64,000 nucleotides of DNA, taken from IMG/VR virus record IMGVR_UViG_3300027744_000013, positions 44,087-108,086 of that record; one strand, 5' to 3'. A program made the position numbers and the translations under genes. The notes beneath the pieces were generated by a model, which was given only the letters and a program-made list of their open reading frames with translations, had not been told where the DNA came from and did not search any database. This DNA is from a virus. Positions 1 to 64,000 of this stretch are shown piece by piece (within the stretch, counting starts at the first letter, position 1; each line of letters starts with the position of its first letter).

Positions 1-2
1 AT

Positions 3-1076
3 TGCGATGAGTTTGCATTTGTGCAACCTAATATTGCTGAAGAATTTTGGACGTCAATATCACCAACACTAGCAACTGGCGGTAGGGCAATTTTAACTTC
101 AACACCTAACAGTGACGAAGATACGTTTGCTATTATTTGGAAAGAGTCACAAGATAAATTTGACACACACGGAAACGAGCGTACTGATGATTTAGGACGC
201 AATGGGTTTCACGGATTCCGTGCAGAATGGAATGAACATCCAGATCGTGACGAAGCATGGAAAGCTGTTGAAATGGGACGTATTGGCGAGGAACGTTTCC
301 GTCGAGAATATGGGTGCGAGTTTTTAATCTATGACGAAACATTAATTAGCTCGCTTAAACTAACAGACATGCTAGGCAAAGAACCTGCCTTTAAGATGGG
401 ACAAGTACGCTGGTATAAAAAGCCAACGCCAGGCAACACTTACCTTGTGGGATTAGATCCTAGTTTAGGTACAGGTGGAGATTATGCAGGTATTCAAGTA
501 TTTGAATTGCCCAGTATGATACAATGTGCAGAGTGGCAACACAATCTAACTATTATACAAGATCAAGTTAGGATTTTTCGAGATGTTGTAAAGTATATAC
601 AAGAAGAGATCGGACACGAATACAGTAATAACATTTATTGGTCAGTAGAAAATAACACCCTAGGAGAAGCCGCCCTAGTAGTTATTGCTAACTTAGGCGA
701 AGAAACATTCCCCGGATTGTTCTTAAGTGAGCCAGTACGCAAAGGGCATGTGCGCAAGTTCCGCAAAGGATTTAACACTACACACGGTAATAAGATTTCA
801 GCTTGTAGTAGATTAAAGTATTTTATTGAAGAAAACAGGATGATTGTACACAGTAAGATGCTAATAAGTGAACTTAAAACATTTATTGCCGCGGGTGTAA
901 CCTTTAAAGCTAAAGAAGGACAACACGACGATTTAGTTAGTGCGCTATTGCTAATAGTGCGTATGACTGTAATTTTAGCAGATTGGGATCCAGCTGTATT
1001 TGATAAACTCAGTATAGAAGGCCAATTAGACGATGATTGGGAAGCTCCGCTACCAATATTCATTTCCAGTAATTAG
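3..1076 (+). CDS. terL: Terminase large subunit, C-terminal part (T4 gp17-like); 5' end outside window
   Basis: Frame is open from nt 3 with Walker B DEFAFV, motif III STPN, RNase H-like nuclease GLDPSLGTGGDY, and final HDDLV. Confidence 0.93.
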   Translation, partial: CDEFAFVQPNIAEEFWTSISPTLATGGRAILTSTPNSDEDTFAIIWKESQDKFDTHGNERTDDLGRNGFHGFRAEWNEHPDRDEAWKAVEMGRIGEERFRREYGCEFLIYDETLISSLKLTDMLGKEPAFKMGQVRWYKKPTPGNTYLVGLDPSLGTGGDYAGIQVFELPSMIQCAEWQHNLTIIQDQVRIFRDVVKYIQEEIGHEYSNNIYWSVENNTLGEAALVVIANLGEETFPGLFLSEPVRKGHVRKFRKGFNTTHGNKISACSRLKYFIEENRMIVHSKMLISELKTFIAAGVTFKAKEGQHDDLVSALLLIVRMTVILADWDPAVFDKLSIEGQLDDDWEAPLPIFISSN

Positions 1077-1078
1077 TG

Positions 1079-1089
1079 ATAAATACAAC
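1079..1089 (+). promoter_or_regulatory. T4-late-like promoter TAAATA, 4 nt before ATG
   Basis: ATAAATA-CAAC-ATG; the same motif recurs before many structural-type genes. Confidence 0.65.
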
Positions 1090-3351
1090 ATGAATGCAAA
1101 TTTAGATAAGATTGCCCAAGACCTTTACGGTAAAATACAAACACGCTTCCCTAATATCCAAATGGGGGACGAAAACGCCGGTGTACTAAGCAAAAAGGAA
1201 GATATTCCTAATGCTCGATTCTTTGAGTTTGAATACGAAGAAAACGGCGAATCATTAGGCACTATTGCTATTACCCTTGATGCCCAAGACGGGATTGTGC
1301 TACAAGTTAGCGGCGATTTAGTCAACGATAACAGCAACACAACGCACCACAGTGCGTACAAGTTTATCCGCGGTTTTAGATCATTTGCAAAAGACAGATT
1401 ATTAAACTTCGATGTGCAAAACATCGGTAAGAGCAACTTAGACAAACGAGACTACGAGTTTCAGGCCAAACGTAAGGAAAATGCCATGCCCGCAATTATG
1501 GAAAACAAGATGTACGGTAATGCCCGTATGAGTTATCAAGATTTAGGCGAAAATGCTAGACTAGTTGTCAAGCACACACAGCCAATCAATATGGAACTTG
1601 CCGCCGGACGTACAATGCACATTGATAGCATTTACATCGAAAACGCACAAGGCGAACGATTCCGTTACCCAGCAAAGCATTTAAATGGTGCTCGTGCATT
1701 AGCAGAGCATATCAAAGCAGGCGGCAATCCATACGATCCAATTGGCAAACACATTTGCAGTCTAAGTGAAGAACTAGCAAGCCTACGCAAGTTCAAAGGT
1801 TATGTTAACCGCCAAGAACAAGTTAGTGAAGCAATGGGCAGTGTTACTGATCGTGTTCTAGAACGCATTGAACAAATTAAAGAAACTATCCACAAGTTAC
1901 AACGTCCAGCATATTATCAATCATTTGTAGAAACATTTGAAGCTCAAGAAGAACAAATGATTCCTGAAGAAATTGCAAATGACCTAATTGACCGTTTGAC
2001 AATCCGCACATTTAACGAAGAATTAAAAGCAGTATTCCCGTACATTTATAAGTTTGTTGACGAGTCACAATTAGATGTATTAGAAATTGGTGTTGACGAA
2101 TTACTAAGCGATGCATACAATCCTAACTCAGTAGATGCTGAACATCGTCGTAGTTTAGAAAAATCGCAGGAAGACAGCTTAAAGAAAAAAGCAGAGGACG
2201 GGGATGAGTCAGCTAAGAAGCGGTTGCAAGCATTAAAAGATAAAAAAGAACGTATGCGTAACGATTACAACGATCGTATGGAGCGCGAATCCATAGATCC
2301 TGAACTAGCATACGAAAACTTCATGAATGATATCGTCCGTGAAGATAAAGACGAACTGTTTAGTCCTAATAAGTCAGCTCAACAAACAGCTATCAAACAA
2401 TTAAACGATATTTTATCACAACCGTTAATGGGCGGCCCACAAGGCATCAATGCTATACAAAGCCTTAAAGGATTAATTGATGATCCTGAATTTTTACAAT
2501 CGTTGCAAGACATTGATCCAGAGTTAGATATACGTCCATTAGTACAACAGTTTATTTTACAAAAAGACCCAGAACTATCAATGCGATTAAACTTCAGTGG
2601 TGAAGATAATGAAGCACCTGCTCCAGCAGCACCTGCTCCGTTAGCGCCTGCTCCAGAAGCACCACCAGCGCCTGCTCCAGAAGCACCACCGGCTGAAGCA
2701 CCACCAGCTGAAGCACCACCCCCAGCTCCAGTAGCTGAAGCTACAGATGATAGTCCTCCATGGGATGTAGATCCTAAAGAGAAAAAGTCTAAACCAACAA
2801 CACCGGGCAAGCACGGTCAGGGTTACAGCCAAGCACGTCACCTAGCACGTCAAGGTATGGCAGATGCTATGAAGAAAGCGGTCAAAGCTGGTGCAAAATT
2901 AGAAACTCAATTAGACTTTGGTCATGGTGTTAAAACTATCCAAGAAATTCTAAGCGATTGCGGAATGAGTCCTCAAGATGTTGGTATGGAAATGCCCGTT
3001 GAAGGCGGATTGCCAGCAATGCTAAAATTTATCAGCGGCTTTTATAACAAAGACGAAGGTAACTTTCCATTAGGCGGTATGCGCATTAAAATTAAAGTTA
3101 AAAAAGGTTTTGAAGATGGTGAGTTTGGCGAAGCTAGCGATGATGACTTGATCAAAGTATTAAAGTTCATTGACATGAAAGATCCAAGCGACGAAGCAGA
3201 TCATCATGAACAACAACATGTCTTAAAGTTAGCAGGTGTTAGTCCACAACCACAAATGCATGAGCCAGAAGCACACGTTAGTCCTATTAGCGGACACTCT
3301 GATGCACATGCCGATAGTCTAGCTAGAATCATGCAGTTGGTAAGTAGATAA
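1090..3351 (+). CDS. Large acidic virion/head-associated protein with Pro/Ala-rich linker
   Basis: Long ORF after terminase, late promoter; start moved to MNANLDK. Confidence 0.6.
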   Translation: MNANLDKIAQDLYGKIQTRFPNIQMGDENAGVLSKKEDIPNARFFEFEYEENGESLGTIAITLDAQDGIVLQVSGDLVNDNSNTTHHSAYKFIRGFRSFAKDRLLNFDVQNIGKSNLDKRDYEFQAKRKENAMPAIMENKMYGNARMSYQDLGENARLVVKHTQPINMELAAGRTMHIDSIYIENAQGERFRYPAKHLNGARALAEHIKAGGNPYDPIGKHICSLSEELASLRKFKGYVNRQEQVSEAMGSVTDRVLERIEQIKETIHKLQRPAYYQSFVETFEAQEEQMIPEEIANDLIDRLTIRTFNEELKAVFPYIYKFVDESQLDVLEIGVDELLSDAYNPNSVDAEHRRSLEKSQEDSLKKKAEDGDESAKKRLQALKDKKERMRNDYNDRMERESIDPELAYENFMNDIVREDKDELFSPNKSAQQTAIKQLNDILSQPLMGGPQGINAIQSLKGLIDDPEFLQSLQDIDPELDIRPLVQQFILQKDPELSMRLNFSGEDNEAPAPAAPAPLAPAPEAPPAPAPEAPPAEAPPAEAPPPAPVAEATDDSPPWDVDPKEKKSKPTTPGKHGQGYSQARHLARQGMADAMKKAVKAGAKLETQLDFGHGVKTIQEILSDCGMSPQDVGMEMPVEGGLPAMLKFISGFYNKDEGNFPLGGMRIKIKVKKGFEDGEFGEASDDDLIKVLKFIDMKDPSDEADHHEQQHVLKLAGVSPQPQMHEPEAHVSPISGHSDAHADSLARIMQLVSR
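2611..2739 (+). repeat. Coding tandem repeats (EAPPA/APAP)
   Basis: Repeated gaagcacc(a/t) and cctgctccag units. Confidence 0.85.
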
Positions 3352-3353
3352 TC

Positions 3354-4595
3354 ATGAGCACACCCAACATACTACGCCGTTACATGGACATACTGGCAGA
3401 AAGAGTCACAATGAATCCAGATGGTACTACGTCTGGTGGGTTTAAGCCCAACCCAGTAGATCCCAACGCACCTGTGGATCCCAGACATCAAGCCATGCAA
3501 CAAGCCAAGGATCAAGCGGATCAAGCATATAATGCATGGGTTGTAACTCGCCCCAAAACAGCAGATGGACGCCTTATGCCAGCCAACTTGAATCCTGCCG
3601 CAGTTGAACGGGTGTTGGCTGGAGAAGATCCCAACACAGTTATCAAGGGTCGTAGCCAGCTGGGAGCATTTGGCACTGACCCCTCACAGTACAAAACATT
3701 GGCACAGCAGTATCTAGCATGGTTGGCCAAACAGCCCGCTAAGTTTGATAATATGGATCCCAAGTGGGATTCTCCACCTCCGGCAGCGGCAGCACCTGCT
3801 CCCGCCGGAGCAATTAATATCAATGTGCAAGGTACTCAGCAGGCCGCTAAACTTAAAGCATATAACGATGCCAAGGCTGCTGGTGCAACAGAAGAACAAG
3901 CACAAAACGCAGAAGCAGCCGCAGGAAATCTTGCTGGTGCTGAAGCACTAAGTAAAGTTGATATAAACGATCCGTCTACATACGTTAATAATCCTAGATC
4001 TAACACCGGCCCAAGTTCTGAAGCAGAACGTCAACAATGGATACAAGATCCTACAAAGACTGCTACAGCAACGGCGCCTGCGGCGGCACCTGCCAAAGCT
4101 CCGTACAAGGGCAGTGCAGGCGCCCAAGAAATTCAAAAGTTAAATCCAGCGATTATAGATGTTAATCGAATACAAGTTGGACAAAAACTTAAGATGCCCA
4201 ACGGTCAACCAGATTATATTGTTAAGCCGGGTGATACATTAGATAGAATTGCCAAAGGTGTAAAACCAGCTCAAGGTGCGATGTCTGCAAATGTAGCACC
4301 AGCCGGGCAACCAGCCGCAACTGCCGCTAATCCCGCATTAGGTACTATAAAAGGCGCAACCCAGGCAATCCCAACAGTAGCACCGCCAGCAGGTAATCCA
4401 AGCGGAGTAGGAAAGAATGCAACATATACGACAGATGAAATTGCGGCGGCCCGCGAAGCATTAAAGGATCCAAAACTCGGCGCAAGGGACAGGGCATTTT
4501 ATACTGGTATGTTAGCAAACCAACCAAAAGCAGTTAAAGAAAATACCGGATACGACGAAGTTGAGCGTATTGTGAGTTTGGTACATTACAGATAA
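3354..4595 (+). CDS. Low-complexity virion protein with circularly permuted LysM domain
   Basis: IQKLNP..IQVGQKLKMP followed by YIVKPGDTLDRIAK. Confidence 0.7.
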   Translation: MSTPNILRRYMDILAERVTMNPDGTTSGGFKPNPVDPNAPVDPRHQAMQQAKDQADQAYNAWVVTRPKTADGRLMPANLNPAAVERVLAGEDPNTVIKGRSQLGAFGTDPSQYKTLAQQYLAWLAKQPAKFDNMDPKWDSPPPAAAAPAPAGAININVQGTQQAAKLKAYNDAKAAGATEEQAQNAEAAAGNLAGAEALSKVDINDPSTYVNNPRSNTGPSSEAERQQWIQDPTKTATATAPAAAPAKAPYKGSAGAQEIQKLNPAIIDVNRIQVGQKLKMPNGQPDYIVKPGDTLDRIAKGVKPAQGAMSANVAPAGQPAATAANPALGTIKGATQAIPTVAPPAGNPSGVGKNATYTTDEIAAAREALKDPKLGARDRAFYTGMLANQPKAVKENTGYDEVERIVSLVHYR

Positions 4596-4604
4596 AGAAA
4601 TATT

Positions 4605-4952
4605 ATGAAAACTCTTCGCGATTATATAAATCTAATAGAGGATGCCCAAGCGCCAGTTCAAGCACCTGCAGATCCAAATAAACTGCTGGTGTTTATTAAT
4701 TTTGCCAGCGGTCAGGGCAACAAACAGTATGATTTAACAAGCATCATGCAAAAAAATGGTTGGGTTGGAACTCCTGCGCAAGTTATTAATCAAGCTGAAA
4801 AATGGTTAAGTGATTTTTTAAGACAACGCGGCGATCAGTGGACTGGTGCAAACTGGTCTTATAAAGGCCAATTATTGAGAGCAAGCCAAGTTGGTGATGC
4901 TGGCGCCGCTGACGAGTGGGCCGATGAAATTAAAAACTCATTTAAGAAATAA
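4605..4952 (+). CDS. Hypothetical protein with capsid-targeting-like N-terminus
   Basis: MKTLRDYINLIE. Confidence 0.6.
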   Translation: MKTLRDYINLIEDAQAPVQAPADPNKLLVFINFASGQGNKQYDLTSIMQKNGWVGTPAQVINQAEKWLSDFLRQRGDQWTGANWSYKGQLLRASQVGDAGAADEWADEIKNSFKK

Positions 4953-4988
4953 TTGAGTAAAATACTCATATTTAAAGCAAGATTTCTC

Positions 4989-5017
4989 TTGCTTTACTAA
5001 ATAAAAGTGCGTATACT
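4989..5017 (+). promoter_or_regulatory. Sigma70-type promoter with embedded TAAATA upstream of SSB
   Basis: TTGCTT-17-TATACT; long inverted repeat 5003-5033 overlaps the -10. Confidence 0.6.
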
Positions 5018-5106
5018 ATGTATATGCACTTTTTACTTTAAGGTAGATCCGTAAAGTAAACAAAGGCAAATGAAGTAAACAAAGGCTTATATAAAGGAGA
5101 ACTACT

Positions 5107-6093
5107 ATGGCAACTTTGGCTGAAATTAGAGCAAAACTTAAGGCATCTGAATCAAAAGGTTCAGGAGAACGTACAGGCGGTGATAATTCAATTTATCCGT
5201 TCTGGAACTTAAAAGAAGGCGATGAATCCGTTCTGCGATTCTTACCCGATGGTAACACTGACAACACATTTTTCTGGGTTGAACGTGCAATGATTAAATT
5301 ACCATTCGCCGGCATCAAGGGTGAATCAGAAAGCAAACCAACTATCGTACAAGTACCATGCGTTGAAATGTATGGCGACACTTGCCCAATACTGTCAGAA
5401 GTTCGCGGCTGGTTTAAAGACCCTGCACTTGAAGATATGGGTCGTAAGTATTGGAAGAAACGCAGTTACATTTTCCAAGGATTTGTAACTGAAGATGGTT
5501 TGAATGAGAAAGAAAAAGCAACAAACCCAATCCGTAGATTTATCATCGGACCTCAAATCTTTACATCAATTCGTGCGGCTTTGGTCGATCCAGAATTGGA
5601 AGATTTGCCAACTGACTTCACAAACGGTATTGACTATCGTATGAAGAAAGGTAGCAAAGGCGGTTATGCTGACTACTCAACTAGTACTTGGTCACGTCGT
5701 TCACGTCCGTTGAACGAACAAGAACAAGAAGCTATTAAAGAGCACGGCTTGTTTAACTTGTCAGACTTCCTACCTAAAAAGCCAAGTGAAATTGAGCTTA
5801 AAGTAATGAAGGAAATGTTTGAAGCATCAGTTGATGGCGAACCATATGACATGGAACGTTGGGGACAGTATTTCAAACCAGCTGGCATGAGTCAGAACAC
5901 AGGTGATCCACAAAAGACATCTACTCCTAAAGCCGCACCTGCTCCAGCGGCATCACATGATGATGAAGATGACACACCTGCTCCAAAAGCAACTGCTCCG
6001 GCAGTGGCACCTAAAGCAGAAACACCAAGTGACAGTGGCGGCGACAGTCGTGCCGCAGACATCTTGGCAATGATTCGCAATCGTCAGAAGTAA
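5107..6093 (+). CDS. Single-stranded DNA-binding protein (T4 gp32-like)
   Basis: RFLP, CP, YWKKRSY motifs, acidic Pro/Ala tail, position before uvsX, SD aaggag. Confidence 0.85.
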   Translation: MATLAEIRAKLKASESKGSGERTGGDNSIYPFWNLKEGDESVLRFLPDGNTDNTFFWVERAMIKLPFAGIKGESESKPTIVQVPCVEMYGDTCPILSEVRGWFKDPALEDMGRKYWKKRSYIFQGFVTEDGLNEKEKATNPIRRFIIGPQIFTSIRAALVDPELEDLPTDFTNGIDYRMKKGSKGGYADYSTSTWSRRSRPLNEQEQEAIKEHGLFNLSDFLPKKPSEIELKVMKEMFEASVDGEPYDMERWGQYFKPAGMSQNTGDPQKTSTPKAAPAPAASHDDEDDTPAPKATAPAVAPKAETPSDSGGDSRAADILAMIRNRQK

Positions 6094-6155
6094 AAACGGC
6101 TTGGGCCTCTGCAATCTAGTTGTACGCCCAGGTTATCTATTAGGAGAAAAACAAT

Positions 6156-7214
6156 ATGGCAACGAAAGCATTCGATCTTTCAAAATTTCGTAAAACCTTG
6201 ACCAAGGCAATTGACGGTCTAGGTGTAGGATTTAACGATCCTACAGATTGGGTTAGCACAGGTAACTTTGCGCTTAACTATCTGATCAGCGGTGACTGGA
6301 ACAAAGGTATTCCTTTGGGTAAAGTTACTGTATTTGCTGGCGAATCTGGTGCCGGCAAGAGTTATATATGCTCAGGCAACATTGTCAAACACGCACAAGA
6401 GCAAGGAATTTATGTTATCTTAATTGATAGCGAAAATGCACTTGACGAACAATGGTTGAAAGACCTCGGTGTTGACACTAGCGAGAGCAAACTACTAAAA
6501 CTCAACATGGCCATGATTGATGATGTGGCTAAAACAATCCATGAATTTATGGACGAGTATAAAGCAATGGCAGAACGTCCTAAGGTCATGTTTGTCATAG
6601 ACTCACTGGGTATGTTGCTTACCCCTACTGACATTAACCAGTTCCAAGCTGGTGATATGAAGGGTGATATGGGCCGTAAGCCAAAAGCATTAACCTCATT
6701 AGTTCGTAATTGTGTTAACATGTTCGGTACTTATAATGTAGGCATGGTTTGTACAAATCACACATACGCAAGTCAAGATATGTTTGATCCAGACGACAAA
6801 ATATCAGGCGGACAAGGGTTTGTTTACGCATCTAGTATTGTTGTTGCAATGAAAAAGCTGAAGTTGAAAGAAGATGAAGACGGTAACAAGGTTTCAGAAG
6901 TAAATGGCATTCGTGCTAGTTGCAAGATTATGAAAACTCGTTACAGCAAGCCATTTGAAACACTTCAAATTAAAATCCCATACACAACCGGTATGAATCC
7001 TTACAGCGGCCTAGTAGATATGTTTGAAAAACAAGGTCTACTAAAGCAAGAAGGTAACAGACTCAAGTGGAATGATCCTGAGACTGGTGAGGAATTCAAA
7101 TTCTATCGAAAAGAATGGAAAGATGATAAATTAGATATGATAATGGCGAAATTCCATATCAAGCCTGAAACAACAACTACCATTCCTACGGAGATAGATG
7201 AAAATGTTGAATGA
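6156..7214 (+). CDS. uvsX: RecA/UvsX recombinase
   Basis: Walker A GESGAGKS, IDSENALD, VIDSLG, NHTY, SGG. Confidence 0.92.
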   Translation: MATKAFDLSKFRKTLTKAIDGLGVGFNDPTDWVSTGNFALNYLISGDWNKGIPLGKVTVFAGESGAGKSYICSGNIVKHAQEQGIYVILIDSENALDEQWLKDLGVDTSESKLLKLNMAMIDDVAKTIHEFMDEYKAMAERPKVMFVIDSLGMLLTPTDINQFQAGDMKGDMGRKPKALTSLVRNCVNMFGTYNVGMVCTNHTYASQDMFDPDDKISGGQGFVYASSIVVAMKKLKLKEDEDGNKVSEVNGIRASCKIMKTRYSKPFETLQIKIPYTTGMNPYSGLVDMFEKQGLLKQEGNRLKWNDPETGEEFKFYRKEWKDDKLDMIMAKFHIKPETTTTIPTEIDENVE

Positions 7215-7434
7215 AACACAAATTGGTGATGTCTGGTTACTATTCGCAGACTATATTGACAAGAAGCAACTAGAACTTGTAGCTGAACGCTATGTAGATT
7301 TATTGGCAGATCACGGTGTTAGTGACAAAGTGTTGCAAAGTGCAACCGGCGTCGACGACACTTTAGATTCTGCTATTGAATACTATCTTGATGAAGACGC
7401 TGAAGACGAAGATTATAAAGAATTGGATTTCTAA
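7198..7434 (+). CDS. Small acidic hypothetical protein
   Basis: Coupled ORF in operon. Confidence 0.65.
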   Translation: MKMLNETQIGDVWLLFADYIDKKQLELVAERYVDLLADHGVSDKVLQSATGVDDTLDSAIEYYLDEDAEDEDYKELDF

Positions 7435-7889
7435 TGGGTTGGTACGTTAAAGTTAGCAAGGATATTTCTTATATTCCTGACGCTGTAGATTTCTACAATA
7501 CTGAACTAATCGATGCTCGTAAAGAGTGTTGGATTACCGGTAATGTTGAAAGAGCGGCCGCGTCAATGCCTGGGATTGTAGAACAACGTTTCAGTCAACT
7601 ACAAGAAATTGAGGCAATTTTAGAGTACCTTAACATTGAACTTCGCAGACTTAAGAGTCAGCATTTTAGAAAGTATCTTGAAAACTATCAAAGAGCACTA
7701 AGCTCAAGAGATTGTGAAAAGTTTGTTGAAGGTGAAGCAGACGTTGTTGATTTTGAAAAAATTATCAACGAGTTTGCTTTACTTCGCAACAAATGGCTAG
7801 GTATTACTAAAGCACTAGATCAAAAACAATGGCAGATTACTAATATTGTCAAATTGCGTGTTGCAGGGATGGAAGACGCTTCATTGTGA
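7434..7889 (+). CDS. uvsY: Recombination mediator UvsY-like
   Basis: Helical ~150 aa, C-terminal KQWQITNIVKLRVAGM, between uvsX and uvsW. Confidence 0.75.
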   Translation: MGWYVKVSKDISYIPDAVDFYNTELIDARKECWITGNVERAAASMPGIVEQRFSQLQEIEAILEYLNIELRRLKSQHFRKYLENYQRALSSRDCEKFVEGEADVVDFEKIINEFALLRNKWLGITKALDQKQWQITNIVKLRVAGMEDASL

Positions 7890-8311
7890 AGATAGTACTA
7901 GTTACTGGCGGGTTTGATCCAATCCACAGCGGTCACATAGATTATTTTAATTCTGCTAGGCAGTTGGGTGACAAACTTGTTGTTGGTTTAAACAGTGACA
8001 AATGGCTGTCTCGTAAAAAAGGTCAACCATTTATGACATGGCAAGATCGTTTTCAAATTATTAAACATTTAAAAATGGTTGACTTTGTTATCAGTTTTAA
8101 TGACGATGACAATAGTGCTAAACTTGCAATTAAATTAGTCCAACAAACTTTTCCCGATGACATTATTATCTTTGCCAATGGCGGTGATCGTACCCAAGAC
8201 AATGTTCCCGAACTTGATGTTGCTGGTGTAGACTTTGTATTCAATGTAGGCGCAAAAAAAACAACATCTAGTAGTACTTTATTAGAGTCCTGGACATCTG
8301 CACATCACTAA
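7886..8311 (+). CDS. Cytidylyltransferase-like (HxGH) nucleotidyltransferase
   Basis: TGGFDPIHSGH, GLNSD, NGGDR, SSS. Confidence 0.88.
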   Translation: MKIVLVTGGFDPIHSGHIDYFNSARQLGDKLVVGLNSDKWLSRKKGQPFMTWQDRFQIIKHLKMVDFVISFNDDDNSAKLAIKLVQQTFPDDIIIFANGGDRTQDNVPELDVAGVDFVFNVGAKKTTSSSTLLESWTSAHH

Positions 8312-8333
8312 TCAATTCGCCCAAACGAATACT

Positions 8334-8370
8334 AATAGGCCTTAAATAATATTGAGGCCTATTTTTTATT
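8334..8370 (+). terminator. Intrinsic terminator
   Basis: AATAGGCCTTAA..TTGAGGCCTATT followed by T run. Confidence 0.75.
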
Positions 8371-8377
8371 CAAATGG

Positions 8378-8406
8378 TTGACCTTTGACAAATTACCATG
8401 TATACT
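8378..8406 (+). promoter_or_regulatory. Sigma70 promoter, leaderless start
   Basis: TTGACC-17-TATACT, ATG 6 nt downstream. Confidence 0.65.
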
Positions 8407-8412
8407 AGTAAT

Positions 8413-9594
8413 ATGACGACTATAGATAAACTTTTAATTAAAATTGTAAATCAATCGGATCCTTCAGTTGAAGAAGTTATACCAAAGAGAGATGCTAGGG
8501 TATTGCGTAGCCTAGCAACGGCAATTTTAACACCTGGATTTATCACAGAAAATCAAAGTAAACTACTAGTTAAGATTTTAACTGAACATACTGGTAAATT
8601 TGTGCAAAATTTAGACGAACTTGTTGAGTCGTTAATAACACCAAGTTGGTCTAAACTTTTTAGAGAAGTTGATAAAACTAAAAAAATGTATATTTCATCG
8701 GCTGAGCCGTTACTTGTCATCGAATTTGCATTTTCTTCAATTATGCGGAAATCAGTAACATCTAGTGTTAAAAAAATCAGCGGTCTGGTACAGGTAGCAA
8801 GTGGCAAAGTATACTCCGCCGACCTGACTGAAGAAAATATTGAAACACTGGTCGAACTACTACAACCAATGGGTTTTGAAATAGAGGAAAAAATCCTGGA
8901 TTTTTACAAAATCATAAAATCTTGGGAAAAAACTGAAGTTAAGAATCAGTTCTTATTAACTAACATTACGCACAGCAACTTTCAAAAACAAATTACGGCC
9001 GACTTGGGTATTAGTACTCCAATTGACGATAACGTCATTAGTGACCGAAGTACTAGGTACCAATATTTTCATGAAAAATCCGGAAAAAATCCGGAAAAAT
9101 TGACCGAAATTTTAGCCTATCGAAATTCAACAAAGGTATGGGTTGATAGAAATAAATGGTCATTAGACGAAATTATTTTTAGCTTAACAGAGTTAAAACG
9201 ATTGCCGGTGTTGGTTGTCTTTGATAATAACGATCCTAAAAAATGCCTGGCTGAGATGGCAATTTTACATGAAAGTTTAGAAAATAATTCAATATACGAT
9301 AATGTTGGAATTTATTTTAGATTACCAAACGACGAGGTCGGAAGTCAGTTTAATAAATTTATTAGTGAACATAGTTACAACTGTCAACTTGATAATACGA
9401 CAAAAGTAGTTGGGGTGCAAAATGGAAAAATTCCGAAATTTTTCCTAAAAAATGAATGGCGGCCGATGAGTGTCATTTCTGTGGGAAATACGCTTCGCCA
9501 AACAAAAACATCAGTGTATGCAAACTTATGCGACTTAATAATTTCACACACTGACACACAACCAATTATTGAGACAAGGAACGTATGGGAGTAA
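8413..9594 (+). CDS. Hypothetical protein
   Basis: Long ORF; start chosen from promoter position. Confidence 0.7.
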   Translation: MTTIDKLLIKIVNQSDPSVEEVIPKRDARVLRSLATAILTPGFITENQSKLLVKILTEHTGKFVQNLDELVESLITPSWSKLFREVDKTKKMYISSAEPLLVIEFAFSSIMRKSVTSSVKKISGLVQVASGKVYSADLTEENIETLVELLQPMGFEIEEKILDFYKIIKSWEKTEVKNQFLLTNITHSNFQKQITADLGISTPIDDNVISDRSTRYQYFHEKSGKNPEKLTEILAYRNSTKVWVDRNKWSLDEIIFSLTELKRLPVLVVFDNNDPKKCLAEMAILHESLENNSIYDNVGIYFRLPNDEVGSQFNKFISEHSYNCQLDNTTKVVGVQNGKIPKFFLKNEWRPMSVISVGNTLRQTKTSVYANLCDLIISHTDTQPIIETRNVWE

Positions 9595-11054
9595 AATTAG
9601 TTATACGAGATGAGGTTAATATTAAATTTGAGAATCTTCCATTAGATGCTCGAAAAAAATTAACTAATACATTTAAGTATGAAAATCCAACTGCACGTTA
9701 TCAACCTGCGTACAAATTAGGACGTTGGGATGGTATGGTCAGTATGTTTGGTCTTGGTGGTAACGGCTATTTGAGCCAGCTAGAAAAGTGCCTAGAAATA
9801 CTTGCAAGTTTACGTGTACATATCGAAGATGTCGAAGACTTGCGTACCACTGGTCAAATTGAATTTAAAGAAATTACAAATACTTACTGGGCAGACCAAG
9901 GTAAGGTATGGCCTAAAGGACATCGATTTGCAGGGCAACCTATTACATTACGTGATGACCAAGTTGAGGTTGTAAACCGATTTTTTACCAATACGCAAGC
10001 ACTACAAGAAGTAGCAACTGGTGCTGGTAAAACTATTATGACAGCAACATTAAGTCACTGTGCTGAAAAATACGGACGTACTATTGTAATTGTTCCTAAC
10101 AAAGATCTTGTTACACAAACAGAAGAAGATTATATTAATGTTGGACTTGATGTTGGAGTTTACTTTGGCGATCGAAAGGATCTAGGTAAGACTCATACTA
10201 TCTGTACATGGCAAAGTCTCAATGTGTTAGATAAGAAAAGTAAGAACTGGGACTTAGAAAATGCAATAACATTGGCAGAGTTCCTTGACGGTGTTAAGAC
10301 AGTAATTGTTGACGAAGTACATATGGCCAAAGCGGAAGTGTTGAAGAACTTGCTTACACAAAACCTAGCAAATGCACCTATTCGTTGGGGACTAACTGGC
10401 ACTGTTCCTAAAGATGATTTTGAAGCACAACCTATATATGCTAGCATAGGCCCAGTAGTTGGCGGCATTAAAGCTCACCAATTACAAGAGATGGGTGTGC
10501 TTAGTAACCTGCATGTAAACATTGTGCAGATGATAGATTTACCAGAATTTAAATCATACGCAGAAGAATTAAAATATCTTGTTACTAGCCCCGAGCGATT
10601 AGCGTATATTGCAAAAATAGTTAAAGGCTTATCAGAAACAGGCAATACATTAGTTCTGGTTAACAGAATTGATTCAGGCAAGCAACTAATAGAATTACTC
10701 GATGATGCTGTTTTTATTTCAGGCGAAGTAAAAGGCACAAAGAGGACCGAGGAGTACAAAGAACATGCAACAAATGATAACAAGATTACTGTGGCGACTT
10801 TTGGTGTGGCCTCTGTTGGTATTAATATCCCAAGGATTTTTAATCTGGTTCTTCTTGAACCCGGAAAGAGCTTTGTCCGTGTTATACAAAGCATTGGGCG
10901 AGGCATTAGAAAAGCAGAAGACAAAGACTTCGTACAAATCTGGGACATAACCAGTACTTGTAAGTATGCAAAACGGCACCTTACAGCGAGAAAGAAATTT
11001 TACAAGGATGCCAAGTATCCGTTTACTATTACTAAAACGGACTGGCAAAAATAA
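9585..11054 (+). CDS. uvsW: SF2 DNA helicase UvsW-like
   Basis: ATGAGKT, DEVH, GLTGT, QSIGRGIR. Confidence 0.9.
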   Translation: MGVKLVIRDEVNIKFENLPLDARKKLTNTFKYENPTARYQPAYKLGRWDGMVSMFGLGGNGYLSQLEKCLEILASLRVHIEDVEDLRTTGQIEFKEITNTYWADQGKVWPKGHRFAGQPITLRDDQVEVVNRFFTNTQALQEVATGAGKTIMTATLSHCAEKYGRTIVIVPNKDLVTQTEEDYINVGLDVGVYFGDRKDLGKTHTICTWQSLNVLDKKSKNWDLENAITLAEFLDGVKTVIVDEVHMAKAEVLKNLLTQNLANAPIRWGLTGTVPKDDFEAQPIYASIGPVVGGIKAHQLQEMGVLSNLHVNIVQMIDLPEFKSYAEELKYLVTSPERLAYIAKIVKGLSETGNTLVLVNRIDSGKQLIELLDDAVFISGEVKGTKRTEEYKEHATNDNKITVATFGVASVGINIPRIFNLVLLEPGKSFVRVIQSIGRGIRKAEDKDFVQIWDITSTCKYAKRHLTARKKFYKDAKYPFTITKTDWQK

Positions 11055-11061
11055 AGGAATT

Positions 11062-11568
11062 ATGCAAATATTAACATTAGATAACAAGACTTTTTCATTA
11101 AACAATCTACCCGACGAGGTAGATGATAGTACTAGATTTGCAGTTCTAGATAACAGTGACCCTAAAGAACCCGATTTCTTTTTTATGCCGTTAATCTTTC
11201 TTGAGAGTTTTAATGCACCTGCCATGGTATTAAGGATTGGCGAAGATGAAGTAACAATGCCCATTGATTGGTGTATTGCAGTGGGTGATAGTAGCTGTGC
11301 TACTGACATTGAAATTCTACCTTTAACTAGTTTAAATGACAGAGGATTTGAAGCACTGGTGTTTAATCCGTTGAGCTCGTTTAGGGTAGAGTTTAAGAAG
11401 ATCGAAATTGTAAATTTTTATAACGATGTTAAATGGTATTTTCCAAAGATGAAAAATGGACAACTATTAGCAGTACCGACTCGCTTTAAAGAACAACCAG
11501 ATTGTGCTTATTTTGTAAAAGAAATTAGCAGACAAAGTGAGATAATTCAGTTAGATAAAATTCTATAA
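11062..11568 (+). CDS. Hypothetical protein
   Basis: SD aaagga, start MQILTLD. Confidence 0.7.
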   Translation: MQILTLDNKTFSLNNLPDEVDDSTRFAVLDNSDPKEPDFFFMPLIFLESFNAPAMVLRIGEDEVTMPIDWCIAVGDSSCATDIEILPLTSLNDRGFEALVFNPLSSFRVEFKKIEIVNFYNDVKWYFPKMKNGQLLAVPTRFKEQPDCAYFVKEISRQSEIIQLDKIL

Positions 11569-12158
11569 TGTTTAAAGATATTGTCATCATTAACGATGCT
11601 ATTCCAGTAGCCCAGCAAATAGAACTTGAAACTTTATTTACTGGGCCTACTATCCCATGGAGCCTAGTGCCGCCTGGCGAAGAGCATAATTCAACAAGCC
11701 TATCCACTAAAGACTCAGTTGATTATACTCAATTTGTACACTTAGTATTCTGGGATGAACACAGCATTGTATCTCCATCGTTCCCATTAATGGTTCCTAT
11801 ACTTTCTGCAATGCCTATCAATATCAAACAGTTACTTAGAATCAAAGCCAACGTTACATTGTCAAATAAAAATCGTCCATTGGATAGCTATGGCATGCCA
11901 CATGTTGATTTTACTCCGCCGGTAAAAGGACTTGTGACAGCAATATACTATATTAATGACAGTGATGGCGATACTGTAATGTTTAATCAACTTGGCGATA
12001 AGTTATTGCCAATTCAAACAATTACTCCAAAACGGGGACGCTTGGTAATGTTTAATGGTTCTCGTTATCATTCGGGTAATTGTCCAACCGGTGATAAGCC
12101 ACGAGCTCTATTGAACATTAATTTTTTACCAGTAAAGGAATATAATGGGATCACTTAA
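11568..12158 (+). CDS. 2OG-Fe(II) oxygenase
   Basis: PHVD..IYYINDSDGDT..H..R. Confidence 0.8.
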   Translation: MFKDIVIINDAIPVAQQIELETLFTGPTIPWSLVPPGEEHNSTSLSTKDSVDYTQFVHLVFWDEHSIVSPSFPLMVPILSAMPINIKQLLRIKANVTLSNKNRPLDSYGMPHVDFTPPVKGLVTAIYYINDSDGDTVMFNQLGDKLLPIQTITPKRGRLVMFNGSRYHSGNCPTGDKPRALLNINFLPVKEYNGIT

Positions 12159-12435
12159 ACCTGGCGCAACATACATATATGAGCGTGACAGAGAAACAGT
12201 CTACGCTCGAGAATTTGGTGCAGACCCAAGTACTAGACAAGTAGTCGGATGGGATTATGATAAAGAACATCCAAAGTTTGATCCTCGGACCAATGATGGC
12301 AGACCGTTACTTGATCATATAATGGACAGCAAAATGTGGGGCGAAATTCGGCGAGAAGCACGTACCAATGTGACTTTACAAAAGGCTCTGGATCGTGTTA
12401 TAATGATATACAAATTAAGCAAGGACAAAATATAA
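12145..12435 (+). CDS. Hypothetical protein
   Basis: Coupled ORF, SD aagga. Confidence 0.65.
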   Translation: MGSLKPGATYIYERDRETVYAREFGADPSTRQVVGWDYDKEHPKFDPRTNDGRPLLDHIMDSKMWGEIRREARTNVTLQKALDRVIMIYKLSKDKI

Positions 12436-13088
12436 TGGCTTTACATATTGCATATTTTCAACCAACAATTTTTGCAATTGACACAGTTGCGCCGGTTGAA
12501 TTTAGTAGAATTTTTAACTTAACTGAACAGTTACATGCGCATCCAGAGTTAGATGATGCATCCAATCCGTATACTAGTGTTCGTGGAGGACAGCAAATAC
12601 AAGTATACCCAAACGATCTTAACATTGATACTAGTTGGCTTGTTGCATACTTAGAAACAATGTGTAAAGGCTACATGGAAATTGTTTCTAAACAGAGTAC
12701 AACAAAAGATTTAGACATGTGTAGACCCGTTGTTACTAGCATTTGGACTATTAGACAATCCCAAGGACAGTATCAAGAATTGCACAGTCATCCAGGTGGA
12801 AATCTAAGCGGAAACATTTATATCACTGCACCCGAGCTTACATTAGATAGTAATCCAAGTGACTCACAAATTGCATTTAGAATGCCGCAAACAAGAGACG
12901 TTACTAAATTTATGATGTCAGATATATGGAAGTACAGCCCAACTCCAGGTTCGATTGTTCTGTTCCCAAGCCATATACCACATACCGTTTATCCGTGGAA
13001 AGGTATGGGATATCGTACTGTGTTAGCGTTTGATGCTAGATTAGTTCCTAAAGACGAAGTGTTAGAAACAGAGCAACCAAATGAGTGA
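12435..13088 (+). CDS. 2OG-Fe(II) oxygenase (HxH type)
   Basis: HSHPG..SG.IY..LFPS...H.V..R. Confidence 0.8.
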   Translation: MALHIAYFQPTIFAIDTVAPVEFSRIFNLTEQLHAHPELDDASNPYTSVRGGQQIQVYPNDLNIDTSWLVAYLETMCKGYMEIVSKQSTTKDLDMCRPVVTSIWTIRQSQGQYQELHSHPGGNLSGNIYITAPELTLDSNPSDSQIAFRMPQTRDVTKFMMSDIWKYSPTPGSIVLFPSHIPHTVYPWKGMGYRTVLAFDARLVPKDEVLETEQPNE

Positions 13089-13563
13089 AAAAATTGAATT
13101 AAAAGAGAAACTGTCGGCTGTTGATCAAAATGTCCGCGAGCTGTGGGACGCTATGGATGCAGACCAGCAGAAATCTCTTAAGAACGAATATTTTATTCTT
13201 AATCGTTATATTAGCAACGTGCAAGGACAAAAGCGTGAAATTCAAGAACACTTTGTACTAACTGTCAATGAGTATTTTAATAAGAACTGGAATCTTTTAC
13301 AGAAGCATCCTAAACTTATGTGGCTACTGTTGTGTATGTGTAGTCATAACGGAGAGACTGTATACTTCCATCAATGGTTAGGAAATAAAAAGAAAGATGC
13401 CGCAAATAGCAACAAGCGAGTTAAATTCTTAGCTGAAATTTATCCTAATAAAAAAATGGATGAGGTTGAAATGCTGGCTCAGCTAACTACAGATAAAGAG
13501 ATGAAGGCCCTTGCTAAAACATACGGCATGGATGATGCAACGATCGCAAAGAAATTTAAATGA
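13081..13563 (+). CDS. Possible clamp-loader small subunit (T4 gp62-like)
   Basis: FILNRYIS..NEYFN..W pattern and size; weak resemblance. Confidence 0.4.
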   Translation: MSEKIELKEKLSAVDQNVRELWDAMDADQQKSLKNEYFILNRYISNVQGQKREIQEHFVLTVNEYFNKNWNLLQKHPKLMWLLLCMCSHNGETVYFHQWLGNKKKDAANSNKRVKFLAEIYPNKKMDEVEMLAQLTTDKEMKALAKTYGMDDATIAKKFK

Positions 13564-14252
13564 TGGCTGTGGAAGAACAAACGTATACTTGTCAGTATTG
13601 TAGTAATAAATTTACTAAAGAAAAAACGTTAGCTGTGCATGTATGCGAGCAAAAACGCAGGGCACTGGCTAAGACTGAAAGACATGTTGTTCTTGGATAC
13701 GATACATATAACAAATTTTATAGGATGAGTCAAAACTCTAAAGTTGACAAGACCTATGACGAGTTTGCTCATAGTTCGTATTATAATTCGTTTGTTAAGT
13801 TTGGTAGTTTTGTCTCTAATGTTAATCCGTTATATCCAGACAAGTTTATAAATTATGTAGTGACTAGTGGTGTTAAATTAGATCACTGGTGTAGAGATGA
13901 ATTGTATGAAAAATACGTTCTACACTTGATTAAAACAGAACCGGTTGAAGTTGCACTAGAGCGTAGTATTAGTCATATGCTAACCTGGGCAGAAGACCAA
14001 GGAAGTGTATGGAATCATTATTTTTTATATGTTAGTCTAAGCAGAGCTACGTACGACATCAAAGATGGTAAAATTAGTCCTTGGCTTGTACTAAATTCAG
14101 CAAATGGTAAATCAATGCTGAAGAAGATGGGTGATGATCAGCTATCTGCAATAAGTAATATTATAGACTTGCAATTTTGGCTTAATAAGTTTAAGCAAAA
14201 GTCGGCAGATGCTGATTTAGTCAAGCAAGTTGTTAAGGAATCTAACATATGA
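13560..14252 (+). CDS. Protein with N-terminal zinc finger
   Basis: CQYC..F......L..HVC. Confidence 0.65.
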   Translation: MMAVEEQTYTCQYCSNKFTKEKTLAVHVCEQKRRALAKTERHVVLGYDTYNKFYRMSQNSKVDKTYDEFAHSSYYNSFVKFGSFVSNVNPLYPDKFINYVVTSGVKLDHWCRDELYEKYVLHLIKTEPVEVALERSISHMLTWAEDQGSVWNHYFLYVSLSRATYDIKDGKISPWLVLNSANGKSMLKKMGDDQLSAISNIIDLQFWLNKFKQKSADADLVKQVVKESNI

Positions 14253-14440
14253 AAACGAATCATGTAAGTCCTAATCCAGATGCATTACAGCTTGAATTGC
14301 AAGTAATCGTGTCAGAAGAAGATAATTCGGTTTACGTAAAGTTTATAGGATTTGATACTATTGAAGAAGCTGACAAGTATGCCGACCACTTAACAGAACA
14401 CTTACCTTTATTACTTTTTGAATCAGAGATAAAACACTAA
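14249..14440 (+). CDS. Hypothetical protein
   Basis: Coupled small ORF. Confidence 0.6.
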   Translation: MKTNHVSPNPDALQLELQVIVSEEDNSVYVKFIGFDTIEEADKYADHLTEHLPLLLFESEIKH

Positions 14441-15018
14441 TGCCAGATATTGATATTGACTTTGCAGACAGAACAACCGCACTTAAAGTGTTTAAGAATG
14501 TCACGGCTGCAATCAGCGACAACGGAACTTTTAAAAAGCACAATACTGGAATATATTGTACTGCGATCCCGTACAATCCAATTACAGGAATAAGTACGAT
14601 AGAGTATAAACAAGCAGAAGAACGAGGTTATTTTAAGTTAGACTTTTTAAATGTTAGTGTCTATGAAGGTGTAAAAGATAGGACACATTTACTCAAGTTA
14701 ATGGAGACTGAACCGTTATGGGATCTACTGGAGCAAGACGACTTTACCCAACTACTATTCCATGTGAATGGGCATGGGTCTATTCTGAGACAAAGCAAGC
14801 CAAAGTCTATAGAGCAATTGGCCGCAGTACTGGCGATGATCAGACCCGCGAAACGTTATCTGATTGGGAAAGATTGGACTACGGTGATGAACGAAGTGTG
14901 GACGAAACCCGAGAATAATGAGTATTACTTTAAAAAAGCACATGCTATTGCTTACGCACATGTGGTGGTAGTGCAGATGAATCTAATCTGTGAAAGTATA
15001 AGCTACGAGTTTAGTTAA
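14440..15018 (+). CDS. Miniature DnaE (Pol III alpha)-like catalytic core
   Basis: PDIDIDF, HNTG, KLDFL, LAMIRP, FKKAHAIAYA in DnaE order. Confidence 0.8.
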   Translation: MPDIDIDFADRTTALKVFKNVTAAISDNGTFKKHNTGIYCTAIPYNPITGISTIEYKQAEERGYFKLDFLNVSVYEGVKDRTHLLKLMETEPLWDLLEQDDFTQLLFHVNGHGSILRQSKPKSIEQLAAVLAMIRPAKRYLIGKDWTTVMNEVWTKPENNEYYFKKAHAIAYAHVVVVQMNLICESISYEFS

Positions 15019-15389
15019 CGAGTTTTTCGCACTAACTGTACTGATTTACGCTTTACACGCTTGAGTGTTAGATTCATCAAATTAACAACTGGACCTAGTA
15101 TTACTCTAACATCCTTACTGTTAAAAGTTTTAACAGCATAAGCAAAGGGTAGTATTTGATCACGACAAATAATGCTAATTGGAAATTGTCTGTTTGATTC
15201 CCACCACCAAGTTTCTCCTATTTCTAAAAATAGGGTTTTTTCTTCTGGGGACTTTATTGCATTTAAATCGTAGAAGCTAGTAACAAATTGGTCTTGATTA
15301 ATAATTATACCAACGTATTCTTCTTCGCCGTAGTTTAATACGCTGATAAAGGGTAATTGTTGTTCGATGTTGTCTCTTAGTTTTGCCAT
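15015..15389 (-). CDS. Hypothetical protein
   Basis: Fills gap between convergent and divergent genes; protein-like composition. Confidence 0.65.
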   Translation of the reverse strand: MAKLRDNIEQQLPFISVLNYGEEEYVGIIINQDQFVTSFYDLNAIKSPEEKTLFLEIGETWWWESNRQFPISIICRDQILPFAYAVKTFNSKDVRVILGPVVNLMNLTLKRVKRKSVQLVRKTR

Positions 15390-15414
15390 AAATAGTATAT
15401 AAAGGTCCTGCCAG

Positions 15415-16251
15415 ATGCAAAAAATATCAAGTTATTTATATCCAAATAGAGTACAGCTATTAGCCGATCTGGCAGGATTTACTACGGAGTATACAAACGT
15501 GTATCAGAGAACAGTAAAAATATATAATGGTATTGATAATACTATCGAGTTCGACATTAAGAATGCCGACCAAAAGCGCATTAACCTAAGCACACTTTCT
15601 ATAATTGAACTTAATGTTATGGATTCTCAAGGTAATGCACTATCGAACAGTCCGTACACCGTTACTCCGTTAAATCAAACTACGCACAAGGGTATTAGTA
15701 CAGTTACTATCCCACAAGATGATTTAGTAGAGTTACAAGATCAATTTTTGCGATATAGTGTTACCGCAGTTAAAGACGGCAATGATATCATACTATACGG
15801 CGATTCAAGATTTGGAGCAGTTGGCACAATTGAATTGATTGGTAATGCTATGCCTACCTTTAGAAACGAGCGAGTATACAAAGACTTTTCAGCAGAAATG
15901 AATTTAGAAGGTCTTCCTATTCGTAAGTCTAGTTCAATTCCAACTACATTTTACGAAGCTGAAAAAACAACTTCATTAGACTTTGAAATTGCATATACGG
16001 GATTTAAAGGCACAATTTGGATTGAAGGTACTACTGAATCAACTATTACTACCGAAGCATTTAAACCAGAAGTTCGAATTTATGAGTTTCCAGAACTAAC
16101 GGTAGCCGCATCTGGAACATTCACAGTGACCATGGATATCGGTGAATACAAATATTTTAGAGTTAGATATCTTAACTCAAGATTGGCAGATGTTACTGGC
16201 ACTAATTCGTCCGGAACAACCGGAAAGGTTGACAAAGTAACCGTAAGTTAA
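15415..16251 (+). CDS. Putative virion structural protein
   Basis: TAAATA at 15389; beta-rich, Thr-rich. Confidence 0.5.
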   Translation: MQKISSYLYPNRVQLLADLAGFTTEYTNVYQRTVKIYNGIDNTIEFDIKNADQKRINLSTLSIIELNVMDSQGNALSNSPYTVTPLNQTTHKGISTVTIPQDDLVELQDQFLRYSVTAVKDGNDIILYGDSRFGAVGTIELIGNAMPTFRNERVYKDFSAEMNLEGLPIRKSSSIPTTFYEAEKTTSLDFEIAYTGFKGTIWIEGTTESTITTEAFKPEVRIYEFPELTVAASGTFTVTMDIGEYKYFRVRYLNSRLADVTGTNSSGTTGKVDKVTVS

Positions 16252-16264
16252 GTATAATAGTGCT

Positions 16265-17278
16265 ATGAGTCTCATAGCCGATACATTACTACAACACTTA
16301 CCCGGTAAACGAAAACAGACCCCAAGCGGCTGGATAAGTTTCAATGCCCCGTGTTGTGATGACAAACGCCAACGTGGCGGCTTTATTATCAATGGCGGCG
16401 ATGCAGTATCTTACCATTGTTTCAATTGCGGATTTAAAGCAAGCTGGCAACCTGGTAGAACTATTAGTCAAAAAATGAGTAAACTAATGCGTGACCTTAA
16501 TATGGGTGACGATACAATTAGCCAACTTAGATTAGAAGCCCTTAGACTAAATGACAACTCGAATACGGTAATAACAAGTGTTATTCCAAAGTTTGAAACA
16601 AGAGCATTGCCACTGGATGCTATTAGTTTTGAAGAGTTAGATACATTCTTAAAACTTCCAGATGGTGACTATGCTGTTCCAACAAAATTTACCGAAGCAG
16701 TTGGATACTTGGTAGAAAGAAAGATTGATCCGTTTGCTTATCCGTTTTATTGGGCTAACAAAATAGGATTCAACAGCAGACTTATTATTCCGTTTTTATT
16801 CAAAGGTGTCATTGTTGGATGGACTGCCCGTGCTTTCAATGATGCTAAACCCAAGTATCTAAGTGAACAGCAACCTGGTTATGTGTTTAACTTAGACCGT
16901 CAAACTAATGAAAGAAATTTCGTAATTGTTAGTGAAGGGCCGTTTGATGCACTAAGTATTGATGGGTGTGCTTTATTAGGTGCTGAGATTAAAGACAGCC
17001 AGAACTGGTTACTAAAACAGCTGGGCAAAGAAATTGTGCTAGTACCAGATAGAGACCATGAAGGCCCACGGACTGTTGAACAAGCATTAGAGTTCGGCTG
17101 GAGTGTAAGCATGCCAGATTGGCCTGAAGATGTCAAAGATATAAACGATGCAGTGGTTAAGCTGGGCAAACTTGCCACACTATGGCTTATAACTAACGCA
17201 AAAGAATCAAATAGTCTTAAGATTCAACTTAGGGCAAAGAAGTGGTTTCCAAAGGATCAAAATGAAAAAAATAATTGA
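16265..17278 (+). CDS. DNA primase (T4 gp61-like)
   Basis: Zn ribbon CC..HCFNC, TOPRIM EGPFD and PDRD, KDIND; promoter TTGACA-18-TATAAT at 16229-16258. Confidence 0.88.
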   Translation: MSLIADTLLQHLPGKRKQTPSGWISFNAPCCDDKRQRGGFIINGGDAVSYHCFNCGFKASWQPGRTISQKMSKLMRDLNMGDDTISQLRLEALRLNDNSNTVITSVIPKFETRALPLDAISFEELDTFLKLPDGDYAVPTKFTEAVGYLVERKIDPFAYPFYWANKIGFNSRLIIPFLFKGVIVGWTARAFNDAKPKYLSEQQPGYVFNLDRQTNERNFVIVSEGPFDALSIDGCALLGAEIKDSQNWLLKQLGKEIVLVPDRDHEGPRTVEQALEFGWSVSMPDWPEDVKDINDAVVKLGKLATLWLITNAKESNSLKIQLRAKKWFPKDQNEKNN

Positions 17279-17375
17279 CTTTCTATTAACTCCCTGGACA
17301 TGGTACCAGGATCGCCGTGCGTTTAAAAAACGCCTAAAAGAATTACGCAAACGTGACCCGTTTATTTACAAATGA
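17262..17375 (+). CDS. 37-aa basic peptide (..KELRKRDPFIYK)
   Basis: SD aagga; ATGA overlap with next gene; not in the ORF track. Confidence 0.55.
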   Translation: MKKIIDFLLTPWTWYQDRRAFKKRLKELRKRDPFIYK

Positions 17376-18310
17376 TACTTTGGGGCGTCAACGCATTAAA
17401 TCACGGGCATAGTATTGCTGTCTTTAAGGACGGCCAATTTGTCGATAACTATACTGGCACAAGCGATCAACTTGAAAGTGAAACCACTTTGAAATCGCTA
17501 GCACCAGGAAGTCCTGACAGGATATTTTGGTATGAAAATCCTTGGTTAAAGAAAGCTAGACAACTGTATGCTGGCCAATACAGTACAGCAATGAAGATAA
17601 GTGTACTGCCAAAACGCTACATGCGATCATATCGATATGCTCCAATTACCTATACTGCCCACCACGCTAGTCATGCGGCGGCAGGATACTACACTAGCCC
17701 ATTCAACCATTGCGCCATTGTTGTACTGGATGCCATTGGCGAGTTTGAGTGTGCTACTATTTGGCAAGGCCAGCACGGTGAAATGCGTAAGGTATGGAGT
17801 CGTTGGTATCCAAATAGTCTTGGATTGTTCTATAGTGCATTTACACAACTAGTGGGATTAACACCTATACGTGATGAGTATTTGTTGACTCAAATGGCTG
17901 AACAAGGCGATGCCAGTGTGTACTATCAAGACGTTATGGGTTATATGGCGGGAATAGTTGAAGCCAAACAAAACATGCACAGGGGCATTAACAATTGGCC
18001 CCATGTGATTAGCAACATACAAGATCAATGTAATATTGCCGCGGCAGTACAGCAAATATTCCAGAATCAAGTTGCACAAGTTATGGACACGGCCCTTGAG
18101 CTAACCAATGCCGATTGCCTAGTTTACATGGGCGGATGTGCTATGAACAAGAGTGCCAACACCAATGTGGTTGAGCCCCGATTCAAGCACATATGGTCAT
18201 TGCCCAATCCTGGTGACCCTAGCAGTTCAATTGGTGCTGTCACATATCATACTAAACAGCGAGTCTGGCGCACATGGGATCCAGTCAAACATATTGCTAT
18301 CAACGTTTAA
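17372..18310 (+). CDS. Carbamoyltransferase (NodU/CmcH) N-terminal Kae1-like domain only
   Basis: HHASHAA..YYTSPF, DAIGE, SLGLFY, GGCAMN, PGD.SSSIGA. Confidence 0.85.
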   Translation: MILWGVNALNHGHSIAVFKDGQFVDNYTGTSDQLESETTLKSLAPGSPDRIFWYENPWLKKARQLYAGQYSTAMKISVLPKRYMRSYRYAPITYTAHHASHAAAGYYTSPFNHCAIVVLDAIGEFECATIWQGQHGEMRKVWSRWYPNSLGLFYSAFTQLVGLTPIRDEYLLTQMAEQGDASVYYQDVMGYMAGIVEAKQNMHRGINNWPHVISNIQDQCNIAAAVQQIFQNQVAQVMDTALELTNADCLVYMGGCAMNKSANTNVVEPRFKHIWSLPNPGDPSSSIGAVTYHTKQRVWRTWDPVKHIAINV

Positions 18311-18328
18311 AGAGTATATAATAACTAC

Positions 18329-19759
18329 ATGAAACAAAATACAGACTACGGCTACGACATACAAAAACTATATTTAGAAATGATGCTGGCTGATGCGGCC
18401 ACATTTGTACGTTGCCAATCAATCTTTGATCACACACTATTTGATCGCAAGCTACAGATGTCCGCGGAATTTATGAACACTTATGTTGAAGAACATAATG
18501 TCATGCCCACAATTGACATTGTCAATGCGGCCACTGATGCCAGCTTCAAACCCGCAGAGAATCTACGTGAAGAACACTTTGATTGGTTACTGGCAGACTT
18601 TGAAACATTCATCCGCCATAAAGGTCTTGAGAAAGCTATTCTAGCTTCAGCTGACCTGTTGGAAAAAGGTGAGTACGGCCCAGTAGAAGAATTGGTCAAG
18701 AAGGCAGTGCAAGTTGGATTGCAAAAGGACATGGGCACTGATTACTTTCTAGATCCCCGTGCTCGATTGCTCAAGATCAAAGACAAGAACGGACAGTTGA
18801 GCACTGGCTGGAAGAGTGTAGATGACAAACTGTTTGGTGGTATGAACCGCGGAGAGTTGAATATCTTTGCAGGTGGCTCGGGCGCAGGCAAGAGTTTGTT
18901 TCTGGCTAACTTGGGTTGTAATTGGGCATTGCAGGGTTTGAATGTGGTGTACTTGACATTAGAACTTAGTGAAGAACTAGTGTCAATGCGTGTTGACAGC
19001 ATGTTAACAGGGATCCCGACTAGAGAGATTTTTAAACATCTAGATGATGTCGAGATGAAGGTGAAAGTGATTGGCAAAAAGTCGGGCACCTTCCAAGTCA
19101 AGTATATGCCGTCTGGGAAGACCGCAAATGACTTGCGATCATACTTGAAAGAATATGAAATCAAGACTGATCGTAAAGTAGATGTACTATTAGTAGACTA
19201 CTTGGACTTGCTCATGCCAATCTCAAAGAAGATTAGCCCCGCAGACTTGTTTATCAAGGACAAGTATGTGTCAGAAGAATTACGTAACCTAGCAGTGGAA
19301 AAGAACTGTATATTTGTCACAGCCGCACAGTTGAACCGTGGTGCTGTTGAAGAAGTTGAGTTTGATCACAGTCATATCTCAGGTGGACTTAGCAAGATCC
19401 AAACTGCGGATAATGTGTTTGGTATCTTCACATCAAGGGCAATGCGTGAACGTGGACGTTATCAAATACAACTGATGAAAACACGTAGTAGCAGTGGTGT
19501 GGGCATGAAAATTGATCTGGAGTTCAATGTGGACAGTTTGCGTATCAGCGACTGTGAACAAGAAGACTCATATGGCAACAGTACCAGCGCCAGTGCAGGT
19601 TCAAGTTTGTTGGCATCAATCAAGAATCGTCAAACAGTTGATCCTGCTACAGGTGAATTGGATCCCAACAGTCTAGTGCCCATACCCAAAGTACGTGCCC
19701 AAGTTGAAAGTAGTAAACTACGTGAACTGTTGAATAATCTTCCTAGTGATGACGTATAA
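18329..19759 (+). CDS. Replicative DnaB-like helicase (T4 gp41-like)
   Basis: GGSGAGKS, TLELSE, VDYLDL, AAQLNR, KTR; promoter TTGCTA-17-TATAAT 6 nt upstream. Confidence 0.92.
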   Translation: MKQNTDYGYDIQKLYLEMMLADAATFVRCQSIFDHTLFDRKLQMSAEFMNTYVEEHNVMPTIDIVNAATDASFKPAENLREEHFDWLLADFETFIRHKGLEKAILASADLLEKGEYGPVEELVKKAVQVGLQKDMGTDYFLDPRARLLKIKDKNGQLSTGWKSVDDKLFGGMNRGELNIFAGGSGAGKSLFLANLGCNWALQGLNVVYLTLELSEELVSMRVDSMLTGIPTREIFKHLDDVEMKVKVIGKKSGTFQVKYMPSGKTANDLRSYLKEYEIKTDRKVDVLLVDYLDLLMPISKKISPADLFIKDKYVSEELRNLAVEKNCIFVTAAQLNRGAVEEVEFDHSHISGGLSKIQTADNVFGIFTSRAMRERGRYQIQLMKTRSSSGVGMKIDLEFNVDSLRISDCEQEDSYGNSTSASAGSSLLASIKNRQTVDPATGELDPNSLVPIPKVRAQVESSKLRELLNNLPSDDV

Positions 19760-19831
19760 TCTCGCTGTAATGCAGTTTTTGACTCAAAGAGATAAGTACG
19801 TATATAATAACACTAAGGAATTTTTAATATC

Positions 19832-20281
19832 ATGCATCTGTACCACATACGCGACATCAATGATCCACAGGTTCGGGTCATCAAAGATGATCCAGTGCGA
19901 CCACACATTCCCCTGGAACAGCGTGTAAACGATCTAGCGGAAATACTGATATTGAAAGCCGGAGAAGAAGTGCTGGCGGCCACATGTATGCAATGGCTAC
20001 GTGATATCCCCAAAGATGAACAAGACCTTATTGATCTAGCTGAAACACATGATGTGGCTGTGTTCTATACCATTTGGTCATACAGTCCGGGCGCCGGTGC
20101 TGAACTGCTGAGACAGGCCGCGGAATGGTTACGCACAGAGTTCAAGGATATTAAAAGCATCGTTACGCTGAGTCCCCCAACTGAAATGGCTCGTAAGTTC
20201 CATATGAAGAACGGTGCCACAGTACACAAGACCAACGAGACCACAGTTAACTACAAGTACTACGATCGAGACGCCGCCTAG
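19832..20281 (+). CDS. Hypothetical protein, possibly GNAT-like
   Basis: YTIWSY.PGAG..LL, ARKFHMKNGA. Confidence 0.55.
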   Translation: MHLYHIRDINDPQVRVIKDDPVRPHIPLEQRVNDLAEILILKAGEEVLAATCMQWLRDIPKDEQDLIDLAETHDVAVFYTIWSYSPGAGAELLRQAAEWLRTEFKDIKSIVTLSPPTEMARKFHMKNGATVHKTNETTVNYKYYDRDAA

Positions 20282-20292
20282 TATATTGATAT

Positions 20293-20317
20293 CGCGAAGC
20301 GCCGCGCAAAAATTTTA
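20293..20317 (+). repeat. Imperfect inverted repeat, left copy (partner at 36345-36371)
   Basis: CGCGAAGCG-C-CGCGCAAAAATTTTA. Confidence 0.6.
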
Positions 20318-20396
20318 CTAAGCTACGAAGTAGCGAGCGGTAAAAGATTTTCTAGCACAATAAAAACCAACAGTTTATCTAGTTATAAATAAACTC

Positions 20397-20585
20397 ATGT
20401 TCCCACATTGTGTGCAGGTATCCTGGAGTAACGCACCCGGTCAAAACGACTGGATCAATCATGTTCTCAGCATAGATGCATGGTTAGATCAGTATGTGGG
20501 CCACACAAACTGGCAGTACACTACCAATGTGATTGCTTTTAGACAAGCCAAACATAAAACACTCTACTTGCTGTACTGGTCATAA
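20397..20585 (+). CDS. Small protein of the 'F.L.W' paralog family
   Basis: TATAAATA 5 nt upstream; C-terminal F......LYLLYWS. Confidence 0.6.
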   Translation: MFPHCVQVSWSNAPGQNDWINHVLSIDAWLDQYVGHTNWQYTTNVIAFRQAKHKTLYLLYWS

Positions 20586-20616
20586 GAAAAGGGTCTTACA
20601 ACCCATAAAAAATACT

Positions 20617-20665
20617 GCGCAAAAAAAATTACACCAGTACTTACGCACCACAGGGTGGTGATTTT
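20617..20665 (+). repeat. Degenerate direct repeat (partner at 22234-22281)
   Basis: GCGCAAAAAA..TTA..AGTACTTAC-N10/11-TGGTGATTTT. Confidence 0.65.
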
Positions 20666-20668
20666 ACT

Positions 20669-20869
20669 CTATTGGAATGTATTATCTTCGGGTGTGCAAC
20701 GTGGGCATGTGTCAGCAAAGCGTAGCTGAAATTGGGTATTGATGTGCCCGTGTGGTACCCAAAAGCGTGTGCGATTAAAGTGTACAGAGTGCTTGAGATT
20801 ACATGCTAGTATAAACTGTAGCACTTGAGGGAACTCTGGGTTAAGGGATAAGCAGTAGTATTCGTCCAT
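20669..20869 (-). CDS. Small hypothetical protein
   Basis: TAAATA 4 nt upstream, back-to-back with next gene. Confidence 0.6.
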   Translation of the reverse strand: MDEYYCLSLNPEFPQVLQFILACNLKHSVHFNRTRFWVPHGHINTQFQLRFADTCPRCTPEDNTFQ

Positions 20870-20895
20870 AGTGTATTTATACTAATAAATACCAT

Positions 20896-21195
20896 ATGAA
20901 GACTTTATTAACAGCTTGTGTATTTGTAGCCGCTACTGGCACGTTATCAGCACAACCACGTACTCTAAACAAGCCAGTTGTGTGTGATGCAACTGAAAAG
21001 GTGTTCAAAACAATAGTAGAAGACTTTAAAGAAACTCCACAATGGCAAGGGCGTAACCCGCAACAAGGTACCAGCACAGTGCTGACAGTTAACTTGACTA
21101 CTGGTGCGTGGACTTTGATCGAATACACTGATATAACAGCCTGTGTGATTGGTGTGGGTGAGAACAGTTCCTCAGCATGGGGAATCCCCATCTAA
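20896..21195 (+). CDS. Exported small protein
   Basis: Signal peptide, 2 Cys in the mature part, TAAATA 4 nt upstream. Confidence 0.65.
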   Translation: MKTLLTACVFVAATGTLSAQPRTLNKPVVCDATEKVFKTIVEDFKETPQWQGRNPQQGTSTVLTVNLTTGAWTLIEYTDITACVIGVGENSSSAWGIPI

Positions 21196-21211
21196 ATATC
21201 CATATATAAAC

Positions 21212-21637
21212 ATGCATGAAGCCAGCACTCCCATGATACGTCAACTATTGGTTGAGTGCTGTGATCGACAGGGTTGGCAATTGCCAGAAGACATAGTTAA
21301 CTACTGCACTATGGTACTGGCAGATCATGTGGCCAAACCCAATTGGCAACCAAAACCCAGTTATGCAGAACAATTTATGACTGTGCGCACTGTTGAGCAG
21401 TATATCAGTTTGGGTAACGAATGCTGGTTCACTAGGGCTGTATTTCCGGAGTTGATGATCAAGCGTGGTATTAACAGTAGCTACTATGTGGACATGGGCA
21501 TGGCCTGCTTTGATCAAGTGTTGACAAAAACTGCACATCCCACTGTGCGTAAGATCAGAGATCACTTTGAATTCACTGCTGAAGTAGCGTGGACAGCTAT
21601 ACACGCCAGGGATGGCTTTCGTAGCATGTGGGATTAA
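21212..21637 (+). CDS. Hypothetical protein
   Basis: ORF downstream of TAAATA at 21193. Confidence 0.6.
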   Translation: MHEASTPMIRQLLVECCDRQGWQLPEDIVNYCTMVLADHVAKPNWQPKPSYAEQFMTVRTVEQYISLGNECWFTRAVFPELMIKRGINSSYYVDMGMACFDQVLTKTAHPTVRKIRDHFEFTAEVAWTAIHARDGFRSMWD

Positions 21638-21669
21638 TTCAGTATGAGAAATTACTTCATAAATATAAT

Positions 21670-22197
21670 ATGCGAATAATAGAAATTGTAGAAACAATAG
21701 GGCCACACAATAACAAAGAGCTGGCATTGATGATCCAAGGTACAAAACCTGCGGCGTTAGTGTTTGATACTGAGTTGACCAAATGGAAGCCTTATATAGA
21801 CAAGTTTAAATGGACAGTGACTTCATTTAAAGACTTTAACGGTGGTGTTAGCTATGCTGTTAGTAAAGATCCAAACGGTGCTAAACAGATAGTACAGTTG
21901 TTTCAAACAGCCACAACAAGCAAAGTGGGTCCAGAGTTTCATGCACAGTTAGGACGCTTATTAGGCTACAGTGAAAAGGACATTGCTGAGTTTCTAGCAC
22001 AAAAGACCAGCACTGGTATACTGGGCAGTACAGGTAGGATCTTGGGTCAGTTGGGTCGTAGCATGTTGAGTGCTGTTAAAGTAGTAGGTGGCGCTGCCGC
22101 TACATTGGCAACATATAGTCCGGGACTTAACAGTGGGGAAGATGAAGAACTGGCACGTATACGGGCACAAGGTCCTAGAATTACACCTAGACAATAG
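21670..22197 (+). CDS. Putative head-packaged protein
   Basis: TAAATA-4-ATG, N-terminus MRIIEIVE, GRLLGY motif. Confidence 0.6.
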   Translation: MRIIEIVETIGPHNNKELALMIQGTKPAALVFDTELTKWKPYIDKFKWTVTSFKDFNGGVSYAVSKDPNGAKQIVQLFQTATTSKVGPEFHAQLGRLLGYSEKDIAEFLAQKTSTGILGSTGRILGQLGRSMLSAVKVVGGAAATLATYSPGLNSGEDEELARIRAQGPRITPRQ

Positions 22198-22392
22198 GAC
22201 CCGAAATGGGTCCTTGCTCCGCAGTTTGGGCCCGCGCAAAAAATTATAAAGAAGTACTTACAGATTCACCCTGGTGATTTTGCACCTATGGTGGTGAAAA
22301 AAGGCATGCGCTGTTGCTATAAAACAACAGTTGTAAATGTATATGCCCCGACCCCCACCCTGCCTCAAATACCATATCCCCACCGGTCGGTC

Positions 22393-22570
22393 AAAAAAAA
22401 GCCCCAACAACCGGGAGCGAATCGGATTTATATTGGGGCTTCAAGAACCCTTGCCGTTTGGACTTGGATTCTTCCTACTGACTGCTTGCCGGGAGCGAAT
22501 CGTTGGGCAGTCTACTACACGTACAGCTAGCACTCTACGGCGCTATGCTGTACCCGCATACATGCTAGCC
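22393..22570 (-). ncRNA. Candidate structured sRNA / 3'UTR with two anti-RBS loops, ending in an intrinsic terminator
   Basis: Four hairpins, two loops AUUCGCUCC, terminal stem AAGCCCCAA/UUGGGGCUU plus U8. Confidence 0.6.
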
Positions 22571-22571
22571 C

Positions 22572-23444
22572 TTAGGCGTTGCGCATACACGTTACTTCTA
22601 CCACAGCCCGCCACTTGGCAGGCATACTTACTCGGATGTCCGCTACCTTGAGCACCATACGCAGGCTCAGCTCACGCATACGATCAGCGTTGGCATTGAC
22701 AAACTCCACGCACTCGGCCTTGGCTTCATCAGTCAAATCGTATGCATCCAACATGCCCGCATCACGTACTACCTGTTTGATACGCAACAGCTTCTCACGT
22801 TGTGTGTCAATGGTCAAGTCCAAGTAGTGACAGCGTGACTCTAATGCTTCAAGGTGATCGCGTAGCTTCTTGCTACGCACGTGATCGAACTTGATGTTGG
22901 TAATGAAGATCGCACCACCCTTGAACTCGAATGAGTTAGGCATGCCTTCTTGCTGTAAGCTACGGCTGTCCGTGTTCCAGCAAATCATACGCTTCTTGCC
23001 CGAATCCAGTGCGGCTTTGAGAATGTTCAAGCTCAAGTCATCTAACAGTACTGAGTCACAGTCATCGAACACCAATATGGATTTCTTGTCTGAGAACTCG
23101 TACAGCTTCTTGTACAGGCCAATGGCACTCATAGCGCCTTTGACCACTTCGTACTTCTTCAGCTTTGAGTCATTGGCTACATCAGCGAACACATCGTGCT
23201 TGCTCAGTACCTTCTCTACACCAAAGCTCTTGCCCACGCCTGGAGGGCCTGTAACGATCATTGATCTAACATCGCCCTTTTTCACTGCACGGGTCATGTC
23301 TTCCAGGATCTCAAAGCGATCAGCCAAACGTTGCATGATCTCTTCATCTGTTTCTGTTAGTACTTTGTTCACGGGCTCTTGTGCCAATGATTTGGATTCT
23401 GCTGTGTCTTTAGCTAGACTCAATGCTGTATGTACCTTTGCCAT
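22572..23444 (-). CDS. AAA-family P-loop ATPase
   Basis: GPPGVGKS, LVFDDCD, FITN, ALESR. Confidence 0.85.
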   Translation of the reverse strand: MAKVHTALSLAKDTAESKSLAQEPVNKVLTETDEEIMQRLADRFEILEDMTRAVKKGDVRSMIVTGPPGVGKSFGVEKVLSKHDVFADVANDSKLKKYEVVKGAMSAIGLYKKLYEFSDKKSILVFDDCDSVLLDDLSLNILKAALDSGKKRMICWNTDSRSLQQEGMPNSFEFKGGAIFITNIKFDHVRSKKLRDHLEALESRCHYLDLTIDTQREKLLRIKQVVRDAGMLDAYDLTDEAKAECVEFVNANADRMRELSLRMVLKVADIRVSMPAKWRAVVEVTCMRNA

Positions 23445-23523
23445 CTATCGCTCCTTTGTTACGCTGTTAAAGAATTAATTATATAGTCAAGGGCACTGAT
23501 AGTCAATGCCCTTTGGTATGCAA

Positions 23524-23850
23524 TTAGTCCAATCTGCTACCACTGTATGCATTCAAACCCAATGCACGGAGGTACTCTGCGTAGGCATCTGCACCCGCTT
23601 CTTTGATGTCTATGTTCTGCACGGGCAGGTTGCCTGGGTTCCACATGCTAAGGCATTTGGGTTTGTAGTCCTTCTTGAACCCTGCGGCAATCAGCTCTTT
23701 GGCCTGCGCAGAGTTGGTGCGATCAACGAACACGTCTACCCAAGCAAAGCCACATGCGAATGCATCCTTACGGCCCATCTTGTCGTACATGGCAATGCTT
23801 GCCTGTTCTGCTAGTGTCTTACCGCTACGGATCTGTTCTGCTGTAATCAT
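23524..23850 (-). CDS. Early hypothetical protein (CGFAWV motif)
   Basis: Own promoter and GGAGCGAA RBS. Confidence 0.75.
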   Translation of the reverse strand: MITAEQIRSGKTLAEQASIAMYDKMGRKDAFACGFAWVDVFVDRTNSAQAKELIAAGFKKDYKPKCLSMWNPGNLPVQNIDIKEAGADAYAEYLRALGLNAYSGSRLD

Positions 23851-23893
23851 AAGTTTCGCTCCTTATTTGTTTGTGTAAGTGTATATTATACGA

Positions 23894-24181
23894 TCAAGCC
23901 AGCTCTTTGTCAACCACGGTTAACATGTTAGCAGGCACTCTCCAGAGGCCCTGACCGGTGTTGACTGTTACATATTTAATGGCAATCTTGGTAACGAAGC
24001 CACGTGTGAGTCGTCCGGTCTTGCCGGACGTGAACTCCACGTTATCGCCAACTGACATGCTACGTTTGATCTGTTTGGCTAGGTTAGCCCTGTTCCATTT
24101 GACCGCATCGATCATGCTACGAAGTTCGATGTCTGTCCAAGTGCCCAACATGATTGCGGTGTTGACTTGTTTGATATCCAT
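23894..24181 (-). CDS. Early hypothetical protein, SH3-like C-terminus
   Basis: Own promoter/RBS; VGDNVEF..G.V....WRV. Confidence 0.7.
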   Translation of the reverse strand: MDIKQVNTAIMLGTWTDIELRSMIDAVKWNRANLAKQIKRSMSVGDNVEFTSGKTGRLTRGFVTKIAIKYVTVNTGQGLWRVPANMLTVVDKELA

Positions 24182-24216
24182 TAAGTTCGCTCCTTATTGT
24201 TTAAGTAGTTATTATA

Positions 24217-24360
24217 TTACCAAAGCGTGGGGTTGTCAACCAGCTTCTTCCTGTTGTGAGCAATGATGCCTTCTTCAATGAACAGGGCCACGGCTAGGAT
24301 CGCCAGGAAGATCCACAAGGGCATGGTGTAGTAGAATGCGTAGAGGATAGCGTCGATCAT
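24217..24360 (-). CDS. 47-aa membrane peptide
   Basis: MIDAILYAF..LVDNPTLW; coupled to upstream ORF; not in the ORF track. Confidence 0.55.
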   Translation of the reverse strand: MIDAILYAFYYTMPLWIFLAILAVALFIEEGIIAHNRKKLVDNPTLW

Positions 24361-24554
24361 TGTGCGAACACCTCTTTGCTTAGGATTTCGTCTTCAACGA
24401 TCTGGTTGCAGGCGTTGAGTGTCAATTGCATGATTTGGTATGCTGTGGCCTTGGCCTCTACTGGCATGCACTCGATGTAGTCCTGAATCTCCGCTAGTGT
24501 GCGGGTTGCAAACAGACCGCTACAGGGAATTGGGTTATTGATGATATTGTACAT
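24357..24554 (-). CDS. Early hypothetical protein
   Basis: Own promoter/RBS. Confidence 0.7.
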   Translation of the reverse strand: MYNIINNPIPCSGLFATRTLAEIQDYIECMPVEAKATAYQIMQLTLNACNQIVEDEILSKEVFAQ

Positions 24555-24610
24555 TAGGTTCGCTCCTTAGTGTGTTTAAGTGTTTATTATACTGCCTTTT
24601 GGGCAGGGCG

Positions 24611-24772
24611 TCAACCTTGCAGATAGCAAGAATGTATAGTGCATCTGGACCCGTACTGGGCTTGGATCATAGCCTTGGCCCTGAAGTCATCGAATGCTGT
24701 GACCTGCGTGGTCACCCACTGTAGGCTACTGTCCGCACCTTCAACGCTGAATGTCACTTCGAATAGTCTCAT
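24611..24772 (-). CDS. 53-aa hypothetical protein
   Basis: MRLFEVTF..; TAATG coupling; not in the ORF track. Confidence 0.55.
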   Translation of the reverse strand: MRLFEVTFSVEGADSSLQWVTTQVTAFDDFRAKAMIQAQYGSRCTIHSCYLQG

Positions 24773-25038
24773 TACATGCTCCAATAGAGTTCGCTGGATG
24801 GGTCACATGAGCGCGGTGTATCATGTGGAATCTGTATGTCCTTGCCACTCATCAAGTTCTTCACAGTCTTCATTGTGGGGAACGCTTCTGCTCTAAAGCC
24901 CTGACCGCTGACTTCCTTGCACTCGCGAGCCATGCTGGCCTCATCTCTGTCTTGCCAAACTGTAGTTGATACAAGACGTTCACCGGTCTTCTTACGACGG
25001 TCCGTCTTGTAGATGTACATGGTGTAATCTTGTTTCAT
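24772..25038 (-). CDS. Early hypothetical protein
   Basis: Own promoter/RBS; ends CDPSSELYWSM. Confidence 0.7.
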   Translation of the reverse strand: MKQDYTMYIYKTDRRKKTGERLVSTTVWQDRDEASMARECKEVSGQGFRAEAFPTMKTVKNLMSGKDIQIPHDTPRSCDPSSELYWSM

Positions 25039-25082
25039 AAGTTTCGCTCCTTATTGTGTCTGTATGTTAGTATTATAAGGCC

Positions 25083-25787
25083 TTAAGCCACTTCTGTCAA
25101 TCGGATTACGAAGCCACTGTAGTCCTTCTTTGCACGACCTTTGGCCTTCAAACCAAGCATGATGCCCTTAGGGTCCAAAAAGCGCAAATCAGTTTCGTCT
25201 GCACTGGGTACGCCTGCGGGGATCTTGTCGTAGACCGCAACCACTGACATGCCTTGCAAGAGCGCATCTGCAACATCCGAATCATTGCCGTCAGCCTTGC
25301 TGAAGGTCAAGTGGTAGTTGGCTAGGTGCTTGACCTTACGACCCAGGACCTTGGTGTAGTCGTAGAACTGAACAAAGGAGAAGTATTCAAAGATGTTCTG
25401 TCCTGTGCTGGCTACCTTGTACTTCTCCCAGCTCAAGTCTGACGTGCCGTTTAAACGAAACACTGGAGTCAAGCCCTTGCGTTCTGCGAACTTGATGGCC
25501 TTAGTGATGTCGTTAACCAAGTCCTGCATGAAGCCTTCACGGTTGTCAAAGAAGTATTGTGTCTTGCGGATGCGAGCCTTTTGGATCATGTTGGTGTTCT
25601 CACCCTTCTTGAACATGCCACCACGTCCTGCGGTGTTAAGGCATGCGGCAATGCAACCCTTTGTGGCCTTTGGGCAAGTGTTCTTGCCTGACAAGTCGCT
25701 GGGTGCAAGGTGCAGGATAAAGCTGAGATAGCCCATCTTAGTACCCTTTTGGATCTTAGGATTGGCAGTGCTGAGTAATTTAAACAT
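25083..25787 (-). CDS. Gp88-like protein with Cys-triad (radical-SAM-like) motif
   Basis: CPKATKGCIAACL, RLNGTSD, FYDYTK. Confidence 0.7.
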   Translation of the reverse strand: MFKLLSTANPKIQKGTKMGYLSFILHLAPSDLSGKNTCPKATKGCIAACLNTAGRGGMFKKGENTNMIQKARIRKTQYFFDNREGFMQDLVNDITKAIKFAERKGLTPVFRLNGTSDLSWEKYKVASTGQNIFEYFSFVQFYDYTKVLGRKVKHLANYHLTFSKADGNDSDVADALLQGMSVVAVYDKIPAGVPSADETDLRFLDPKGIMLGLKAKGRAKKDYSGFVIRLTEVA

Positions 25788-25853
25788 TGTTTTCGCTCCA
25801 GTGTTTGTTTGTATGTAAGTATTATAGCAGGATTGGGCCCACCTGTCAACCGA

Positions 25854-26084
25854 TCAATCCCAGCTTTTCTTGTCCCCAAACTGCTCATTGTACTGATAAC
25901 CCGCCAAGTAGGCCTGGATCTCTGTAGGCGTCATTTGGCTCTGATCAACGCGATCGCCGTTGTAAGTACCTTCTGGGTACATATGGGGATCACGTGGGCG
26001 ATGGTAGTAAGAGTCTGCTGATCCACGATCGAATGCACCACCGTGCTCTGTATTGTAGTTCTGTTTGGTTTCTAATGTGATCAT
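25854..26084 (-). CDS. Early hypothetical protein
   Basis: SD AAGGAG; HGGAFDRGSADSYY. Confidence 0.7.
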   Translation of the reverse strand: MITLETKQNYNTEHGGAFDRGSADSYYHRPRDPHMYPEGTYNGDRVDQSQMTPTEIQAYLAGYQYNEQFGDKKSWD

Positions 26085-26284
26085 ACAGTCTCCTTGACAA
26101 TCAATTTGCTTAATGGGCCAATCAGTTCTAACTCCTTGGGGTTGTACCATGCAACCTTCTGCATAGAACCCTCTGGAATAACTAGGCTAACATCGCCATG
26201 GTCGTTTACTTCAGCAACCACAGCCAGTGTACCGAACTTGGTCCAGACAGCGTCTAGTACCTTAAGGGGCTTCTTCTTGCTCAT
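26081..26284 (-). CDS. Early hypothetical protein
   Basis: SD AAGGAG, ATGA coupling. Confidence 0.65.
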   Translation of the reverse strand: MSKKKPLKVLDAVWTKFGTLAVVAEVNDHGDVSLVIPEGSMQKVAWYNPKELELIGPLSKLIVKETV

Positions 26285-26658
26285 ACAGTCTCCTTAATGA
26301 AATAACGATATGGGAGGCCTAACAAGAAGCAAAGGTACTCGTCGTCACCATTGCTACCCTCTGCCTCATGGACCCAACGCAGGGCCATCTCACGGTCCTT
26401 AGCACCCGTCTGTAGGAGACCCAGCATACGCATTTCGAAGTCATGCTTGGCTACTTCTTCACGGGCCAATTGCTCTGTATAGTTCTCATCGATGGTCTTG
26501 GCCAGGCTAACGAACTCAGCTTCGAACTGGGCTTCAGTCCACTCTGTAGTGTCGATACCGCGTGGGCGAACGCCATAGGCATCCTTGTACATATCCCAGA
26601 ACTGGCAAGCATATTGCTCTACGGTACTCATCTCTTCCCAGCTTTTGAATTCATTCAT
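26281..26658 (-). CDS. Early hypothetical protein (YKDAYGVRPR)
   Basis: Own promoter/RBS; start MNEFKSW. Confidence 0.7.
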   Translation of the reverse strand: MNEFKSWEEMSTVEQYACQFWDMYKDAYGVRPRGIDTTEWTEAQFEAEFVSLAKTIDENYTEQLAREEVAKHDFEMRMLGLLQTGAKDREMALRWVHEAEGSNGDDEYLCFLLGLPYRYFIKETV

Positions 26659-26820
26659 CTTATGCTCCTTTGTGTGTCTGTATGCTAGTATTATAGCAAA
26701 GCCAGCCCAAAGTGTCAACCACGAGAGTGTTGTATTAATACAACAGGCACCGACCCCGTCCACCCCCCTCTGTTCGACTATGCTAGTATACGATCGGGTG
26801 GGGTTTCTGTCAACCAAAGA

Positions 26821-26895
26821 TGGTCCGGCGTAACGGAATCGAACCGCTATTTAGGGAGTAGAAATCCCCTGTATTATCCATTATACGAACGCCAG
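26821..26895 (-). tRNA. tRNA-Arg(TCT)
   Basis: Acceptor CTGGCGT/ACGCCGG, anticodon stem GGGGA/TCCCT with loop TTTCTAC, GGTTCGATTCC, encoded CCA. Confidence 0.88.
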
Positions 26896-26896
26896 A

Positions 26897-26975
26897 TGGT
26901 AGGCCCTCCCAGAGTCGAACTGGGCACCAATGGATTATGAGTCCACTGCTCTAACCAAGCATGAGCTAAGGGCCT
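26897..26975 (-). tRNA. tRNA with CAT anticodon (Ile2-like or Met)
   Basis: Acceptor AGGCCCT/AGGGCCT, loop CTCATAA, T-loop TTCGACT, CCA; resembles bacterial tRNA-Ile2. Confidence 0.88.
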
Positions 26976-27168
26976 ATGATAATTTAATACGTTCTAACTC
27001 TATCAACTCGCCTTCTTCGTCTTCCTTGTAGATGACGTACTCAGTATGGTACTCATCAATGTTAGCGTCAGCGATTTGACGGGCTTCTTTTAGACTCTTT
27101 GTAGTATCAACGAGATCTTCATGGCCATCTGCATCAATGGACCAAACCTCATAGAGTTCCCAGTTCAT
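26974..27168 (-). CDS. Acidic hypothetical protein
   Basis: ORF in early array. Confidence 0.6.
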   Translation of the reverse strand: MNWELYEVWSIDADGHEDLVDTTKSLKEARQIADANIDEYHTEYVIYKEDEEGELIELERIKLS

Positions 27169-27343
27169 CTTTCGTGCTTTCGTAGTTTAGGAGGTCACAG
27201 AGCTTGATTGCTATCTGCTCTGCTTCGTGCTGGTTATCGCGAGCGATAACGCATAAGACGCGGCCTTTCGGGTGACTCTCGAAGTCTCGTATGACAACCT
27301 TGTTGTCTCCGTAATCGTCACTTAGAGAGCACCCGTACCGCAT
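27149..27343 (-). CDS. Hypothetical protein
   Basis: ORF in early array. Confidence 0.55.
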   Translation of the reverse strand: MRYGCSLSDDYGDNKVVIRDFESHPKGRVLCVIARDNQHEAEQIAIKLCDLLNYESTKDELGTL

Positions 27344-27346
27344 TAA

Positions 27347-27715
27347 TTAGAACGGAGCGTCTTCGTTCTCAACAACCTTAGCAGTCTTTGTCACGCCAGG
27401 GGCTTTGACAGCTTTGGTTGGTGCTTTGGCAACTGGTGCCTTGGCCTTAGGAGCAGCCTTAACCTTAGGAGCCTTTTCCTCAAGGTACTCTGCAATTGCT
27501 GATTGAGCAGCCGCATCACTAAAGTCTGCCATGGTGGCAATTTGTTTCACTGCTTCATACTTTGAAACAGGAGTATCCAACTCGCACAAGCGGATGTCTT
27601 CGTGTCCGTGTTTCGCAAGTACCTTGATACGCATGATATCAGTTGCGAAGCGAACCTTGTACTCGCCGCCGAGCTTTGATACACCAACGATGTTAAATGT
27701 TTTATCTGTAGCCAT
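27347..27715 (-). CDS. Protein with Lys/Ala/Pro histone-H1-like tail
   Basis: KAPKVKAAPKAKAPVAKAPTKAVKAP; SD GAGG. Confidence 0.7.
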   Translation of the reverse strand: MATDKTFNIVGVSKLGGEYKVRFATDIMRIKVLAKHGHEDIRLCELDTPVSKYEAVKQIATMADFSDAAAQSAIAEYLEEKAPKVKAAPKAKAPVAKAPTKAVKAPGVTKTAKVVENEDAPF

Positions 27716-27762
27716 TTGTAATACCTCTTCTGTGTGTGATTAAAATTAGTTAAAGAACTTCT

Positions 27763-28038
27763 CTAACTGTTATTATTATAGTGCCGTTTCGCCTTCTTGT
27801 CAACCATTTTGTTTGCCTTTTGGGCAACCATTTGGAACTCTTTTTGGATATAATGTGCAACCATCATGTTCTTAATCATAATGGTTAAATCGGACCCATG
27901 ATCATCTGGACAGATGAATCGGACAGGGCAAGTGCCCCATCCACCGTATTCTACGAACTCAAAGTACCAGCGCCTATGAGCTTTGTTAGCAGGATCAAAG
28001 GCTACCAGTGGACGGGCAAGATATTCTAGTCTACTCAC
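27763..28038 (-). CDS. Hypothetical protein
   Basis: ORF in early array, WGTCPVRF. Confidence 0.6.
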   Translation of the reverse strand: MSRLEYLARPLVAFDPANKAHRRWYFEFVEYGGWGTCPVRFICPDDHGSDLTIMIKNMMVAHYIQKEFQMVAQKANKMVDKKAKRHYNNNS

Positions 28039-28088
28039 GATCCCTTGCCCATTTTGCCATAATGGCTTCTAGTTGGTCCATTGCTTCT

Positions 28089-28724
28089 TTACTTGGTGTC
28101 ATTTTCTTGTTCCTGTTCGTTAGTTGCACTCAACCCGCCATCAAGATCGATGTCGATATTTTCCTCTTCGTATTCAGCCATGCACTCGCTGATGCCAAAC
28201 ATCTCGTCCAATTCTGACGGAACGTCTTCGGCTACCTGTGTGCTAGACATGCCGCCCAGCTCATAGAAGTCATCACCGTTCTCATCATAGATACCAGCAA
28301 AGCACATGCCCGGCTCATAGTAATACAGTCGAACTGAGAAGCCCAAGTCCATGAACTTGTCCATGGCCGCTGTGGGGGGTGCCCAGGCTGAATCAAAACT
28401 CATTGTAATCTTGTTAGGGCTGTCTTGCTGTGGTTCGTTATAGTCATCACCACCTACATCCCACTTGGTGCCCCACTCATTAACGCAGTAGTCATACCAT
28501 GTGGCATAACCATAGGTGCTGAGATTGTGCATGGTCTGCTCTTGCAGTTTGATCTGCTCGGGCTCTTCATCACTACCTACGCGGCCTGCTACAATCTGCA
28601 GAGCCTGTGGCACTGGACAGAACTCTGCCAGGAACCGGCCTTCAGCAAAGGCCTTCTTGGCCCGGGTAATCATTGCAGGGTCTTCGTGCTGGAGTTCCAG
28701 CGTGTTGTTGCACCAATTAGGCAT
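28089..28724 (-). CDS. DUF1281/YubB-like ferredoxin-fold protein
   Basis: MPNWCNN, WGTKWD, FDSAWAPP, YYEPGM. Confidence 0.75.
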   Translation of the reverse strand: MPNWCNNTLELQHEDPAMITRAKKAFAEGRFLAEFCPVPQALQIVAGRVGSDEEPEQIKLQEQTMHNLSTYGYATWYDYCVNEWGTKWDVGGDDYNEPQQDSPNKITMSFDSAWAPPTAAMDKFMDLGFSVRLYYYEPGMCFAGIYDENGDDFYELGGMSSTQVAEDVPSELDEMFGISECMAEYEEENIDIDLDGGLSATNEQEQENDTK

Positions 28725-28725
28725 A

Positions 28726-28869
28726 TTAGACTCCAGTGTGTAAAGGATTGCGTTTACGAAGGTGTGCCAAAGCGGCCTCTTTGCTGTCAAAGCGACCCGA
28801 GATGGGCGTTTGATGGCTACCACGCACAATGAACCAACCTGCTAACAGGCTATTGAAGATGACTTTCAT
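28726..28869 (-). CDS. 47-aa hypothetical protein
   Basis: SD GGAG; MKVIFNSLL..; not in the ORF track. Confidence 0.55.
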   Translation of the reverse strand: MKVIFNSLLAGWFIVRGSHQTPISGRFDSKEAALAHLRKRNPLHTGV

Positions 28870-28870
28870 C

Positions 28871-29137
28871 TTAGACTCCCATTTCGTAAAAGGTTACTGA
28901 AGGATCAATGCTGAGCAGTTCTTCTGCACAACGGCTAAGGAACTTAACTCTGCGGCTTACTTCTGCACGGGGCAGTTCGCCATCGCATGTTAGGTTCTCT
29001 GGGCTCATGTCGCTGTCAATGCGATCTGCAATCTTTTGACGATCAGCGGCGTTGAGCAGGCTGAGTGGCTTGTTGCCAAACAAGGCACCCCATCGATTGA
29101 TACCATCTACATACTGTTCTATGGTTGCTATGTTCAT
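28871..29137 (-). CDS. Early hypothetical protein (SPENLTCDGE)
   Basis: Own promoter/RBS. Confidence 0.7.
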   Translation of the reverse strand: MNIATIEQYVDGINRWGALFGNKPLSLLNAADRQKIADRIDSDMSPENLTCDGELPRAEVSRRVKFLSRCAEELLSIDPSVTFYEMGV

Positions 29138-29200
29138 AAGTTTCGCTCCTTATCTGTTTGTGTAAGTGTATATTATACTGCCAACTACCCAACTTGTCAA

Positions 29201-29508
29201 TAGTAAAGAGGAACCATTGTGCATCTGTCTCTACCCTATGCAACGTCTACATAGGGCCTGCACGGTCATTACTACTAGATTGTCCACCGCAAGTCCGGAT
29301 CCACATGGCCTAAGCCATTGATCCTGTTTCATGCTCCTGGACTTGACCAACCCCCGTCGGTATTGTCATCATCCCAGTCGCCTAGTGGTCTAGTTAACCT
29401 CAATTTGGGAGGCCGAGTCTACAAACTCGCTTCGTATCCCTTGGTTCCAACCCTTTTTGCATTTCTGCGTGGGTTCTTACATTCGAGGATCGCCTTTATC
29501 TTTTACTT
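29201..29508 (-). ncRNA. Candidate ~300-nt highly structured ncRNA
   Basis: Own promoter (29515-29543), no credible ORF, at least 9 nested helices. Confidence 0.6.
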
Positions 29509-29531
29509 GTTTCTATTATAGTCTCTTTCGC

Positions 29532-29792
29532 CTACTTCGTCAATCGGAACTTGTCAATAACCCTTTTTGCTTCAAGGTTATCAGGAAGCATACCATCTTC
29601 GGCCATGCCCTTACGATAAGTCTCAACCAGTTCCATCTTCATCATCTCTACAATGCTCTCGCACTCGGCCTTTTCCCGCTTGGGCAAGGTAGCAATGAAT
29701 CGTTCTGCATCACTCCACTCTTCAATGCTCCACAGAATGTCTGCTAGAACCTTTTGGCGGGCATTGAGGCCCTCTAATGTGATCTCAACCAT
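29532..29792 (-). CDS. Hypothetical protein
   Basis: SD AAGGA. Confidence 0.65.
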   Translation of the reverse strand: MVEITLEGLNARQKVLADILWSIEEWSDAERFIATLPKREKAECESIVEMMKMELVETYRKGMAEDGMLPDNLEAKRVIDKFRLTK

Positions 29793-29931
29793 TGTCGCGT
29801 CCTTTGTGTTTGGGGTTGCGTTTAAATTTTACCTTGCTCTGCACAACCTTCTGCTTGAAGGGTGTGTCCTTGCAGAACAGGACAATGTGTGCCCTGACCT
29901 GCTTGGGTAGTTTGATTGTAATCTTCATCAT
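29785..29931 (-). CDS. Small basic hypothetical protein
   Basis: Own promoter, SD AGGAG; ends KRNPKHKG. Confidence 0.6.
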   Translation of the reverse strand: MMKITIKLPKQVRAHIVLFCKDTPFKQKVVQSKVKFKRNPKHKGRDNG

Positions 29932-30010
29932 GTGCTCCTGTCTGTATAAATGTATTATACAACCAAAAGCCCAAAGCGTCAACCGCTAAACAGCGGGGCC
30001 TGGTCTAGTG

Positions 30011-30205
30011 TTAGGCTCCGTAGTAGTCGGGCGACTCGGTGTCCTGTGGCGTTTCCGCAACATCTTCACGGGCCACCCCAAAGTCATCCAGTACATCGTA
30101 GACATACTCAATTGGGATCAACAGCTCTGCGGCAATAGCCTTTGCACCGTAGCCCTCAATGAATAGGGTCTCTACATCGTAATACATATCTTTGACTGCA
30201 CCCAT
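30011..30205 (-). CDS. Small protein, possible HTH
   Basis: GAKAIAAELLIPIEYV. Confidence 0.6.
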   Translation of the reverse strand: MGAVKDMYYDVETLFIEGYGAKAIAAELLIPIEYVYDVLDDFGVAREDVAETPQDTESPDYYGA

Positions 30206-30435
30206 TATGCGTTCTCCATCTCTTTGCGTTGTTCAACTTCTGCTACCAACTCCTCGTCTGAGAAGTTACCGTAGCCCTTAAATCCATCTTCCAGGTATGT
30301 CCAAAGCAGTTCTAGACCCCCGTCGTCTGTAGACATTATATAGTCAAAGTCGCTTTGGGTCAAGTAGTCAACGGCTGTTTCTCTATCGAATAGCTTGTCT
30401 TTCGCACTCGCCTTTTTGCTTTGGAATCCAGTCAT
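30205..30435 (-). CDS. Acidic hypothetical protein
   Basis: TAATG coupling. Confidence 0.6.
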   Translation of the reverse strand: MTGFQSKKASAKDKLFDRETAVDYLTQSDFDYIMSTDDGGLELLWTYLEDGFKGYGNFSDEELVAEVEQRKEMENA

Positions 30436-30902
30436 TATGCGTACTCCCCTTCTGTGAGGAACGCTTCTTCAAGCGTCACATAGTTGTCGCTGTGGTCTGC
30501 TACAAACCAAACAGCCTTGCCGTTGACGTTGCGCAGGATGTACTCAAATTCTTCGTACTGGTGATTGGCAACATAGTCTGCATAGTCTTTGAACTTCTTA
30601 GCAGGGCACTTCTCGTTGCGATCACGTCCGTAGAATGTACACATATTCTCTACCAGTGCTTCGTGTGCATCGCGTTCCTCTTTGGTTTCCAATTGGAATG
30701 AGCTAAACGGATGTTGGACGCCAATGGTAGGGCGCAGGCTAGACAAGTCACCCAAGTCAATCAGCCTGCGCAGTTTGAACGGGTCACTGTAATGTTCAGC
30801 AAGGATCTTGCCGTTGTTGCTCAAGTAACCGTCCCAGTGGCAGTATACCTGCTCTACTGTACCGTCTGCGTATTCAAGTGCGATTGTTGAACGTGTTCCC
30901 AT
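30435..30902 (-). CDS. Conserved-looking phage early protein (YCHWDGY)
   Basis: Own promoter; MGTRSTI..YCHWDGY. Confidence 0.75.
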   Translation of the reverse strand: MGTRSTIALEYADGTVEQVYCHWDGYLSNNGKILAEHYSDPFKLRRLIDLGDLSSLRPTIGVQHPFSSFQLETKEERDAHEALVENMCTFYGRDRNEKCPAKKFKDYADYVANHQYEEFEYILRNVNGKAVWFVADHSDNYVTLEEAFLTEGEYA

Positions 30903-30958
30903 TTTAGCTCCTAGTGTGTTTGTGTATGTGTATATTATAGCGCCTTTTGGGCACCCAG

Positions 30959-31171
30959 TCAATCAGCCCAGCATTCCGTGGCCAAGCGTGTGGTTATTGT
31001 TTCACCACCAATGTAGTCACCTGAGAAGCCATGCTTGTTCTCCAGCACAAGAGCCACGCCAGCATAAGTCTTCTTGATCTCTATGATCTTGGCCCATTGC
31101 TCGATGTCGCTCTTGAAGGCCACGTTGTCGCCTACCTTAACTTCTACATCATGTACCATGCAAGTCTTCAT
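30959..31171 (-). CDS. Early hypothetical protein
   Basis: Own promoter/RBS. Confidence 0.7.
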   Translation of the reverse strand: MKTCMVHDVEVKVGDNVAFKSDIEQWAKIIEIKKTYAGVALVLENKHGFSGDYIGGETITTRLATECWAD

Positions 31172-31236
31172 AGTTCGCTCCTAGTGTGTTTGTGTATGTG
31201 TTAATTATAACAGGGAACCCAGTCCCTGTCAACCAA

Positions 31237-31434
31237 TTAGCGATTGGCAAACTCGCAGTCGGCACCCTCGGGACCAACCTTGACTTCGTCGTACCAGGTA
31301 ATCTCATACCCAAAGTCCTCGCCCTCCAAGACTGCGATACGAGCCAGGGCCAGCTTGGCAGTGGGATACACTCCGTAGATCATGCTCTCAGGAGCGCCAC
31401 GGTATTCAGCACGAACAATAAAAATAGAAGTCAT
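31237..31434 (-). CDS. Early hypothetical protein
   Basis: Own promoter, SD AAGGA. Confidence 0.65.
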   Translation of the reverse strand: MTSIFIVRAEYRGAPESMIYGVYPTAKLALARIAVLEGEDFGYEITWYDEVKVGPEGADCEFANR

Positions 31435-31475
31435 TTTGTTTCCTTAGTGTGTTGCGATGTGTGTATTATAACGTC

Positions 31476-31724
31476 TCAAGCCCACTCTGTCAACTGGACG
31501 TCAGCAATAACCCTACTGCCTGTATGGGTAAGGAATACCTTAGTGCTGTCAGAACCGCCCTTGCACAGGAAGACTGCCATGTAGCAGAACTGCCCACCGT
31601 TGGTGATGCCCAGGAACTTGCATGAGCTGAACGCAGGGCCCTTGTAGCCCGCATCCTTGGCCGCCCGGGTTAGGGCTGGTGCTGAGAAGCTGATAAGGGT
31701 CTTAAGTGTGTCAGGTGTGATCAT
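31476..31724 (-). CDS. Hypothetical protein
   Basis: ATGA coupling. Confidence 0.6.
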   Translation of the reverse strand: MITPDTLKTLISFSAPALTRAAKDAGYKGPAFSSCKFLGITNGGQFCYMAVFLCKGGSDSTKVFLTHTGSRVIADVQLTEWA

Positions 31725-31969
31725 GCCAGCACCACTACCTTTCTAACGTCTGTACGCAAGTCGCCAGTCTCTTTATCAAACTGGTCCTCGTACTCCCCTA
31801 CCATCTTGTCCATGCGGTGGTACTCACTGTACTCCACTACACCCTCGTCAACCCTATCAATCTTAGGGGCTACTTCTGTGCGCCAGTGGTCGCCGTAGCA
31901 GTAGCTGAAGTGGACCTCTGCGTCCTGATCCATATACTTGAGGGATTCGATAAGTTCTTTGACTAGCAT
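31721..31969 (-). CDS. Early hypothetical protein
   Basis: Own promoter/RBS. Confidence 0.7.
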   Translation of the reverse strand: MLVKELIESLKYMDQDAEVHFSYCYGDHWRTEVAPKIDRVDEGVVEYSEYHRMDKMVGEYEDQFDKETGDLRTDVRKVVVLA

Positions 31970-32019
31970 AGTTTCGCTCCTATTGCGTTGTTGATGTATG
32001 TATTATAACGCCTTTTGGG

Positions 32020-32286
32020 TTAGGCGTCAACCGCTTCTTTAAAATAGACAACTTTGATTGTGCCTTTTGCACGATCTTCTACGAACACGTATTCTGCACT
32101 TTCGTTAAAATTAGCACGTGGATCGCTTAGGACCTTCTTAGTCATAATCTTAACACTGCGCACACTAACAGAACCCTGCCAGTCTTCGTGGGCCACGTTT
32201 TCGTTGTAGCTGTATTTGCCGAGGCATCCGCACATACAACCGATCTTGCCCGAATATACTTTGGCCACTTTGCTGATGTCTAACAT
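32020..32286 (-). CDS. Early protein with GCMCGC motif
   Basis: Own promoter/RBS; start MLDISK. Confidence 0.7.
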   Translation of the reverse strand: MLDISKVAKVYSGKIGCMCGCLGKYSYNENVAHEDWQGSVSVRSVKIMTKKVLSDPRANFNESAEYVFVEDRAKGTIKVVYFKEAVDA

Positions 32287-32381
32287 AGTTTCGCTCCTAA
32301 TGTTTGTTTGTATGTGTGTATTATAGCACTGTTTGGGCAAAGCGTCAACCGCGTTAAAAAAAGCCCCTAAGGGCTGTAGGG

Positions 32382-32543
32382 TTATGCTACTGCTTTATAA
32401 ACTATTACAGTAGTGTCCGCAAAATCTGCGTGTGCATTGTAAAATGCTTGTGCTCGTGCAATAGCGTCTTCTGCGCTAGTTGCTGTTACTACGCACAAAT
32501 CTTCTATGTTGTCGTAACGCAAATAAACTGTGTATTTCTGCAT
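32382..32543 (-). CDS. 53-aa hypothetical protein
   Basis: Own promoter, SD AAGGA; MQKYTVYL..; not in the ORF track. Confidence 0.6.
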   Translation of the reverse strand: MQKYTVYLRYDNIEDLCVVTATSAEDAIARAQAFYNAHADFADTTVIVYKAVA

Positions 32544-32647
32544 GGTGTTTCCTTTGTTGCTAAGTGTTAATTATAGCGCAAAGGGTCCAAAACGTCAACA
32601 GCTTTGTGCAAAGACCCTGATGTCAACCAGGTCTTTTTTTAGGCCGT

Positions 32648-32674
32648 AAAAAAACCCTACGTAGTGTAGGGTTT
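32648..32674 (-). terminator. Intrinsic terminator
   Basis: AAACCCTAC/GTAGGGTTT plus U7; related stems at 32364, 32613 and 34324. Confidence 0.75.
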
Positions 32675-32678
32675 CTTA

Positions 32679-32891
32679 TTATGCTCCGACTTTTGCAAGA
32701 ACTTCTGTTACATGTTCTACCAACTGCCAGACGGGTCGTTTCTGCGTATCGGTATAGCGGATAGCTGGCTTGCCGTTTTTAAAGTCATTGTTGATCTCTT
32801 CAACGATAACAATAATAGCGGGACTACTGCCAAACCCTTCGCGTACTTTTACGATGGAGCCGACTTCTATTTGGTCTACTGTTACATACAT
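32679..32891 (-). CDS. Hypothetical protein (SH3-like)
   Basis: SD AAGGAGG. Confidence 0.65.
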   Translation of the reverse strand: MYVTVDQIEVGSIVKVREGFGSSPAIIVIVEEINNDFKNGKPAIRYTDTQKRPVWQLVEHVTEVLAKVGA

Positions 32892-32922
32892 GATAGCACC
32901 CTCCTTAGTATAGTCTTATTTA

Positions 32923-33132
32923 TTAATAAAAAAGGCCTAGTACATATAGAGCGAGCAGTACTCCGTTAACAATAATTAAATTAGTTTCCTTAATGCGCAC
33001 AGCCCAAATCAAGTACAGTAGGGCCCCCGCATTTAGAAAGTATATGTTAAGGGGGTCTATGCGCAGGCTAGTAAACAGGGCCCCTGCTAGCACTGTAGCG
33101 CACCCTGCCCATTTTAGTATGTTGTTTAACAT
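32923..33132 (-). CDS. Small membrane protein (about 3 TM segments)
   Basis: Hydrophobic; TAATG coupling. Confidence 0.7.
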   Translation of the reverse strand: MLNNILKWAGCATVLAGALFTSLRIDPLNIYFLNAGALLYLIWAVRIKETNLIIVNGVLLALYVLGLFY

Positions 33133-33509
33133 TACAGTTCCATGCTCGCATAGCCGTCGTCTTGCATACCCTGCTCTGTAAACATAACGTCTGTACCTAG
33201 CAGTGTGCTAATCGCATCTACAAAACCGCTGTCTGTGTACAGTCTCCAGCTGTCCTCGTACTCCGCATCGCCGTTAACCGTGTAGCACACTGCAATGTGT
33301 ATGCTACTGTCGCCGTCCAATTCGTCCCACCATGTCTCGTGTATGTGTATGCTTGTAACTGTAACTGCCTCAATCTCGCAGTCCCATATACTGTCACCTG
33401 CAAGTTGCACCTCTACGTTGCAGTCGTATGTTGTACTAATACTGTCTGTGTTAGTCTCTGTACTTGCCAGTGTCAGCTTGTTGCTAACTTCAAATTGTGT
33501 TGCTTGCAT
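33132..33509 (-). CDS. Acidic early protein (YTDSGF..TEQGMQ)
   Basis: Own promoter/RBS. Confidence 0.7.
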   Translation of the reverse strand: MQATQFEVSNKLTLASTETNTDSISTTYDCNVEVQLAGDSIWDCEIEAVTVTSIHIHETWWDELDGDSSIHIAVCYTVNGDAEYEDSWRLYTDSGFVDAISTLLGTDVMFTEQGMQDDGYASMEL

Positions 33510-33549
33510 AGTTTTCGCTCCTAATGCTTGTTAAAAATTAATTATACAC

Positions 33550-33705
33550 TCAATCTACGTAATAGTCAACCGCTTCTGTTAGCTTGTGCAAAGCACCCTC
33601 TAACTCAGCAAAGCACCCCATCTCTGCTAGTTGCTCGCCGTCCAGCGTTGCCTCTAACAGCATGTCTTCTACTTCTGCTAGCTTTGCAAGTATCTCGTCT
33701 CTCAT
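33550..33705 (-). CDS. 51-aa acidic helical protein
   Basis: SD AAGGAG; MRDEILAKL..; not in the ORF track. Confidence 0.6.
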   Translation of the reverse strand: MRDEILAKLAEVEDMLLEATLDGEQLAEMGCFAELEGALHKLTEAVDYYVD

Positions 33706-33706
33706 T

Positions 33707-33925
33707 TTACGCTCCTTCTGTGTAAGTATAACCCACTTCGCCTGCTAGTGCGCAGTCCATCCACTCCTCAAAGCAGTCCTCTGCGTACTCCTCTTCCCAA
33801 ATTAGTATTTCGTCACAGCTAGCAATCTCCTTGCCGCGTTGTAGCGTTACCTTTACAGTACTACCGCTAGCATATTCGCTAGTGTAATAGCCTGCCGCTT
33901 CTATGTTTACTACTTTTACTTTCAT
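33707..33925 (-). CDS. Early acidic protein
   Basis: Own promoter/RBS. Confidence 0.65.
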   Translation of the reverse strand: MKVKVVNIEAAGYYTSEYASGSTVKVTLQRGKEIASCDEILIWEEEYAEDCFEEWMDCALAGEVGYTYTEGA

Positions 33926-34002
33926 TTCGCTCCTTTGTTGCTAAGTGTTAATTATAGCGCATTTAGCCAAAACTGTCAAATGCGCTATAAAGACCCTACA
34001 GT

Positions 34003-34257
34003 TTACTCTACAAATTCTACGCTGTTTGTGCGTAGTTGTGCGTAAACGCTAGGCAATACAGTACTTAATTCTTGTGCTAAGTTTTCTGCAAGTAAGTCGC
34101 CGCTAACATAAGCGCATTTTGCTTGTGTAGGAAATGCATACTTTACTATGCCTGCTGTAGTAATTGTTTTGTGTGCGTTAAACGCCACAACTAGTTTGTA
34201 AGATTTAAGTTTTTTGTTAAAAACTAACTTGGCTTTTGCAACACAATTTGTAAGCAT
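34003..34257 (-). CDS. Early hypothetical protein
   Basis: Own promoter, SD AAGGA. Confidence 0.65.
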   Translation of the reverse strand: MLTNCVAKAKLVFNKKLKSYKLVVAFNAHKTITTAGIVKYAFPTQAKCAYVSGDLLAENLAQELSTVLPSVYAQLRTNSVEFVE

Positions 34258-34355
34258 TTGGTTTCCTTTTTGTTTAAGTGTTAATTATACTGCACTTAGC
34301 CCAAAGTGTCAAGCCAAAAAAGAATAACCCTGGAGCCAGCAGGGTTATCCATGGT

Positions 34356-34676
34356 TCACAAGTACTGGTCGTTCAAGCTGGGCACTTGTTCCTTAACCAG
34401 TGCTCGTTCGTATGCATAGGCTTCCTTGCGTCCGCGTATGATTGCGAGAACCCGGTGTTCCCAAGCCCAATCCATAGCACCCATCTTCAAGTACTCGTAC
34501 AGGACCCAAGCCCTGTTTTCGTTACGGGCACGGCTGATATGCTTGCGCCACCGTTCCTTAACCACCTTGTTGACATTGGCCAGGCTCTTGCGTGTTAGGC
34601 CAATGTAGTTCTCGCCGTGCTCATCCGTCATTTCGTATATGATGTAGTTGCAGTCTACTCGGGTTTTACGTCTCAT
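34356..34676 (-). CDS. GIY-YIG nuclease-domain protein
   Basis: IIYEMT....NYIGLT..RWRKH..E...LN; first gene of the early array. Confidence 0.7.
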   Translation of the reverse strand: MRRKTRVDCNYIIYEMTDEHGENYIGLTRKSLANVNKVVKERWRKHISRARNENRAWVLYEYLKMGAMDWAWEHRVLAIIRGRKEAYAYERALVKEQVPSLNDQYL

Positions 34677-34777
34677 GGTTCGCTCCAATCTCTCAGTATC
34701 TTATTATAACATTTGGAACCCAAAGTGTCAACCGCCAAAAATACCCACACTCAGCCCAGGGTCTCTCTAAAAGCCGT

Positions 34778-34806
34778 TTGACAGGAAGGCCAAAAGACAG
34801 TATAAT
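34778..34806 (+). promoter_or_regulatory. Consensus sigma70 promoter, divergent from the early array
   Basis: TTGACA-17-TATAAT with no credible ORF downstream. Confidence 0.8.
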
Positions 34807-34990
34807 ATACACATGTTCGAACTTAGAGGGGGTGGACGTGGAGAGCGGGCGAAAGGTTCTCTGTTAGTAAGCGCCAACTAACTTAGGCGGCTGTGGCGAA
34901 AAAACAACGACCTGGTTGACAAAAGGGTTATACAAAAATCCGGTTGACAAAACGGATTTGGACGGAGCGCCTCCGGCCCCTAAACGCCGT

Positions 34991-35206
34991 TTACTTTGGA
35001 ATGGATCCTGGCACACAGGGCTGACGTGCAATAAACTTAATAGCATCCTCTTGACTCTCAAATACACCATAATCACATGCGGTATCACTATACTTGAATA
35101 TATGCACATGCTGACTAGCTATACAGTAGCTGATATGTATATAGTAGTCACGATCACTAACTCTGACATGTGCCAGTGTGACCATATTGTTCTTAGATAT
35201 ATCCAT
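34991..35206 (-). CDS. Hypothetical protein
   Basis: TAAATA 4 nt before second ATG. Confidence 0.55.
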   Translation of the reverse strand: MDISKNNMVTLAHVRVSDRDYYIHISYCIASQHVHIFKYSDTACDYGVFESQEDAIKFIARQPCVPGSIPK

Positions 35207-35501
35207 CATGTATTTACAGTCATGCTAGTCTATATATACAGTGAACAGACTCTGCCACTGTGCCTTAGTGTGATCCAGTGTGAATATTCTTATAAAAGTG
35301 TGATCTAGATCAGACCACCATGCGTAGATGCGTCACTAACGGTGGTCATGGTTGACAAAAGTGTGGAAAAGTGCAATAAAGTGTGACACTTTCAAGGTAA
35401 TGAGTCAGAATCAAGGCTGGCCCCCCAGCGTATAGGCACTGTAAAGAATGGTTCGGATCAGGCAGGGAGGCATAGTTAAAATGGATACTCTAAAGACCTC
35501 T

Positions 35502-35755
35502 ACAGCGGGGCCTACTGTAGTACAGGTCCTCTAAGCTAGCCCATTACCCTCGATCACTACAGCGGGGCCTATTGCTATGCTATACACGCTGTGCCACAGA
35601 TGCTCAAACTGTTTGACTCCAGCGTGTATGCTGTGTATAGTATAGCTTATAAGTCCGGCAAAGCGAAGCGTTCATTGTTCTATATAGTCTAGCTACCATT
35701 AGGGATCATAGCAGTACTGTATATGCACTACGCACACATAGCAACAGCGGGGCCT
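35502..35755 (+). repeat. ACAGCGGGGCCT x3 (4th copy at 29990)
   Basis: Exact 12-mers at 35502, 35559, 35744. Confidence 0.85.
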
Positions 35756-35975
35756 TTGCTACAGTTAATACTATAAGGGATACTCATATGCTTGTTACCA
35801 TGTCAACTCATGCACACATTATCATCACTGTGTATGTCATTGTCGCTGTGTGTGTTGTCAATTGGCTTGTTGTCAATAAGCGTTAACGCCATATGGATAG
35901 CGTGGACTTTCTTTGTGCGTTTGCTGTATTTTTATGCTTATGGGCATTTATACTATATCTATTAGGACGATCATC

Positions 35976-36170
35976 ATGACTAGCTATACTGTACACAAGA
36001 TACTCACACACAATAGTTTACAACTGTTGTTGGTGCAAGGGCGATCCAATGACATGCCAATTGAACTGTGTGTATACAACGAACACACTGGCAACACTGT
36101 GATGCGGCTTACCAGCCCAACACTAGAAGCTTTTGAACGAGCCATTCAGCTGATACGTGATGCTGAATAA
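35976..36170 (+). CDS. Hypothetical protein
   Basis: SD AGGA; start MTSYTV. Confidence 0.5.
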   Translation: MTSYTVHKILTHNSLQLLLVQGRSNDMPIELCVYNEHTGNTVMRLTSPTLEAFERAIQLIRDAE

Positions 36171-36383
36171 ACTAGAAGCTATTATAGAGGATCCGGGGTT
36201 ATACCTGCTGACCCTAGCACTAGTCAGCTTGTTCAGCTTTGCCTTTGGACTAGCTATGGGCTTAGTGTGGGCTTATAGTTAACACCCAAAGTTAGTCGGG
36301 GCAGTGCGCTCTGACTAACGCATGGAATTGATCTGCATGTTCGCTAAAATTTTTTGCGCGACCGCTTCGCGGCATAGTTAGCA

Positions 36384-36884
36384 TTAGCTGCCCCGAGTCT
36401 TTTGGGTGCGTACAAACTCTTCAGGTGTAACCAAATTGATGCCCACACTTATGCGCATGTCCGTGCTCCGGTTAGGCTGTACTCTGTGCAGTATCATACC
36501 ATCAAATGCCACGATATCACCTGCTGTGGGTTGGTATCCTTGCCATTCCTTTAGTTCATTTTGAAACTCAATTTCACCTGAGTCTGGGGGTACTTGTACA
36601 TAATACACTATGCTGATCATGTGGTCGCCGTGATAGTGTTCAAATGTTTCCTCTTGTGGTGCGCACACATTAATCCACCAACGATCCAACAGCATGTGTG
36701 GGTATCTGCTCAATATGTACTGTATAACCTGCCGGAATGAACCCGCGGCTTCTACTGAGTATCGATATTCCGAATGCCATCCTGTGGTGCGTTTACCCAG
36801 AAGTCTTTTGGGTTCGATACGTGTTTGGAACAGGGCTGAGTTGATCAGTGCAGGGTCCAAAGCATAGTGGGCTACGGTGTACAT
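36384..36884 (-). CDS. 2OG-Fe(II) oxygenase
   Basis: HYH..SIVYY..F....H.V..R.S; TAAATA-5-ATG. Confidence 0.75.
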   Translation of the reverse strand: MYTVAHYALDPALINSALFQTRIEPKRLLGKRTTGWHSEYRYSVEAAGSFRQVIQYILSRYPHMLLDRWWINVCAPQEETFEHYHGDHMISIVYYVQVPPDSGEIEFQNELKEWQGYQPTAGDIVAFDGMILHRVQPNRSTDMRISVGINLVTPEEFVRTQKTRGS

Positions 36885-36956
36885 GCTCATATTTACTTGA
36901 CAGCTTATGCGTTGTGTGTTATAATTGACGCATCGCATACACACATAGAGGCACAA

Positions 36957-37283
36957 ATGGAAGCTGTTCGTGAAACTACTGGGGGCTTATTTCCCGCACA
37001 CACATACCTACTGGATGGCAACAATCTTGTGGCCTATATCAAGAAGGGTGAAACCGAGCCCTACTACTTTAAACAGCCAATCAAGGGCTTCTCTAAGTCA
37101 GGGCGCAAGTTTGACAGGGTCACTAGCACGGCGTTTACCATGCAGGTTGAGCCAGAGGTTGCTCTAAAGGCCATACAAGGGTCCAAGGGCAGTGTTTACT
37201 ATGTTAACGAAGCTGAGGGTACATGTACCTGCCCGGGCTACACATATAGGGGTGCTTGCAAGCACGTGAAAGAACTAGCATGA
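36957..37283 (+). CDS. SWIM zinc-finger protein
   Basis: CTCPGYTYRGACKH; promoter TTGACA-17-TATAAT at 36897. Confidence 0.75.
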   Translation: MEAVRETTGGLFPAHTYLLDGNNLVAYIKKGETEPYYFKQPIKGFSKSGRKFDRVTSTAFTMQVEPEVALKAIQGSKGSVYYVNEAEGTCTCPGYTYRGACKHVKELA

Positions 37284-40200
37284 TGATTACAGTACACAGT
37301 CGTAATAGACTTTACGCTACATTCGAGAAATGGGAAGTACCCAGAGACTTTGCTGACCCCATGGCCAACTATCTAATATATGGCTATGAGCCTGGCTCAT
37401 GCTTTACTGGCATCTTGGCCAACGACTTTGTCAGTGCTATACGCAGTTGTCATCCTGTTAACTCAGTTGAATCGCTCAAAGCACTAGCGGGTTGGATACA
37501 CAGTGACATGCCCAGACAAGCATATGGTAATTATGAAAGTGTAAGGGCATGGCTGGCCCTTGACGCAGAAGAACGCAGGGCCATATTGGAACACAACAGG
37601 CTGATATATACAGCTAGAGAAGAAACGTGGCTGGCCCTTAAAAATAGCAATGAGGAGTTTGAATATGAGCACTGAGTCAACTGGCATAACGGGCTTTATT
37701 GAAATCTTTGAGGGCCGTCTGACTAAGATGAAGCTACACCTTAAAACAGAATTGAGCAAAGACAAGCATGATAGAAATCGCAAGTGGCTTAAAACTCAGC
37801 TACGCGATGCTAGCAAACTAAAACAGACACTGAAAGAAATGCGTAATGCTAGTGCTAAGAAGTGTCCACATTGCGGAGAACGACTATGAACGAACGAATT
37901 CGAATACTGGCTGAACAGGCTACAACAACAGTATCAGCCGTGCCCAACGAGTCAATGCCCTGGACTTATTTCGATACTGAAAAGTTCGCCCAGTTGATTG
38001 TGCGGGAATGCATGTCTAAATTGTATCTAAATGGATATGATGATGCCATGATACAGCTTCAAAAAGATTTTGGACTTGGCGAATGACTGGGGAAATCACA
38101 GTGGAGATGCTGGACCAAACTATTCAATGGTGCAAGCAAAACGCATTTTGGGGCAAGGGTTCTGCCATACCTCGTATGCTGGACTTTTACTTTGAAAAGA
38201 CTCGCTCCATAGTGGATGAAGATTGGCCAGAGAGTTTTACTTTAGAAGAACTTGCTCAAGCATTGGGAATAGAGCAAGTGCGTTATAGGATTTACTACAG
38301 TCAAGACAACCTCACATTAAGACTGTTTGTGTTCCGTCCTCGATGCACTTGGGACGAACAAAAAATCATGTTGGACTTGGGATTTGTGATTGCACAGGAT
38401 AACGACTCCAACACTATTCCCAACCAACCTGTAGAGGCAGTTGAACTATGACACATACCATACGGATCACATGTCCACGATGCTTTTTGCGGTTCGCCTA
38501 CACCCAGAAAAACGGCAACACCATGTTCTCACACGTGGTTAGGTGCAAAGAATGAACCTAGCAGACTACTTTAAAGCTAATCGCCCTGAGCCCAAATATA
38601 ATTTTGGTGATAGGATTGAAGGCACATACAAGGGTATACCTTTTGTGGGTACTGCATATGGAGACAACATGCGCAGTGAACTGGAAGGCCCTATGGTCAG
38701 TGTGCATTTGGACTTGCCCATGATGATTGGATTTGTTTGGCATCATAATATACGTGTTAAATACGAAGACATCAAAGGATTGAGAAAATGACTATCTTTA
38801 TACCTGTGCTGTTTATTTGCCTTAACGGCAACTGTGAATTTATGCAGGGCAAAACACACTACAAAAATGAAGCTCAATGTGTAGCCAGTTTGGACATGCA
38901 AAAACAGCATATGCGAAATTTGGTTAAAGAAGCAGAGAAACAAGGCACCAAAGGTGAAATAACCATTTTGGAAGGTACTTGTATTGATGCTGAAATCAAA
39001 ACAACTCAGGGACGAATAACATGACTCTTGAAGACTTAGAATATATCTTTGAATATCAAATTGAAGAAGGCACAGAGAAACTGTACTTCATGCTGACTGA
39101 TGGTGATCGTCATCCTGTGATACAACGACATCCTGCCGACGATTTGGCTGGCTTATTGCCCATGCTGGACTCGTTTCAATACACAGGACACAATGTGATG
39201 CCGAGGTTTAAGAAATGAAAGTAGACAGAATCGATCCAGCTGTAGCACACAACATTGAGTTGGCCAAGCTGACACAACAACAAACAATCAAACAGCAACA
39301 ACTCAAAGTGATTACTGATAGACAGGAAGAAATAAAGCAGATGCGTCCCAAGGATCCAGGCAAGGGTGCCAACATAGATGAGATGGTGTAACAATGATTA
39401 AAGGCTTAATGGGCACCTGCGGAGTTACAGTATCAGGTGGTGATACTAGTTTGCCCTACGTTAGCGCAAATCCTAGCAACCCTGTCCAGGGTATGATACG
39501 TATTAACAACACAGACTTAGAAGTATTCAATGGCACAGGCTGGCAATCACTACCCAGCAGTTATGCCACTGTGAGTTTAGATCAAGACACACAGGATTTA
39601 TTGCAATGGGCCAGAGCACAACGTACCATGGCCATGAACAGACTTACCCTGGCCCAAAACAATCCAGCACTGATGAAGGCATTGGAAAAGTTAAAGAAGG
39701 CCCAAGACGACTTTGAGTTACTAGCCCGATTTGTAGAACATGATAAACTTTCCGCCTAATCAAGATTACTTAGAACGGTTTGACTATTCGATCAAAGTTA
39801 AATTAGGCAAGAGCTATTCACCGGAGTTCAAAGACTTTTATTCATGGTGTGACAACCATTTGGGTGTGCGTTACAAAGATTGGTTTATTGTCAGTGCAGG
39901 CAAAGACACATATACACTTAGATGTCGCAACAACAAATGGGCAACCTTTTTGGTGCTCTCACATGTTGACAAGCTGGTCTAATGGCCGTATAATTACAGT
40001 AAGTAAAAGGAGCCAGTATGAACTTTAGAACGTGGTGCAGAGAAAAATGGTTCGAGCATAAAGATGAGCTTGAAGCCTATGGGCAGACTCCATCTTATAC
40101 TGCCGACGGGTACTTTCAAATGTACAAGTACTGGCTCAAACGAGAATATCGACATCAACAAAGGAATGTATAATGGATAAATTTGTACAATGGTATCGCA

Positions 40201-40346
40201 GTTACAGCGTAGAGATTACTTGGTTTATTATTGGCTGGCTAGTGTTTGCCGGCATTGATGCACTGTTACGTGAAAGTTACGGCTTTGCTCTGTTTAACTT
40301 TGCACTGGTATACATCAACTATAGGTTATATAAAAACAATGTTTGA
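37280..40346 (+). other. Run of ~12 short coupled hypothetical genes (37280-37675, 37665-37889, 37886-38086, 38083-38451, 38552-38791, 38788-39024, 39021-39218, 39215-39391, 39394-39759, 39740-39982, 40018-40173, 40173-40346)
   Basis: Overlapping start/stop codons; promoter TTGACA-17-TATAAT at 39966. Confidence 0.6.
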
Positions 40347-40394
40347 TAGCCTGTTTATCTTATTGGCACATTCATTAACTTATTTAGGATTAGT

Positions 40395-40871
40395 ATGGCT
40401 AGCAGTTTAACAGTAGTAAAGGGCAACTTGATTGCCATGGGCAAGGCTAACGACTTTGACATCATTGTACATGGGTGTAATTGTTTTTGTACAATGGGCG
40501 CAGGTATCGCCGCACAGATTGCACAACAGTTTCCAGATGCGAACTTAGCGGATGCTGAGACTGTACGTGGTGACCCTGGCAAGCTAGGTACGTACACAAT
40601 TGGCATGAGTGGTCGATTGGTTATTCTTAATGCCTATACCCAATATGGAACAAGCAACACAGGAAGAGATGTATTTGAATACACAGCCTTTGAACGTGTG
40701 CTGGACAAGATTGCCAGCCGCTTTGGCAAATGGCGCATCGGACTTCCAATGATTGGTATGGGTCTAGCAGGAGGTGATGCAGAGCGTATCATTCCTATGT
40801 TAGAACGGTTTGCTGAACGCATGGCCCAAGCAGGCGGCAGTGCTACACTGGTGGAATATGTTCAATCTTAA
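40395..40871 (+). CDS. Macro domain (ADP-ribose processing) protein
   Basis: KGNL, IVHGCNCFCTMGAGIA, NAYTQ, PMIGMGLAGG. Confidence 0.85.
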   Translation: MASSLTVVKGNLIAMGKANDFDIIVHGCNCFCTMGAGIAAQIAQQFPDANLADAETVRGDPGKLGTYTIGMSGRLVILNAYTQYGTSNTGRDVFEYTAFERVLDKIASRFGKWRIGLPMIGMGLAGGDAERIIPMLERFAERMAQAGGSATLVEYVQS

Positions 40872-41109
40872 CTTTAACGTAACCAATCCGTGGAGTACAC
40901 GTTGGCGTTTTCTATTTGGTAAGTCAGGGCTACTAGCCAAACACAAAGCCTGGGAGTTTAACGGATATCGAACACATCACATAATTGACATCAATTTTAG
41001 TTTGTCATTTACAGGTGACCACCCGGGTGTGTCTGTCATGTTAGGGCTTGTAGGCTACAGTTTAGAATTAAGTATATACGACACACGTCATGGAGATATG
41101 AGATGTTAG
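40858..41109 (+). CDS. Hypothetical protein
   Basis: Coupled ORF. Confidence 0.55.
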   Translation: MFNLNFNVTNPWSTRWRFLFGKSGLLAKHKAWEFNGYRTHHIIDINFSLSFTGDHPGVSVMLGLVGYSLELSIYDTRHGDMRC

Positions 41110-41513
41110 ATTGTTTGATCATGGGCGATAGCCTAGCAGTGGGTGTAGGACAGATTCGACAGGAATGTACAACTCGTGCCAAGAGTGGTATCAACAGTTA
41201 CGACTATGTTAATCGACATTTATGGCACACTAACGGCAACAATCAGGCTAAAACTATTATTATCAGTTTGGGCAGTAACGATACTAAGAACATTAATACA
41301 TTTGAAGAACTTGATACGCTACGCCAATTGGTCAAGGCAGACCGTGTCTATTGGATTGTGCCAGCTATCAAAGAAGACAAGCGCAAGGCAGTATGGGCAG
41401 TGGCTAACAAATATCACGATCATGTTATCGAAGCTCGTAATCATGAACTTAGTCCAGATCGAGTACACCCCACACACAAGGGTTACACTAGTATTGCTAA
41501 TCAAACACGATGA
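41103..41513 (+). CDS. SGNH/GDSL hydrolase
   Basis: GDSL, LGSND, DRVHP. Confidence 0.85.
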   Translation: MLDCLIMGDSLAVGVGQIRQECTTRAKSGINSYDYVNRHLWHTNGNNQAKTIIISLGSNDTKNINTFEELDTLRQLVKADRVYWIVPAIKEDKRKAVWAVANKYHDHVIEARNHELSPDRVHPTHKGYTSIANQTR

Positions 41514-42925
41514 AACCCGTAATACTAACTGTTGATCAATGGAAAACAATTCGCAAAGAGTTACAAACAGAACACCCTAAAACTATGTTTATGATTAGGG
41601 ATAAGATGAAACGTGTATTAGGATTTACAGTCAGAGAGCATAATGAATGGGTAATAAAACCAGACGGTGGTTATGGTGAATACCAAATACATTTAGATTT
41701 TTATAGTGAAAACAAACGTACAATGTTCTTGTTAAAGTTTAGTGAAGTAATAGGGAATAAAGATGGAAAACTGTGAAGTGGGCATGTTTAGATTGCCGGG
41801 CCTTGTATTTGAAAAAGACCAATTGCCTCCTGAACTACTTGAGGAGATGATTGCTTGGGCCAATGCTGAAGGTGTTGGCATGAGCATGACTGATCGTTTG
41901 TGGTCATTTAAAAAAGAAGCACATAGAGAATGGTTTATCCTCAAATGGAGTGATAGCATTCCAAGACCAGATCCTAAGGATGTATGACAATGGCTTGGGC
42001 AATAAGTAACGGTACTATTTACGGAAAACGATACTATACAATAATGCCGCCTATGTTTTGTTACAACTGGCCCGACATGGAACTGTGGTGCTATCAACGA
42101 TTTGGTCCTACTGGCAGTCTATGGAAAGAGCGGAAGAATCTTGCGCCAGAACCAAATCAGCGTTGGTATGCTAACGACAGTAAGTTTTGGTTTCTAGAAG
42201 AGAAAGATCTTAATTGGTTTGTATTACGGTGGATGGAATGAAGACAGAACAACGTAAACAATATTGGGGAGCTCTACATGCTGTGCGTAGCGAGTATAGA
42301 GAAGCTGTGGGAAACAATGCTGAAATGACCGGCCCCACAATGCCTTATTGGGTAGAACAAAAATACGGACTTCGCATGGGTCTAGATGGATCAGGTAACT
42401 ACACACAATACTACGATGTTGTGGATCCTAAACGATTTTTATTTTTTCAAATAAAGTATATGAAATGAATATAGAAGAAGATATTATTAATCGAGCTGGC
42501 AAACGAATGGCTGATGAAATAGACTTTCAAATTCTAGCCGATATGCTTTGTGAACTAGGGTGGCGCAAGGTTATACTCAGTCCAATGACATGGGAAATGG
42601 GACTTGAAGTAGATGCGTGGACAGCAAAACATATCAAAGGCCCAGTTGAAAACATGGGATTAGTTTGGATATTTGAACAGGAAGAAGATGCAAATTGGTT
42701 TGCACTGAGGTGGCTATGATAACAACTAGATTTGAAGAAAGCGTATGGAATCAAATTGCTGATTACTATTATGATAATATACATTGGAACAAAGAGTTTC
42801 CTAACATGACAATAGATCGTTGGGTATTGGAAAAGTTTGGTGCTAAGGTTAATAGAGATGATCGTCTACTTGAATTTAATACCGCGTCAAAGAGAGATTG
42901 GTTTATACTTCGATGGGGGATGTAA
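41510..42925 (+). other. Tandem cluster of six small paralog-like CDS (41510-41776, 41763-41987, 41984-42241, 42238-42468, 42465-42719, 42716-42925)
   Basis: Shared C-terminal F-x6/7-(W)F-x-L-(R/K)-W motif. Confidence 0.7.
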
Positions 42926-43539
42926 TGCAAGCACCAGTAATATATCCTTTATTCTCTGCGCCGGTATATGTACAGTTTGGGTTAAATCTTAGTGTATTAG
43001 ACAGTACATTAACAGAATTAGAACAACTACCTGGCCTTGGTCCTGACTGTGGATTGAGCCAAAACATTGATGTATTAGATCGTCCAGATCTTGCTAACAT
43101 ACGCAAACTATGTGAACAGCATTTACAGTTATATGTGTCAAATATATGTGGCTATGACAACGATATACGTATAACAACCAGTTGGATGTCACGTAATCCC
43201 CCGGGTGTTGATCATCCCCCACACAATCATCCAAACAGTTTGTTTAGTGGATGCTTGTATTTGAAATCAAGTCCAGATAATAAATTTAATCTGCATGGAC
43301 AAAATCACTTTACAAAACACTGGCCGTTCACATATAATATAAAAACAAATAATATTTACAACAGCGATGATTGGTGGATTCCAGTAGACACAGGTACACT
43401 GGTTATATTTCCCAGCAACTTACAACATAGCGCAGGCCCTAACCAATTAGATGAAACTCGTATTGTATTATGCTTTAACTCTTTTATAAAAGGTACACTA
43501 GGCAGCTCAGGAGACTTTGCCGCTAGATTAAAATTATGA
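42925..43539 (+). CDS. 2OG-Fe(II) oxygenase (HxH type)
   Basis: HNHPNS.FSG..Y, IFPS.L.H, R. Confidence 0.82.
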   Translation: MQAPVIYPLFSAPVYVQFGLNLSVLDSTLTELEQLPGLGPDCGLSQNIDVLDRPDLANIRKLCEQHLQLYVSNICGYDNDIRITTSWMSRNPPGVDHPPHNHPNSLFSGCLYLKSSPDNKFNLHGQNHFTKHWPFTYNIKTNNIYNSDDWWIPVDTGTLVIFPSNLQHSAGPNQLDETRIVLCFNSFIKGTLGSSGDFAARLKL

Positions 43540-44036
43540 ACATATTTTTAGACATGGATGATGTGGTTGCCGCCTGGCAAGAACGAGCACAGGATATATT
43601 GAAGCTACGTGTTAACAAAGACAGTGACCGTATTCCTCAAGCGGAATGGGATAAACTCAAAGAAGACCTGCGCTTTTATCGTGACTTGCCATTAATGGAA
43701 GGCGCACATGAGCTGGTTGGCATGTGCAAAGAATATATTGCTCAAAATCCGCAGTACACACTACGATTCCTAACAGCACTACCACACGACTATTCAATGC
43801 CGTTGGCGGTGTATGATAAAGTACATTGGGGAGACCAACACTTCCCAGGCATACCAGTTACCATCGGGCCATTCAGCTACGACAAATGGCGACACTGTAA
43901 AAACTCAGGAGATATCCTGATTGATGACAGGCATTCAAATTGCGAAGAATGGGAAGCTCGAGGCGGCAAGGCCCACGTGTATACCACTTGGACTAACTGC
44001 AAGCCGTGGTTAGAGAAAGAGCTTGGCCAACTATAG
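43536..44036 (+). CDS. HAD 5'(3')-deoxyribonucleotidase-like
   Basis: FLDMDDV, LIDDR..N...W...GG. Confidence 0.8.
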   Translation: MNIFLDMDDVVAAWQERAQDILKLRVNKDSDRIPQAEWDKLKEDLRFYRDLPLMEGAHELVGMCKEYIAQNPQYTLRFLTALPHDYSMPLAVYDKVHWGDQHFPGIPVTIGPFSYDKWRHCKNSGDILIDDRHSNCEEWEARGGKAHVYTTWTNCKPWLEKELGQL

Positions 44037-44379
44037 TCAAGCCAGTAATGGCCCAATGGCCAGCCCAAAAGAAAAACGTGTAATTGATAAGTTTATGGTA
44101 TTTGGTGATCGGGTACACGAAATACACACAGTTATTGTACACCGATTTAGAATGGGCGATGTTGAAGATCCAGACTTGTATGCGGCTGAACCATTATTGG
44201 CTTGGCAACAAAGTGAAATGGGTGAATGGATAATGGAACGGGCTGTGGATACTCCAGAATGGCACCGAATGGCAGATGTTGCTAGTTACGGATACAAATA
44301 TGCTATTGTAGCCAAACTCAAAGATGTTGATTACACTTGGTGGACGCTCAAATGGGGCAACACTGTGATTGACATATAA
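44023..44379 (+). CDS. Hypothetical protein (DVEDPDLYAA; ends WTLKW)
   Basis: ORF; start uncertain. Confidence 0.6.
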   Translation: MANYSQASNGPMASPKEKRVIDKFMVFGDRVHEIHTVIVHRFRMGDVEDPDLYAAEPLLAWQQSEMGEWIMERAVDTPEWHRMADVASYGYKYAIVAKLKDVDYTWWTLKWGNTVIDI

Positions 44380-44402
44380 TCATAATGATAGTATAATACA
44401 GC

Positions 44403-44876
44403 ATGACAGAAACAATCTTCTATATCAAAAAAGGTCGCAAGTACATTCCGCACAGTACCTATAGTTCGGAGTTCTGCGACAGCTTTCCCAAAGGCACACA
44501 CTTGGTTGATGTGTACCCTGGTGGATCAAGTCGTAGGTTCAACATTGATCCAGCTTATGCTCCAATGATAGCCGCGGCCCGAGTTGCCGAAGATGCTATT
44601 AGTAACAGCATCATGGAGGCAAGTAAGTTGCGTGTTCCTGAACGTGATCAGCCATTAACTCCAGCACAGTTAAAAGCATGGAAGGCATTGGCCAAGGCAT
44701 TTGGTAAAGATCAGTATGCCCTTGAGTGGTGTAGTTATAGAGAAGCAGCCGAGGCCGGTATCAAGGCCATGCAGGTAGAGGCAGACAAACTGTTAACTAA
44801 CCCAACTGTTCGTAAAGCATACGAAAAGTTTTTATTTGTATCAGCACTAACAAAGGATCATACTAATGGAACCTAG
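44403..44876 (+). CDS. Hypothetical protein
   Basis: TTGACA-17-TATAAT then ATG after 5 nt. Confidence 0.7.
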   Translation: MTETIFYIKKGRKYIPHSTYSSEFCDSFPKGTHLVDVYPGGSSRRFNIDPAYAPMIAAARVAEDAISNSIMEASKLRVPERDQPLTPAQLKAWKALAKAFGKDQYALEWCSYREAAEAGIKAMQVEADKLLTNPTVRKAYEKFLFVSALTKDHTNGT

Positions 44877-45031
44877 ACATTTATACACTATTAAATGGAC
44901 ACAACCATATTCAACGGCGCACCAACGCCCGTACCTGCGTGGCTTACACCAGCAAATGGAACAACTGATTGAACACTATCTTGAAGATGGTGAGTTCAGC
45001 GAAGCAAAACTAATTATAGAGAGGATTAAAA

Positions 45032-45232
45032 ATGCAAATAAGAGCAACTGAAAACCCCAAAGAGTTTGGTAACTGCGGCTGTGGCCGTAGCCCAACGGGT
45101 AAATGTGTAGGATGGCATGGACTGAGTGATCAGGAATGGGCTGAAGGTAAAACACAGCTAGTCCATAATCTGCTATCAGGACATGGAAAAGTAGCAATCG
45201 TAGATGAAAGCTCAGATGATGAAGATCTTTGA
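45032..45232 (+). CDS. CDGSH-like Fe-S/Zn finger small protein
   Basis: CGCGRSPTGKCVGWH. Confidence 0.6.
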   Translation: MQIRATENPKEFGNCGCGRSPTGKCVGWHGLSDQEWAEGKTQLVHNLLSGHGKVAIVDESSDDEDL

Positions 45233-45548
45233 TAAATGGCTTTACACCAAAGTTCGTCATATGTGGGAAAACAAATGCGAATACGAAGAACCACAAAACA
45301 GCTGGCTAAAAAATAACAAACAAATGGCAATAGGTATGGGTACAACAGCAATGGTAGAACGCGGCAATGCCGAAGGACAAGATCGAATCACCTTTGAACT
45401 GACATCAGCAGTAGGTGGCCGCATCTTGAATGTGCGCAGATATGACGACCGTAAGGATCGACACGATAGCCAAACTTACGTGATCCCCAGCGGAGAAGAT
45501 GTAGGGTCTAGGGTAGCCAAAATTATTAACTTAGAATTGATTAAATAA
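45216..45548 (+). CDS. Hypothetical protein
   Basis: Coupled ORF. Confidence 0.6.
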   Translation: MMKIFDKWLYTKVRHMWENKCEYEEPQNSWLKNNKQMAIGMGTTAMVERGNAEGQDRITFELTSAVGGRILNVRRYDDRKDRHDSQTYVIPSGEDVGSRVAKIINLELIK

Positions 45549-45569
45549 ACTTACCAATTGGAGATTCTT

Positions 45570-45926
45570 ATGGACTTTTTAATATACATTGTCGTGGCCG
45601 TAGTTGCATTTTGGATTGGTTGGCATGCTAGGGGTATTATCTTTCTAGCCAATATCAGCGAAAATCCAGAACGTGTTATTGACATGCTTAACAAGATCAA
45701 AAAGATAAACGAGGAAGAGGACGATGGCATTGTTAGTGCAGAAGGCACTGAATTGTTCATTGAACAAGTTGGCAACGGACTTTATGCTTACATTAAAGAT
45801 ACCAAACAATTTGTTGCCCAAGCACCAGATTTGAGTAGCTTGCTGATTGAAGCCCATAAACGTTTTCCAACACAGAAGTTTTTTGGAAAAATATCTAACG
45901 AAAATTCTGCCAAAGAACTTGCTTAA
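45570..45926 (+). CDS. Membrane-anchored hypothetical protein
   Basis: N-terminal TM segment, SD GGAG. Confidence 0.6.
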   Translation: MDFLIYIVVAVVAFWIGWHARGIIFLANISENPERVIDMLNKIKKINEEEDDGIVSAEGTELFIEQVGNGLYAYIKDTKQFVAQAPDLSSLLIEAHKRFPTQKFFGKISNENSAKELA

Positions 45927-46003
45927 TATCTTGTGTTGTACTATACTAGTAAAACGTTGGTGATACGCACCGACACACTGATATAAAACACAAAGGAAAC
46001 AAT

Positions 46004-46276
46004 ATGAAATTTTTCAATCCAGAAACTAAGACTTACAAGATCTTCAACGCATTGTACAATGGCGACACATTGACAGCTAGCCAAGCTGAAAAGCGTTTTG
46101 GCGTTAAGAACATTAGCGCAGAAGTAAGCCGTATCCGTTCAAACGGTTATGCGATCTATGCTAATGCACGTAAAGCTGGCAATGGCGTTCAGGTAACTGA
46201 ATACGCTATGGGTAAGCCATCACGTGAAATTATTGCCTTAGGTTATAAAGCCAAGGCAATGGGCATTACTCTTTAA
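46004..46276 (+). CDS. Winged-helix DNA-binding protein
   Basis: LTASQAEKRFGV.NISAEVSRIRSNGY; own promoter and terminator (46293-46323). Confidence 0.65.
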   Translation: MKFFNPETKTYKIFNALYNGDTLTASQAEKRFGVKNISAEVSRIRSNGYAIYANARKAGNGVQVTEYAMGKPSREIIALGYKAKAMGITL

Positions 46277-46334
46277 TTAGATACTGCTTAGTCAAAAAGC
46301 CCACAGAGTCGTGGGCTTTTTTTATAACTATACT

Positions 46335-46619
46335 ATGACTATTAAAAACACTATAAATTGGATTAAACAAGATTATAATGAGTACCCGTTGCGATTTAGT
46401 TTGGAGTTAGTTGCATGGTTCATGAGTATCAGTTGTACAATATGGATGGGTTATACATTACCAAATCCTCCGTTTATATTTTTATATCCGCTGTTCATTA
46501 TACAATGTTGTATATTTGCGTGGGCCGCTTGGACTAGAGGTTCAACTGGTATGATTGCCAATTACATGCTAATCTCAACTATTGATGTTGTAGCCTACAT
46601 TAGGATGATTACACAATGA
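46335..46619 (+). CDS. Membrane protein
   Basis: Multiple hydrophobic segments. Confidence 0.65.
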   Translation: MTIKNTINWIKQDYNEYPLRFSLELVAWFMSISCTIWMGYTLPNPPFIFLYPLFIIQCCIFAWAAWTRGSTGMIANYMLISTIDVVAYIRMITQ

Positions 46620-46737
46620 AGTTAGGTGATTTATTCAGTACCGCATCAGGATTACTATTTAAAGTAACAGGAATAGAGCTTAGGGATAATGACCCATGGG
46701 TTCTTTACGAAAACACACAGACATTGGAAAGTTATTC

Positions 46738-46962
46738 ATGCAGACAAGAAGCGTTCTTATCGCGATTCTTTGCCTTGGTTGCTTAAACGGCTGTGCCGTT
46801 TATAACGTGGCCAGTATAGGCAGTTACGCTGTCACAGGTAAGAGTATTGGCGATCACGCAGGGTCAACCGTTTCAGGCGGTGACTGCAATACTATCAAAC
46901 ATCTTTGGAATGGGAAATACATTTGCGAAATGCCCGTTGTCTACAATCGATCAGCGTTCTAA
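46738..46962 (+). CDS. Putative lipoprotein
   Basis: Lipobox LNGC. Confidence 0.5.
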   Translation: MQTRSVLIAILCLGCLNGCAVYNVASIGSYAVTGKSIGDHAGSTVSGGDCNTIKHLWNGKYICEMPVVYNRSAF

Positions 46963-47023
46963 TGAGTTGACAACTTTCTGGAATGGCATTATAATAAACA
47001 CATATTAACACACAGAGGCATGT

Positions 47024-48154
47024 ATGACATTCAAGTTCAAATACGAGGACGTTACTAAAAAACCAAATCCAATGGTTAAAATCAATCCTCTCAAACGTGG
47101 ATCTGGTAAGACTGTTAATCTTCAAGATCGAGTTAATACTCTTAACAAGAGTGCGGCTTGGAAGAAAACAATCAAGGCTTGGACTAACCAAAGCAAACAG
47201 TTTGACCTTACACGCTTGCCAAAAGTCTCAATGGAGAAACTTGGATCGATTGATATTGATGAAGACATCCAACGTGCATTAGATGACAAGCATTGTGCTA
47301 ATCGCATTGCTGACCCAGGCTTGTTTGACCCGGCATTGCTACAAACAGCTCAGTGTATTAAAACTACCAAAGGTAAGTTTATTAGTATTGACAGTCAACA
47401 TACTGTTAGTACAGTTGCCGCATTAATTGATGCTGGTCTAGTACCGGGCCACACTGACTGGAGAGAATTTGAATTTCCATTCCAATACATTGAAACTAAT
47501 AATCTAGCCTATGCTCGACGTGCATTTAGTATTCTTAACGGCAAGGGCAAGAAAAAGCAGTCAGCATACCAACAGATGCGTAATAGTATCTTCATCGTGC
47601 GCATTGACAAAGACAAGTCTGATCAGGAAGACGTTGATCTTGAAAAGAAGGTTAGTGTTGCTGAAAAGTACGAGTGCTTTCCGGTTGAGACCGAAAGTGA
47701 CTTGGCTAAGTATCCCGGAACATTTACTAACATTGCTACGTTTAAAACTCTTAATGATGACGAAGTAGAACAATCATGTGAATGGCACCATAAGTATTTT
47801 CACTACGAAAACGTTCACGTTAGTCTGTTCTTTGTGTTCCGTGACTTGTGCCGCCAGTTTGATAGTGCTAAGATCAAGTTGACTCCTAAGTTCCAAGAAG
47901 AACTAGCCGCAATGGTACAAAGTTGCTTTGGTAACTTGTCACAGTTCCAAGAGTCTGTTACAGAAGCACATCGCCGTTGGACTGTACAGCGATATGGTTA
48001 TCAAGCCGCATGGGACGACGATGCCTATGCTTGTGCGTTGATTCAACTATATCAACATTTTGGTGGCAAGGAACGAGTCGCACCTACTTTACTTGACCAC
48101 TTCGACGGACTTATTGAGTTTTTTGACCAAGACATTTTGAACCTAGCTGAATAA
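47024..48154 (+). CDS. ParB/DGQHR-like domain protein
   Basis: IQRALD..IDSQHT..F..LN; own sigma70 promoter at 46967. Confidence 0.5.
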   Translation: MTFKFKYEDVTKKPNPMVKINPLKRGSGKTVNLQDRVNTLNKSAAWKKTIKAWTNQSKQFDLTRLPKVSMEKLGSIDIDEDIQRALDDKHCANRIADPGLFDPALLQTAQCIKTTKGKFISIDSQHTVSTVAALIDAGLVPGHTDWREFEFPFQYIETNNLAYARRAFSILNGKGKKKQSAYQQMRNSIFIVRIDKDKSDQEDVDLEKKVSVAEKYECFPVETESDLAKYPGTFTNIATFKTLNDDEVEQSCEWHHKYFHYENVHVSLFFVFRDLCRQFDSAKIKLTPKFQEELAAMVQSCFGNLSQFQESVTEAHRRWTVQRYGYQAAWDDDAYACALIQLYQHFGGKERVAPTLLDHFDGLIEFFDQDILNLAE

Positions 48155-48498
48155 TGTACTACCTATACCTAATCCAAAGCCCGTTTGGGCGTCCTGGGTT
48201 TGGCATCATGCAAACTCCAAAGGAACGCAATAAACAATACTGTTCACATATGGGCGGAATTGTTAACATGCGGATCTATGGAGGATTGAGAGCCCATGCT
48301 AAAGCATTGGAGCGAACAATTAAAACACAATATGTAGACAACATCTGGACTATTGATGATTGGGAAACAGAGTGGTTAAATGATACTGTGCCTATGATTC
48401 AGTTACAAGAGTATGTAGAAAGTTTAATTGCAGAGCGACACTTTAGACTAAAACTCATTGTGCCAGAGTGGAACTTTACACAAGACCTACCTGATTAA
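48154..48498 (+). CDS. GIY-YIG-like small protein
   Basis: YLYLI....GFGI....R...Y..E; TAATG coupling. Confidence 0.45.
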   Translation: MYYLYLIQSPFGRPGFGIMQTPKERNKQYCSHMGGIVNMRIYGGLRAHAKALERTIKTQYVDNIWTIDDWETEWLNDTVPMIQLQEYVESLIAERHFRLKLIVPEWNFTQDLPD

Positions 48499-48506
48499 AT
48501 ACTAGC

Positions 48507-49325
48507 ATGAGAATACTAGTAACCGGCCATGAGGGATTTATTGGCCGCAATATGCTTGCCTGGCTCAATCAAGAAGAAGGTTGGCACATTGACGGCTATG
48601 AATGGCATCCAACAGAACGTCCTGACGTAAGTGGCTATGACTGGGTAATACACCTGGGTGCTATTGCTGATATGACTTGTAATGATGTAGAAGCCATACT
48701 CAAACAAAACTACGAGTTCTCCCAGTGGTTGTTCAACGAGTGCAATTTGCACGGGGTAAACTTACAGTATGCTAGCTCAAGTAGTGTCTACGGTGATAGT
48801 AAAGACTTTAGTGAATATGCTCCTTGTCATCCACAAACACCTTATGCATGGTCTAAGTACCTCTTTGATCGTTGGTGGCCACAACAGAATGTAAACATAT
48901 ATGTACAGGGGTTCCGTTACTTTAATGTCTACGGCAAGTGGATGCATCTACGAGGCAAACGTGCCAATGCTATTGTCAAGTGGCGCACACAAGCCCGCAA
49001 AGAAGGCAAGATCACAGTATGGGAAAATGCTGAACATATCCGTCGAGATTGGACTTGGGTTGGTGATGTATGTCGTTTACACATAGACTTTATCAAAGAG
49101 GTTAACGGTTCCGGTATATGGAATTGTGGTGCAGGGTTAACCCACAGCTTTCTAGATATTGCAGAAGAAATAGCAGAACAAGAGAGTGTAGAGTTAGAGT
49201 TTGAACCTGTGCCAGATGCTGAAAAACAGCGTATGCGACACACTACAAAGGCTGATCTAACCAAGTTAAAAGCCACTATAGGCAAGCGTAAATGGTTAAA
49301 TGTATTTGAGTTCTTAGCCCAGTAA
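48507..49325 (+). CDS. ADP-heptose 6-epimerase-like extended SDR
   Basis: TGHEGFIG, YASSSSVYG, YAWSK, RYFNVYG, T.AD.TKL. Confidence 0.82.
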   Translation: MRILVTGHEGFIGRNMLAWLNQEEGWHIDGYEWHPTERPDVSGYDWVIHLGAIADMTCNDVEAILKQNYEFSQWLFNECNLHGVNLQYASSSSVYGDSKDFSEYAPCHPQTPYAWSKYLFDRWWPQQNVNIYVQGFRYFNVYGKWMHLRGKRANAIVKWRTQARKEGKITVWENAEHIRRDWTWVGDVCRLHIDFIKEVNGSGIWNCGAGLTHSFLDIAEEIAEQESVELEFEPVPDAEKQRMRHTTKADLTKLKATIGKRKWLNVFEFLAQ

Positions 49326-49344
49326 GAACAATAAATACATAACT

Positions 49345-49716
49345 ATGAGAGCAAAAGAATTCACCACCGAAGGTGCCATCGGCACACACCCTAAACGCCC
49401 GGCTCGTCCTGGAAGCCGTCCTGATCGAGGGCATACTACAGAATCTCGATATAAAACAGTATGTGAATACTGTGGTACATCACACGATAAAGTTTTAGAC
49501 GAGCATGGTAAAGCATCACGTGAACTATGTAAAAGTTCTAAGCCCGACGCAGACTTAGGTGCTAGTATGCTGTCAAGTTGTAAGTCACAAGGCCTACGTG
49601 CCCGTGATGGTGAGAAATCACATAAGCTAGGCAAAGATAAAAAGAGTCGTATTAAAGTAGGAGGGCACCGTATCAAAGGACAGAAGTACGGAGGTCCCTT
49701 GCCTGACTGGAGTTAA
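49345..49716 (+). CDS. Basic putative head-packaged protein
   Basis: TAAATA; MRAKEFTTE. Confidence 0.6.
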   Translation: MRAKEFTTEGAIGTHPKRPARPGSRPDRGHTTESRYKTVCEYCGTSHDKVLDEHGKASRELCKSSKPDADLGASMLSSCKSQGLRARDGEKSHKLGKDKKSRIKVGGHRIKGQKYGGPLPDWS

Positions 49717-49717
49717 T

Positions 49718-50278
49718 ATGCGATTCAACGAATTTAAAAATGTTAACGAAAACCTAGATAATATACTTGGCGCTATAATGGGCAAAGCTGGTATAGATAT
49801 CACAGCTGGCAATAAGACAACAGATGCAAATAATATATCTATGGATGTAAATAAGCCAGCCAGCGATACAACATTTAAAGCTCATCCAGGGATAACATTA
49901 CGAACATCAACAGGCATTGAAATGCCTGCAAACGGCTCACTAACTAGCCCATTTGGACAACGTGCAAGAGGCATGCATTGGGGAACTGACATTGCAGTAC
50001 CGGTTGGAACACCAGTCAAAGCTCCTGAAGATTGTTTTGTTGGATCTATTGACAACAATAGTATAGCCGGATTACATGTTAATTTAACTGATGGTGCCGG
50101 ACGATTAAAACATCGACTATTACATTTGTCACAAGTAAAAGTTAAACTAGGACAACTGGTTAGAAAAGGCGATGTAGTAGCACTGAGCGGCAACAGTGGA
50201 AATTCTACTGGTCCTCACTTACACTGGGAAAAATATGTTGCCGGCCGTCCAGTAGACCCAATGAAGTATATAGGATAA
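49718..50278 (+). CDS. M23 peptidase
   Basis: HWGTD, H, STGPHLHWE. Confidence 0.9.
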   Translation: MRFNEFKNVNENLDNILGAIMGKAGIDITAGNKTTDANNISMDVNKPASDTTFKAHPGITLRTSTGIEMPANGSLTSPFGQRARGMHWGTDIAVPVGTPVKAPEDCFVGSIDNNSIAGLHVNLTDGAGRLKHRLLHLSQVKVKLGQLVRKGDVVALSGNSGNSTGPHLHWEKYVAGRPVDPMKYIG

Positions 50279-50280
50279 TT

Positions 50281-51015
50281 ATGCGATATTCAGAATTTAA
50301 AAAGATCAACGAGGACTTAGACGGCATACTTAATGCCATCATGGGTAAAGCTGGAGTAAACGTTGCGGCCTTCAATAAAACTGAGACTGACAAACTAGCT
50401 GCCGCTGACAAGCCAGCTACTCCTAGTACGGAAAAGCCAACTACTCCCAGTACGGAAAAGCCAACTACTCCTAGTACTGAAAAGCCAACTACTCCTGAAC
50501 CCCAAACATCAGTCACAGTGTCAAATGGTTATACTCCTAAAGGTGCCACACCAGAACAAATGAAACAGTTTGGTCCTAGTTCTAAAGACAAGATCAACTG
50601 GAGAGAAATGCGTTCTTACATAGCAAACAAGCTAAGTTTTAACCATGCAGTCGCTATGGTAGTAAACTGTAAATGGGAAAGCGGTTGGCAACCGGGTCGT
50701 TGGGTACACAGTGATGCTAGCCAAGGACCAAGTGGTGGATTGTTTATGTTTCACGATCTTACCTTTAGTGGTAAGGGGTTCTTTAGTTCAATGGCGCAAG
50801 CCTGTGGCGGCCCCGGCAAGTGGCAAACTAACTGGCAAGGACAAATTGATTTTGCCTTGTCATCACGTATAGGAAAAGGGCCAGCATTTGCCGCTAGAAC
50901 ATTTAAATCACCTGAAGAAGCAACGTACTGGTTTTGCGTAGAGTTTGAACGTCCACAAGATAAAGAGGCAAAGGGAAGAGAACGTGCCAAAGAAGCGCAA
51001 CTCTATAGTAAGTAA
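50281..51015 (+). CDS. Phage tail-lysozyme-like muramidase with EKPTTPST repeats
   Basis: N..WESG, GLF, QIDF, FERP; 24-bp repeats at 50410-50497. Confidence 0.7.
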   Translation: MRYSEFKKINEDLDGILNAIMGKAGVNVAAFNKTETDKLAAADKPATPSTEKPTTPSTEKPTTPSTEKPTTPEPQTSVTVSNGYTPKGATPEQMKQFGPSSKDKINWREMRSYIANKLSFNHAVAMVVNCKWESGWQPGRWVHSDASQGPSGGLFMFHDLTFSGKGFFSSMAQACGGPGKWQTNWQGQIDFALSSRIGKGPAFAARTFKSPEEATYWFCVEFERPQDKEAKGRERAKEAQLYSK

Positions 51016-51030
51016 CAATAAATATCTCAT

Positions 51031-51579
51031 ATGAATATTGTTGGTAATTTAATAATCGCGCCGCCTGCTGTAAAAGGTAACTTCTGGCACAAGACTGTTA
51101 TCATGGTAACAGAACATCACTCCCAAGGCAGTGTAGGACTAGTGTTGAACAAGCGTAGTCAAATGAGCATTGTAGAGTTTGGTGAACAACTAGGACATCA
51201 AGTTGATGTTCCTGGATTTGTTTATCTAGGTGGCCCTGTTAATGTTAAGAGCCTGAGCTTCTTACACAGTAACGAATGGACCTGCAAGAACACAATGCAA
51301 ATAAACGATGAGTTTAGTATAAGTTCAGCAGATGATATATTACCTAGACTAGCTATGGGAGACCGCCCGGAGCAATGGCGTTTATTTTTGGGCATGTGCG
51401 GTTGGAGTCCGGGGCAGTTAGTTGGCGAGATCAAAGGTCAAACCCCCTGGAATGAAGAAACAAGTTGGTGTTTGGCCAGTGCCGATTACGAACTAGTATA
51501 CGGGTCAGACACTAAGGATCAATGGTGCAATGCCCTTGATCGAAGTGGTTTAGAGTTCGCTCAAAGCATATTGACGTAA
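51031..51579 (+). CDS. YqgE/AlgH (DUF179) family protein
   Basis: GLVLNK, GGPV, GWSPGQL..EI...W. Confidence 0.85.
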   Translation: MNIVGNLIIAPPAVKGNFWHKTVIMVTEHHSQGSVGLVLNKRSQMSIVEFGEQLGHQVDVPGFVYLGGPVNVKSLSFLHSNEWTCKNTMQINDEFSISSADDILPRLAMGDRPEQWRLFLGMCGWSPGQLVGEIKGQTPWNEETSWCLASADYELVYGSDTKDQWCNALDRSGLEFAQSILT

Positions 51580-51650
51580 ATACAAATTGAGCGTACAATG
51601 TACACTTAACTGGTTGGGTCTGTAAAACACAACACAGAAAGAGGTTCAAA

Positions 51651-52166
51651 GTGGCAGATACTTTAGTATTAAATGCAGACGGGTTGCCGGTAAGCGTCCT
51701 TCCGTTAAGCACAATCACATGGGAAGAGTCAATCAAATACATGGTTTTAGACAAGGCCGATGTATTGCTTTATCACGAGAATTGGATTGTGCATTCAGCC
51801 CGTTGGGAAACCCAAGTTCCATCAGTTATCATGTTACGTGAGTATATGAAGCCAAAGAACGCAGTACGTTTCAGTCGGGCTAATGTATACCTACGAGACA
51901 GTGGCAAGTGTCAATATTGCAGTACAAGTATTGAACGCAAAGAAGCAACGCTGGATCACGTGATTCCAGTTAGCCAAGGTGGCAAGACCACATGGGAAAA
52001 CACATGTACAGCGTGTGCTCCATGTAATGCGGCCAAGGCCGACAAGACCAAAGGATGGAAGCCTAAAGTCAAACCTTACAAGCCCGACTTCTATGATCTT
52101 GTAAATAAGCGCAAGAAACAAGAATTCAATGTGAGGTTCGAAGAATGGTTACAATTCATCCGGTAA
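51651..52166 (+). CDS. HNH endonuclease
   Basis: RD...CQYC, TLDHVIP...GG..WEN...C..CN. Confidence 0.88.
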   Translation: MADTLVLNADGLPVSVLPLSTITWEESIKYMVLDKADVLLYHENWIVHSARWETQVPSVIMLREYMKPKNAVRFSRANVYLRDSGKCQYCSTSIERKEATLDHVIPVSQGGKTTWENTCTACAPCNAAKADKTKGWKPKVKPYKPDFYDLVNKRKKQEFNVRFEEWLQFIR

Positions 52167-52582
52167 AGCGTTTCCTATGGAAAGTCCTAGGATTCATTAG
52201 TTTAGGTATGGCGTATGTTGGGTTAATTACACCCGGCATACCCTACAGTATTTTTGTAGTGGCCGCCGCCTATTGTTTTGCCAAAGGTTCGCCTAAGATG
52301 CACGCCTGGCTATACAATCACAAACTGTTTGGCCCGTTCCTAACCAACTGGAATACCAAGCGTGTATTCCCTAATAAGATGAAATACTTCATGCTAGCCA
52401 TGATGACATCAAGTTTGCTGATCATGTGGTTTACAGGGGTTAAACCTATTGGTATATTAAGTACAGGCATCTTCATGTTGTTTGTAGCAGTATGGGCGTG
52501 GCGCTGGCCTGGCAGTGTAGAAGAACACGACCAACGTATTGCAGAAGGCCGCAAGATAGGCTGGTTTAACAATAATTTCTAA
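52145..52582 (+). CDS. YbaN/DUF454 inner-membrane protein
   Basis: G...PGIP...F...A..CF...S...H.WL.....FGP. Confidence 0.8.
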   Translation: MVTIHPVKRFLWKVLGFISLGMAYVGLITPGIPYSIFVVAAAYCFAKGSPKMHAWLYNHKLFGPFLTNWNTKRVFPNKMKYFMLAMMTSSLLIMWFTGVKPIGILSTGIFMLFVAVWAWRWPGSVEEHDQRIAEGRKIGWFNNNF

Positions 52583-52609
52583 TAAATACTCTGTTAACAC
52601 GGAGTTTAT

Positions 52610-53044
52610 ATGAAGAAGCTATTAGCAGTATTATTGTTAGTCCCAGTACTAGCATTTGCACAAAAAACACCCCAAGGCGTTACATATGACGCACAAATTA
52701 TCAGAGTAACGGATGGCGATACAGTTGTTATCGCCGCACCCTTTCTACCTGCACCCCTTAAGCCCGAACTTGCGGTACGAGTCTATGGAGTCGATACTCC
52801 GGAAAAAGGATTTAGAGGTCAATGCGACAGCGAAAAGCAACGTGGTGAAGCCGCTTCCGTTTTCACTAAAGGTCTCATTAATGCCAGCCAACAGCGACAA
52901 GTCATTCTATATGGTTGGGATAAATTTGGTGGTCGTGTTTTGGGCGACCTCATTCTAAACGGACAGAGCTTACGTGCTCAATTAATTGCTAACGGATTTG
53001 CGAGAGAATATTATGGTGATGCTAAACAAAGTTGGTGTAACTGA
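52610..53044 (+). CDS. Thermonuclease (SNase) with signal peptide
   Basis: DGDT, RVYGVDTPE, DKFGGRVL, L...G.A. Confidence 0.88.
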   Translation: MKKLLAVLLLVPVLAFAQKTPQGVTYDAQIIRVTDGDTVVIAAPFLPAPLKPELAVRVYGVDTPEKGFRGQCDSEKQRGEAASVFTKGLINASQQRQVILYGWDKFGGRVLGDLILNGQSLRAQLIANGFAREYYGDAKQSWCN

Positions 53045-53253
53045 TGAACCCTAATGACTACCCAGTATACCCAGAGGACGATGGATATGATAGACCGCGC
53101 AACCCTTACAGTCCTGTGTAATAAATTTATCACAGGCCTAGCCATTTATGGTATTGGCATGAGCCTAGCTTATGCTGGATACATTGGACAAACTTATGAT
53201 ACAAACTATGATTGGTGCGATCCTAGATTCTGTTGCCCACCGGAGAATAACAA

Positions 53254-53886
53254 ATGAAAATATCTGAGATCATTAGCGAGGTTTTAGATATAACTGGGCC
53301 TGCACCTGAGACTAAGTGGCATACCAGTAAGGACAGCGGTAGTACAGTAGCTAAGTGGACAGATGATACTGGTAAAGAAATACAAACTGTGATATCACCA
53401 ATCCACTATTCCTCCCCACAAGCAAAAGATGGCGTTAGTGTAGAGTTTAATAGAAATAAAAACTTTGATATCTCCGGCGACAGTAGTGGTGCAACGCCAA
53501 AGATTCTAACAGGAGTAGTTCGAAATCTCAAACATTACCTTGATACAAGACCAGATATAAATTCACTTTATTTTACCAGTGTAGAACCTAGTAGAACTAA
53601 AGCATATCTACGTATGATAGATCGACTGGCACCAACAATGGGGTTAATAGGTACTCGCATAGCAGATGGCCCTGATGGAACCAGGTTTGCCCTTACTAGA
53701 GCTCAACCTGCCCAAAAACATGTGCCGTTAGTTAACAAAGAGAAAAGTCCAAGCGCATTACCAACTCCGCCGTTGCCAACAAATCAGAATAGCGGCAATT
53801 TTACTAACAGAATGACTAGCGGTGGTGGCATGGGAAGCCAGCGCCTTGATCGTAATCTAAACCCAATGAAACTTCCAAATACTTAA
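53254..53886 (+). CDS. Putative head-packaged protein
   Basis: MKISEIISE. Confidence 0.6.
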   Translation: MKISEIISEVLDITGPAPETKWHTSKDSGSTVAKWTDDTGKEIQTVISPIHYSSPQAKDGVSVEFNRNKNFDISGDSSGATPKILTGVVRNLKHYLDTRPDINSLYFTSVEPSRTKAYLRMIDRLAPTMGLIGTRIADGPDGTRFALTRAQPAQKHVPLVNKEKSPSALPTPPLPTNQNSGNFTNRMTSGGGMGSQRLDRNLNPMKLPNT

Positions 53887-53887
53887 T

Positions 53888-54565
53888 ATGAAAATATCCG
53901 AATTACTTAACGAAGACTGGAACAAGGTCAACAAGAAAGACAAGACAGATGGTCTAAGTCAAAAAGCTGTCAATGCTTATCGCAGAGAGAATCCAGGCAG
54001 CAAATTAAAAACTGCTGTTACTACCAAACCTAGTAAATTAAAAGCTGGTAGTAAAGCAGCCAAGCGCCGCAAGAGTTTTTGTGCTAGGATGGGCGGCAAC
54101 AAAGGTCCTATGAAAAAGCCTAATGGTAAGCCTACTCCTAAAGCGTTGGCCTTACGCCGCTGGAACTGTGAAAGCATTGAACAAATGCAAGAGTTAATCA
54201 TGTTAGGCGAAACACACATTGCAGAATTGAAACAGAGACTGGATCCCAAATGCTGGAAGGGTAAACATAAAGAAGGCACCAAGATCAAAGGCGGTGTTCG
54301 TGTTAATAACTGTGTACCTAACGAAAGTGTATCGGAAAGCGAAAAAAAACGCTGTCTACAATGTGGTATGACTAACTGTAGCTGTAAACCAGGTACCTGT
54401 AAATGTAAACCTATTGCTGGTTGGGTTCCGGGCAAAGGATTTAAGAAAGCAATAGATGAAGCCGCCCTAGAAGAAAAATGGACACAGAAGTATAAGAGCT
54501 CAATCAACTGTGCTAGCCCTAAGGGATTCTCTCAAAAGGCGCATTGTGCAGGTAAGAAAAAATGA
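53888..54565 (+). CDS. Modular basic/Cys-rich putative head-packaged polyprotein
   Basis: MKISELLNE; RRKSFCARM, CWKG, INC..PKGFSQKAHC modules. Confidence 0.65.
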   Translation: MKISELLNEDWNKVNKKDKTDGLSQKAVNAYRRENPGSKLKTAVTTKPSKLKAGSKAAKRRKSFCARMGGNKGPMKKPNGKPTPKALALRRWNCESIEQMQELIMLGETHIAELKQRLDPKCWKGKHKEGTKIKGGVRVNNCVPNESVSESEKKRCLQCGMTNCSCKPGTCKCKPIAGWVPGKGFKKAIDEAALEEKWTQKYKSSINCASPKGFSQKAHCAGKKK

Positions 54566-55239
54566 GAGCTAGTGATTTTGAAATCAGCAACTATTCTAAG
54601 TTAGATGCAATATTATCTAAACTCTGTGACCTAGTTGAAAAAGGACAATCCAGTAATAAAGATTATGGTATGGTTGCGTCTGCTGTGTTAGATCCCAATA
54701 ACAAATTAGTTGCTAGATTAAATCGTCCTGCTAGCAACGGAAAAAGAATTCATGCAGAACGTGCTGCCATGGAAGCATATGAGAAACAACATGGTTCAAT
54801 TCCAAGCGGCAGTATTATAATCACTACACTGAGTCCTTGTGATCAAACACATACGGATGAGCGTTATGGTGAAAGTTGTACCAATGTTGTGAATCAATCT
54901 AATGTAAAGAAAGTCTACTGTGGATATATAGATCCTACAGAAAAAGAAGATGATGACGCAAGACAATTTACTCTGTTAGAAACAACAGATTCATCATTAC
55001 GAGATAAGTGTAAGAAATTTGCCAGTACATTTTTAGATAATGTAACTGAAAGCATAACACCTAACACTATACACAAATTGGCAGACCGTAAGGGCGTTAA
55101 ATGGGATAATGAACCCAGTTTCCTTCGTCTTACCAAACGATTAACGGGCAAAGAGCACTTGGATGACTTAGACCAATCAGAGTTACAACAAGTTAAAAAA
55201 CATTTAGAGAAACAAAGTGTGACTGAAGGCTTGAAATAA
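54562..55239 (+). CDS. Cytidine-deaminase-fold protein
   Basis: HAE..TLSPC..C. Confidence 0.75.
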   Translation: MRASDFEISNYSKLDAILSKLCDLVEKGQSSNKDYGMVASAVLDPNNKLVARLNRPASNGKRIHAERAAMEAYEKQHGSIPSGSIIITTLSPCDQTHTDERYGESCTNVVNQSNVKKVYCGYIDPTEKEDDDARQFTLLETTDSSLRDKCKKFASTFLDNVTESITPNTIHKLADRKGVKWDNEPSFLRLTKRLTGKEHLDDLDQSELQQVKKHLEKQSVTEGLK

Positions 55240-55240
55240 A

Positions 55241-56167
55241 ATGAGAGTGCAAGAATTTACTCCACGTAAATTAGTTATCTTTGACATAGATGACACCCTA
55301 GTTCACACACAAACAAAAGTTCATGTTGTTAAAGACAGGCGGGTCATTAACAGTCTAAACAGCCACAATTTTACACACTACAAATTACAAGACGGTGAGA
55401 AGTTTGATTTTGGAGACTTTGCCAATGCAAAAGAATTCTTCAACAATGCTAAACCAATCATACCTATGCTTAATCAACTTAAGAATGATATTGCTACAGG
55501 CAATAAAGTTGTTATGGTTACTGCCCGTGCTGACTTTGATGACCGCGAATTATTCTTAGACACGTTCCGCAAGTATGGTGTTGACATGGGCAAGGTCCAT
55601 GTTTATCGTGCAGGTAACATGCAAGGTAAGATGCAAACAGAAGAAAAGAAAAAGATTATTATACGTGATTTATTAAACAAAGGCAATTATACCAAAGCTA
55701 TTATGTACGATGATGCTGTGCCTAATTTGGAATCATTTGTAGAACTCAAAGATGAATATCCACAAACTAAATTCTATGCGTGGCAGGTGAGCTTAGAAGG
55801 TGAAGCAAGTGAGTATCACCGTACTAATGAAGATCAGACTTTAGAAGAACGTAAGAAAAAACGCAAACCTCGCAGAGCCGCATATGGTCCTAGTCTATAT
55901 GGTGGTTACGGATATTTCTCAAACTATGGCAACAGCGACAGTAGTGGAGACGCTGGTGGCGGTGATGGTGGCGGTGGAGAAAGCATTAAGAATGAAAACT
56001 TTGCTGATGGAAAGAATCCCCAAGACAAAGGCGATGCCAAACGCCACGGTGTCAATACCAAAGCATCAGTAAGTAGCTTGCGTAAAACTGCCAAGCAAGG
56101 TGGACGCAAGGGACAACTAGCACACTGGCTAGCCAATATGAAAGCAGGAAGGGCAAAAAAGAAATGA
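55241..56167 (+). CDS. HAD phosphatase with basic C-terminal modules
   Basis: IFDIDDTL, VTAR, K, YDD...NL. Confidence 0.78.
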   Translation: MRVQEFTPRKLVIFDIDDTLVHTQTKVHVVKDRRVINSLNSHNFTHYKLQDGEKFDFGDFANAKEFFNNAKPIIPMLNQLKNDIATGNKVVMVTARADFDDRELFLDTFRKYGVDMGKVHVYRAGNMQGKMQTEEKKKIIIRDLLNKGNYTKAIMYDDAVPNLESFVELKDEYPQTKFYAWQVSLEGEASEYHRTNEDQTLEERKKKRKPRRAAYGPSLYGGYGYFSNYGNSDSSGDAGGGDGGGGESIKNENFADGKNPQDKGDAKRHGVNTKASVSSLRKTAKQGGRKGQLAHWLANMKAGRAKKK

Positions 56168-56547
56168 AAAAACTATTATTGATTGCGGCATTTTTAAGTT
56201 TAACAGGCTGTGCCAGCATTATGGAATACATTCCCAGCAGTTGGGATGTTAATCAAGCCAAGAGCATAACAGATATACAACAACAGGTTAGACACTTTGA
56301 TTGTAAAACAGACTTGAAACCACAAGTTGATCAGCTGGCCAAGAATGTAGAATGGTTTGACATCTACAGTCAGACCAAACCCACACGTGACATAAACAAA
56401 CTAACAGGCACTATCAAAGATACTGTTAAAGAATTGCAAGAGCGTGTAGCCAAAGGTCCGGTGAGTCCATTATACTGTGACCTAAAGAAGAAGATTATAC
56501 AACAACAAGCAGACATACTGGCTAAATCAGTACAAGGGAGATTCTAA
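56164..56547 (+). CDS. Lipoprotein
   Basis: Lipobox LTGC. Confidence 0.7.
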   Translation: MKKLLLIAAFLSLTGCASIMEYIPSSWDVNQAKSITDIQQQVRHFDCKTDLKPQVDQLAKNVEWFDIYSQTKPTRDINKLTGTIKDTVKELQERVAKGPVSPLYCDLKKKIIQQQADILAKSVQGRF

Positions 56548-56777
56548 TGAGTGCATTAGCAGAGTTAATGAACAGTGGTAACACTTGGGCCGCAGAACGT
56601 GCCCAGTATGCACTACAAGTACACCAAGCTGTGGGTGCTGGACAACTAAGCGCCAGCGAAGCCAAAGAGATCTTACAAGATTTAATCAGTACAGATAAAC
56701 TAGAAGAAGCGGCCGCCGACCAACAAGCCCGTGCCGCTTTGGTATTTGGCGTTACTCAATTAATTTCCCTTTATTAG
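56547..56777 (+). CDS. Hypothetical protein
   Basis: TAATG coupling. Confidence 0.6.
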   Translation: MSALAELMNSGNTWAAERAQYALQVHQAVGAGQLSASEAKEILQDLISTDKLEEAAADQQARAALVFGVTQLISLY

Positions 56778-56833
56778 TCAAATCTAGTTGACCTTACGGT
56801 CGTTATAGTATAAAATATACTAAAGGACTGACA

Positions 56834-57202
56834 ATGACAAGATTAACAGGTATTGTAACTAAAGGTTGGGGCAGTGAAGAGATTTGGGCAACCAATGACA
56901 AATACTGTAGTAAGTTTATGCACTTCAATCAGGGTGCAAAGTTCAGTATGCACTTTCATAGTGTCAAAGAAGAAACTTGGCGGGTAATGAGTGGTAAGTT
57001 TATGCTTAGATTTATTCAAACTAGTGATGCAAAAATCTTTGAGTATGAAGGAATTGCCGGAGATGTATTCCATATTGCACCGTTACATCCTCATCAAATA
57101 GTTTGTTTAGAAGCCGGCACAATTCTGGAAGTGTCAACAGCAGACAGCGTAGAAGACAACTATCGAGTAATGCCCGGAGATAACCAACGTGAGCCAACCT
57201 AA
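56834..57202 (+). CDS. Cupin sugar-isomerase-like protein
   Basis: KGWG.E, SMHFH..KEETW, H, EVST; promoter TTGACC-17-TAAAAT at 56788. Confidence 0.78.
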   Translation: MTRLTGIVTKGWGSEEIWATNDKYCSKFMHFNQGAKFSMHFHSVKEETWRVMSGKFMLRFIQTSDAKIFEYEGIAGDVFHIAPLHPHQIVCLEAGTILEVSTADSVEDNYRVMPGDNQREPT

Positions 57203-57791
57203 TATTATCTGGACCGGTGGAGGTTCGGAGATTGGATCTAAATGTGTAGTTGGATTGGACCGTGACGGTGTTATCAACGAGGACCTTGGCACATACTGTT
57301 TTAAAGCTGATGCATTTAAACCCATTCCTGGTAGTATTGAAGCCATGGCTGAACTGCGCCGTAAGGGTTATAAGATTGCAATCATCACTGATCAAGGCGG
57401 CATTGAAAAAGGATTGTTTACAGAAGCAGACGTAGATGCAGTCCACGACTACATGTATGAACTGTTAGGACAAGCAGGATGCTTTACTATTGATGCATTG
57501 TACTACTCTGCTAGCAGTCGTAAAGATGATCCGTTTGCTAAACCCAACACGGGCATGTTCAAACGCTGTGAGAAAGAAAACAAAGCAATCAAGTTTAAAG
57601 AAGGTTACTATGTTGGCGACAAGATGAAAGATCTCAAAGCCGCAGTTCGTATGGGTGCTAAGCCTGTGTTAGTACGTACAGGATACGGTAAAGAAACAGA
57701 ACAAGAGCTAGGTCGTTATTCAAATAAAGAAATCAAACGGCGTGTAGTAATATTTGATAACCTAGCACAATTTGTAGAGTCACTAGAATGA
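57189..57791 (+). CDS. gmhB: D,D-heptose 1,7-bisphosphate phosphatase
   Basis: LDRDGVIN, TDQGGI, KP..GM, VGD...D..AA, LVRTGYG. Confidence 0.82.
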   Translation: MSQPNIIWTGGGSEIGSKCVVGLDRDGVINEDLGTYCFKADAFKPIPGSIEAMAELRRKGYKIAIITDQGGIEKGLFTEADVDAVHDYMYELLGQAGCFTIDALYYSASSRKDDPFAKPNTGMFKRCEKENKAIKFKEGYYVGDKMKDLKAAVRMGAKPVLVRTGYGKETEQELGRYSNKEIKRRVVIFDNLAQFVESLE

Positions 57792-58177
57792 AAGTATTCG
57801 TTAACGGAACATTTGATATACTGCACTTAGGGCATCTTGCATTGATTGCCTATGCTCGTAGTCTGGGTGATACTGTGTTAGTAGGCATTGACAGTGACGA
57901 TCGTGTACAATCACTTAAAGGTCCTAGTAGACCAATTAAGGGCGAGTTTGAACGTGCTTGCATACTGTCTGCACTAAAGGATGTAGAAGAAGTATGTATC
58001 TTTAATACAGATGAAGAGCTAATTGAATTAATAAAAGAATGCGATATAATGGTTAAAGGATCTGACTGGAAGGGTAAACCTATAGTCGGTGAAGAGCATT
58101 GTAAACGTATAGAATTTTTTGAGAGAATAAATGAATACTCGACCACTAACACAATTAAAGATATTACTAATCGGTGA
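57788..58177 (+). CDS. Heptose-1-phosphate adenylyltransferase (HldC/RfaE domain II)
   Basis: NGTFDILHLGH, SD..V..LKG.SRP, KGSDW, STT. Confidence 0.85.
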   Translation: MKVFVNGTFDILHLGHLALIAYARSLGDTVLVGIDSDDRVQSLKGPSRPIKGEFERACILSALKDVEEVCIFNTDEELIELIKECDIMVKGSDWKGKPIVGEEHCKRIEFFERINEYSTTNTIKDITNR

Positions 58178-58883
58178 TGATTGCGTAGACACTTATGTCT
58201 ACGGAACTGTTGATCGTATTAGTCCAGAAGCTCCCGTGCCGGTGTTTGAACCTAAGTATGAAATAGTCTTAGACGGCATGGCAGGCAATGTGCGTAAGAA
58301 TTTGGAAGCGTTAGGATGTGATGTAAAATTTTTACACGGCAGTACTAGTAAGAAGAAGCGTATAATTGATCAACGTAGTAAACAACAATTACTTCGCATA
58401 GACAATGACACAGCTAGCGATCCTATAACAATTGAAAGTGAATTGCCGGCATACGATGCCATTGTGATAAGTGACTATAACAAAGGCGCAGTTACTTACG
58501 AACTAGTTGAAGATCTACGCAGTAGATTCAAAGGCCCAATCTTTATTGACACAAAGAAAACAGACCTAGCTAGATTCAACGGATGTTATATAAAGATTAA
58601 CAAACTAGAGCATAAACGTGCTACAAGTTTACCCGACGACAGATGGCTAATTGTTACACATGGTAGTGATGGTGCAGTTTGGAACGGCTGGGTGTTCCCG
58701 GCAGAAGTAGTGGGCGATGTTACTGATGTCACTGGTGCTGGAGATACATTCCTTGCGGCATTTGCTTATGAGTATCTAATACAAGAATATGTACAAGCCG
58801 CAATTAAGTTTGCTATTAGAGCTAGCGGCATCACAGTACAGCATGTTGGAGTATATGCTCCACGGTTGGATCAACTACTATGA
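58131..58883 (+). CDS. Heptose-7-phosphate kinase (HldA/RfaE domain I, PfkB family)
   Basis: RISPEAPVPV, SDYNKG, DVTGAGDT. Confidence 0.88.
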   Translation: MNTRPLTQLKILLIGDDCVDTYVYGTVDRISPEAPVPVFEPKYEIVLDGMAGNVRKNLEALGCDVKFLHGSTSKKKRIIDQRSKQQLLRIDNDTASDPITIESELPAYDAIVISDYNKGAVTYELVEDLRSRFKGPIFIDTKKTDLARFNGCYIKINKLEHKRATSLPDDRWLIVTHGSDGAVWNGWVFPAEVVGDVTDVTGAGDTFLAAFAYEYLIQEYVQAAIKFAIRASGITVQHVGVYAPRLDQLL

Positions 58884-59722
58884 TTGTCTTAACAGGTGCA
58901 AATGGGTTTATTGGAAGCGTTGTACTTGGTTACTTAAACAAACAAGGCATAGATGATATTGCCCTAGTTGAAATAGAACCTATACCCAGCCGCTACTTAG
59001 AAGGTAAGAAGTATAGATCGTTTAATGGTAACATTACAGATCCAACATGCGTTATACATATTGGCGCAAACTCTAGCACACTTGAAACTAATCAAGAAAG
59101 CATTAACTTAACTAACATAAGTCCAACTCACCATTGGAATACTATTTGTAAAGAGAATAACATTCCGTTTATCTTTACCAGCACTGCGGCAGTATACGGC
59201 AACGGTACTGGGCCATTAAACTTGTATGCAAACAGTAAACAAACTAGCGAACAAGACATGGATGGAGTTATACTAAGACTGTTTAATGTGTATGGTCCTA
59301 ATGAATCACACAAAGGTCGTATGGCCAGTACTATCTATCATTGGTACAATCAACTGGTAGACACTAACACTATAAAGATATTTGAAAATAGCAACAACTA
59401 TTGCAGAGACTTTATTTGGGTAGAAGATGTTGCCAAGACTATCTATCATTTTGTTAACAACTATAAACCCGGAACTTATGATGTAGGCACTGGATCTAGT
59501 TATAGCTTTGAGTCTATTGCAGATCTTATTATAAGCAATCATAAGAACGGGCATAAAGAATATATCCCTATGCCCAAAGATTTAAAAGCTCAGTACCAAC
59601 TCAATACTCGTGCTGATGTTACTAACTTATACTCTGCCGGAGTAGATGTTGATAGCTTTCTAACTCCCGCAGATGGTATTGCAGAATATGTTAAGTACCT
59701 GTCTTCTCAAAGACTATTTTAA
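58880..59722 (+). CDS. hldD: ADP-L-glycero-D-manno-heptose 6-epimerase
   Basis: [46 protein letters not shown]. Confidence 0.85.
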
Positions 59723-60896
59723 GTGCTTTAACTAGATCTTCAATCATTCCATCATCATGAAACGGAGTAGGCGCAAAACGTAATCGTTCAGTGCCTACAT
59801 CAACTGTAGGATAGTTAATTGCCTGCACATAGATGTTGTGATCGTTTAATAATGCATCACTCATTGCTTTGGCACGTTTAGCATCTCCTACTAGTACAGG
59901 AACGATATGTTCACTAGCACATGGCATAACAGTAATGCCGGCAACACCTAAACGATGCTTTAGTTTACGAGCACGTTCTTGATGCTTTTCACGCACTTCA
60001 TTATGATCCTTCAAATACTTGATAGCGGCCAATGCGCCAGCACAAGTAACAGGACTCATGCTTGTTGTAAAGATAAAACCAGCGGCAACACTACGAATAG
60101 CATCTGCTACAACAGCCTTACAAGCAATGTAACCGCCCTGGACTCCAAAGGCCTTTCCCAAGGTACCGTTGACTATGTCAACTTTGTCTTGTAGTCCCAA
60201 CTGCTCTAACTTGCCAGCACCTTTCTCACCATACAGGCCAACAGCATGTACTTCGTCAATGTAGGTAATGGCTTTGTACTTTTTAGCTAACTCACATATC
60301 TCTTTAATATGTCCACAATCACCGTCCATTGAGTATACTGATTCAAATACCACACACGGTACATTGCCCTGTGCAAAACTGATCTTGAGTTTCTGATCTA
60401 GATCTGCTAAGTCATTGTGTTTAAACACAACTTTCTTAGCCTTACTGTGTTGAATGCCTACAATGATACTGTTGTGATTGTTTTCATCGCTGATGTATTC
60501 AATGTTGGGAATAATTTTAGCCAGAGCAATCAAGGTCCACTCGTTGGCCACATAAGCTGAACTAAACAACAAGGCTTTTTCTTTCTTATGTAAAGTAGCT
60601 AACTCGTGCTCTAGCGCCACGTGATAGTGACTGGTACCACCAATGTTTCGTGTGCCGCCTGACCCGGCGCCAGTCATGTCTAATGCGGTGTGCATGGCAT
60701 CTAGTACTACCTTGCTTTGTCCCATGCCCAAGTAGTCGTTGCTACACCAGTTGGTTATGTTCTTAATGTTGTAAGGGCCATACCAAATAGCCTGTGGGAA
60801 CTTGCCATTTTCACGCAGAATATCGTTGAATACACGGTATTTGCCGTTTTCTTTAAGATCTGTAATTAGTTTTTCGAATGGTTCGATGTTTATCAT
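59691..60896 (-). CDS. hemA: 5-aminolevulinate synthase (Shemin pathway, PLP-dependent)
   Basis: [58 protein letters not shown]. Confidence 0.93.
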
Positions 60897-60939
60897 AGTA
60901 ACGTATTTATAGCATAAATATTGTTAGAGGATACAAATA

Positions 60940-62148
60940 ATGGCCCTAAACGGAATATCAACACTGACAATACCAACTGGCTTAACAGCAACCAGTTTTA
61001 ACGGGGGCGGCGCCAGCAGTTATCTAGTGGCAGTGGGCACGTTCAACTATGACGCATACGGAGTAGGAACCCTAGCCACTAGAAAAGACAGTGGCACCTT
61101 AGACACTTACATGGCACAGGTAATTGCCCTGGGTGCTGGTGCTAGGAACTGGACTTTTGTGCCAGCCAACGGCCAACCCAGTTTTACAAGATCAATGAAC
61201 CAACCTGATGGCACAGGTGAATCCAATGATCCTAGTGAGTCTGGTGTTGACATTTGGACTATCACCACAGCAAATTCACTAGCCCTTGCAGGCAGTGGTG
61301 CTGGTGAACTTAATACATCGTTAATTCCCAACGGCACATCATTTGTCATATACGCAACTGAGTTAGGTGGCGGCGGCGGAGCAGACAAAGAGGCTAGGCA
61401 GATTGCTAAACTTGACATAGCTGAAGCTAAACGTCAGGGCAAGGTAGTTGCTAGAGATGGCACCATTACTGGTAGTTTAGATGCTACCAAACCGTACTAT
61501 CGTGCTAAAAATACTTACGATCTTGCATTTTTGCCAACACAATATGATGGTACCGATATTGTTGACAACGCCAACACCAGCGGATTATTACAAGGTCGTC
61601 CTTGGTACGATCCAAACACCGAAGCAACATACAACGGTGAAGTTATTGAAGTAAGCCCAGGTATATGGCGTACTAACTATGAAGGTTATCATTATGAAAG
61701 TGCTAACTTCTTTGATACTGCTGCCTTAAAGGCTGCTCCTAATAACTTTGACGCTGCTGACAATGACATCAACGAACCAGACCTACCCAACTCCACTAGT
61801 ATGATGCTGAAAGGTTACTTACGAGTAACATACACTGGCAACTACACAATATATTTGAGTTGTGATGACGGTGCTTACTTGTGGTTTGGCGACAATGCTA
61901 TTACCAACTGGCGAAGCGGTGATACATTAACTAACGTGATTATATCAAACGGCGGTCTACACGGCGAGAGTGAAGTGTCAACTACAGTCGCTCTAACAGC
62001 AGGCACATACATTCCCTTGCGTGTGATGTTTGGTAATGGTCCAGACGGTCCAGGAGTGCTAACTGTCAGTTATGAGTATCCAGGACAGGCCAAGACATCA
62101 GACTTTACTGGTAAAATCTTTTACAGAACTTCCACTAACGGCTTCTAA
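60940..62148 (+). CDS. Virion protein with C-terminal PA14-like domain
   Basis: GY....TGNYT..LSCDDG..LW, GGLHG, LTAG.Y.PLR; late promoter. Confidence 0.7.
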   Translation: MALNGISTLTIPTGLTATSFNGGGASSYLVAVGTFNYDAYGVGTLATRKDSGTLDTYMAQVIALGAGARNWTFVPANGQPSFTRSMNQPDGTGESNDPSESGVDIWTITTANSLALAGSGAGELNTSLIPNGTSFVIYATELGGGGGADKEARQIAKLDIAEAKRQGKVVARDGTITGSLDATKPYYRAKNTYDLAFLPTQYDGTDIVDNANTSGLLQGRPWYDPNTEATYNGEVIEVSPGIWRTNYEGYHYESANFFDTAALKAAPNNFDAADNDINEPDLPNSTSMMLKGYLRVTYTGNYTIYLSCDDGAYLWFGDNAITNWRSGDTLTNVIISNGGLHGESEVSTTVALTAGTYIPLRVMFGNGPDGPGVLTVSYEYPGQAKTSDFTGKIFYRTSTNGF

Positions 62149-62159
62149 TAAGTACATAT

Positions 62160-62570
62160 ATGAAGATTAAAGAACTCCTAACTGAAAGTCTAAACAAGAA
62201 GGATACCTATCCAATCCTATTGGACTTTATCCGTTTTGCCGCCAAAGACTTAGAGCTAACCAGCTTGCCTAAGTTTGACTTTGTGTTTGATAACAAAGAG
62301 TCTATGGAACGTAGAAGCTTTGGTGGATATGCTCCGGGCGACGAACATATTACTATCACAGTAAAGAATCGTCACATCATGGATGTATGCCGTACATTAG
62401 CACATGAACTTGTACACTACAAGCAAGACTTAGACAATGAGCTAGAAGATGATGAAGCAGGATCTACAGGATCACCACAAGAAAATGAAGCCAATGCCCG
62501 AGCGGCAGTAATCATGCGCAACTGGGGTAAAGCACATCCATCGTACTTTGGACAAGAAAGCGTTGCATGA
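62160..62570 (+). CDS. Zincin-like metallopeptidase with CTS-like N-terminus
   Basis: TLAHELVHYKQ, E.EANA; MKIKELLTE. Confidence 0.75.
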   Translation: MKIKELLTESLNKKDTYPILLDFIRFAAKDLELTSLPKFDFVFDNKESMERRSFGGYAPGDEHITITVKNRHIMDVCRTLAHELVHYKQDLDNELEDDEAGSTGSPQENEANARAAVIMRNWGKAHPSYFGQESVA

Positions 62571-62920
62571 GCTGGGGTTACCACTTAATATTAGATTGTA
62601 GCGATTGCAATCTAGAATCTATTACTGATAGAACAACTATTAATAATTTTGTTGTTACATTAATTGAACGAATTAATATGACAGCATATGGTAGTCCACA
62701 AATAGAACTCATGCTGGTTGGTACTGACAACGAAGGCTATAGTCTACTGCAAATGATAACAACTAGCAATATAACAGCACACTTTGTTAATTCAACAAAG
62801 GCCGCTTATATCGATGTGTTTAGTTGTAAGGATTTTGATACAAGCCAAGCAATACATACTGTAGAAGAATTCTTTAGTCCTACAAGTATAAAATCAAACC
62901 TAATATATAGACAAGCATAA
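62567..62920 (+). CDS. speD: S-adenosylmethionine decarboxylase proenzyme
   Basis: GYHLILD..C, ITTSNITAH, YIDVFSCK.FD. Confidence 0.8.
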   Translation: MSWGYHLILDCSDCNLESITDRTTINNFVVTLIERINMTAYGSPQIELMLVGTDNEGYSLLQMITTSNITAHFVNSTKAAYIDVFSCKDFDTSQAIHTVEEFFSPTSIKSNLIYRQA

Positions 62921-62943
62921 AAAAGGACTCCGAAGAGTCCTTT
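62919..62943. terminator. Bidirectional terminator between convergent genes
   Basis: AAAGGACTC-CGAA-GAGTCCTTT. Confidence 0.75.
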
Positions 62944-62979
62944 AGTGTTTTTATAGTATCAACCTACTAAAAGCTATGC

Positions 62980-63249
62980 TTACTTCTTTGTGCCCGTATT
63001 AACGAACCCATAGAACTTTTCAGCCGCTTCCATGATCTTGTCTAAGCCTGGAAACTCTGGCATATCTACTCTGGTAACAACTTGACCAGTCTTTTCGTCT
63101 TTGGCCACTGACATTTCCCAACCGCGGAACTTTGAGTGGTATTCTTCCATAACAGCGTCTTTGGCCATGGACAGCACGTCTGTGCGGATCTCGTAACCGT
63201 TCTTGCTGAATTTAACTTCTGGTAGTTTTGGTGTTTCGAATTGTGACAT
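62980..63249 (-). CDS. Hypothetical protein
   Basis: SD AGGAG; overlapping sigma70 (TTTACA-17-TATAAT) and TAAATA promoters; leader hairpin at 63279-63296. Confidence 0.7.
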   Translation of the reverse strand: MSQFETPKLPEVKFSKNGYEIRTDVLSMAKDAVMEEYHSKFRGWEMSVAKDEKTGQVVTRVDMPEFPGLDKIMEAAEKFYGFVNTGTKK

Positions 63250-63347
63250 AATAATCTCCTGTGTGTAATGTCTGTATTGACAGCAACTTTGCTGTCCATG
63301 TATTTATTATACAGTATACATAACTGTGTGTAAAGCTGAATGACTTA

Positions 63348-63920
63348 TTAGCGAAACTTGTTTACTCTTTCTTCCACAAGTTTAACAACTGCATCACTCA
63401 GCACAACTTCATAGTGGTTACAGTCCACTTCCACCAGTTCCATGTCCCCATGATGCCGTTGACTGGCAATAGTTACCACACCATCGTTGGGCCCATGCAT
63501 GAACGGACTTTGTCCTTTCACAGTAACAATGTTTGTCCACGGATGCTGTATCTTGATACGGTTGGCCTGCTTCATTACCCACGAACTGGGTCCAATGTCA
63601 CGCATCAGTCTGCTGAATGGTAAAAAGTATTGAGCATAGTCCGCTACTTCAGCACCACCATATGGTGTGCTCAATGTAACAGCACCCTTAACGGACTCGG
63701 GCATTGAGTTGGCCAAATGCAATGCGTATATACCGCCCAAGCTGTGTGCAACAAACACTAGGTTCTTATAGTTTTGCAACGTTGACTGCATGTCTTTTAG
63801 ATTGTTTTCAAACCCATTTCGACTGTCATAATTAAGGTCTAAGCCCGTGCCCAGTTTACTTTTAATATAGTTGAAGCTTTCGCTTGTGGCATTTGCTCCA
63901 TGAATGTACACCAAGTTCAT
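63348..63920 (-). CDS. Alpha/beta hydrolase
   Basis: IHG, AHSLGG, STPYGG, NDGVV, NH; TAAATA-5-ATG. Confidence 0.85.
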   Translation of the reverse strand: MNLVYIHGANATSESFNYIKSKLGTGLDLNYDSRNGFENNLKDMQSTLQNYKNLVFVAHSLGGIYALHLANSMPESVKGAVTLSTPYGGAEVADYAQYFLPFSRLMRDIGPSSWVMKQANRIKIQHPWTNIVTVKGQSPFMHGPNDGVVTIASQRHHGDMELVEVDCNHYEVVLSDAVVKLVEERVNKFR

Positions 63921-64000
63921 GCCAATATTTATCAGGTGTTGTACAGCGTCAAGCCATAGTGATGGCAATGAAAGCCAACATAAACATCAATACTGCTCCC

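Follow-up and report, generated by a model that had tools for sequence, protein, structure and literature searches.

Hairpin loops of an AAA-ATPase mRNA in a giant lake phage match, and probably control, the tagged ribosome sites of early genes

In an uncultured giant lake phage, the mRNA of an AAA-ATPase gene ends in a module of hairpins, two of whose loops are exact complements of a tag on the ribosome-binding sites (RBSs) of early genes, and from their sequences the loops and tags probably base-pair to control early protein synthesis. The analysed stretch of 64 kb, called the window here, belongs to a 108-kb contig, which is a viral genome fragment with an estimated completeness of 29%. With moderate confidence, we read the module as an anti-Shine-Dalgarno (anti-SD) element on the AAA mRNA which would pair with the tagged ribosome sites of early genes, including the site of the AAA gene itself.

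A conserved hairpin module in the 3'UTR of the AAA-ATPase mRNA

The interval 22198-22571 separates two convergent gene blocks. The last plus-strand gene ends at 22197, and on the other side a minus-strand array of small genes starts with the AAA-ATPase gene. The features of this locus are listed below.

22572-23444, minus strand: AAA-ATPase gene, 290 aa (phrog_1250, PF13191), whose mRNA bears the hairpin element
23478-23506, minus strand: the AAA gene's own sigma-70-type promoter, TTGACT-17-TATAAT, matching the consensus at 11/12 positions
23448-23454, minus strand: RBS of the AAA gene, GGAGCGA(U), i.e. GGAGCGAU; 7-nt match to the loops, predicted duplex -12.4 kcal/mol
22393-22571, minus strand: 3'UTR of the AAA-ATPase mRNA with four hairpins, two of them with anti-SD loops, and a terminator at the end; fold z-score -2.66; same layout in 80 relatives
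22516-22558, minus strand: hairpin 1, without an anti-SD loop, loop CGUAGA; relatives have a hairpin with loop CNCUAAGA at the same place
22480-22512, minus strand: hairpin 2, with variable outer stem GACUGC/GCAGUC and invariant core CCAACG-A-UUCGCUCC-CGGCAA
22492-22500, minus strand: loop 1, A-UUCGCUCC, in hairpin 2; complement of GGAGCGAA(U)
22443-22473, minus strand: hairpin 3, without an anti-SD loop; its core CCAAG...CGGCAAGG resembles a degenerate copy of hairpin 2
22398-22442, minus strand: hairpin 4, the terminator hairpin, with inner helix CCG/CGG and the second anti-SD loop
22414-22422, minus strand: loop 2, A-UUCGCUCC, in hairpin 4; complement of GGAGCGAA
22393-22400, minus strand: U8 tract of the intrinsic terminator, directly after hairpin 4

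The element spans the stretch from the AAA stop codon (22572) to the terminator and is thus borne by the 3'UTR. A preliminary description of this DNA had reported a repeated 14-mer at two hairpin tips and a run of eight U after the last hairpin, and both observations were reproduced: the 14-mer, CCGGGAGCGAATCG, is present exactly at 22411 and 22489 (plus strand), both copies lie at hairpin tips in the minus-strand fold, and the U8 tract occupies 22393-22400. The anti-SD loop has 9 nt, A-UUCGCUCC, and the stems around its two copies are formed by 22399-22407/22433-22441 and 22480-22485/22507-22512. Read on the minus strand, 22398-22442 together with U8 is scored as an intrinsic terminator. A short alternative fold of the terminator, with GCUCC paired to GGGGC, is peculiar to the window's own stem. 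The predicted unpaired probability is 0.98 for the terminator loop (loop 2), and for loop 1 it is 0.94 with 300 nt of ORF context and 0.42 in the isolated 3'UTR. A search of Rfam over 22150-22650, with E up to 10, gave no match.

Relatives of the AAA protein occur in hundreds of viral contigs and as at least 8000 proteins in metagenomes, where the matches listed comprise only near relatives with an identity of at least 85%; relatives in T4-like Aeromonas phages are annotated nrdC.10. Among cultured phages, megablast found no match to 21000-25000, and the nearest cultured homologues, in the PA5oct group (49% identity), are uninformative, the gene there being fused and placed differently. For comparison, 80 related viral contigs with AAA proteins 71-90% identical to that of the window were used. 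The preliminary description had named loop conservation in relatives as a check of its proposal, and the loop is kept in 80/80 relatives, with 1-3 copies of TTCGCTCC within about 170 nt after the AAA stop. The stems of these loop hairpins are entirely different from phage to phage, and the terminator hairpin occurs in 57 distinct versions. A U-rich tract (mostly U7-9, a few C-interrupted) follows the last hairpin in the relatives with downstream sequence available.

The changes in the stems preserve pairing. Across 139 distinct hairpins, the loop-closing triplets co-vary around a fixed loop (CCG/CGG, GUG/CAC, CUG/CAG, UCG/CGA, GCG/CGC and CCA/UGG). When the terminator hairpins were aligned with MAFFT and folded with RNAalifold, only the 3-bp inner helix was recovered because terminator stems differ in length, and therefore per-sequence folds and an ungapped subset were used instead. 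This ungapped alignment (A2) contains 31 sequences of the commonest inner-hairpin type. It has compensatory changes in 8/8 outer pairs, 91% of its cells are paired, compared with 27-38% when the partner columns are slid, and its covariation score of 0.59 (0.18 in shuffles) was matched by 0/500 shuffles. The central 21 nt of the alignment, which form the core round loop 1 (CCAACG...CGGYAA), are invariant, and the terminator hairpin has a conserved bulge as well. In divergent clade members the 5' part of the loop varies (ACUCGCUCC, CUAGGCUCC) and GCUCC is kept. The hairpin element is thus a conserved structured RNA. The stems have turned over fully and the loop is letter-perfect down to 71% AAA identity, a pattern that points to selection on the loop itself.

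The element is tied to the AAA gene and not to the end of the gene array. The preliminary description had regarded it as a timer made at the end of the early array, a view that is not supported: an early promoter directly serves the AAA gene, and in four relatives (L061, L143, L146 and L152) further same-strand early promoter cassettes follow beyond the terminator. With this near-consensus promoter, the element would be transcribed alongside the other early units.

Tagged ribosome sites and their match to the loops

The complement of the loop, GGAGCGAA, has 15 matches in the 64-kb window, compared with 0.91 expected, and 0/100 shuffles reached 15; all 15 copies of the 108-kb contig fall inside the window. 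Two plus-strand copies are located within the repeated 14-mer (22414 and 22492), where the minus strand reads UUCGCUCC. The minus strand has twelve copies; each is followed by an ATG at a distance of 0-5 nt and preceded by a consensus TTGACA-17-TATAAT promoter at a distance of 17-22 nt. These twelve early-gene RBSs had been named in the preliminary description, and every one was recovered at the same coordinates, as listed here.

23855-23862, minus strand: tagged RBS GGAGCGAA of gene 23524-23850
24186-24193, minus strand: tagged RBS of gene 23894-24181
24559-24566, minus strand: tagged RBS of gene 24357-24554
25043-25050, minus strand: tagged RBS of gene 24772-25038
25792-25799, minus strand: tagged RBS of gene 25083-25787
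29142-29149, minus strand: tagged RBS of gene 28871-29137
31174-31181, minus strand: tagged RBS of gene 30959-31171
31973-31980, minus strand: tagged RBS of gene 31721-31969
32290-32297, minus strand: tagged RBS of the gene starting at 32285
33514-33521, minus strand: tagged RBS of gene 33132-33509
33926-33933, minus strand: tagged RBS of gene 33707-33925
34679-34686, minus strand: tagged RBS of the gene starting at 34674

The tagged leaders of the promoter-proximal early genes are short, unstructured and CA-rich, and the AAA gene itself bears the tag as the 7-mer match GGAGCGAU that had also been claimed earlier. Internal genes without their own promoter have other RBSs and are untagged. A second leader class, AAGGAAAC (31438, 32547 and 34261), has no complementary loop in the window.

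The tag is kept among the relatives. In the window and the 80 relatives, 414 distinct promoter-plus-leader cassettes were found on the AAA strand versus 9 on the other, and 44% of the 414 promoter-proximal leaders contain exact GGAGCGAA. All relatives with early-gene sequence upstream of the AAA gene carry GGAGCGAA before same-strand start codons, and the GGAGC(GAA) tag is kept on their promoter-proximal early genes. In 349 unique GGAG leaders, the positions after GGAG show a gradient of C 94%, G 79%, A 74% and A 68%, and a G at the first of these positions (+4), which would give the canonical GGAGG, never occurs. The looser 5' part of the loop in the divergent members mirrors this gradient, with GGAGC kept and the remainder looser. 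For the AAA gene, the RBS is GGAGCGA(A/C/U) in 50/68 relatives and the exact 8-mer in 26/68 (38%).

The predicted energetics fit a pairing of loop and tag. The tags have a mean predicted unpaired probability of 0.78, and the predicted loop:tag duplex is -12.4 to -13.3 kcal/mol at the 13 tagged sites, compared with -8.5 kcal/mol or weaker at untagged sites. The anti-SD of 16S rRNA gives -5.6 to -9.3 kcal/mol on the tagged sites and is thus weaker than the loop. The loop therefore has the properties of a seed, being invariant, complementary over 8 nt to 12 leaders and predicted to be accessible on both sides. In addition, the 16S tail, as we take it to be, cannot pair with the C-G-A-A extension in the SD-to-ATG spacer. 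If so, the conservation of the extension needs another reader, and the loop fits this role. In many bacteria, helix 24 of 16S rRNA also contains GGAGCGAA, which makes a host rRNA target conceivable; this stretch of helix 24 is base-paired in mature ribosomes.

A sister clade allows a comparison. It was reached from a 58%-identical AAA protein and comprises 75 further loci, which have a hairpin with a co-varying stem and a CU-repeat loop directly after the AAA stop. CTCC occurs within 60 nt of the AAA stop in 25/35 distinct sister sequences (background 7%; GGAG as a control, 5/35). Some sister subgroups combine CUCCUCC-type loops with GGAGGAG or GAGGAG tags, and others combine CUCUCUCC-type loops with GGAGAGAG tags, a complement of 7-8 nt; the RBS of the sister AAA gene likewise matches the loop type of its subgroup. 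When RBS 8-mers were cross-matched, 38% of those in the main clade fit their own loops and 0-1% fit the sister loops, and in the sister subgroup with CUCUCUCC-rich loops (G2c), 24% fit their own loops and 0% those of the main clade. In the sister clade the tag goes with the type of loop, and between the clades the two have therefore changed jointly. These roughly three co-changed tag/loop states give real support to the proposed pairing, with the caveat that the events are few and that CU-rich loops easily match purine-rich SDs.

The main clade has too little tag/loop variation, and what exists shows no coupling. Its rare loop AUCGCUCC (L003, L004, L044-46, L055 and L065) occurs without GGAGCGAU tags on either the early genes or the AAA gene, and for the loop variants of L152, L153 and L158 the tags match no further than GGAGC. 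The co-variation of loop and RBS, which the preliminary description had proposed as a check, is therefore seen between clades, in about three states, and not within the main clade. Its central proposal, that the minus-strand loops are an anti-SD matched to the distinctive early RBS, gains support from the conservation in 80/80 relatives, the co-varying stems, the switch in the sister clade, the duplex energies and the predicted accessibility.

In the mechanism that we propose, the loop would serve as an anti-SD matched to a private tag, in which the SD core GGAG is extended by C-G-A-A. Loop-to-SD pairing would span 5-8 bp, with the invariant core GCUCC:GGAGC, and would compete with the 30S subunit at tagged sites. 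Translation of the tagged class would be damped or shut down, untagged genes would be unaffected, and mRNA decay of the tagged class may be faster. We infer that this pairing takes place in the cell and that its direction is repression. The module may act in trans, either as the full AAA mRNA or as a 3'UTR-derived fragment processed to a free small RNA, and it may act in cis on the AAA mRNA as well, with a putative balance between the two modes. An early promoter drives the element at the same time as its putative targets, which leaves a simple delayed shut-off unexplained; a late shut-off by an early RNA could come about through a stable or accumulating processed 3' fragment, through its stoichiometry against decaying early mRNAs, or with the help of a protein.

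Alternative explanations and the strand of the element

Several other explanations of the module have to be weighed. First, the loops might pair just with the SD of their own AAA mRNA and limit AAA-ATPase synthesis, the other tags being a by-product of shared promoter-leader cassettes. The link of the element to the AAA gene in every clade fits such a cis-only role, and so does the AAA RBS, which is GGAGCGA(A/C/U) in most relatives and follows the loop type in the sister clade. However, 12 other genes of the window match the loop at 8/8 positions and the AAA gene at just 7/8, and the exact 8-mer is no commoner on the AAA gene (38%) than on the other leaders (44%). Extra anti-SD hairpins with the same loop are also found in other parts of the early region, far from the AAA gene, in L016 (at 319 and 348), L003, L019 and L025. 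We regard restriction to the AAA mRNA as unlikely.

Second, the loop and core might be recognised by a phage or host RNA-binding protein (e.g. the AAA ATPase, a chaperone or an RNase) and affect the stability of mRNAs or their termination, in which case the match to the RBS would be secondary or incidental. The invariance reaches the inner helix and the internal-loop bases, and there is an analogy in the CcsR RNAs, where the upstream gene ccaF1 encodes a protein that binds these RNAs and matures them (PMC8034643). The core invariance is unneeded for pairing by the loop alone and is therefore a hint of a protein partner or a structural role; together with the constant AAA-gene linkage, it makes a protein partner plausible. 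Protein binding in place of RBS pairing is a different matter, and to this we assign a slightly smaller probability than to the cis-only role: an 8-nt complement to the commonest RBS 8-mer would arise by chance in about 3e-5 of random 9-mers by our estimate, and such a chance match would be needed a second time, with other sequences, in the sister clade.

Third, the hairpins might be ordinary terminator or 3'-end stabiliser hairpins without regulation, whose loop is kept by common descent or gene conversion. Tandem 3' hairpins often protect mRNAs, and the last hairpin is a textbook intrinsic terminator, but the stems have turned over completely around an unchanged loop across AAA proteins down to 71% identity, and we consider this explanation improbable. 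Pairing of the loops with the tagged early sites is the reading that we prefer.

This reading places the element on the minus strand. By folding energy, the opposite strand folds better for 85/138 hairpins, and energy does not separate the strands because the internal loops, rich in A/C, turn into G.U pairs when the other strand is folded. Within helices, stacked G.U pairs number 93 on the AAA strand and 76 on the other, and A.C mismatches 5 and 18, and the six well-defined pairs of the aligned inner hairpin include 5 G.U and 0 A.C cells. The earlier claim that G-U pairs favour the minus strand is thus upheld modestly by the helix counts and not by the energies. The first hairpin often starts directly at the AAA stop or a few bases away, and in some relatives it overlaps the stop codon. 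Every relative shows the element in one orientation to the AAA stop, even at loci with both neighbours in the AAA direction, and in several relatives the downstream unit is a same-direction early cassette, so that there is no convergent transcription there. The U-tract and the position right after the AAA stop fix the orientation, and the assignment to the AAA strand is clear.

The phage family was detected in the RNA libraries of many studies. In three studies, RNA-library contigs include the 3' part of the AAA ORF and extend across hairpin 2. The longest listed contigs in three runs end at 22452, 22463 and 22483, short of the terminator hairpin, and two of these three carry adapter letters; one divergent contig (X7) spans 21933-22680. 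These contigs indicate presence only, DNA possibly included, and lend weak support to a transcript of the element.

The remaining alternative, a plus-strand decoy with GGAGCGAA loops that titrates a factor binding the early RBSs in a CsrB-like manner, as the preliminary description had also considered, or an 8-mer that serves as a double-stranded DNA operator, is highly improbable: the plus-strand version folds at least equally well by energy and its GGA loops resemble CsrA/RsmA sites, but no U-tract follows the hairpins on that strand, the orientation to the AAA stop stays the same even at loci whose two flanking units are both transcribed in the AAA direction, the counts within helices favour the AAA strand, the co-varying stems argue for RNA and not for a double-stranded DNA site, and the tag keeps within 0-5 nt of the ATG but lies at a variable distance (17-22 nt) from the -10 box.

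Relation to known systems and significance

By architecture, the cuckoo/CcsR family is the nearest described system. As outlined in PMC4615179, cuckoo/CcsR1-4 (alpha-r14, RF02344) of Alphaproteobacteria has 2-4 adjacent hairpins with highly variable stems and the same anti-SD-like loop. The module described here likewise combines variable stems with an identical loop, in two of four hairpins in the window and in 1-3 hairpins in the relatives, and the CUCCUCC loops of the sister clade resemble the cuckoo loop CCUCCUCCC. Unlike cuckoo, it has the loop A-UUCGCUCC and not CCUCCUCCC, gives no match to an Rfam covariance model, and is encoded by a phage whose targets carry a matching private SD extension. 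The icaR mRNA of Staphylococcus aureus offers a second comparison, since its 3'UTR has an anti-SD motif complementary to its own SD (PMC3868564). Similarly, the AAA RBS GGAGCGAU matches the loop UUCGCUCC of its own 3'UTR at 7/8 positions, and at 8/8 in 26/68 relatives; unlike in icaR, the anti-SD here is placed in exposed hairpin loops, is duplicated, and is matched better by at least 12 further mRNAs. Small RNAs with C-rich loops in Firmicutes, such as S. aureus RNAIII and the Rsa RNAs, contact the RBSs of several mRNAs through these conserved loops, as outlined in PMC4615179. In that outline they use UCCC motifs against generic host SDs, whereas here an 8-nt loop faces a class-specific tag on the phage's early genes.

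Among phage systems, the match is more distant. The c4 RNA of P1/P7 (RF01695) and sar of P22 are phage antisense RNAs that block an RBS on an mRNA of the phage itself; c4 is cut from the same transcript as its target, and the two have one or two targets (icd/ant). Unlike these, the present element is located in a 3'UTR with a terminator and is predicted to address at least 12 leaders, and over 22150-22650 Rfam gave no match to c4 (RF01695). Nor does the module resemble a CsrB/RsmZ-type sponge: the minus-strand loops read AUUCGCUCC, GGA occurs only on the strand that lacks the terminator, and no Rfam match was found over the same interval. T4 RegB is a protein endoribonuclease that inactivates early mRNAs at GGAG Shine-Dalgarno sequences. 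The mechanism proposed here would resemble it in a class-specific inactivation of early mRNAs via GGAG SDs, and differs in that RegB is a protein nuclease. No match to RegB (PF10715) was found in the 108-kb record, itself 29% complete, and control genomes likewise gave none. Exact scans of the 14-mer against viral and genome collections gave mostly single matches, at about the chance level for the size of the collections, and are uninformative on hosts. No relevant paper came up when the literature was searched for the motifs and for phage anti-SD RNAs. By its loop motif and the Rfam models the element falls outside the cuckoo and c4 families, and we regard it as a variant carried by a phage, in which an entire class of genes bears a private tag that co-evolves with the loop.

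More tentatively, and with somewhat less than even confidence, we suggest that this family of aquatic giant phages uses a private SD code. In such a code, a lineage-specific SD extension would be read by the AAA-3'UTR loops and not by the ribosome, and tag and loop would co-evolve as the pairs GGAGCGAA/UUCGCUCC, GGAGGAG/CUCCUCC and GGAGAGAG/CUCUCUCC. It would provide a class-specific switch of early translation made of RNA only, perhaps with help from the AAA ATPase, whose gene always lies upstream.

Should the pairing be real, phages can label an entire temporal class of genes through a private tag at the ribosome site and govern it by a single small RNA module. Such a system would be the counterpart in RNA of T4 RegB, and would resemble, in nature, the orthogonal control of translation that has been engineered. 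The parts of the module are short and self-contained, consisting of a 9-nt loop, an 8-nt tag and sigma-70 promoters. Since the family is abundant in lake and marine metagenomes, the mechanism, if real, would be ecologically widespread.

Promoter cassettes and leaders of the early gene array

At least 13 near-consensus TTGACA-17-TATAAT promoters are found on the minus strand of the window at 23478-34760, and each is followed by a CA-rich leader of 10-16 nt and then by one or a few small genes. Among the relatives, 414 distinct promoter cassettes lie on the AAA-ATPase gene strand, compared with 9 on the opposite strand. T4-type phages carry promoter-early stem-loop modules, and the cassette layout of the early array in the window resembles them. 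In a second class of promoter-proximal leader on the minus strand, the tag GGAGCGAA is replaced by AAAGGAAAC; no loop complementary to this leader class was found within the window. Two tRNA genes also lie back to back amid the early genes.

Features of the early gene array
31438, 32547 and 34261, minus strand: promoter-proximal leaders of the AAAGGAAAC type
26821-26975, minus strand: tRNA-Arg(TCT) and tRNA-Met(CAT) genes, within the early gene array

The AAA gene 3'UTR and the region past its terminator

Features at the 3' end of the AAA gene
22516-22558, minus strand: first 3'UTR hairpin, which has no anti-SD loop
22300-22392: G-rich boxes and a hairpin, just downstream of the terminator

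The position of the first hairpin is kept in seven related viral contigs (L002, L004, L067, L068, L075, L078 and L080), and its loop is CNCUAAGA in most relatives, whereas it is CGUAGA in the window. Just beyond the terminator, most of the related contigs L001-L080 have GGTCGGGGCATATACA-type G-rich boxes in common, and after these comes a CTGTTG...CAACAG hairpin. Read on the plus strand, this stretch in the window (22300-22392) gives ...CAACAGTTGTAAATGTATATGCCCCGACCCCC, and the region may signal where the convergent plus-strand unit ends, or it may be a promoter.

Cultured and more distant homologues

The record of Pseudomonas phage PA5oct, whose group has the nearest cultured homologues, carries the annotation of a putative RNA, based on RNA-seq, about 2 kb upstream of the AAA-thioredoxin fusion gene.

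Feature in the PA5oct record
246116-246734 (40-658 of our locus L089): 'putative lncRNA'

In more distant AAA clades, short motifs, for example UUGCUCCUUA, UUACUCCUAA and UGCUCCUCUCA, occur at or adjoining the AAA stop codon, and they were seen just after the stop in the loci L103-L109, L120 and L163. Therefore, an anti-SD-like sequence 3' of the AAA gene may be older than either loop type.

What the first reader, a model, noticed from the sequence alone, without database searches (positions are those of the whole stretch)
29201..29508. Unannotated ~300-nt multi-branched ncRNA with its own early promoter
Seen: a consensus promoter (TTGACG-17-TATAAT, 29515-29543) fires into 300 nt with no credible RBS/ORF. 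The region is packed with nested helices: closing GGAACCA/TGGTTCC (29210/29442), GTGCA/TGCAC (29219/29259) enclosing CCCTATG/CATAGGG, ACTAGA/TCTAGT (29274/29389), CAAGTCC/GGACTTG (29290/29339) enclosing GGATC/GATCC and ATGGC/GCCAT, CCTC/GAGG, CGAGT/ACTCG, and AACCC/GGGTT with a GCA-GAAA-UGC tetraloop. I could not match it to tmRNA, RNase P or group I intron signatures. Inference: a novel structured phage RNA deployed as an early cassette (anti-defence decoy, ribozyme or scaffold).
Basis: partly seen in the sequence, partly recalled or inferred. Interest (0 to 1): 0.8.

Follow-up and report, generated by a model that had tools for sequence, protein, structure and literature searches.

The report
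Composite folded RNA of giant lake phages
This gene-free stretch of an uncultured giant freshwater phage is a real gene for a folded non-coding RNA made of two separately conserved parts; the larger part belongs to a family that these phages carry once per genome, it is in no RNA catalogue, and its job is unknown.

Summary
The feature is real, but it is not one 300-nt fold. On the minus strand a consensus promoter (29543-29515) drives two separately conserved RNA modules.

- **M5 (about 29496-29410):** a roughly 90-nt leader next to the promoter. In relatives it also precedes ordinary genes.
- **Core (29401-29208):** a roughly 190-nt RNA built on two three-way junctions.

I found 62 distinct core homologues in IMG/VR giant-phage contigs. 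85.9% of pair cells form standard pairs, against 37-44% in slid controls. 53 of 60 pairs show compensatory changes. No homologue has a conserved ORF. There is one copy per record, including a record that is 96% complete. Rfam 15 gives no match for the window or for ten divergent relatives. A model of the family does not match T4 rnaC/rnaD or the nearest cultured jumbo phages.

The proposed closing helix and CAAGTCC/GGACTTG do not, and CCTC/GAGG competes with the conserved closing stem P1.

Function is inferred. Most likely it is a processed, trans-acting scaffold or decoy RNA that presents two invariant GACG loops to a protein (about 0.35). Ribozyme, self-assembling RNA and cis-leader readings remain open.

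This scan had already met the same family in other genomes, and no agent has yet assigned a function.

The parts
29515..29543 (-). Early sigma-70-type promoter TTGACG-17-TATAAT; predicted start near 29508. The stop codon of the upstream 86-aa ORF (29532-29792) lies inside the -35 region.
   Evidence: Sequence; consensus scan 11/12, with 6 promoter-like sites against 1.7 expected in shuffles.
29410..29496 (-). 5' leader module M5. It is a long irregular hairpin followed by a second hairpin and then GCCU. Helix a: 29492-29486 with 29440-29433. Helix b: 29480-29471 with 29453-29444. Helix c: GCA-GAAA-UGC, 29468-29459. Hairpin d: CGAGU/ACUCG, 29429-29414.
   Evidence: 15 distinct homologues with 85% mean identity, each 10-20 nt downstream of a TTGACA-17-TATAAT promoter. 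99.7% of pair cells are paired against 17-44% in slid controls, and 4 pairs covary. In relatives it is followed by the core, by an SD plus unrelated ORFs, or by other RNA plus a tRNA.
29208..29401 (-). Core RNA of the family (~190 nt), closed by P1 (GAGG 29401-29398 with CCUC 29211-29208).
   Evidence: Covariance-model hit at 29193-29416(-), 163.7 bits, E 1.7e-40. 62 distinct homologues; 85.9% of cells paired; 53 of 60 pairs with changes on both sides; 0 of 500 shuffles reach this.
29274..29394 (-). Domain 1. P2: 29394-29389 with 29279-29274. P2b: 29388-29385 with 29287-29284. These enclose a three-way junction with the conserved strands UAG (29384-29382), AUGAAA (29332-29327) and ACUUGCG (29294-29288).
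   Evidence: P2 is 95.3% paired and P2b 100% paired, with types CG/UA/GC/AU. Invariant columns in A3.
29333..29381 (-). P3 arm (29381-29373 with 29341-29333) ending in hairpin P3a (29363-29359 with 29354-29350), which carries the invariant loop GACG (29358-29355).
   Evidence: The P3a stem covaries (for example CG 31, UA 19, GC 7) while the loop stays constant.
29295..29326 (-). Variable hairpin P4 (CAGGAUC/GAUCCGG). The window carries an 18-nt insert hairpin (29319-29302).
   Evidence: In relatives the tip is a GNRA or UUCG tetraloop or a longer insert. Helix 6.
29264..29273 (-). Conserved junction strand AGUAAUGACC between P2 and P5. UAAU is invariant.
   Evidence: Invariant columns T146-T149 in A3.
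29219..29263 (-). Domain 2, type A. P5: GUGCA 29263-29259 with UGCAC 29223-29219. P6: 29256-29249 with 29241-29234, with the invariant loop AGACGUU (29248-29242). Then UAGAGACAGA.
   Evidence: P5 occurs as GUGCA/UGCAC, GUCAA/UUGAC and GUAGA/UCUAC. The innermost P6 pairs are 98% paired with 4-6 pair types. Relatives carry alternative 3'-domain types that keep the loop.
29172..29200 (-). Next promoter, TTGACA-17-TATAAT, for the 88-aa ORF (28871-29137). It marks the 3' limit of the RNA cassette, and no terminator lies in between.
   Evidence: 12/12 consensus match; no terminator-like site between 29543 and 28852.

Best explanation
What is there. One early transcription unit on the minus strand starts from the consensus promoter at 29543-29515 and makes a composite non-coding RNA. 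Its first ~90 nt (M5, 29496-29410) are a highly conserved leader next to the promoter, made of two hairpins. This phage group also places M5 in front of ordinary genes. I infer that it acts in cis on its own transcript, either stabilising the 5' end or modifying the polymerase. The following ~190 nt (29401-29208) are the single-copy core RNA of an uncatalogued family.

The fold. A closing stem P1 is extended in most relatives to a 19-bp or longer stem formed by the flanks. P1 leads to an outer three-way junction with two domains. Domain 1 holds a second three-way junction and a hairpin with an invariant GACG loop. Domain 2 ends in a hairpin with an invariant AGACG(U/G)U loop.

Most likely mechanism (inferred). 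No terminator follows the core, so it is cut out of a longer early transcript at its closing stem. It then accumulates as a stable RNA and acts in trans as a rigid scaffold or decoy, whose conserved junction core presents the two GACG loops to a host or phage protein early in infection.

Shown: the promoter motif, conservation, covariation, absence of an ORF, one copy per genome, and presence in RNA libraries. Inferred: processing, stability, trans action and protein binding.
For: - **Real RNA gene:** 62 distinct homologues; 85.9% of cells paired against 37-44% in slid controls; 53 of 60 pairs changed on both sides; 0 of 500 shuffles reach this. The top mutual-information pairs coincide with the helices. 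There is no conserved ORF.
- **Copy number:** one per record in six records, including a 356-kb record that is 96% complete.
- **Own promoter:** seen in the window and in nearly all relatives.
- **Cassette behaviour:** the gene neighbourhood varies, and contigs of relatives diverge at 29400 and 29200.
- **Closing stem:** flanks form a continuous 19-bp stem in most relatives, and 17 of its 19 pairs covary. This is the arrangement of RNAs excised from precursors.
- **Loops:** two hairpin loops keep GACG while their stems covary freely, which is typical of recognition sites.
- **P4 tip:** it may be GNRA, UUCG or a long insert, so it is peripheral.
- **Expression hint:** RNA-library contigs from four studies cover the locus, and contig depth is higher over 29242-29509 than over the flanks in X10 and X16. 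This is weak evidence.
Against: - No partner protein is identified. No gene family is consistently adjacent. The phage records hold no Ro60/TROVE, RtcB, reverse transcriptase or RNase III.
- Much of the conservation sits in junction strands (UUA, UAG, AUGAA, GUAAUGA). That pattern fits a ribozyme or ligand-binding core as well as a protein site.
- The expression data are assembled contigs. DNA carry-over and reads from relatives cannot be excluded, and no RNA ends are mapped.
- The window lacks the long flank stem that most relatives have.
- The phage is uncultured and its host is unknown.
Confidence: 0.35

Rival explanations
1. The core is a catalytic or ligand-sensing RNA. Its conserved junction strands would form an active site or binding pocket, and the variable peripheral stems (P4, alternative 3' domains) would only stabilise the fold, as in group I introns, RNase P RNA or large riboswitches.
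For: The invariant nucleotides concentrate in the two three-way junctions (UUA, UAG, AUGAA, GGAG..GCG, GUAAUGA), while helices covary and peripheral elements are swapped. The size and complexity fit (~190 nt, 9 helices). No partner protein was found.
Against: There is no resemblance to any known ribozyme or riboswitch model. No pseudoknot or long-range tertiary pair emerged from mutual information. The RNA is not consistently upstream of one gene class, so a classical cis riboswitch is unlikely.
Confidence: 0.15
2. The RNA works with the phage's tRNA and translation apparatus. It would be co-processed with tRNAs and act on tRNAs, their modifying or cleaving enzymes, or the ribosome. One example is a decoy for tRNA-directed host nucleases.
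For: In relatives the RNA often lies beside or between tRNA genes: tRNAs flank it in L071, and there are tRNA clusters in L021, L050, L045 and L031. L088 has M5 followed by other RNA and a tRNA. The window has tRNA-Arg and tRNA-Met 2.3 kb downstream on the same strand. T4 keeps its two orphan stable RNAs in the tRNA cluster.
Against: The fold is not tRNA-like: ARAGORN and the Rfam tRNA, tmRNA and YrlA models do not hit it. The apparent D-arm-like CCUA/UAGG hairpin is contradicted by covariation that favours P2. In the window it sits among protein-coding early cassettes.
Confidence: 0.12
3. The whole stretch is a long cis-acting 5' leader that controls the downstream early gene (88-aa ORF, 28871-29137) rather than a free RNA.
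For: No terminator lies between the promoter at 29543 and the 88-aa gene, so read-through is expected. M5 demonstrably serves as a 5' leader of protein genes in relatives.
Against: The 88-aa gene has its own perfect promoter directly after the core. The core is followed by different genes, by tRNAs or by other promoters in relatives. Its two ends pair with each other, as in autonomous RNAs.
Confidence: 0.1
4. The core self-assembles into an RNA-only multimer, as recently shown for the phage-associated ROOL and GOLLD RNAs, using its conserved loops for contacts between molecules.
For: It has the same ecological and genomic niche: phage-borne, near tRNAs, and of orphan function (PMC12286853, listed). 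In type-A members, including the window, the P6 loop AGACGUU contains the self-complementary ACGU.
Against: Type-B members have AGACGGU, which is not self-complementary. The RNA is 3-4 times smaller than ROOL or GOLLD, and their Rfam models do not match it.
Confidence: 0.08
5. It is not an RNA gene. The conservation would reflect a DNA-level element (origin, recombination or homing site) or a decayed protein gene.
For: GIY-YIG endonuclease-like ORFs occur within 2 kb in 26 of 58 loci, and the region is mosaic.
Against: Compensatory changes keep base pairs on one strand. The element keeps one orientation relative to a promoter. It has no reading frame.
Confidence: 0.03

Closest known systems
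Phage T4 rnaC and rnaD (species 1 and 2 small stable RNAs)
   Same: They are phage-encoded, non-coding, in single copy, 119-139 nt against ~190 nt here, lie in or near the tRNA gene region, and are still of unknown function.
   Different: There is no sequence or structure similarity: the family model scores 7 bits or less across the T4 region. T4 rnaC ends in a tRNA-like T arm, which this RNA lacks. The window copy has its own promoter and sits among early protein-coding cassettes.
ROOL and GOLLD 'ornate' RNAs of phages and prophages
   Same: They are large, complex-folded orphan RNAs carried by phages, often beside tRNA genes, and were found by comparative genomics.
   Different: They are 3-4 times larger, and their Rfam models do not match. 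They form RNA-only cages (PMC12286853). Nothing here shows multimerisation.
Bacterial Y RNAs (YrlA) with Ro60/Rsr
   Same: The 5' and 3' ends pair in a long stem that closes a branched body, and some are phage-borne.
   Different: The YrlA model does not hit the RNA; its weak hits in L021 and L050 lie on tRNA genes. No TROVE/Ro60 or RtcB gene occurs in five records. There is no tRNA-like module.
SRP RNA Alu domain
   Same: Two hairpins with constant loops flank a conserved GUAAU-like strand.
   Different: No SRP model matches at E up to 10. The GUAAUGA strand lies in a three-way junction rather than between the two loop-bearing hairpins. No loop-loop covariation can be tested because both loops are invariant.
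HK022 put RNA, lambda nut sites and 5' stabiliser hairpins (comparison for the M5 leader only)
   Same: M5 is a two-hairpin RNA element placed within 10-20 nt of an early promoter's start site. It is highly conserved in sequence and placed ahead of different downstream cargo.
   Different: No sequence relation is known or was tested, and the antitermination or stabilising activity is only inferred. I found one copy in the 96%-complete record, not one per early operon.

Membership tests
Any Rfam 15 family | Covariance-model match at or near the gathering score | tested here: not met
   At gathering thresholds the whole window gives only 2 tRNAs. Region 29100-29600 gives nothing at E up to 10. 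Ten divergent family members give no hit over the RNA at E up to 10.
T4 rnaC / rnaD | Sequence or structure homology to the T4 RNAs | tested here: not met
   Model R1 searched with filters off over T4 69500-74500 gives only noise of 7.3 bits or less, none of it a full match on rnaC or rnaD.
T4 rnaC / rnaD | Location inside the tRNA cluster and a tRNA-like 3' arm | tested here: not met
   The window copy is 2.3 kb from the two tRNAs. No T-arm is present. Some relatives do lie next to tRNAs.
tmRNA | tRNA-like domain plus a tag reading frame | tested here: not met
   ARAGORN finds none in the window, and there is no Rfam tmRNA hit.
RNase P RNA | Conserved regions CR-I and CR-V forming the P4 pseudoknot | tested here: not met
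   No RNase P model hit. The window's AAGUCC is not conserved in the family. The mutual-information scan shows no long-range pseudoknot.
Group I intron | P3-P9 core with a P7 guanosine site, inserted in a host gene | tested here: not met
   No Rfam intron model hit. The element is intergenic, with its own promoter and no exons.
Y RNA / Ro60 RNP | Ro60 (TROVE) partner gene and a Ro-binding stem | tested here: not met
   PF05731 is absent from G000-G004, while the control genomes respond. The YrlA model does not hit the RNA. A host-encoded Ro60 cannot be excluded.
Retron msr/msd or other RT-linked RNA | Reverse transcriptase gene in the same element | tested here: not met
   PF00078 is absent from five records.
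6S RNA | Long rod with a central open-promoter-like bubble | tested here: not met
   No Rfam 6S hit. The covariation-supported fold is branched, with two three-way junctions.
ROOL / GOLLD | Match to the family models; ~580-800 nt; homo-oligomeric cage | tested here: not met
   No model hit, and the size is ~190 nt. Oligomerisation is not testable with these tools.
Uncatalogued core-RNA family of giant freshwater phages (this report's model R1) | Full-length match to the family model, including P1, P2/P2b, GACG loop, GUAAUGA strand and AGACGKU loop | tested here: met
   The window matches at 29193-29416(-) with 163.7 bits over model positions 1-212. All named motifs are present.
Processive antitermination leader (put-like), for M5 | Cis action on RNA polymerase that suppresses downstream terminators | not testable with these tools
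   Only its position (10-20 nt after early promoters) and its two-hairpin shape are seen.

The most novel reading that the evidence does not exclude
The ~190-nt core is a new class of functional RNA, either a ribozyme or an RNA that directly reprograms a host machine such as RNA polymerase, the ribosome or an immune sensor. It would be universal and single-copy in a whole clade of giant freshwater phages, with M5 as a new cis-acting element next to the promoter that licenses its transcript.
Probability: 0.15. Interest if true: 0.9.

Novelty: categorically new. Interest (0 to 1): 0.6.

Why it matters
Giant phages of lakes turn out to carry, once per genome, a complex folded RNA with strong evolutionary support and no counterpart in RNA catalogues. 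RNAs of this size and conservation have in the past proved to be ribozymes, riboswitches or cores of RNA-protein machines. A new class expressed from an early promoter would point to an RNA-based step in the takeover of the host that no cultured model phage shows.

The family now has enough members and enough defined parts (two invariant loops, conserved junctions, swappable peripheral domains) for direct biochemical tests.

Caveats: the function is unknown, and this scan has met the same family in other genomes. A 2023 catalogue of 10,006 candidate viral RNAs (PMC10690425) may list it without a function. I could not check this because its supplementary files are not held.

Tried and rejected
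- **INPHARED phages:** blastn of 28800-29900 gave no match.
- **Cultured relatives:** the nearest cultured jumbo phages by DnaB helicase (PA5oct, Atu_ph07, Phosso) gave no family-model hit at E up to 1.
- **T4 rnaC/rnaD:** no similarity.
- **Partner by gene neighbourhood:** ORFs within 3 kb of 58 loci were clustered. The commonest neighbour, a 78-aa protein with a hydrophobic, membrane-like sequence, occurs in 35 of 58 loci and is absent from the window. No RNA-related family emerged.
- **Partner by family search:** TROVE, RtcB, RVT_1 and RNase III were absent in five records.
- **Extra tertiary pairs or a kissing loop:** the mutual-information scan gave only the nested helices plus correlations tied to the 3'-domain type. 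The two GACG loops are invariant, so covariation cannot test a contact between them.
- **tRNA-like D-arm reading of CCUA/UAGG** (RNAalifold): rejected, because members with CCAACU/AGUUGG keep P2 but break that hairpin.
- **By-eye resemblances:** SRP domain IV, the RNase P CR-I motif, the group I R element, the hammerhead core, the 23S GTPase-centre RNA and 16S helix 45 all rest on nucleotides that are not conserved in the family or that have no model support.
- **Metatranscriptome contigs:** they show presence in RNA libraries but cannot give ends, strand or level.
- **Fremin et al. 2023 supplements:** not held.
- **M5 in four further partial records:** BLAST found no match. These records are fragments, so this says little.

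Full report
**Setting.** The window is part of a 108-kb IMG/VR virus record that CheckV estimates to be 29% complete. Relatives reach 280-364 kb, so this is an uncultured giant phage. Runs that hold the stretch are mostly freshwater metagenomes. By DnaB-like helicase the nearest cultured phages are Pseudomonas phage PA5oct (56% aa), Agrobacterium phage Atu_ph07 and Sinorhizobium phage Phosso. Genes around the finding run on the minus strand. An 86-aa ORF (29532-29792) lies upstream and an 88-aa ORF (28871-29137) lies downstream.

**The observation.** On the minus strand TTGACG-17-TATAAT lies at 29543-29515. A perfect TTGACA-17-TATAAT lies at 29200-29172, in front of the 88-aa gene. No terminator-like site lies in between. 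The 308 nt fold only modestly better than shuffled sequence (z = -2.38; antisense -1.46). The case therefore rests on comparison with relatives. Rfam 15 gives only two tRNAs for the whole window at gathering thresholds, and nothing at E up to 10 for 29100-29600. ARAGORN finds no tmRNA.

**Homologues.** The 88-aa protein brought in 80 related loci out of more than 580. BLAST and nhmmer showed that the non-coding stretch recurs in them, always ORF-free and on the same strand, but in pieces:
- the 3' 190 nt in many loci;
- the 5' 110 nt separately, at 93% identity, in loci with a different continuation.

A scan of IMG/VR with the pattern GGTTACCTAN6TAGGN{16,34}GACGG gave 75 more loci. Together these make 62 distinct sequences.

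**The core RNA (29401-29208).** I aligned 46 members, wrote a structure from the visible compensatory changes and built a covariance model. The model finds 82 copies (62 distinct) in the loci held. In the window it finds exactly one copy, at 29193-29416(-), with 163.7 bits.

On the model-based alignment:
- 85.9% of pair cells are standard pairs, against 37-44% when partners are slid by 1-3 columns.
- 53 of 60 pairs show changes on both sides.
- No shuffle out of 500 reaches the observed values.
- The best mutual-information pairs are the same helices.

The fold, with window coordinates, is as follows.
- **P1:** GAGG 29401-29398 with CCUC 29211-29208.
- **Junction:** UUA.
- **Domain 1:** P2 (29394-29389 with 29279-29274) and P2b (29388-29385 with 29287-29284) lead to a three-way junction. 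Its strands are UAG, AUGAAA and ACUUGCG.
  - The P3 arm ends in hairpin P3a, with the invariant loop GACG (29358-29355).
  - P4 is variable. Here it carries an 18-nt insert.
- **Junction:** the strand AGUAAUGACC (29273-29264).
- **Domain 2:** P5 (29263-29259 with 29223-29219) encloses P6, with the invariant loop AGACGUU (29248-29242).
- **Junction back to P1:** AAUGGUU.

In most relatives the flanks extend P1 into a continuous 19-bp stem (GUUAGAAAAGAGUUAAAGG with CCUUUAGUUCUUUUCUAAC), and 17 of its 19 pairs covary. The window lacks this extension because the 5' module sits there instead. Domain 2 comes in at least three types (A, B and others) that all keep the AGACGKU loop. P4 tips are GNRA, UUCG or long inserts.

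No reading frame is conserved. The median longest sense ORF is 24 aa, lengths are spread evenly mod 3, and 1 of 62 sequences has an SD plus ATG.

**Copy number and spread.** There is one copy in the window's record and one in each of five other records, among them a 356-kb record that is 96% complete. PA5oct, Atu_ph07 and Phosso have none at E up to 1. The T4 tRNA region, which holds rnaC and rnaD, gives only noise. Ten divergent members scanned against Rfam at E up to 10 give nothing on the RNA. The same scan shows tRNA genes beside the RNA in several loci.

**The 5' module M5 (about 29496-29410).** nhmmer finds it in 20 loci, 15 of them distinct, at 85% mean identity. It is always 10-20 nt downstream of a TTGACA-17-TATAAT promoter. 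What follows it varies:
- the core directly, in ten loci;
- a 46-aa ORF and then the core;
- an SD and ORFs of unrelated families, with the core 2-7.5 kb away;
- other non-coding sequence and a tRNA.

M5 folds into a long irregular hairpin capped by GCA-GAAA-UGC, plus a second hairpin (CGAGU/ACUCG). 99.7% of cells are paired against 17-44% in slid controls. Every variable stem position is compensated, at four pairs. Variation is small, so this support is moderate. One copy lies in the 96%-complete record, 220 nt upstream of the core. BLAST finds none in four partial records.

Eight of the ten proposed helices are real. Six lie in the core (P2, P4 and its insert, P5, P6) or in M5 helix d. The AACCC/GGGTT pair with its GAAA-capped inner helix makes up M5 helices b and c. 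The proposed closing helix GGAACCA/UGGUUCC would tie M5 to the 3' end of the core. It is perfect only in the subgroup whose M5 reads GGAACC, it uses nucleotides of a covarying M5 helix, and it is absent where M5 and the core are apart. CAAGTCC/GGACTTG uses the 3' strand of the covarying P3 and is not conserved. CCTC/GAGG competes with P1.

**Expression.** Six runs on record as RNA hold the stretch. In the four that I laid, contigs cover the locus. Contig depth over 29242-29509 is 249-264 against 46-59 on the flanks in X10. In X16 it is 98.9 over 29242-29375 against 16-22 on the flanks. These are assembled contigs. Depth is one figure per contig, relatives add to it, and DNA carry-over is possible, so this is only a hint. 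More useful are the loose ends. Contigs that match the core continue at 29400 with the flank-stem leader of other family members, and they diverge again at 29200. This marks the core as a cassette shared by co-occurring phages.

**Function.** Nothing assigns one directly.
- Gene neighbours vary.
- The records hold no Ro60, RtcB, reverse transcriptase or RNase III.
- The early promoter, the single copy, the paired ends, the two invariant identical loops on freely covarying stems and the swappable periphery fit best with a processed, stable, trans-acting RNA that presents the loops to a protein. I commit to this reading at about 0.35.
- Heavy conservation in the junctions keeps a ribozyme or ligand-binding reading alive (0.15).
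- tRNA adjacency in relatives supports a tRNA or translation-linked role (0.12).
- The missing terminator supports a cis-leader role (0.10).
- The ACGU palindrome in the type-A loop supports ROOL-like self-assembly (0.08).
- M5 most likely acts in cis on whatever transcript it heads, through 5' stabilisation or polymerase modification. This is inferred from its position only.

**Earlier notes of this scan.** The same core family was reported from other genomes as an uncatalogued RNA of about 190-200 nt carried once per genome by giant lake phages. One note describes a composite of separately conserved modules. Another proposes a similarity to the SRP Alu domain for an RNA with GACG loops. I re-derived the family, the copy number and the composite nature independently. 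I found no model support for an SRP relation and no extra covarying loop contact in this alignment.

**Verdict.** This is a real, strongly supported, uncatalogued RNA family plus a second conserved leader element. The function remains open.

Noticed in passing
window 28871-29137 (-): The 88-aa ORF downstream of the RNA belongs to a very large family in these phages: more than 580 viral contig stretches encode relatives at 58-85% identity. It has no PHROG match. Function unknown.
   Followed up: partly
L031:1400-1470 and the same region of L028, L045, L010, L097: In many relatives the -10 box of the RNA's promoter sits in the middle of a perfect 10-bp inverted repeat (GTTCATGTGC TATAATAA GCACATGAAC). 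It looks like an operator overlapping the promoter. The window's promoter lacks it.
   Followed up: no
window 30647-30729: Contigs of three metatranscriptome runs from different studies skip 81 nt (27 codons) inside the 175-aa ORF 30435-30962(-). This is probably an in-frame strain variant rather than splicing (table 5).
   Followed up: no
window 26821-26975 (-): tRNA-Arg(TCT) and tRNA-Met(CAT) lie head to tail, 2.3 kb downstream of the RNA on the same strand.
   Followed up: no
loci L024, L027 and 24 others, about 2 kb upstream of the core RNA: Small GIY-YIG-like ORFs (~112 aa, motif IYELIVNGKNYIGVT) recur near the RNA in 26 of 58 loci. They may drive the mosaic shuffling of this early region, as segB does in the T4 tRNA cluster.
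   Followed up: no
L087:3372-3750 (same as L012:119-500): Here M5 is followed by about 280 nt of other ORF-free sequence and then a tRNA gene with a long variable arm. This suggests a further uncharacterised RNA module in that phage.
   Followed up: no
35 of 58 related loci, about 300 nt upstream of the core RNA: A 78-aa protein with a hydrophobic, membrane-like sequence (MSYRHIDDALQWTGAAAIIAGHVLN...) is the commonest immediate upstream neighbour of the RNA. It is absent within 3 kb in the window.
   Followed up: no

Follow-up and report, generated by a model that had tools for sequence, protein, structure and literature searches.

Gene content of the early region

The DNA analyzed here is a 64-kb stretch (the window, to which all positions refer) of the 108,086-bp IMG/VR record IMGVR_UViG_3300027744_000013, which belongs to an uncultured freshwater giant phage found in freshwater metagenomes of 15 studies. 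No terminal repeats were found at the ends of the record, which is 29% complete, and its skew was uninformative for the origin. The features considered are collected in Table 1. Throughout, YC stands for TC plus CC on the message (minus) strand, equivalent to GR (GA plus GG) on the plus (template) strand. The promoter of the 72-aa/51-aa unit sits within a YC-free 10-bp inverted repeat (TAGCGCATTT...AAATGCGCTA), and the 69-aa gene is translationally coupled to the 125-aa gene (TAATG) and is free of YC in its first 52 nt only, the remainder being normal. The early region is covered by contigs in four RNA runs; these contigs carry neither strand, ends nor level, and may stem from DNA carry-over.

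Table 1. Features of the YC-free island and of the adjoining cassettes (positions in the window)
Feature	Position	Strand	Remarks
Main island	33080..33992	-	913 nt without TC or CC on the message strand
Promoter, 72-aa/51-aa unit	33951..33979	-	sigma-70-type TTGACA-17-TATAAT
72-aa acidic early gene	33707..33925	-	0 YC
51-aa acidic helical early gene	33550..33705	-	0 YC; homologues 0–2
Promoter, 125-aa unit	33541..33569	-	TTGACT-17-TATAAT; overlaps end of 51-aa ORF
125-aa core gene	33132..33509	-	0 YC
69-aa membrane protein gene	32923..33132	-	weak DUF6552 match
70-aa gene	32679..32891	-	19 YC, normal; final gene of unit
Terminator, 125-aa/69-aa/70-aa unit	32652–32674		after 70-aa gene
Second YC-free block	32381..32544	-	53-aa gene at 32382–32543
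53-aa cassette		-	promoter 32598–32570; terminator 32375–32362
84-aa cassette	34003..34312	-	adjoins island upstream; promoter 34312–34284

Extent and statistical strength of the island

According to the original prediction, made from the letters of the window, GA and GG are missing from the plus strand between 33081 and 33991. The recount gave 0 GA and 0 GG there despite 157 G (composition A 194, C 259, G 157, T 301), while TC and CC occur 76 and 58 times on the same strand (134 together). The exact run is two nucleotides longer (33080–33992) and is the longest GA/GG-free run in the whole record, the second longest being the 164 nt of the block at the neighbouring 53-aa gene. Taken singly, GA is missing from 33037–33992 (956 nt) and GG from 33080–34052 (973 nt), and no other single dinucleotide has an absence run of more than 318 nt anywhere in the record. 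A further GA-free stretch, first given as 32277–32612, extends to 32276–32613 on the plus strand (338 nt), and TC is missing from the message strand throughout the 53-aa cassette. The main stretch had also been described as holding two promoters and three complete minus-strand genes without proline and with serine as AGY only, and this description is accurate: the promoters are perfect or near-perfect matches to TTGACx-17-TATAAT, and the three genes contain 0 proline codons, 0 TCN serine codons and 16 AGY serine codons. The 70-aa gene, which had been called normal, is indeed so (TC 10, CC 9 on the message strand), and the 69-aa gene (TC 3, CC 10) was likewise counted as normal.

On the message strand of the remaining early region, YC occurs at 8.6 per 100 nt, which gives 78.6 expected in 911 nt against 0 observed (Poisson P(0) = 7.5e−35). 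Synonymous resampling of the four YC-free genes, with amino acids fixed and codons drawn 5000 times according to the phage's own usage, yielded 34.3 ± 5.1 YC (minimum 16) with the codon usage of the genome and 55.2 ± 6.3 (minimum 32) with that of the other early genes, again against 0 observed. The amino-acid-preserving control that the prediction itself had proposed thus failed to reproduce the depletion (34–55 expected vs. 0). The adjacent 84-aa ORF (255 nt) presents another picture, as all four dinucleotides are depleted on its message strand (GA 5, GG 3, TC 2, CC 3); in this family GA is depleted at synonymous sites in 4/4 homologues tested (P ≤ 0.005), and GG is likewise depleted at synonymous sites of the cassette.

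The normal 70-aa gene had been suggested to be a newer insert. Insertion of the normal genes that separate the YC-free blocks is plausible, since in one related locus (L014) the 53-aa gene directly adjoins the 51-aa gene within a YC-free run of 1288 nt. It is not recent, however, since in another locus (L001) the 125-aa gene is likewise followed by the 69-aa gene (85% identity).

The 125-aa core protein

The family of the 125-aa protein is strongly conserved and comprises 1338 clusters at 90% identity in metagenomes, with the C-terminal motif W.IYTD.GF..AIS..LG..V.FTEQGMQ.DG.ASME. Searches of the island proteins and their neighbours against Pfam, PHROGs, and NCBIfam returned no informative family, and Pfam had no match in ten large proteins that contain the 125-aa domain. 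The AlphaFold2 model is confident (pLDDT 95.4; an earlier model built from 19 close sequences was poor, with pLDDT 58.8). Compared with the PDB, its best Foldseek hit was not significant (E = 0.38), and VIA-align found no clear match to a solved fold (best Z = 5.5). The model matches unnamed viral models only (BFVD M1HTR4, TM 0.70), and the ESM Atlas returned only unnamed viral clusters with scores below 0.8.

In large low-GC homologues conserved prolines are retained (HDGPW, NP, PGG), and these are lost in the YC-free clade; judged from this comparison, protein sequence appears to have been sacrificed to the ban. The marine-like low-GC homologues have normal YC and carry the domain inside 222–619-aa proteins without an early cassette, which makes them an unclean control. 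The photosynthesis gene psbA was not found in five records of low-GC homologues, which are partial and therefore have little bearing on the host.

Conservation across related phages

The ban was followed through about 55 distinct loci, i.e., 15 close loci and roughly 40 of the distant stand-alone IMG/VR loci. All 15 close relatives have a YC-free run (326–1288 nt), and stand-alone homologues, down to about 36% identity, hold 0–1.7 YC per 100 nt vs. 8–11 in their flanks. A relative of 353 kb (G001, 98% complete) contains exactly one YC-free island, and beyond it no run of any base-plus-R/Y class exceeds 206 nt. Between genomes with 65–75% identity elsewhere, the identity of the 125-aa gene reaches 92%, an excess that looks like the outcome of an arms race.

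The ban is a property of gene cassettes. Different loci have different, mosaic combinations of island genes, and the 72-aa family is YC-free (0–1 YC) in 11 further phage loci that lack the 125-aa gene within 3 kb. The YC-free zone begins directly after the upstream terminator, ends at the terminator stem of the cassette itself, takes in the promoter and 8–140 nt upstream of the −35 box, and includes hairpins inside the island, which are also devoid of YC. Where a co-transcribed downstream gene is present, the zone reaches at least 52 nt beyond the stop codon, and the first 52–86 nt of co-transcribed downstream ORFs are YC-poor. In every cassette the leader is AC-rich and poor in YC, and the leaders of 39 other early cassettes hold 1.7 YC per 100 nt vs. 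about 9.

Among cultured phages, no YC-free run above chance was detected in the jumbo phages Phosso, XaC1, Vibrio 2.275.O, and E. coli vB_Ec-M-J, which infect Sinorhizobium, Xanthomonas, Vibrio, and E. coli, and no such island was found in the early region of PA5oct (positions 1–50 kb). The ban is thus lineage-restricted, being missing from the five cultured jumbo phages examined. Positions 32000–35000 of the window had no match among cultured phages with megablast and blastn, and neither had the 125-aa protein and one low-GC homologue with tblastn. A host search through the aminotransferase gene yielded no hits other than contigs assigned to MAGs from unrelated phyla; these contigs are probably phage DNA that was mis-binned.

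The ban is upheld by natural selection and not by mutagenesis. The 125-aa gene has 65 variable sites, none of which creates a YC, and about 25% of the possible changes would do so. One of the explanations offered by the original prediction, evasion of a sequence-specific RNase or of a defence that modifies ssDNA, belongs to the class favoured by these data, in which selection avoids a factor that reads a short sequence on single-stranded RNA or DNA: the ban is conserved in the related loci, tracks the cassette rather than the map position, and no substitution makes a YC.

Proposed escape from an enzyme that reads YC on mRNA

A ban that is total and selected implies that something in the infected cell reads exactly the TC and CC steps. 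Selection has stripped every 5'-YC-3' from the message strand, and with it every 5'-GR-3' from the template strand, across promoter, leader, coding sequence, and internal hairpins, at the price of all proline and all TCN serine. Its most likely purpose would be the elimination of target sites: a factor in the infected cell would act site by site at YC in single-stranded nucleic acid, and the few very early genes that need to be expressed during its activity would be written without targets. We infer escape as the purpose, RNA as the molecule read, and an enzyme as the reader. The reading we prefer, with a probability of roughly one in three, is that the island escapes a host defence enzyme which modifies or cuts single-stranded mRNA at YC, by analogy with CmdT at GA. 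The island genes are probably counter-defence or take-over genes. In a wider form, the chances seem to us evenly balanced that an undescribed anti-phage activity of uncultured freshwater bacteria reads YC (in some cases GR) on ssRNA or ssDNA, and that giant phages counter it by stealth-coding their counter-defence genes as whole transcription units, proteins included, the 125-aa protein being the antidote made first.

Escape on mRNA is consistent with the distribution of the bias, as the naked RNA (the leaders) is the most protected part everywhere. Two features fit it less well. The promoter and the 8–140 nt upstream are YC-free, yet lie outside the cassette's own transcript, which would call for either a role of read-through transcripts or a reader that acts on DNA; and the stems of hairpins are YC-free, although stems should be shielded from an enzyme that acts on single strands. 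Furthermore, the mRNA of the 125-aa gene runs on into two genes with normal YC, so protection would have to be confined to the ORF. A bacterial enzyme specific for YC on RNA was not found in the literature searched, nor do we know of one, and to our knowledge no YC-specific relative of CmdT has been described.

Possible reading at the level of DNA

Both misfits would disappear if DNA were read, an alternative that we regard as possible but doubtful. Here phage DNA would carry a chemically altered guanine in 5'-GR-3', made by a host enzyme (e.g., a guanine ADP-ribosyltransferase) or through hypermodification by the phage, and an altered template G would stall RNA polymerase, so that genes needed at once would carry no template GR, including the promoter and about 50–100 bp of flank. 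The YC-free promoter and upstream DNA, absent from the cassette's own RNA, and the YC-free hairpin stems argue for it; the YC-free nucleotides beyond the stop codon (at least 52) might let the ribosome finish on the RNA of a polymerase that has stalled farther on, and a single reader acting on both strands would explain why all four steps are depleted in the 84-aa cassette. Motif-specific marking of guanine has a precedent in phage CAjan, in which DpdA places 7-deazaguanine at GA and GGC.

Several findings stand against this. Family searches for TGT/DpdA and for C5- or N6/N4-methyltransferases (PF01702, PF00145, PF01555) gave no match in the genomes G001 (98% complete) and G000, which leaves room for novel enzyme families, and the sole deaminase-fold gene of the window genome is missing from the 98%-complete relative. 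Known major-groove hypermodifications such as those of T4 do not block RNA polymerase, and we know of no evidence that a 7-deazaguanine-type modification hinders transcription. Modified virion DNA would burden all 22–46 early cassettes, of which few are GR-free, and the general YC-poverty of leaders has no obvious reason at the DNA level. Guanine ADP-ribosylation of DNA by DarT1 does exist, but DarT1 uses ssDNA as substrate and has no known sequence motif (PMC11543638).

Messages possibly invisible to Rho

The termination factor Rho captures RNA in primary clefts whose ligand is the 5'-YC dinucleotide (PMC12360218; also PMC5314796, PMC6144790), and a message without YC would offer Rho nothing to load on, so that the cassettes would be transcribed to the end even as naked RNA (e.g., ahead of ribosome binding, or while a defence response hampers translation). 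This explanation, which presupposes a host with Rho, seems to us rather unlikely, even though the banned set, UC plus CC, is the exact ligand of the primary site and is found 0 times in 913 nt. The message also holds more G (28%) than C (17%), the YC-poor leaders of the 39 other early cassettes and the YC-poor starts of downstream ORFs are the windows of naked RNA on which loading would occur, and the polarity is as it should be, with a YC-free 5' part followed by normal downstream genes. The strictness is harder to accommodate, since Rho binding is cooperative and quantitative and a strict zero at the cost of conserved prolines exceeds the need. C in AC and GC context is increased rather than decreased, ribosomes should shield these genes given their strong RBSs, the depletion of GA and GG in the adjacent 84-aa cassette is left unexplained, just a few of 22–46 similar cassettes are affected, and the five cultured jumbo phages, whose Proteobacteria hosts contain Rho, have no such island. 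A Rho domain is absent from the phages; the Rho RNA-binding domain was also absent from a cyanobacterial control genome.

Readings of very low probability

Another proposal of the original prediction was selection for mRNA that is unable to pair with RBSs: without UC and CC, the message could form no Watson-Crick pairs with the GA/GG-rich RBS AGGAGCGAA, and the Shine-Dalgarno sequence would stay unmasked. Any complement of GGAG must contain UC or CC, and the AC-rich, YC-poor leaders of all cassettes point in the same direction. This is nevertheless highly improbable as the cause of the island, as the island mRNAs are only z = 0.55–1.22 less structured than synonymous resamples that contain YC (leader plus ORF folding energy), within the range of the other early genes, and a local need at the RBS cannot explain a ban over 400–1350 nt which includes terminator-distal codons and promoter DNA.

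Strand-specific hypermutation, i.e., C-to-T change at YC on the non-template strand run to saturation by UV with transcription-coupled repair or by an APOBEC-like deaminase, was the first proposal and can practically be dismissed. It would fit that the strand concerned is the non-template one of strongly transcribed genes, that APOBEC-type deaminases and UV (6-4) photoproducts favour YC, and that TT and CT are slightly increased (observed/expected 1.26 and 1.30). However, T on the message strand is not raised (21.2% vs. 22.3% in other early genes), and neither are leucine (7.3 vs. 7.4%) or phenylalanine (2.3 vs. 3.9%, island vs. other early genes), which argues against hypermutation because C-to-T changes in proline and serine codons yield Leu and Phe. 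C has been kept and is enriched in AC and GC context (observed/expected 1.58 and 1.66), codons ending in C are favoured even beyond other genes (GAC 22 : GAT 5), and TA and TG are increased as much as TT, for which barring C after T suffices without any C-to-T change. In addition, the proteins are under strong purifying selection with intact and conserved ORFs, adjacent cassettes with identical promoters are unaffected, few of the 22–46 equally strong, co-oriented promoter cassettes carry the ban, and the ban moves with the gene. A deaminase of the phage itself was rejected as the cause, as the CDA-fold gene of the window (54562–55239) is absent from the island-bearing relative G001. CRISPR PAM avoidance, primase sites, template UV-proofing, and McrBC-type avoidance were rejected since each predicts an effect on both strands, on the other strand or on RC, and restriction-site avoidance was rejected since it predicts a symmetric loss, at odds with a plus strand that has 0 GA/GG but 76 TC and 58 CC.

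Significance and comparison with known systems

Among the signatures of nucleic-acid-level selection that can be seen by eye, this ban, total and strand-specific for two dinucleotides, ranks with the strongest. It costs proline and most serine codons, persists across phages whose core genes differ by at least 30%, and implies a factor with two-letter specificity that decides whether the first phage genes get expressed. Were the reader Rho, the island would be a new, cis-encoded escape from termination and a design rule for Rho-proof genes; were it a new enzyme, such islands could serve as a bioinformatic beacon for finding both the enzyme and the counter-defence genes for which it selects.

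Phages are known to avoid restriction sites and to have site-poor leading ends (e.g., T7), the sites being 4–8 bp long, mostly palindromic and symmetric. As in that case, target sites have been lost by selection, most strongly in the DNA that acts first; unlike in that case, one orientation of a 2-nt step is banned, and the opposite strand has 134 copies. Eukaryotic viruses also avoid dinucleotides (CpG in response to ZAP, UpA and UU in response to RNase L, and the TC footprints of APOBEC3), and there too selection removes a short motif read by a host sensor or enzyme and affects codon choice. Their depletion is genome-wide and partial, whereas here it is total, strand-specific and confined to one island of about 0.4–1.3 kb in a 350-kb genome, and the phage ban rewrites proteins, unlike the avoidance in eukaryotic viruses. 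The DpdA system of CAjan marks G in GA/GG-type contexts, the very steps missing from the template strand here, but the 98%-complete island-bearing relative has no TGT/DpdA homologue.

Early transcription of phages is known to require protection from Rho, as Rho silences foreign DNA and phages carry anti-Rho devices such as lambda N and Q, P4 Psu, and HK022 put (PMC12360218). The devices known so far work through the polymerase or through inhibition of Rho, either as trans-acting proteins or as RNA elements, and none is a coding sequence purged of the ligand, as is seen here. Nor would Rho escape lead one to expect such strictness, the small number of genes, or the lack of an island in five cultured jumbo phages whose hosts contain Rho.

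CmdT, of the CmdTAC defence, ADP-ribosylates adenine in GA dinucleotides of single-stranded RNA and gave no product on a CC substrate (PMC11618068). In contrast to what escape from CmdT would require, the three island genes have GA and GG at the expected frequency and lack UC and CC instead: GA on the message strand of the 125-, 72- and 51-aa genes was observed 33, 19 and 19 times vs. 30.4, 20.7 and 17.4 expected, i.e., without depletion. Only the adjacent 84-aa family, with its GA depletion at synonymous sites, resembles what such escape would produce. The preferred reading, an enzyme that attacks mRNA at YC, nevertheless shares with CmdT the essentials of a host anti-phage enzyme that reads a dinucleotide in single-stranded mRNA and blocks translation, and to which an mRNA lacking this dinucleotide is predicted to be immune (PMC11618068).

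A strand-specific dinucleotide ban in the early region

The ban on YC in this phage (TC or CC on the message strand, i.e., GA or GG on the plus, template strand) is real and strongly selected. A recount of the plus strand at 33081-33991 gave 157 G, none of them followed by A or G, in exact agreement with the original prediction, and the complete run free of both dinucleotides measures 913 nt (see table). Within this island the message strand, which is the minus strand for all genes here, never has C after a pyrimidine, and the opposite strand of the same stretch carries 76 TC and 58 CC. With a message-strand density of 8.6 YC per 100 nt in the remaining early region, ~79 would be expected in the island (Poisson P ~1e-34). 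No other dinucleotide or dinucleotide pair gives a comparable run in the whole 108-kb record, where the second-longest GA/GG-free run is the neighbouring 53-aa gene. The island contains the complete 72-, 51- and 125-aa genes plus the first 52 nt of a fourth, no Pro codons, no TCN Ser codons, and two TTGACx-17-TATAAT promoters whose leader and RBS (AGGAGCGAA) recur in the other early cassettes (small transcription units, promoter to terminator).

Features of the early region and of related loci (window coordinates unless a record is named)
Feature	Location	Strand	Remark
GA/GG-free run (island)	33080-33992	+	913 nt
Second-longest GA/GG-free run	32381-32544	+	164 nt
72-aa gene	33707-33925	-	island
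51-aa gene	33550-33705	-	island
125-aa gene	33132-33509	-	island
DNA shared with G001	33132-33546; G001 315334-315749		125-aa gene
Promoter inverted repeat	33951-33985	-	also in L003, L073, L082
84-aa cassette	34003-34312	-	just upstream of island
GIY-YIG ORF	34356-34688	-	homing-endonuclease-like
Divergent promoter pair	34731/34778
tRNA-Arg(TCT), tRNA-Met(CAT)	26821-26975	-
Non-island cassettes	22500-34800	-	leaders counted
Non-island cassettes, G001	310-338 kb		loci L035-L036; leaders counted
225-aa deaminase-domain protein	54562-55239	+
Low-GC domain proteins	L075:4212-5732, L077:4377-5753, L098:4242-5717, L103:4365-6224 and others		222-619 aa

The IMG/VR record holding the window is 29% complete (CheckV), and its replication genes (SSB, UvsX, DnaB, primase) are similar to those of jumbo phages, e.g., PA5oct, Atu_ph07 and Rak2-like phages. 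The record of a near-complete relative (G001) spans 353,123 bp, with a rated completeness of 98%. Phage DNA is present in freshwater/lake metagenomes of 15 studies, plus six metatranscriptome runs. The island sits in an 11-kb leftward early region of ~22 co-oriented promoter cassettes, the equivalent in G001 having 27 leftward promoters of this kind across 310-337 kb. Two tRNA genes lie in the same region, and a GIY-YIG ORF separates the first low-YC cassette from the divergent promoter pair; its dinucleotide content is normal, which suggests a mobile insert. Contigs L119 (PBPT01000016.1, 335 kb), L118, L120 and L121, filed under MAGs of Neomarinimicrobiota, Crocinitomicaceae, Vibrio and Flavobacteriales, have a 67-73% identical copy of the phage class I/II aminotransferase; most probably they come from jumbo phages and were binned with bacteria.

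Conservation among relatives

Searching with the 125-aa protein gave 15 close relatives (79-92% identity); in every one the coding strand shows a sharp-edged YC-free run, 326-1288 nt long. A profile search added 80 more loci. In the family tree, stand-alone cassette versions make up one side of a well-supported split: down to ~36% identity, in phages of 38-52% GC, they contain 0-1.7 YC per 100 nt (flanks 8-11), with YC-free runs of 343-1357 nt. The other side consists of 17 low-GC loci of normal YC content, without a sigma-70 cassette, in which the domain is internal to acidic proteins; conserved prolines (HDGPW, NP, PGG) are kept in these proteins and gone from the YC-free clade. Exactly one island (922 nt) is present in G001, the next-longest run of any base-plus-purine/pyrimidine class there being ≤206 nt. 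Island gene content is a mosaic among loci: the 72-aa family has 0-1 YC and islands of 160-1244 nt in 11 further loci lacking a 125-aa homologue within 3 kb, and the 53-aa gene, which in the window is separated from the 51-aa gene by two normal genes, adjoins it in L014 to form a 1288-nt run. None of the five cultured jumbo phages scanned, PA5oct over its early region, had such islands, and a literature search found no report of them. Position 1 of two contigs from different metagenomes (L002, 41 kb; L005, 188 kb) falls on the identical island base, 155 nt upstream of the 125-aa gene; this shared end may be physical or may reflect a break in assembly.

Limits of the YC-free zone

In loci with a single affected cassette, the zone starts 8-140 nt upstream of the -35 box, in many cases right after the upstream terminator stem, and stops within the stem of the terminator belonging to that cassette, 15-35 nt past the stop codon; without a terminator before a co-transcribed next gene, it reaches 52-170 nt into that gene. 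Hairpins within longer islands are made of YC-free sequence (e.g., TAGCGCATTT...AAATGCGCTA around the -35 box at 33979). Perfect 8-10-bp inverted repeats enclose the -35 box and spacer of several early promoters; in islands these repeats contain no YC, and elsewhere they have GGGG/CCCC or AGACCC/GGGTCT arms, doubling as terminators. The leaders (+1 to +25) of 39 non-island cassettes in the window's genome and G001 are AC-rich, with 1.7 YC per 100 nt vs. ~9 elsewhere; YC-poverty is therefore general to untranslated 5' ends in this phage group, and the island is this leader property extended to whole units.

Selection versus mutation

Saturating C-to-T mutagenesis, as offered in the original prediction, is contradicted by composition and has next to no probability as the cause: T on the message strand is 21.2% in the island vs. 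22.3% across the remaining early genes, neither Leu nor Phe is elevated, and C is kept but shifted into AC (observed/expected 1.58) and GC (1.66). C-ending codons are favoured where permitted (GAC 22 : GAT 5; AAC 6 : 1; CAC 5 : 0), and Ile uses ATA/ATT instead of ATC. Amino-acid-preserving resampling of the four YC-free genes with the phage's own codon usage, proposed beforehand as a possible refutation, gave 34 +/- 5 or 55 +/- 6 YC (minimum 16 in 5000 draws) where 0 are observed, so the depletion is not a by-product of protein composition; rather, protein composition is itself bent to the ban. The 125-aa protein is strongly conserved, and among 65 variable nucleotide sites in five copies of its gene no variant creates a YC, which ~1/4 of all possible single changes would do. 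The DNA of this gene is 92% identical between the window and G001 (core genes 65-75%), a similarity that points to recent cassette exchange or unusually strong silent-site constraint.

The 125-aa protein

The AlphaFold2 model from a diverse alignment is confident (pLDDT 95.4, pTM 0.89) and predicts an antiparallel sheet of four strands together with two helices and a C-terminal strand. Comparison with solved structures gave nothing significant (best Foldseek E = 0.38; best VIA-align Z = 5.5), all matches being unnamed viral models. With 1338 clusters at 90% identity the family is very abundant, and its C-terminal motif, FTEQGMQ.DG.ASME, is near-invariant. In low-GC relatives the domain lies within large proteins that are very acidic, carry repeats of the motif L(K/R)xL(A/S)G(I/M) and contain Cys-rich stretches. 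These may be processed virion proteins. If so, one could speculate that both lineages deliver the domain at time zero, by injection or from a stealth-coded immediate-early gene.

A weaker ban in the adjacent cassette

Message-strand GA, GG, TC and CC are all scarcer than expected in the 84-aa cassette (observed 5, 3, 2 and 3; expected from synonymous resampling 10.6, 7.9, 10.9 and 11.0), which is the poorest region for these dinucleotides in both the window's genome and G001. Its protein has 8.3% D+E+G vs. 21.7% in other early proteins. Among four homologues tested, GA was depleted in all and GG in two; the 125-, 72- and 51-aa genes have both at the expected level.

Candidate readers of YC

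Given the strand asymmetry, double-stranded DNA as such cannot be what is recognised: YC must be read on a single strand, or else the effect depends on transcription direction. As the leading, though tentative, candidate we consider an RNA-level enzyme acting on the message, similar to CmdT, a defence enzyme that acts at one dinucleotide (GA) in single-stranded mRNA and blocks translation (PMC11618068). Such a reader would account for the site-by-site strictness, the restriction of the ban to few, probably counter-defence, genes, the GA/GG depletion in the adjoining cassette and the missing islands in cultured jumbo phages of other hosts, and it would fit the signs of an arms race (mosaic islands, the 92% identity of the 125-aa gene). 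However, to our knowledge there is no CmdT-like enzyme with YC specificity.

A DNA-level reader of the G in GA/GG on the template strand, through a host adduct or the phage's own modification, is more doubtful. It would account for the rule holding in promoter DNA, flanks and hairpin stems, and for both-strand avoidance in some cassettes, but most early cassettes do not avoid these dinucleotides on the template strand, a search of G001 for TGT/DpdA and C5- or N6/N4-methyltransferases found none, and the window's genome has a single deaminase-fold gene, which lacks conservation. The 225-aa product of that gene combines a divergent cytidine/deoxycytidylate deaminase domain (PF00383, E = 2.4e-10; closest PDB relative, the RibD deaminase domain) with ~100 extra residues, and has no NCBIfam match and no counterpart in G001.

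Avoidance of Rho, whose primary binding clefts accept exactly 5'-YC (PMC12360218), is slightly less probable again. Protection of naked RNA would fit a message with more G than C, leaders poor in YC and coupled downstream ORFs that begin without YC, yet it sits poorly with strictly zero YC, the rise of C in AC/GC contexts, the strength of the RBSs, the depletion of GA/GG in the 84-aa cassette and the absence of islands from five jumbo phages whose proteobacterial hosts contain Rho. RBS masking or unstructured mRNA, close to the RBS-pairing option raised originally, is very improbable, the island's folding energy being just z = 0.5-1.2 weaker than in resamples. The probability left over is assigned to readers not yet conceived.

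The ban is now tied to a protein family, the defined 125-aa family, which includes a clade without it. The odds that the ban is a sign of an undescribed dinucleotide-specific activity in freshwater bacteria are roughly even. Target-site elimination against a reader of YC is the most fitting description, which places the ban within motif avoidance, a known phenomenon.
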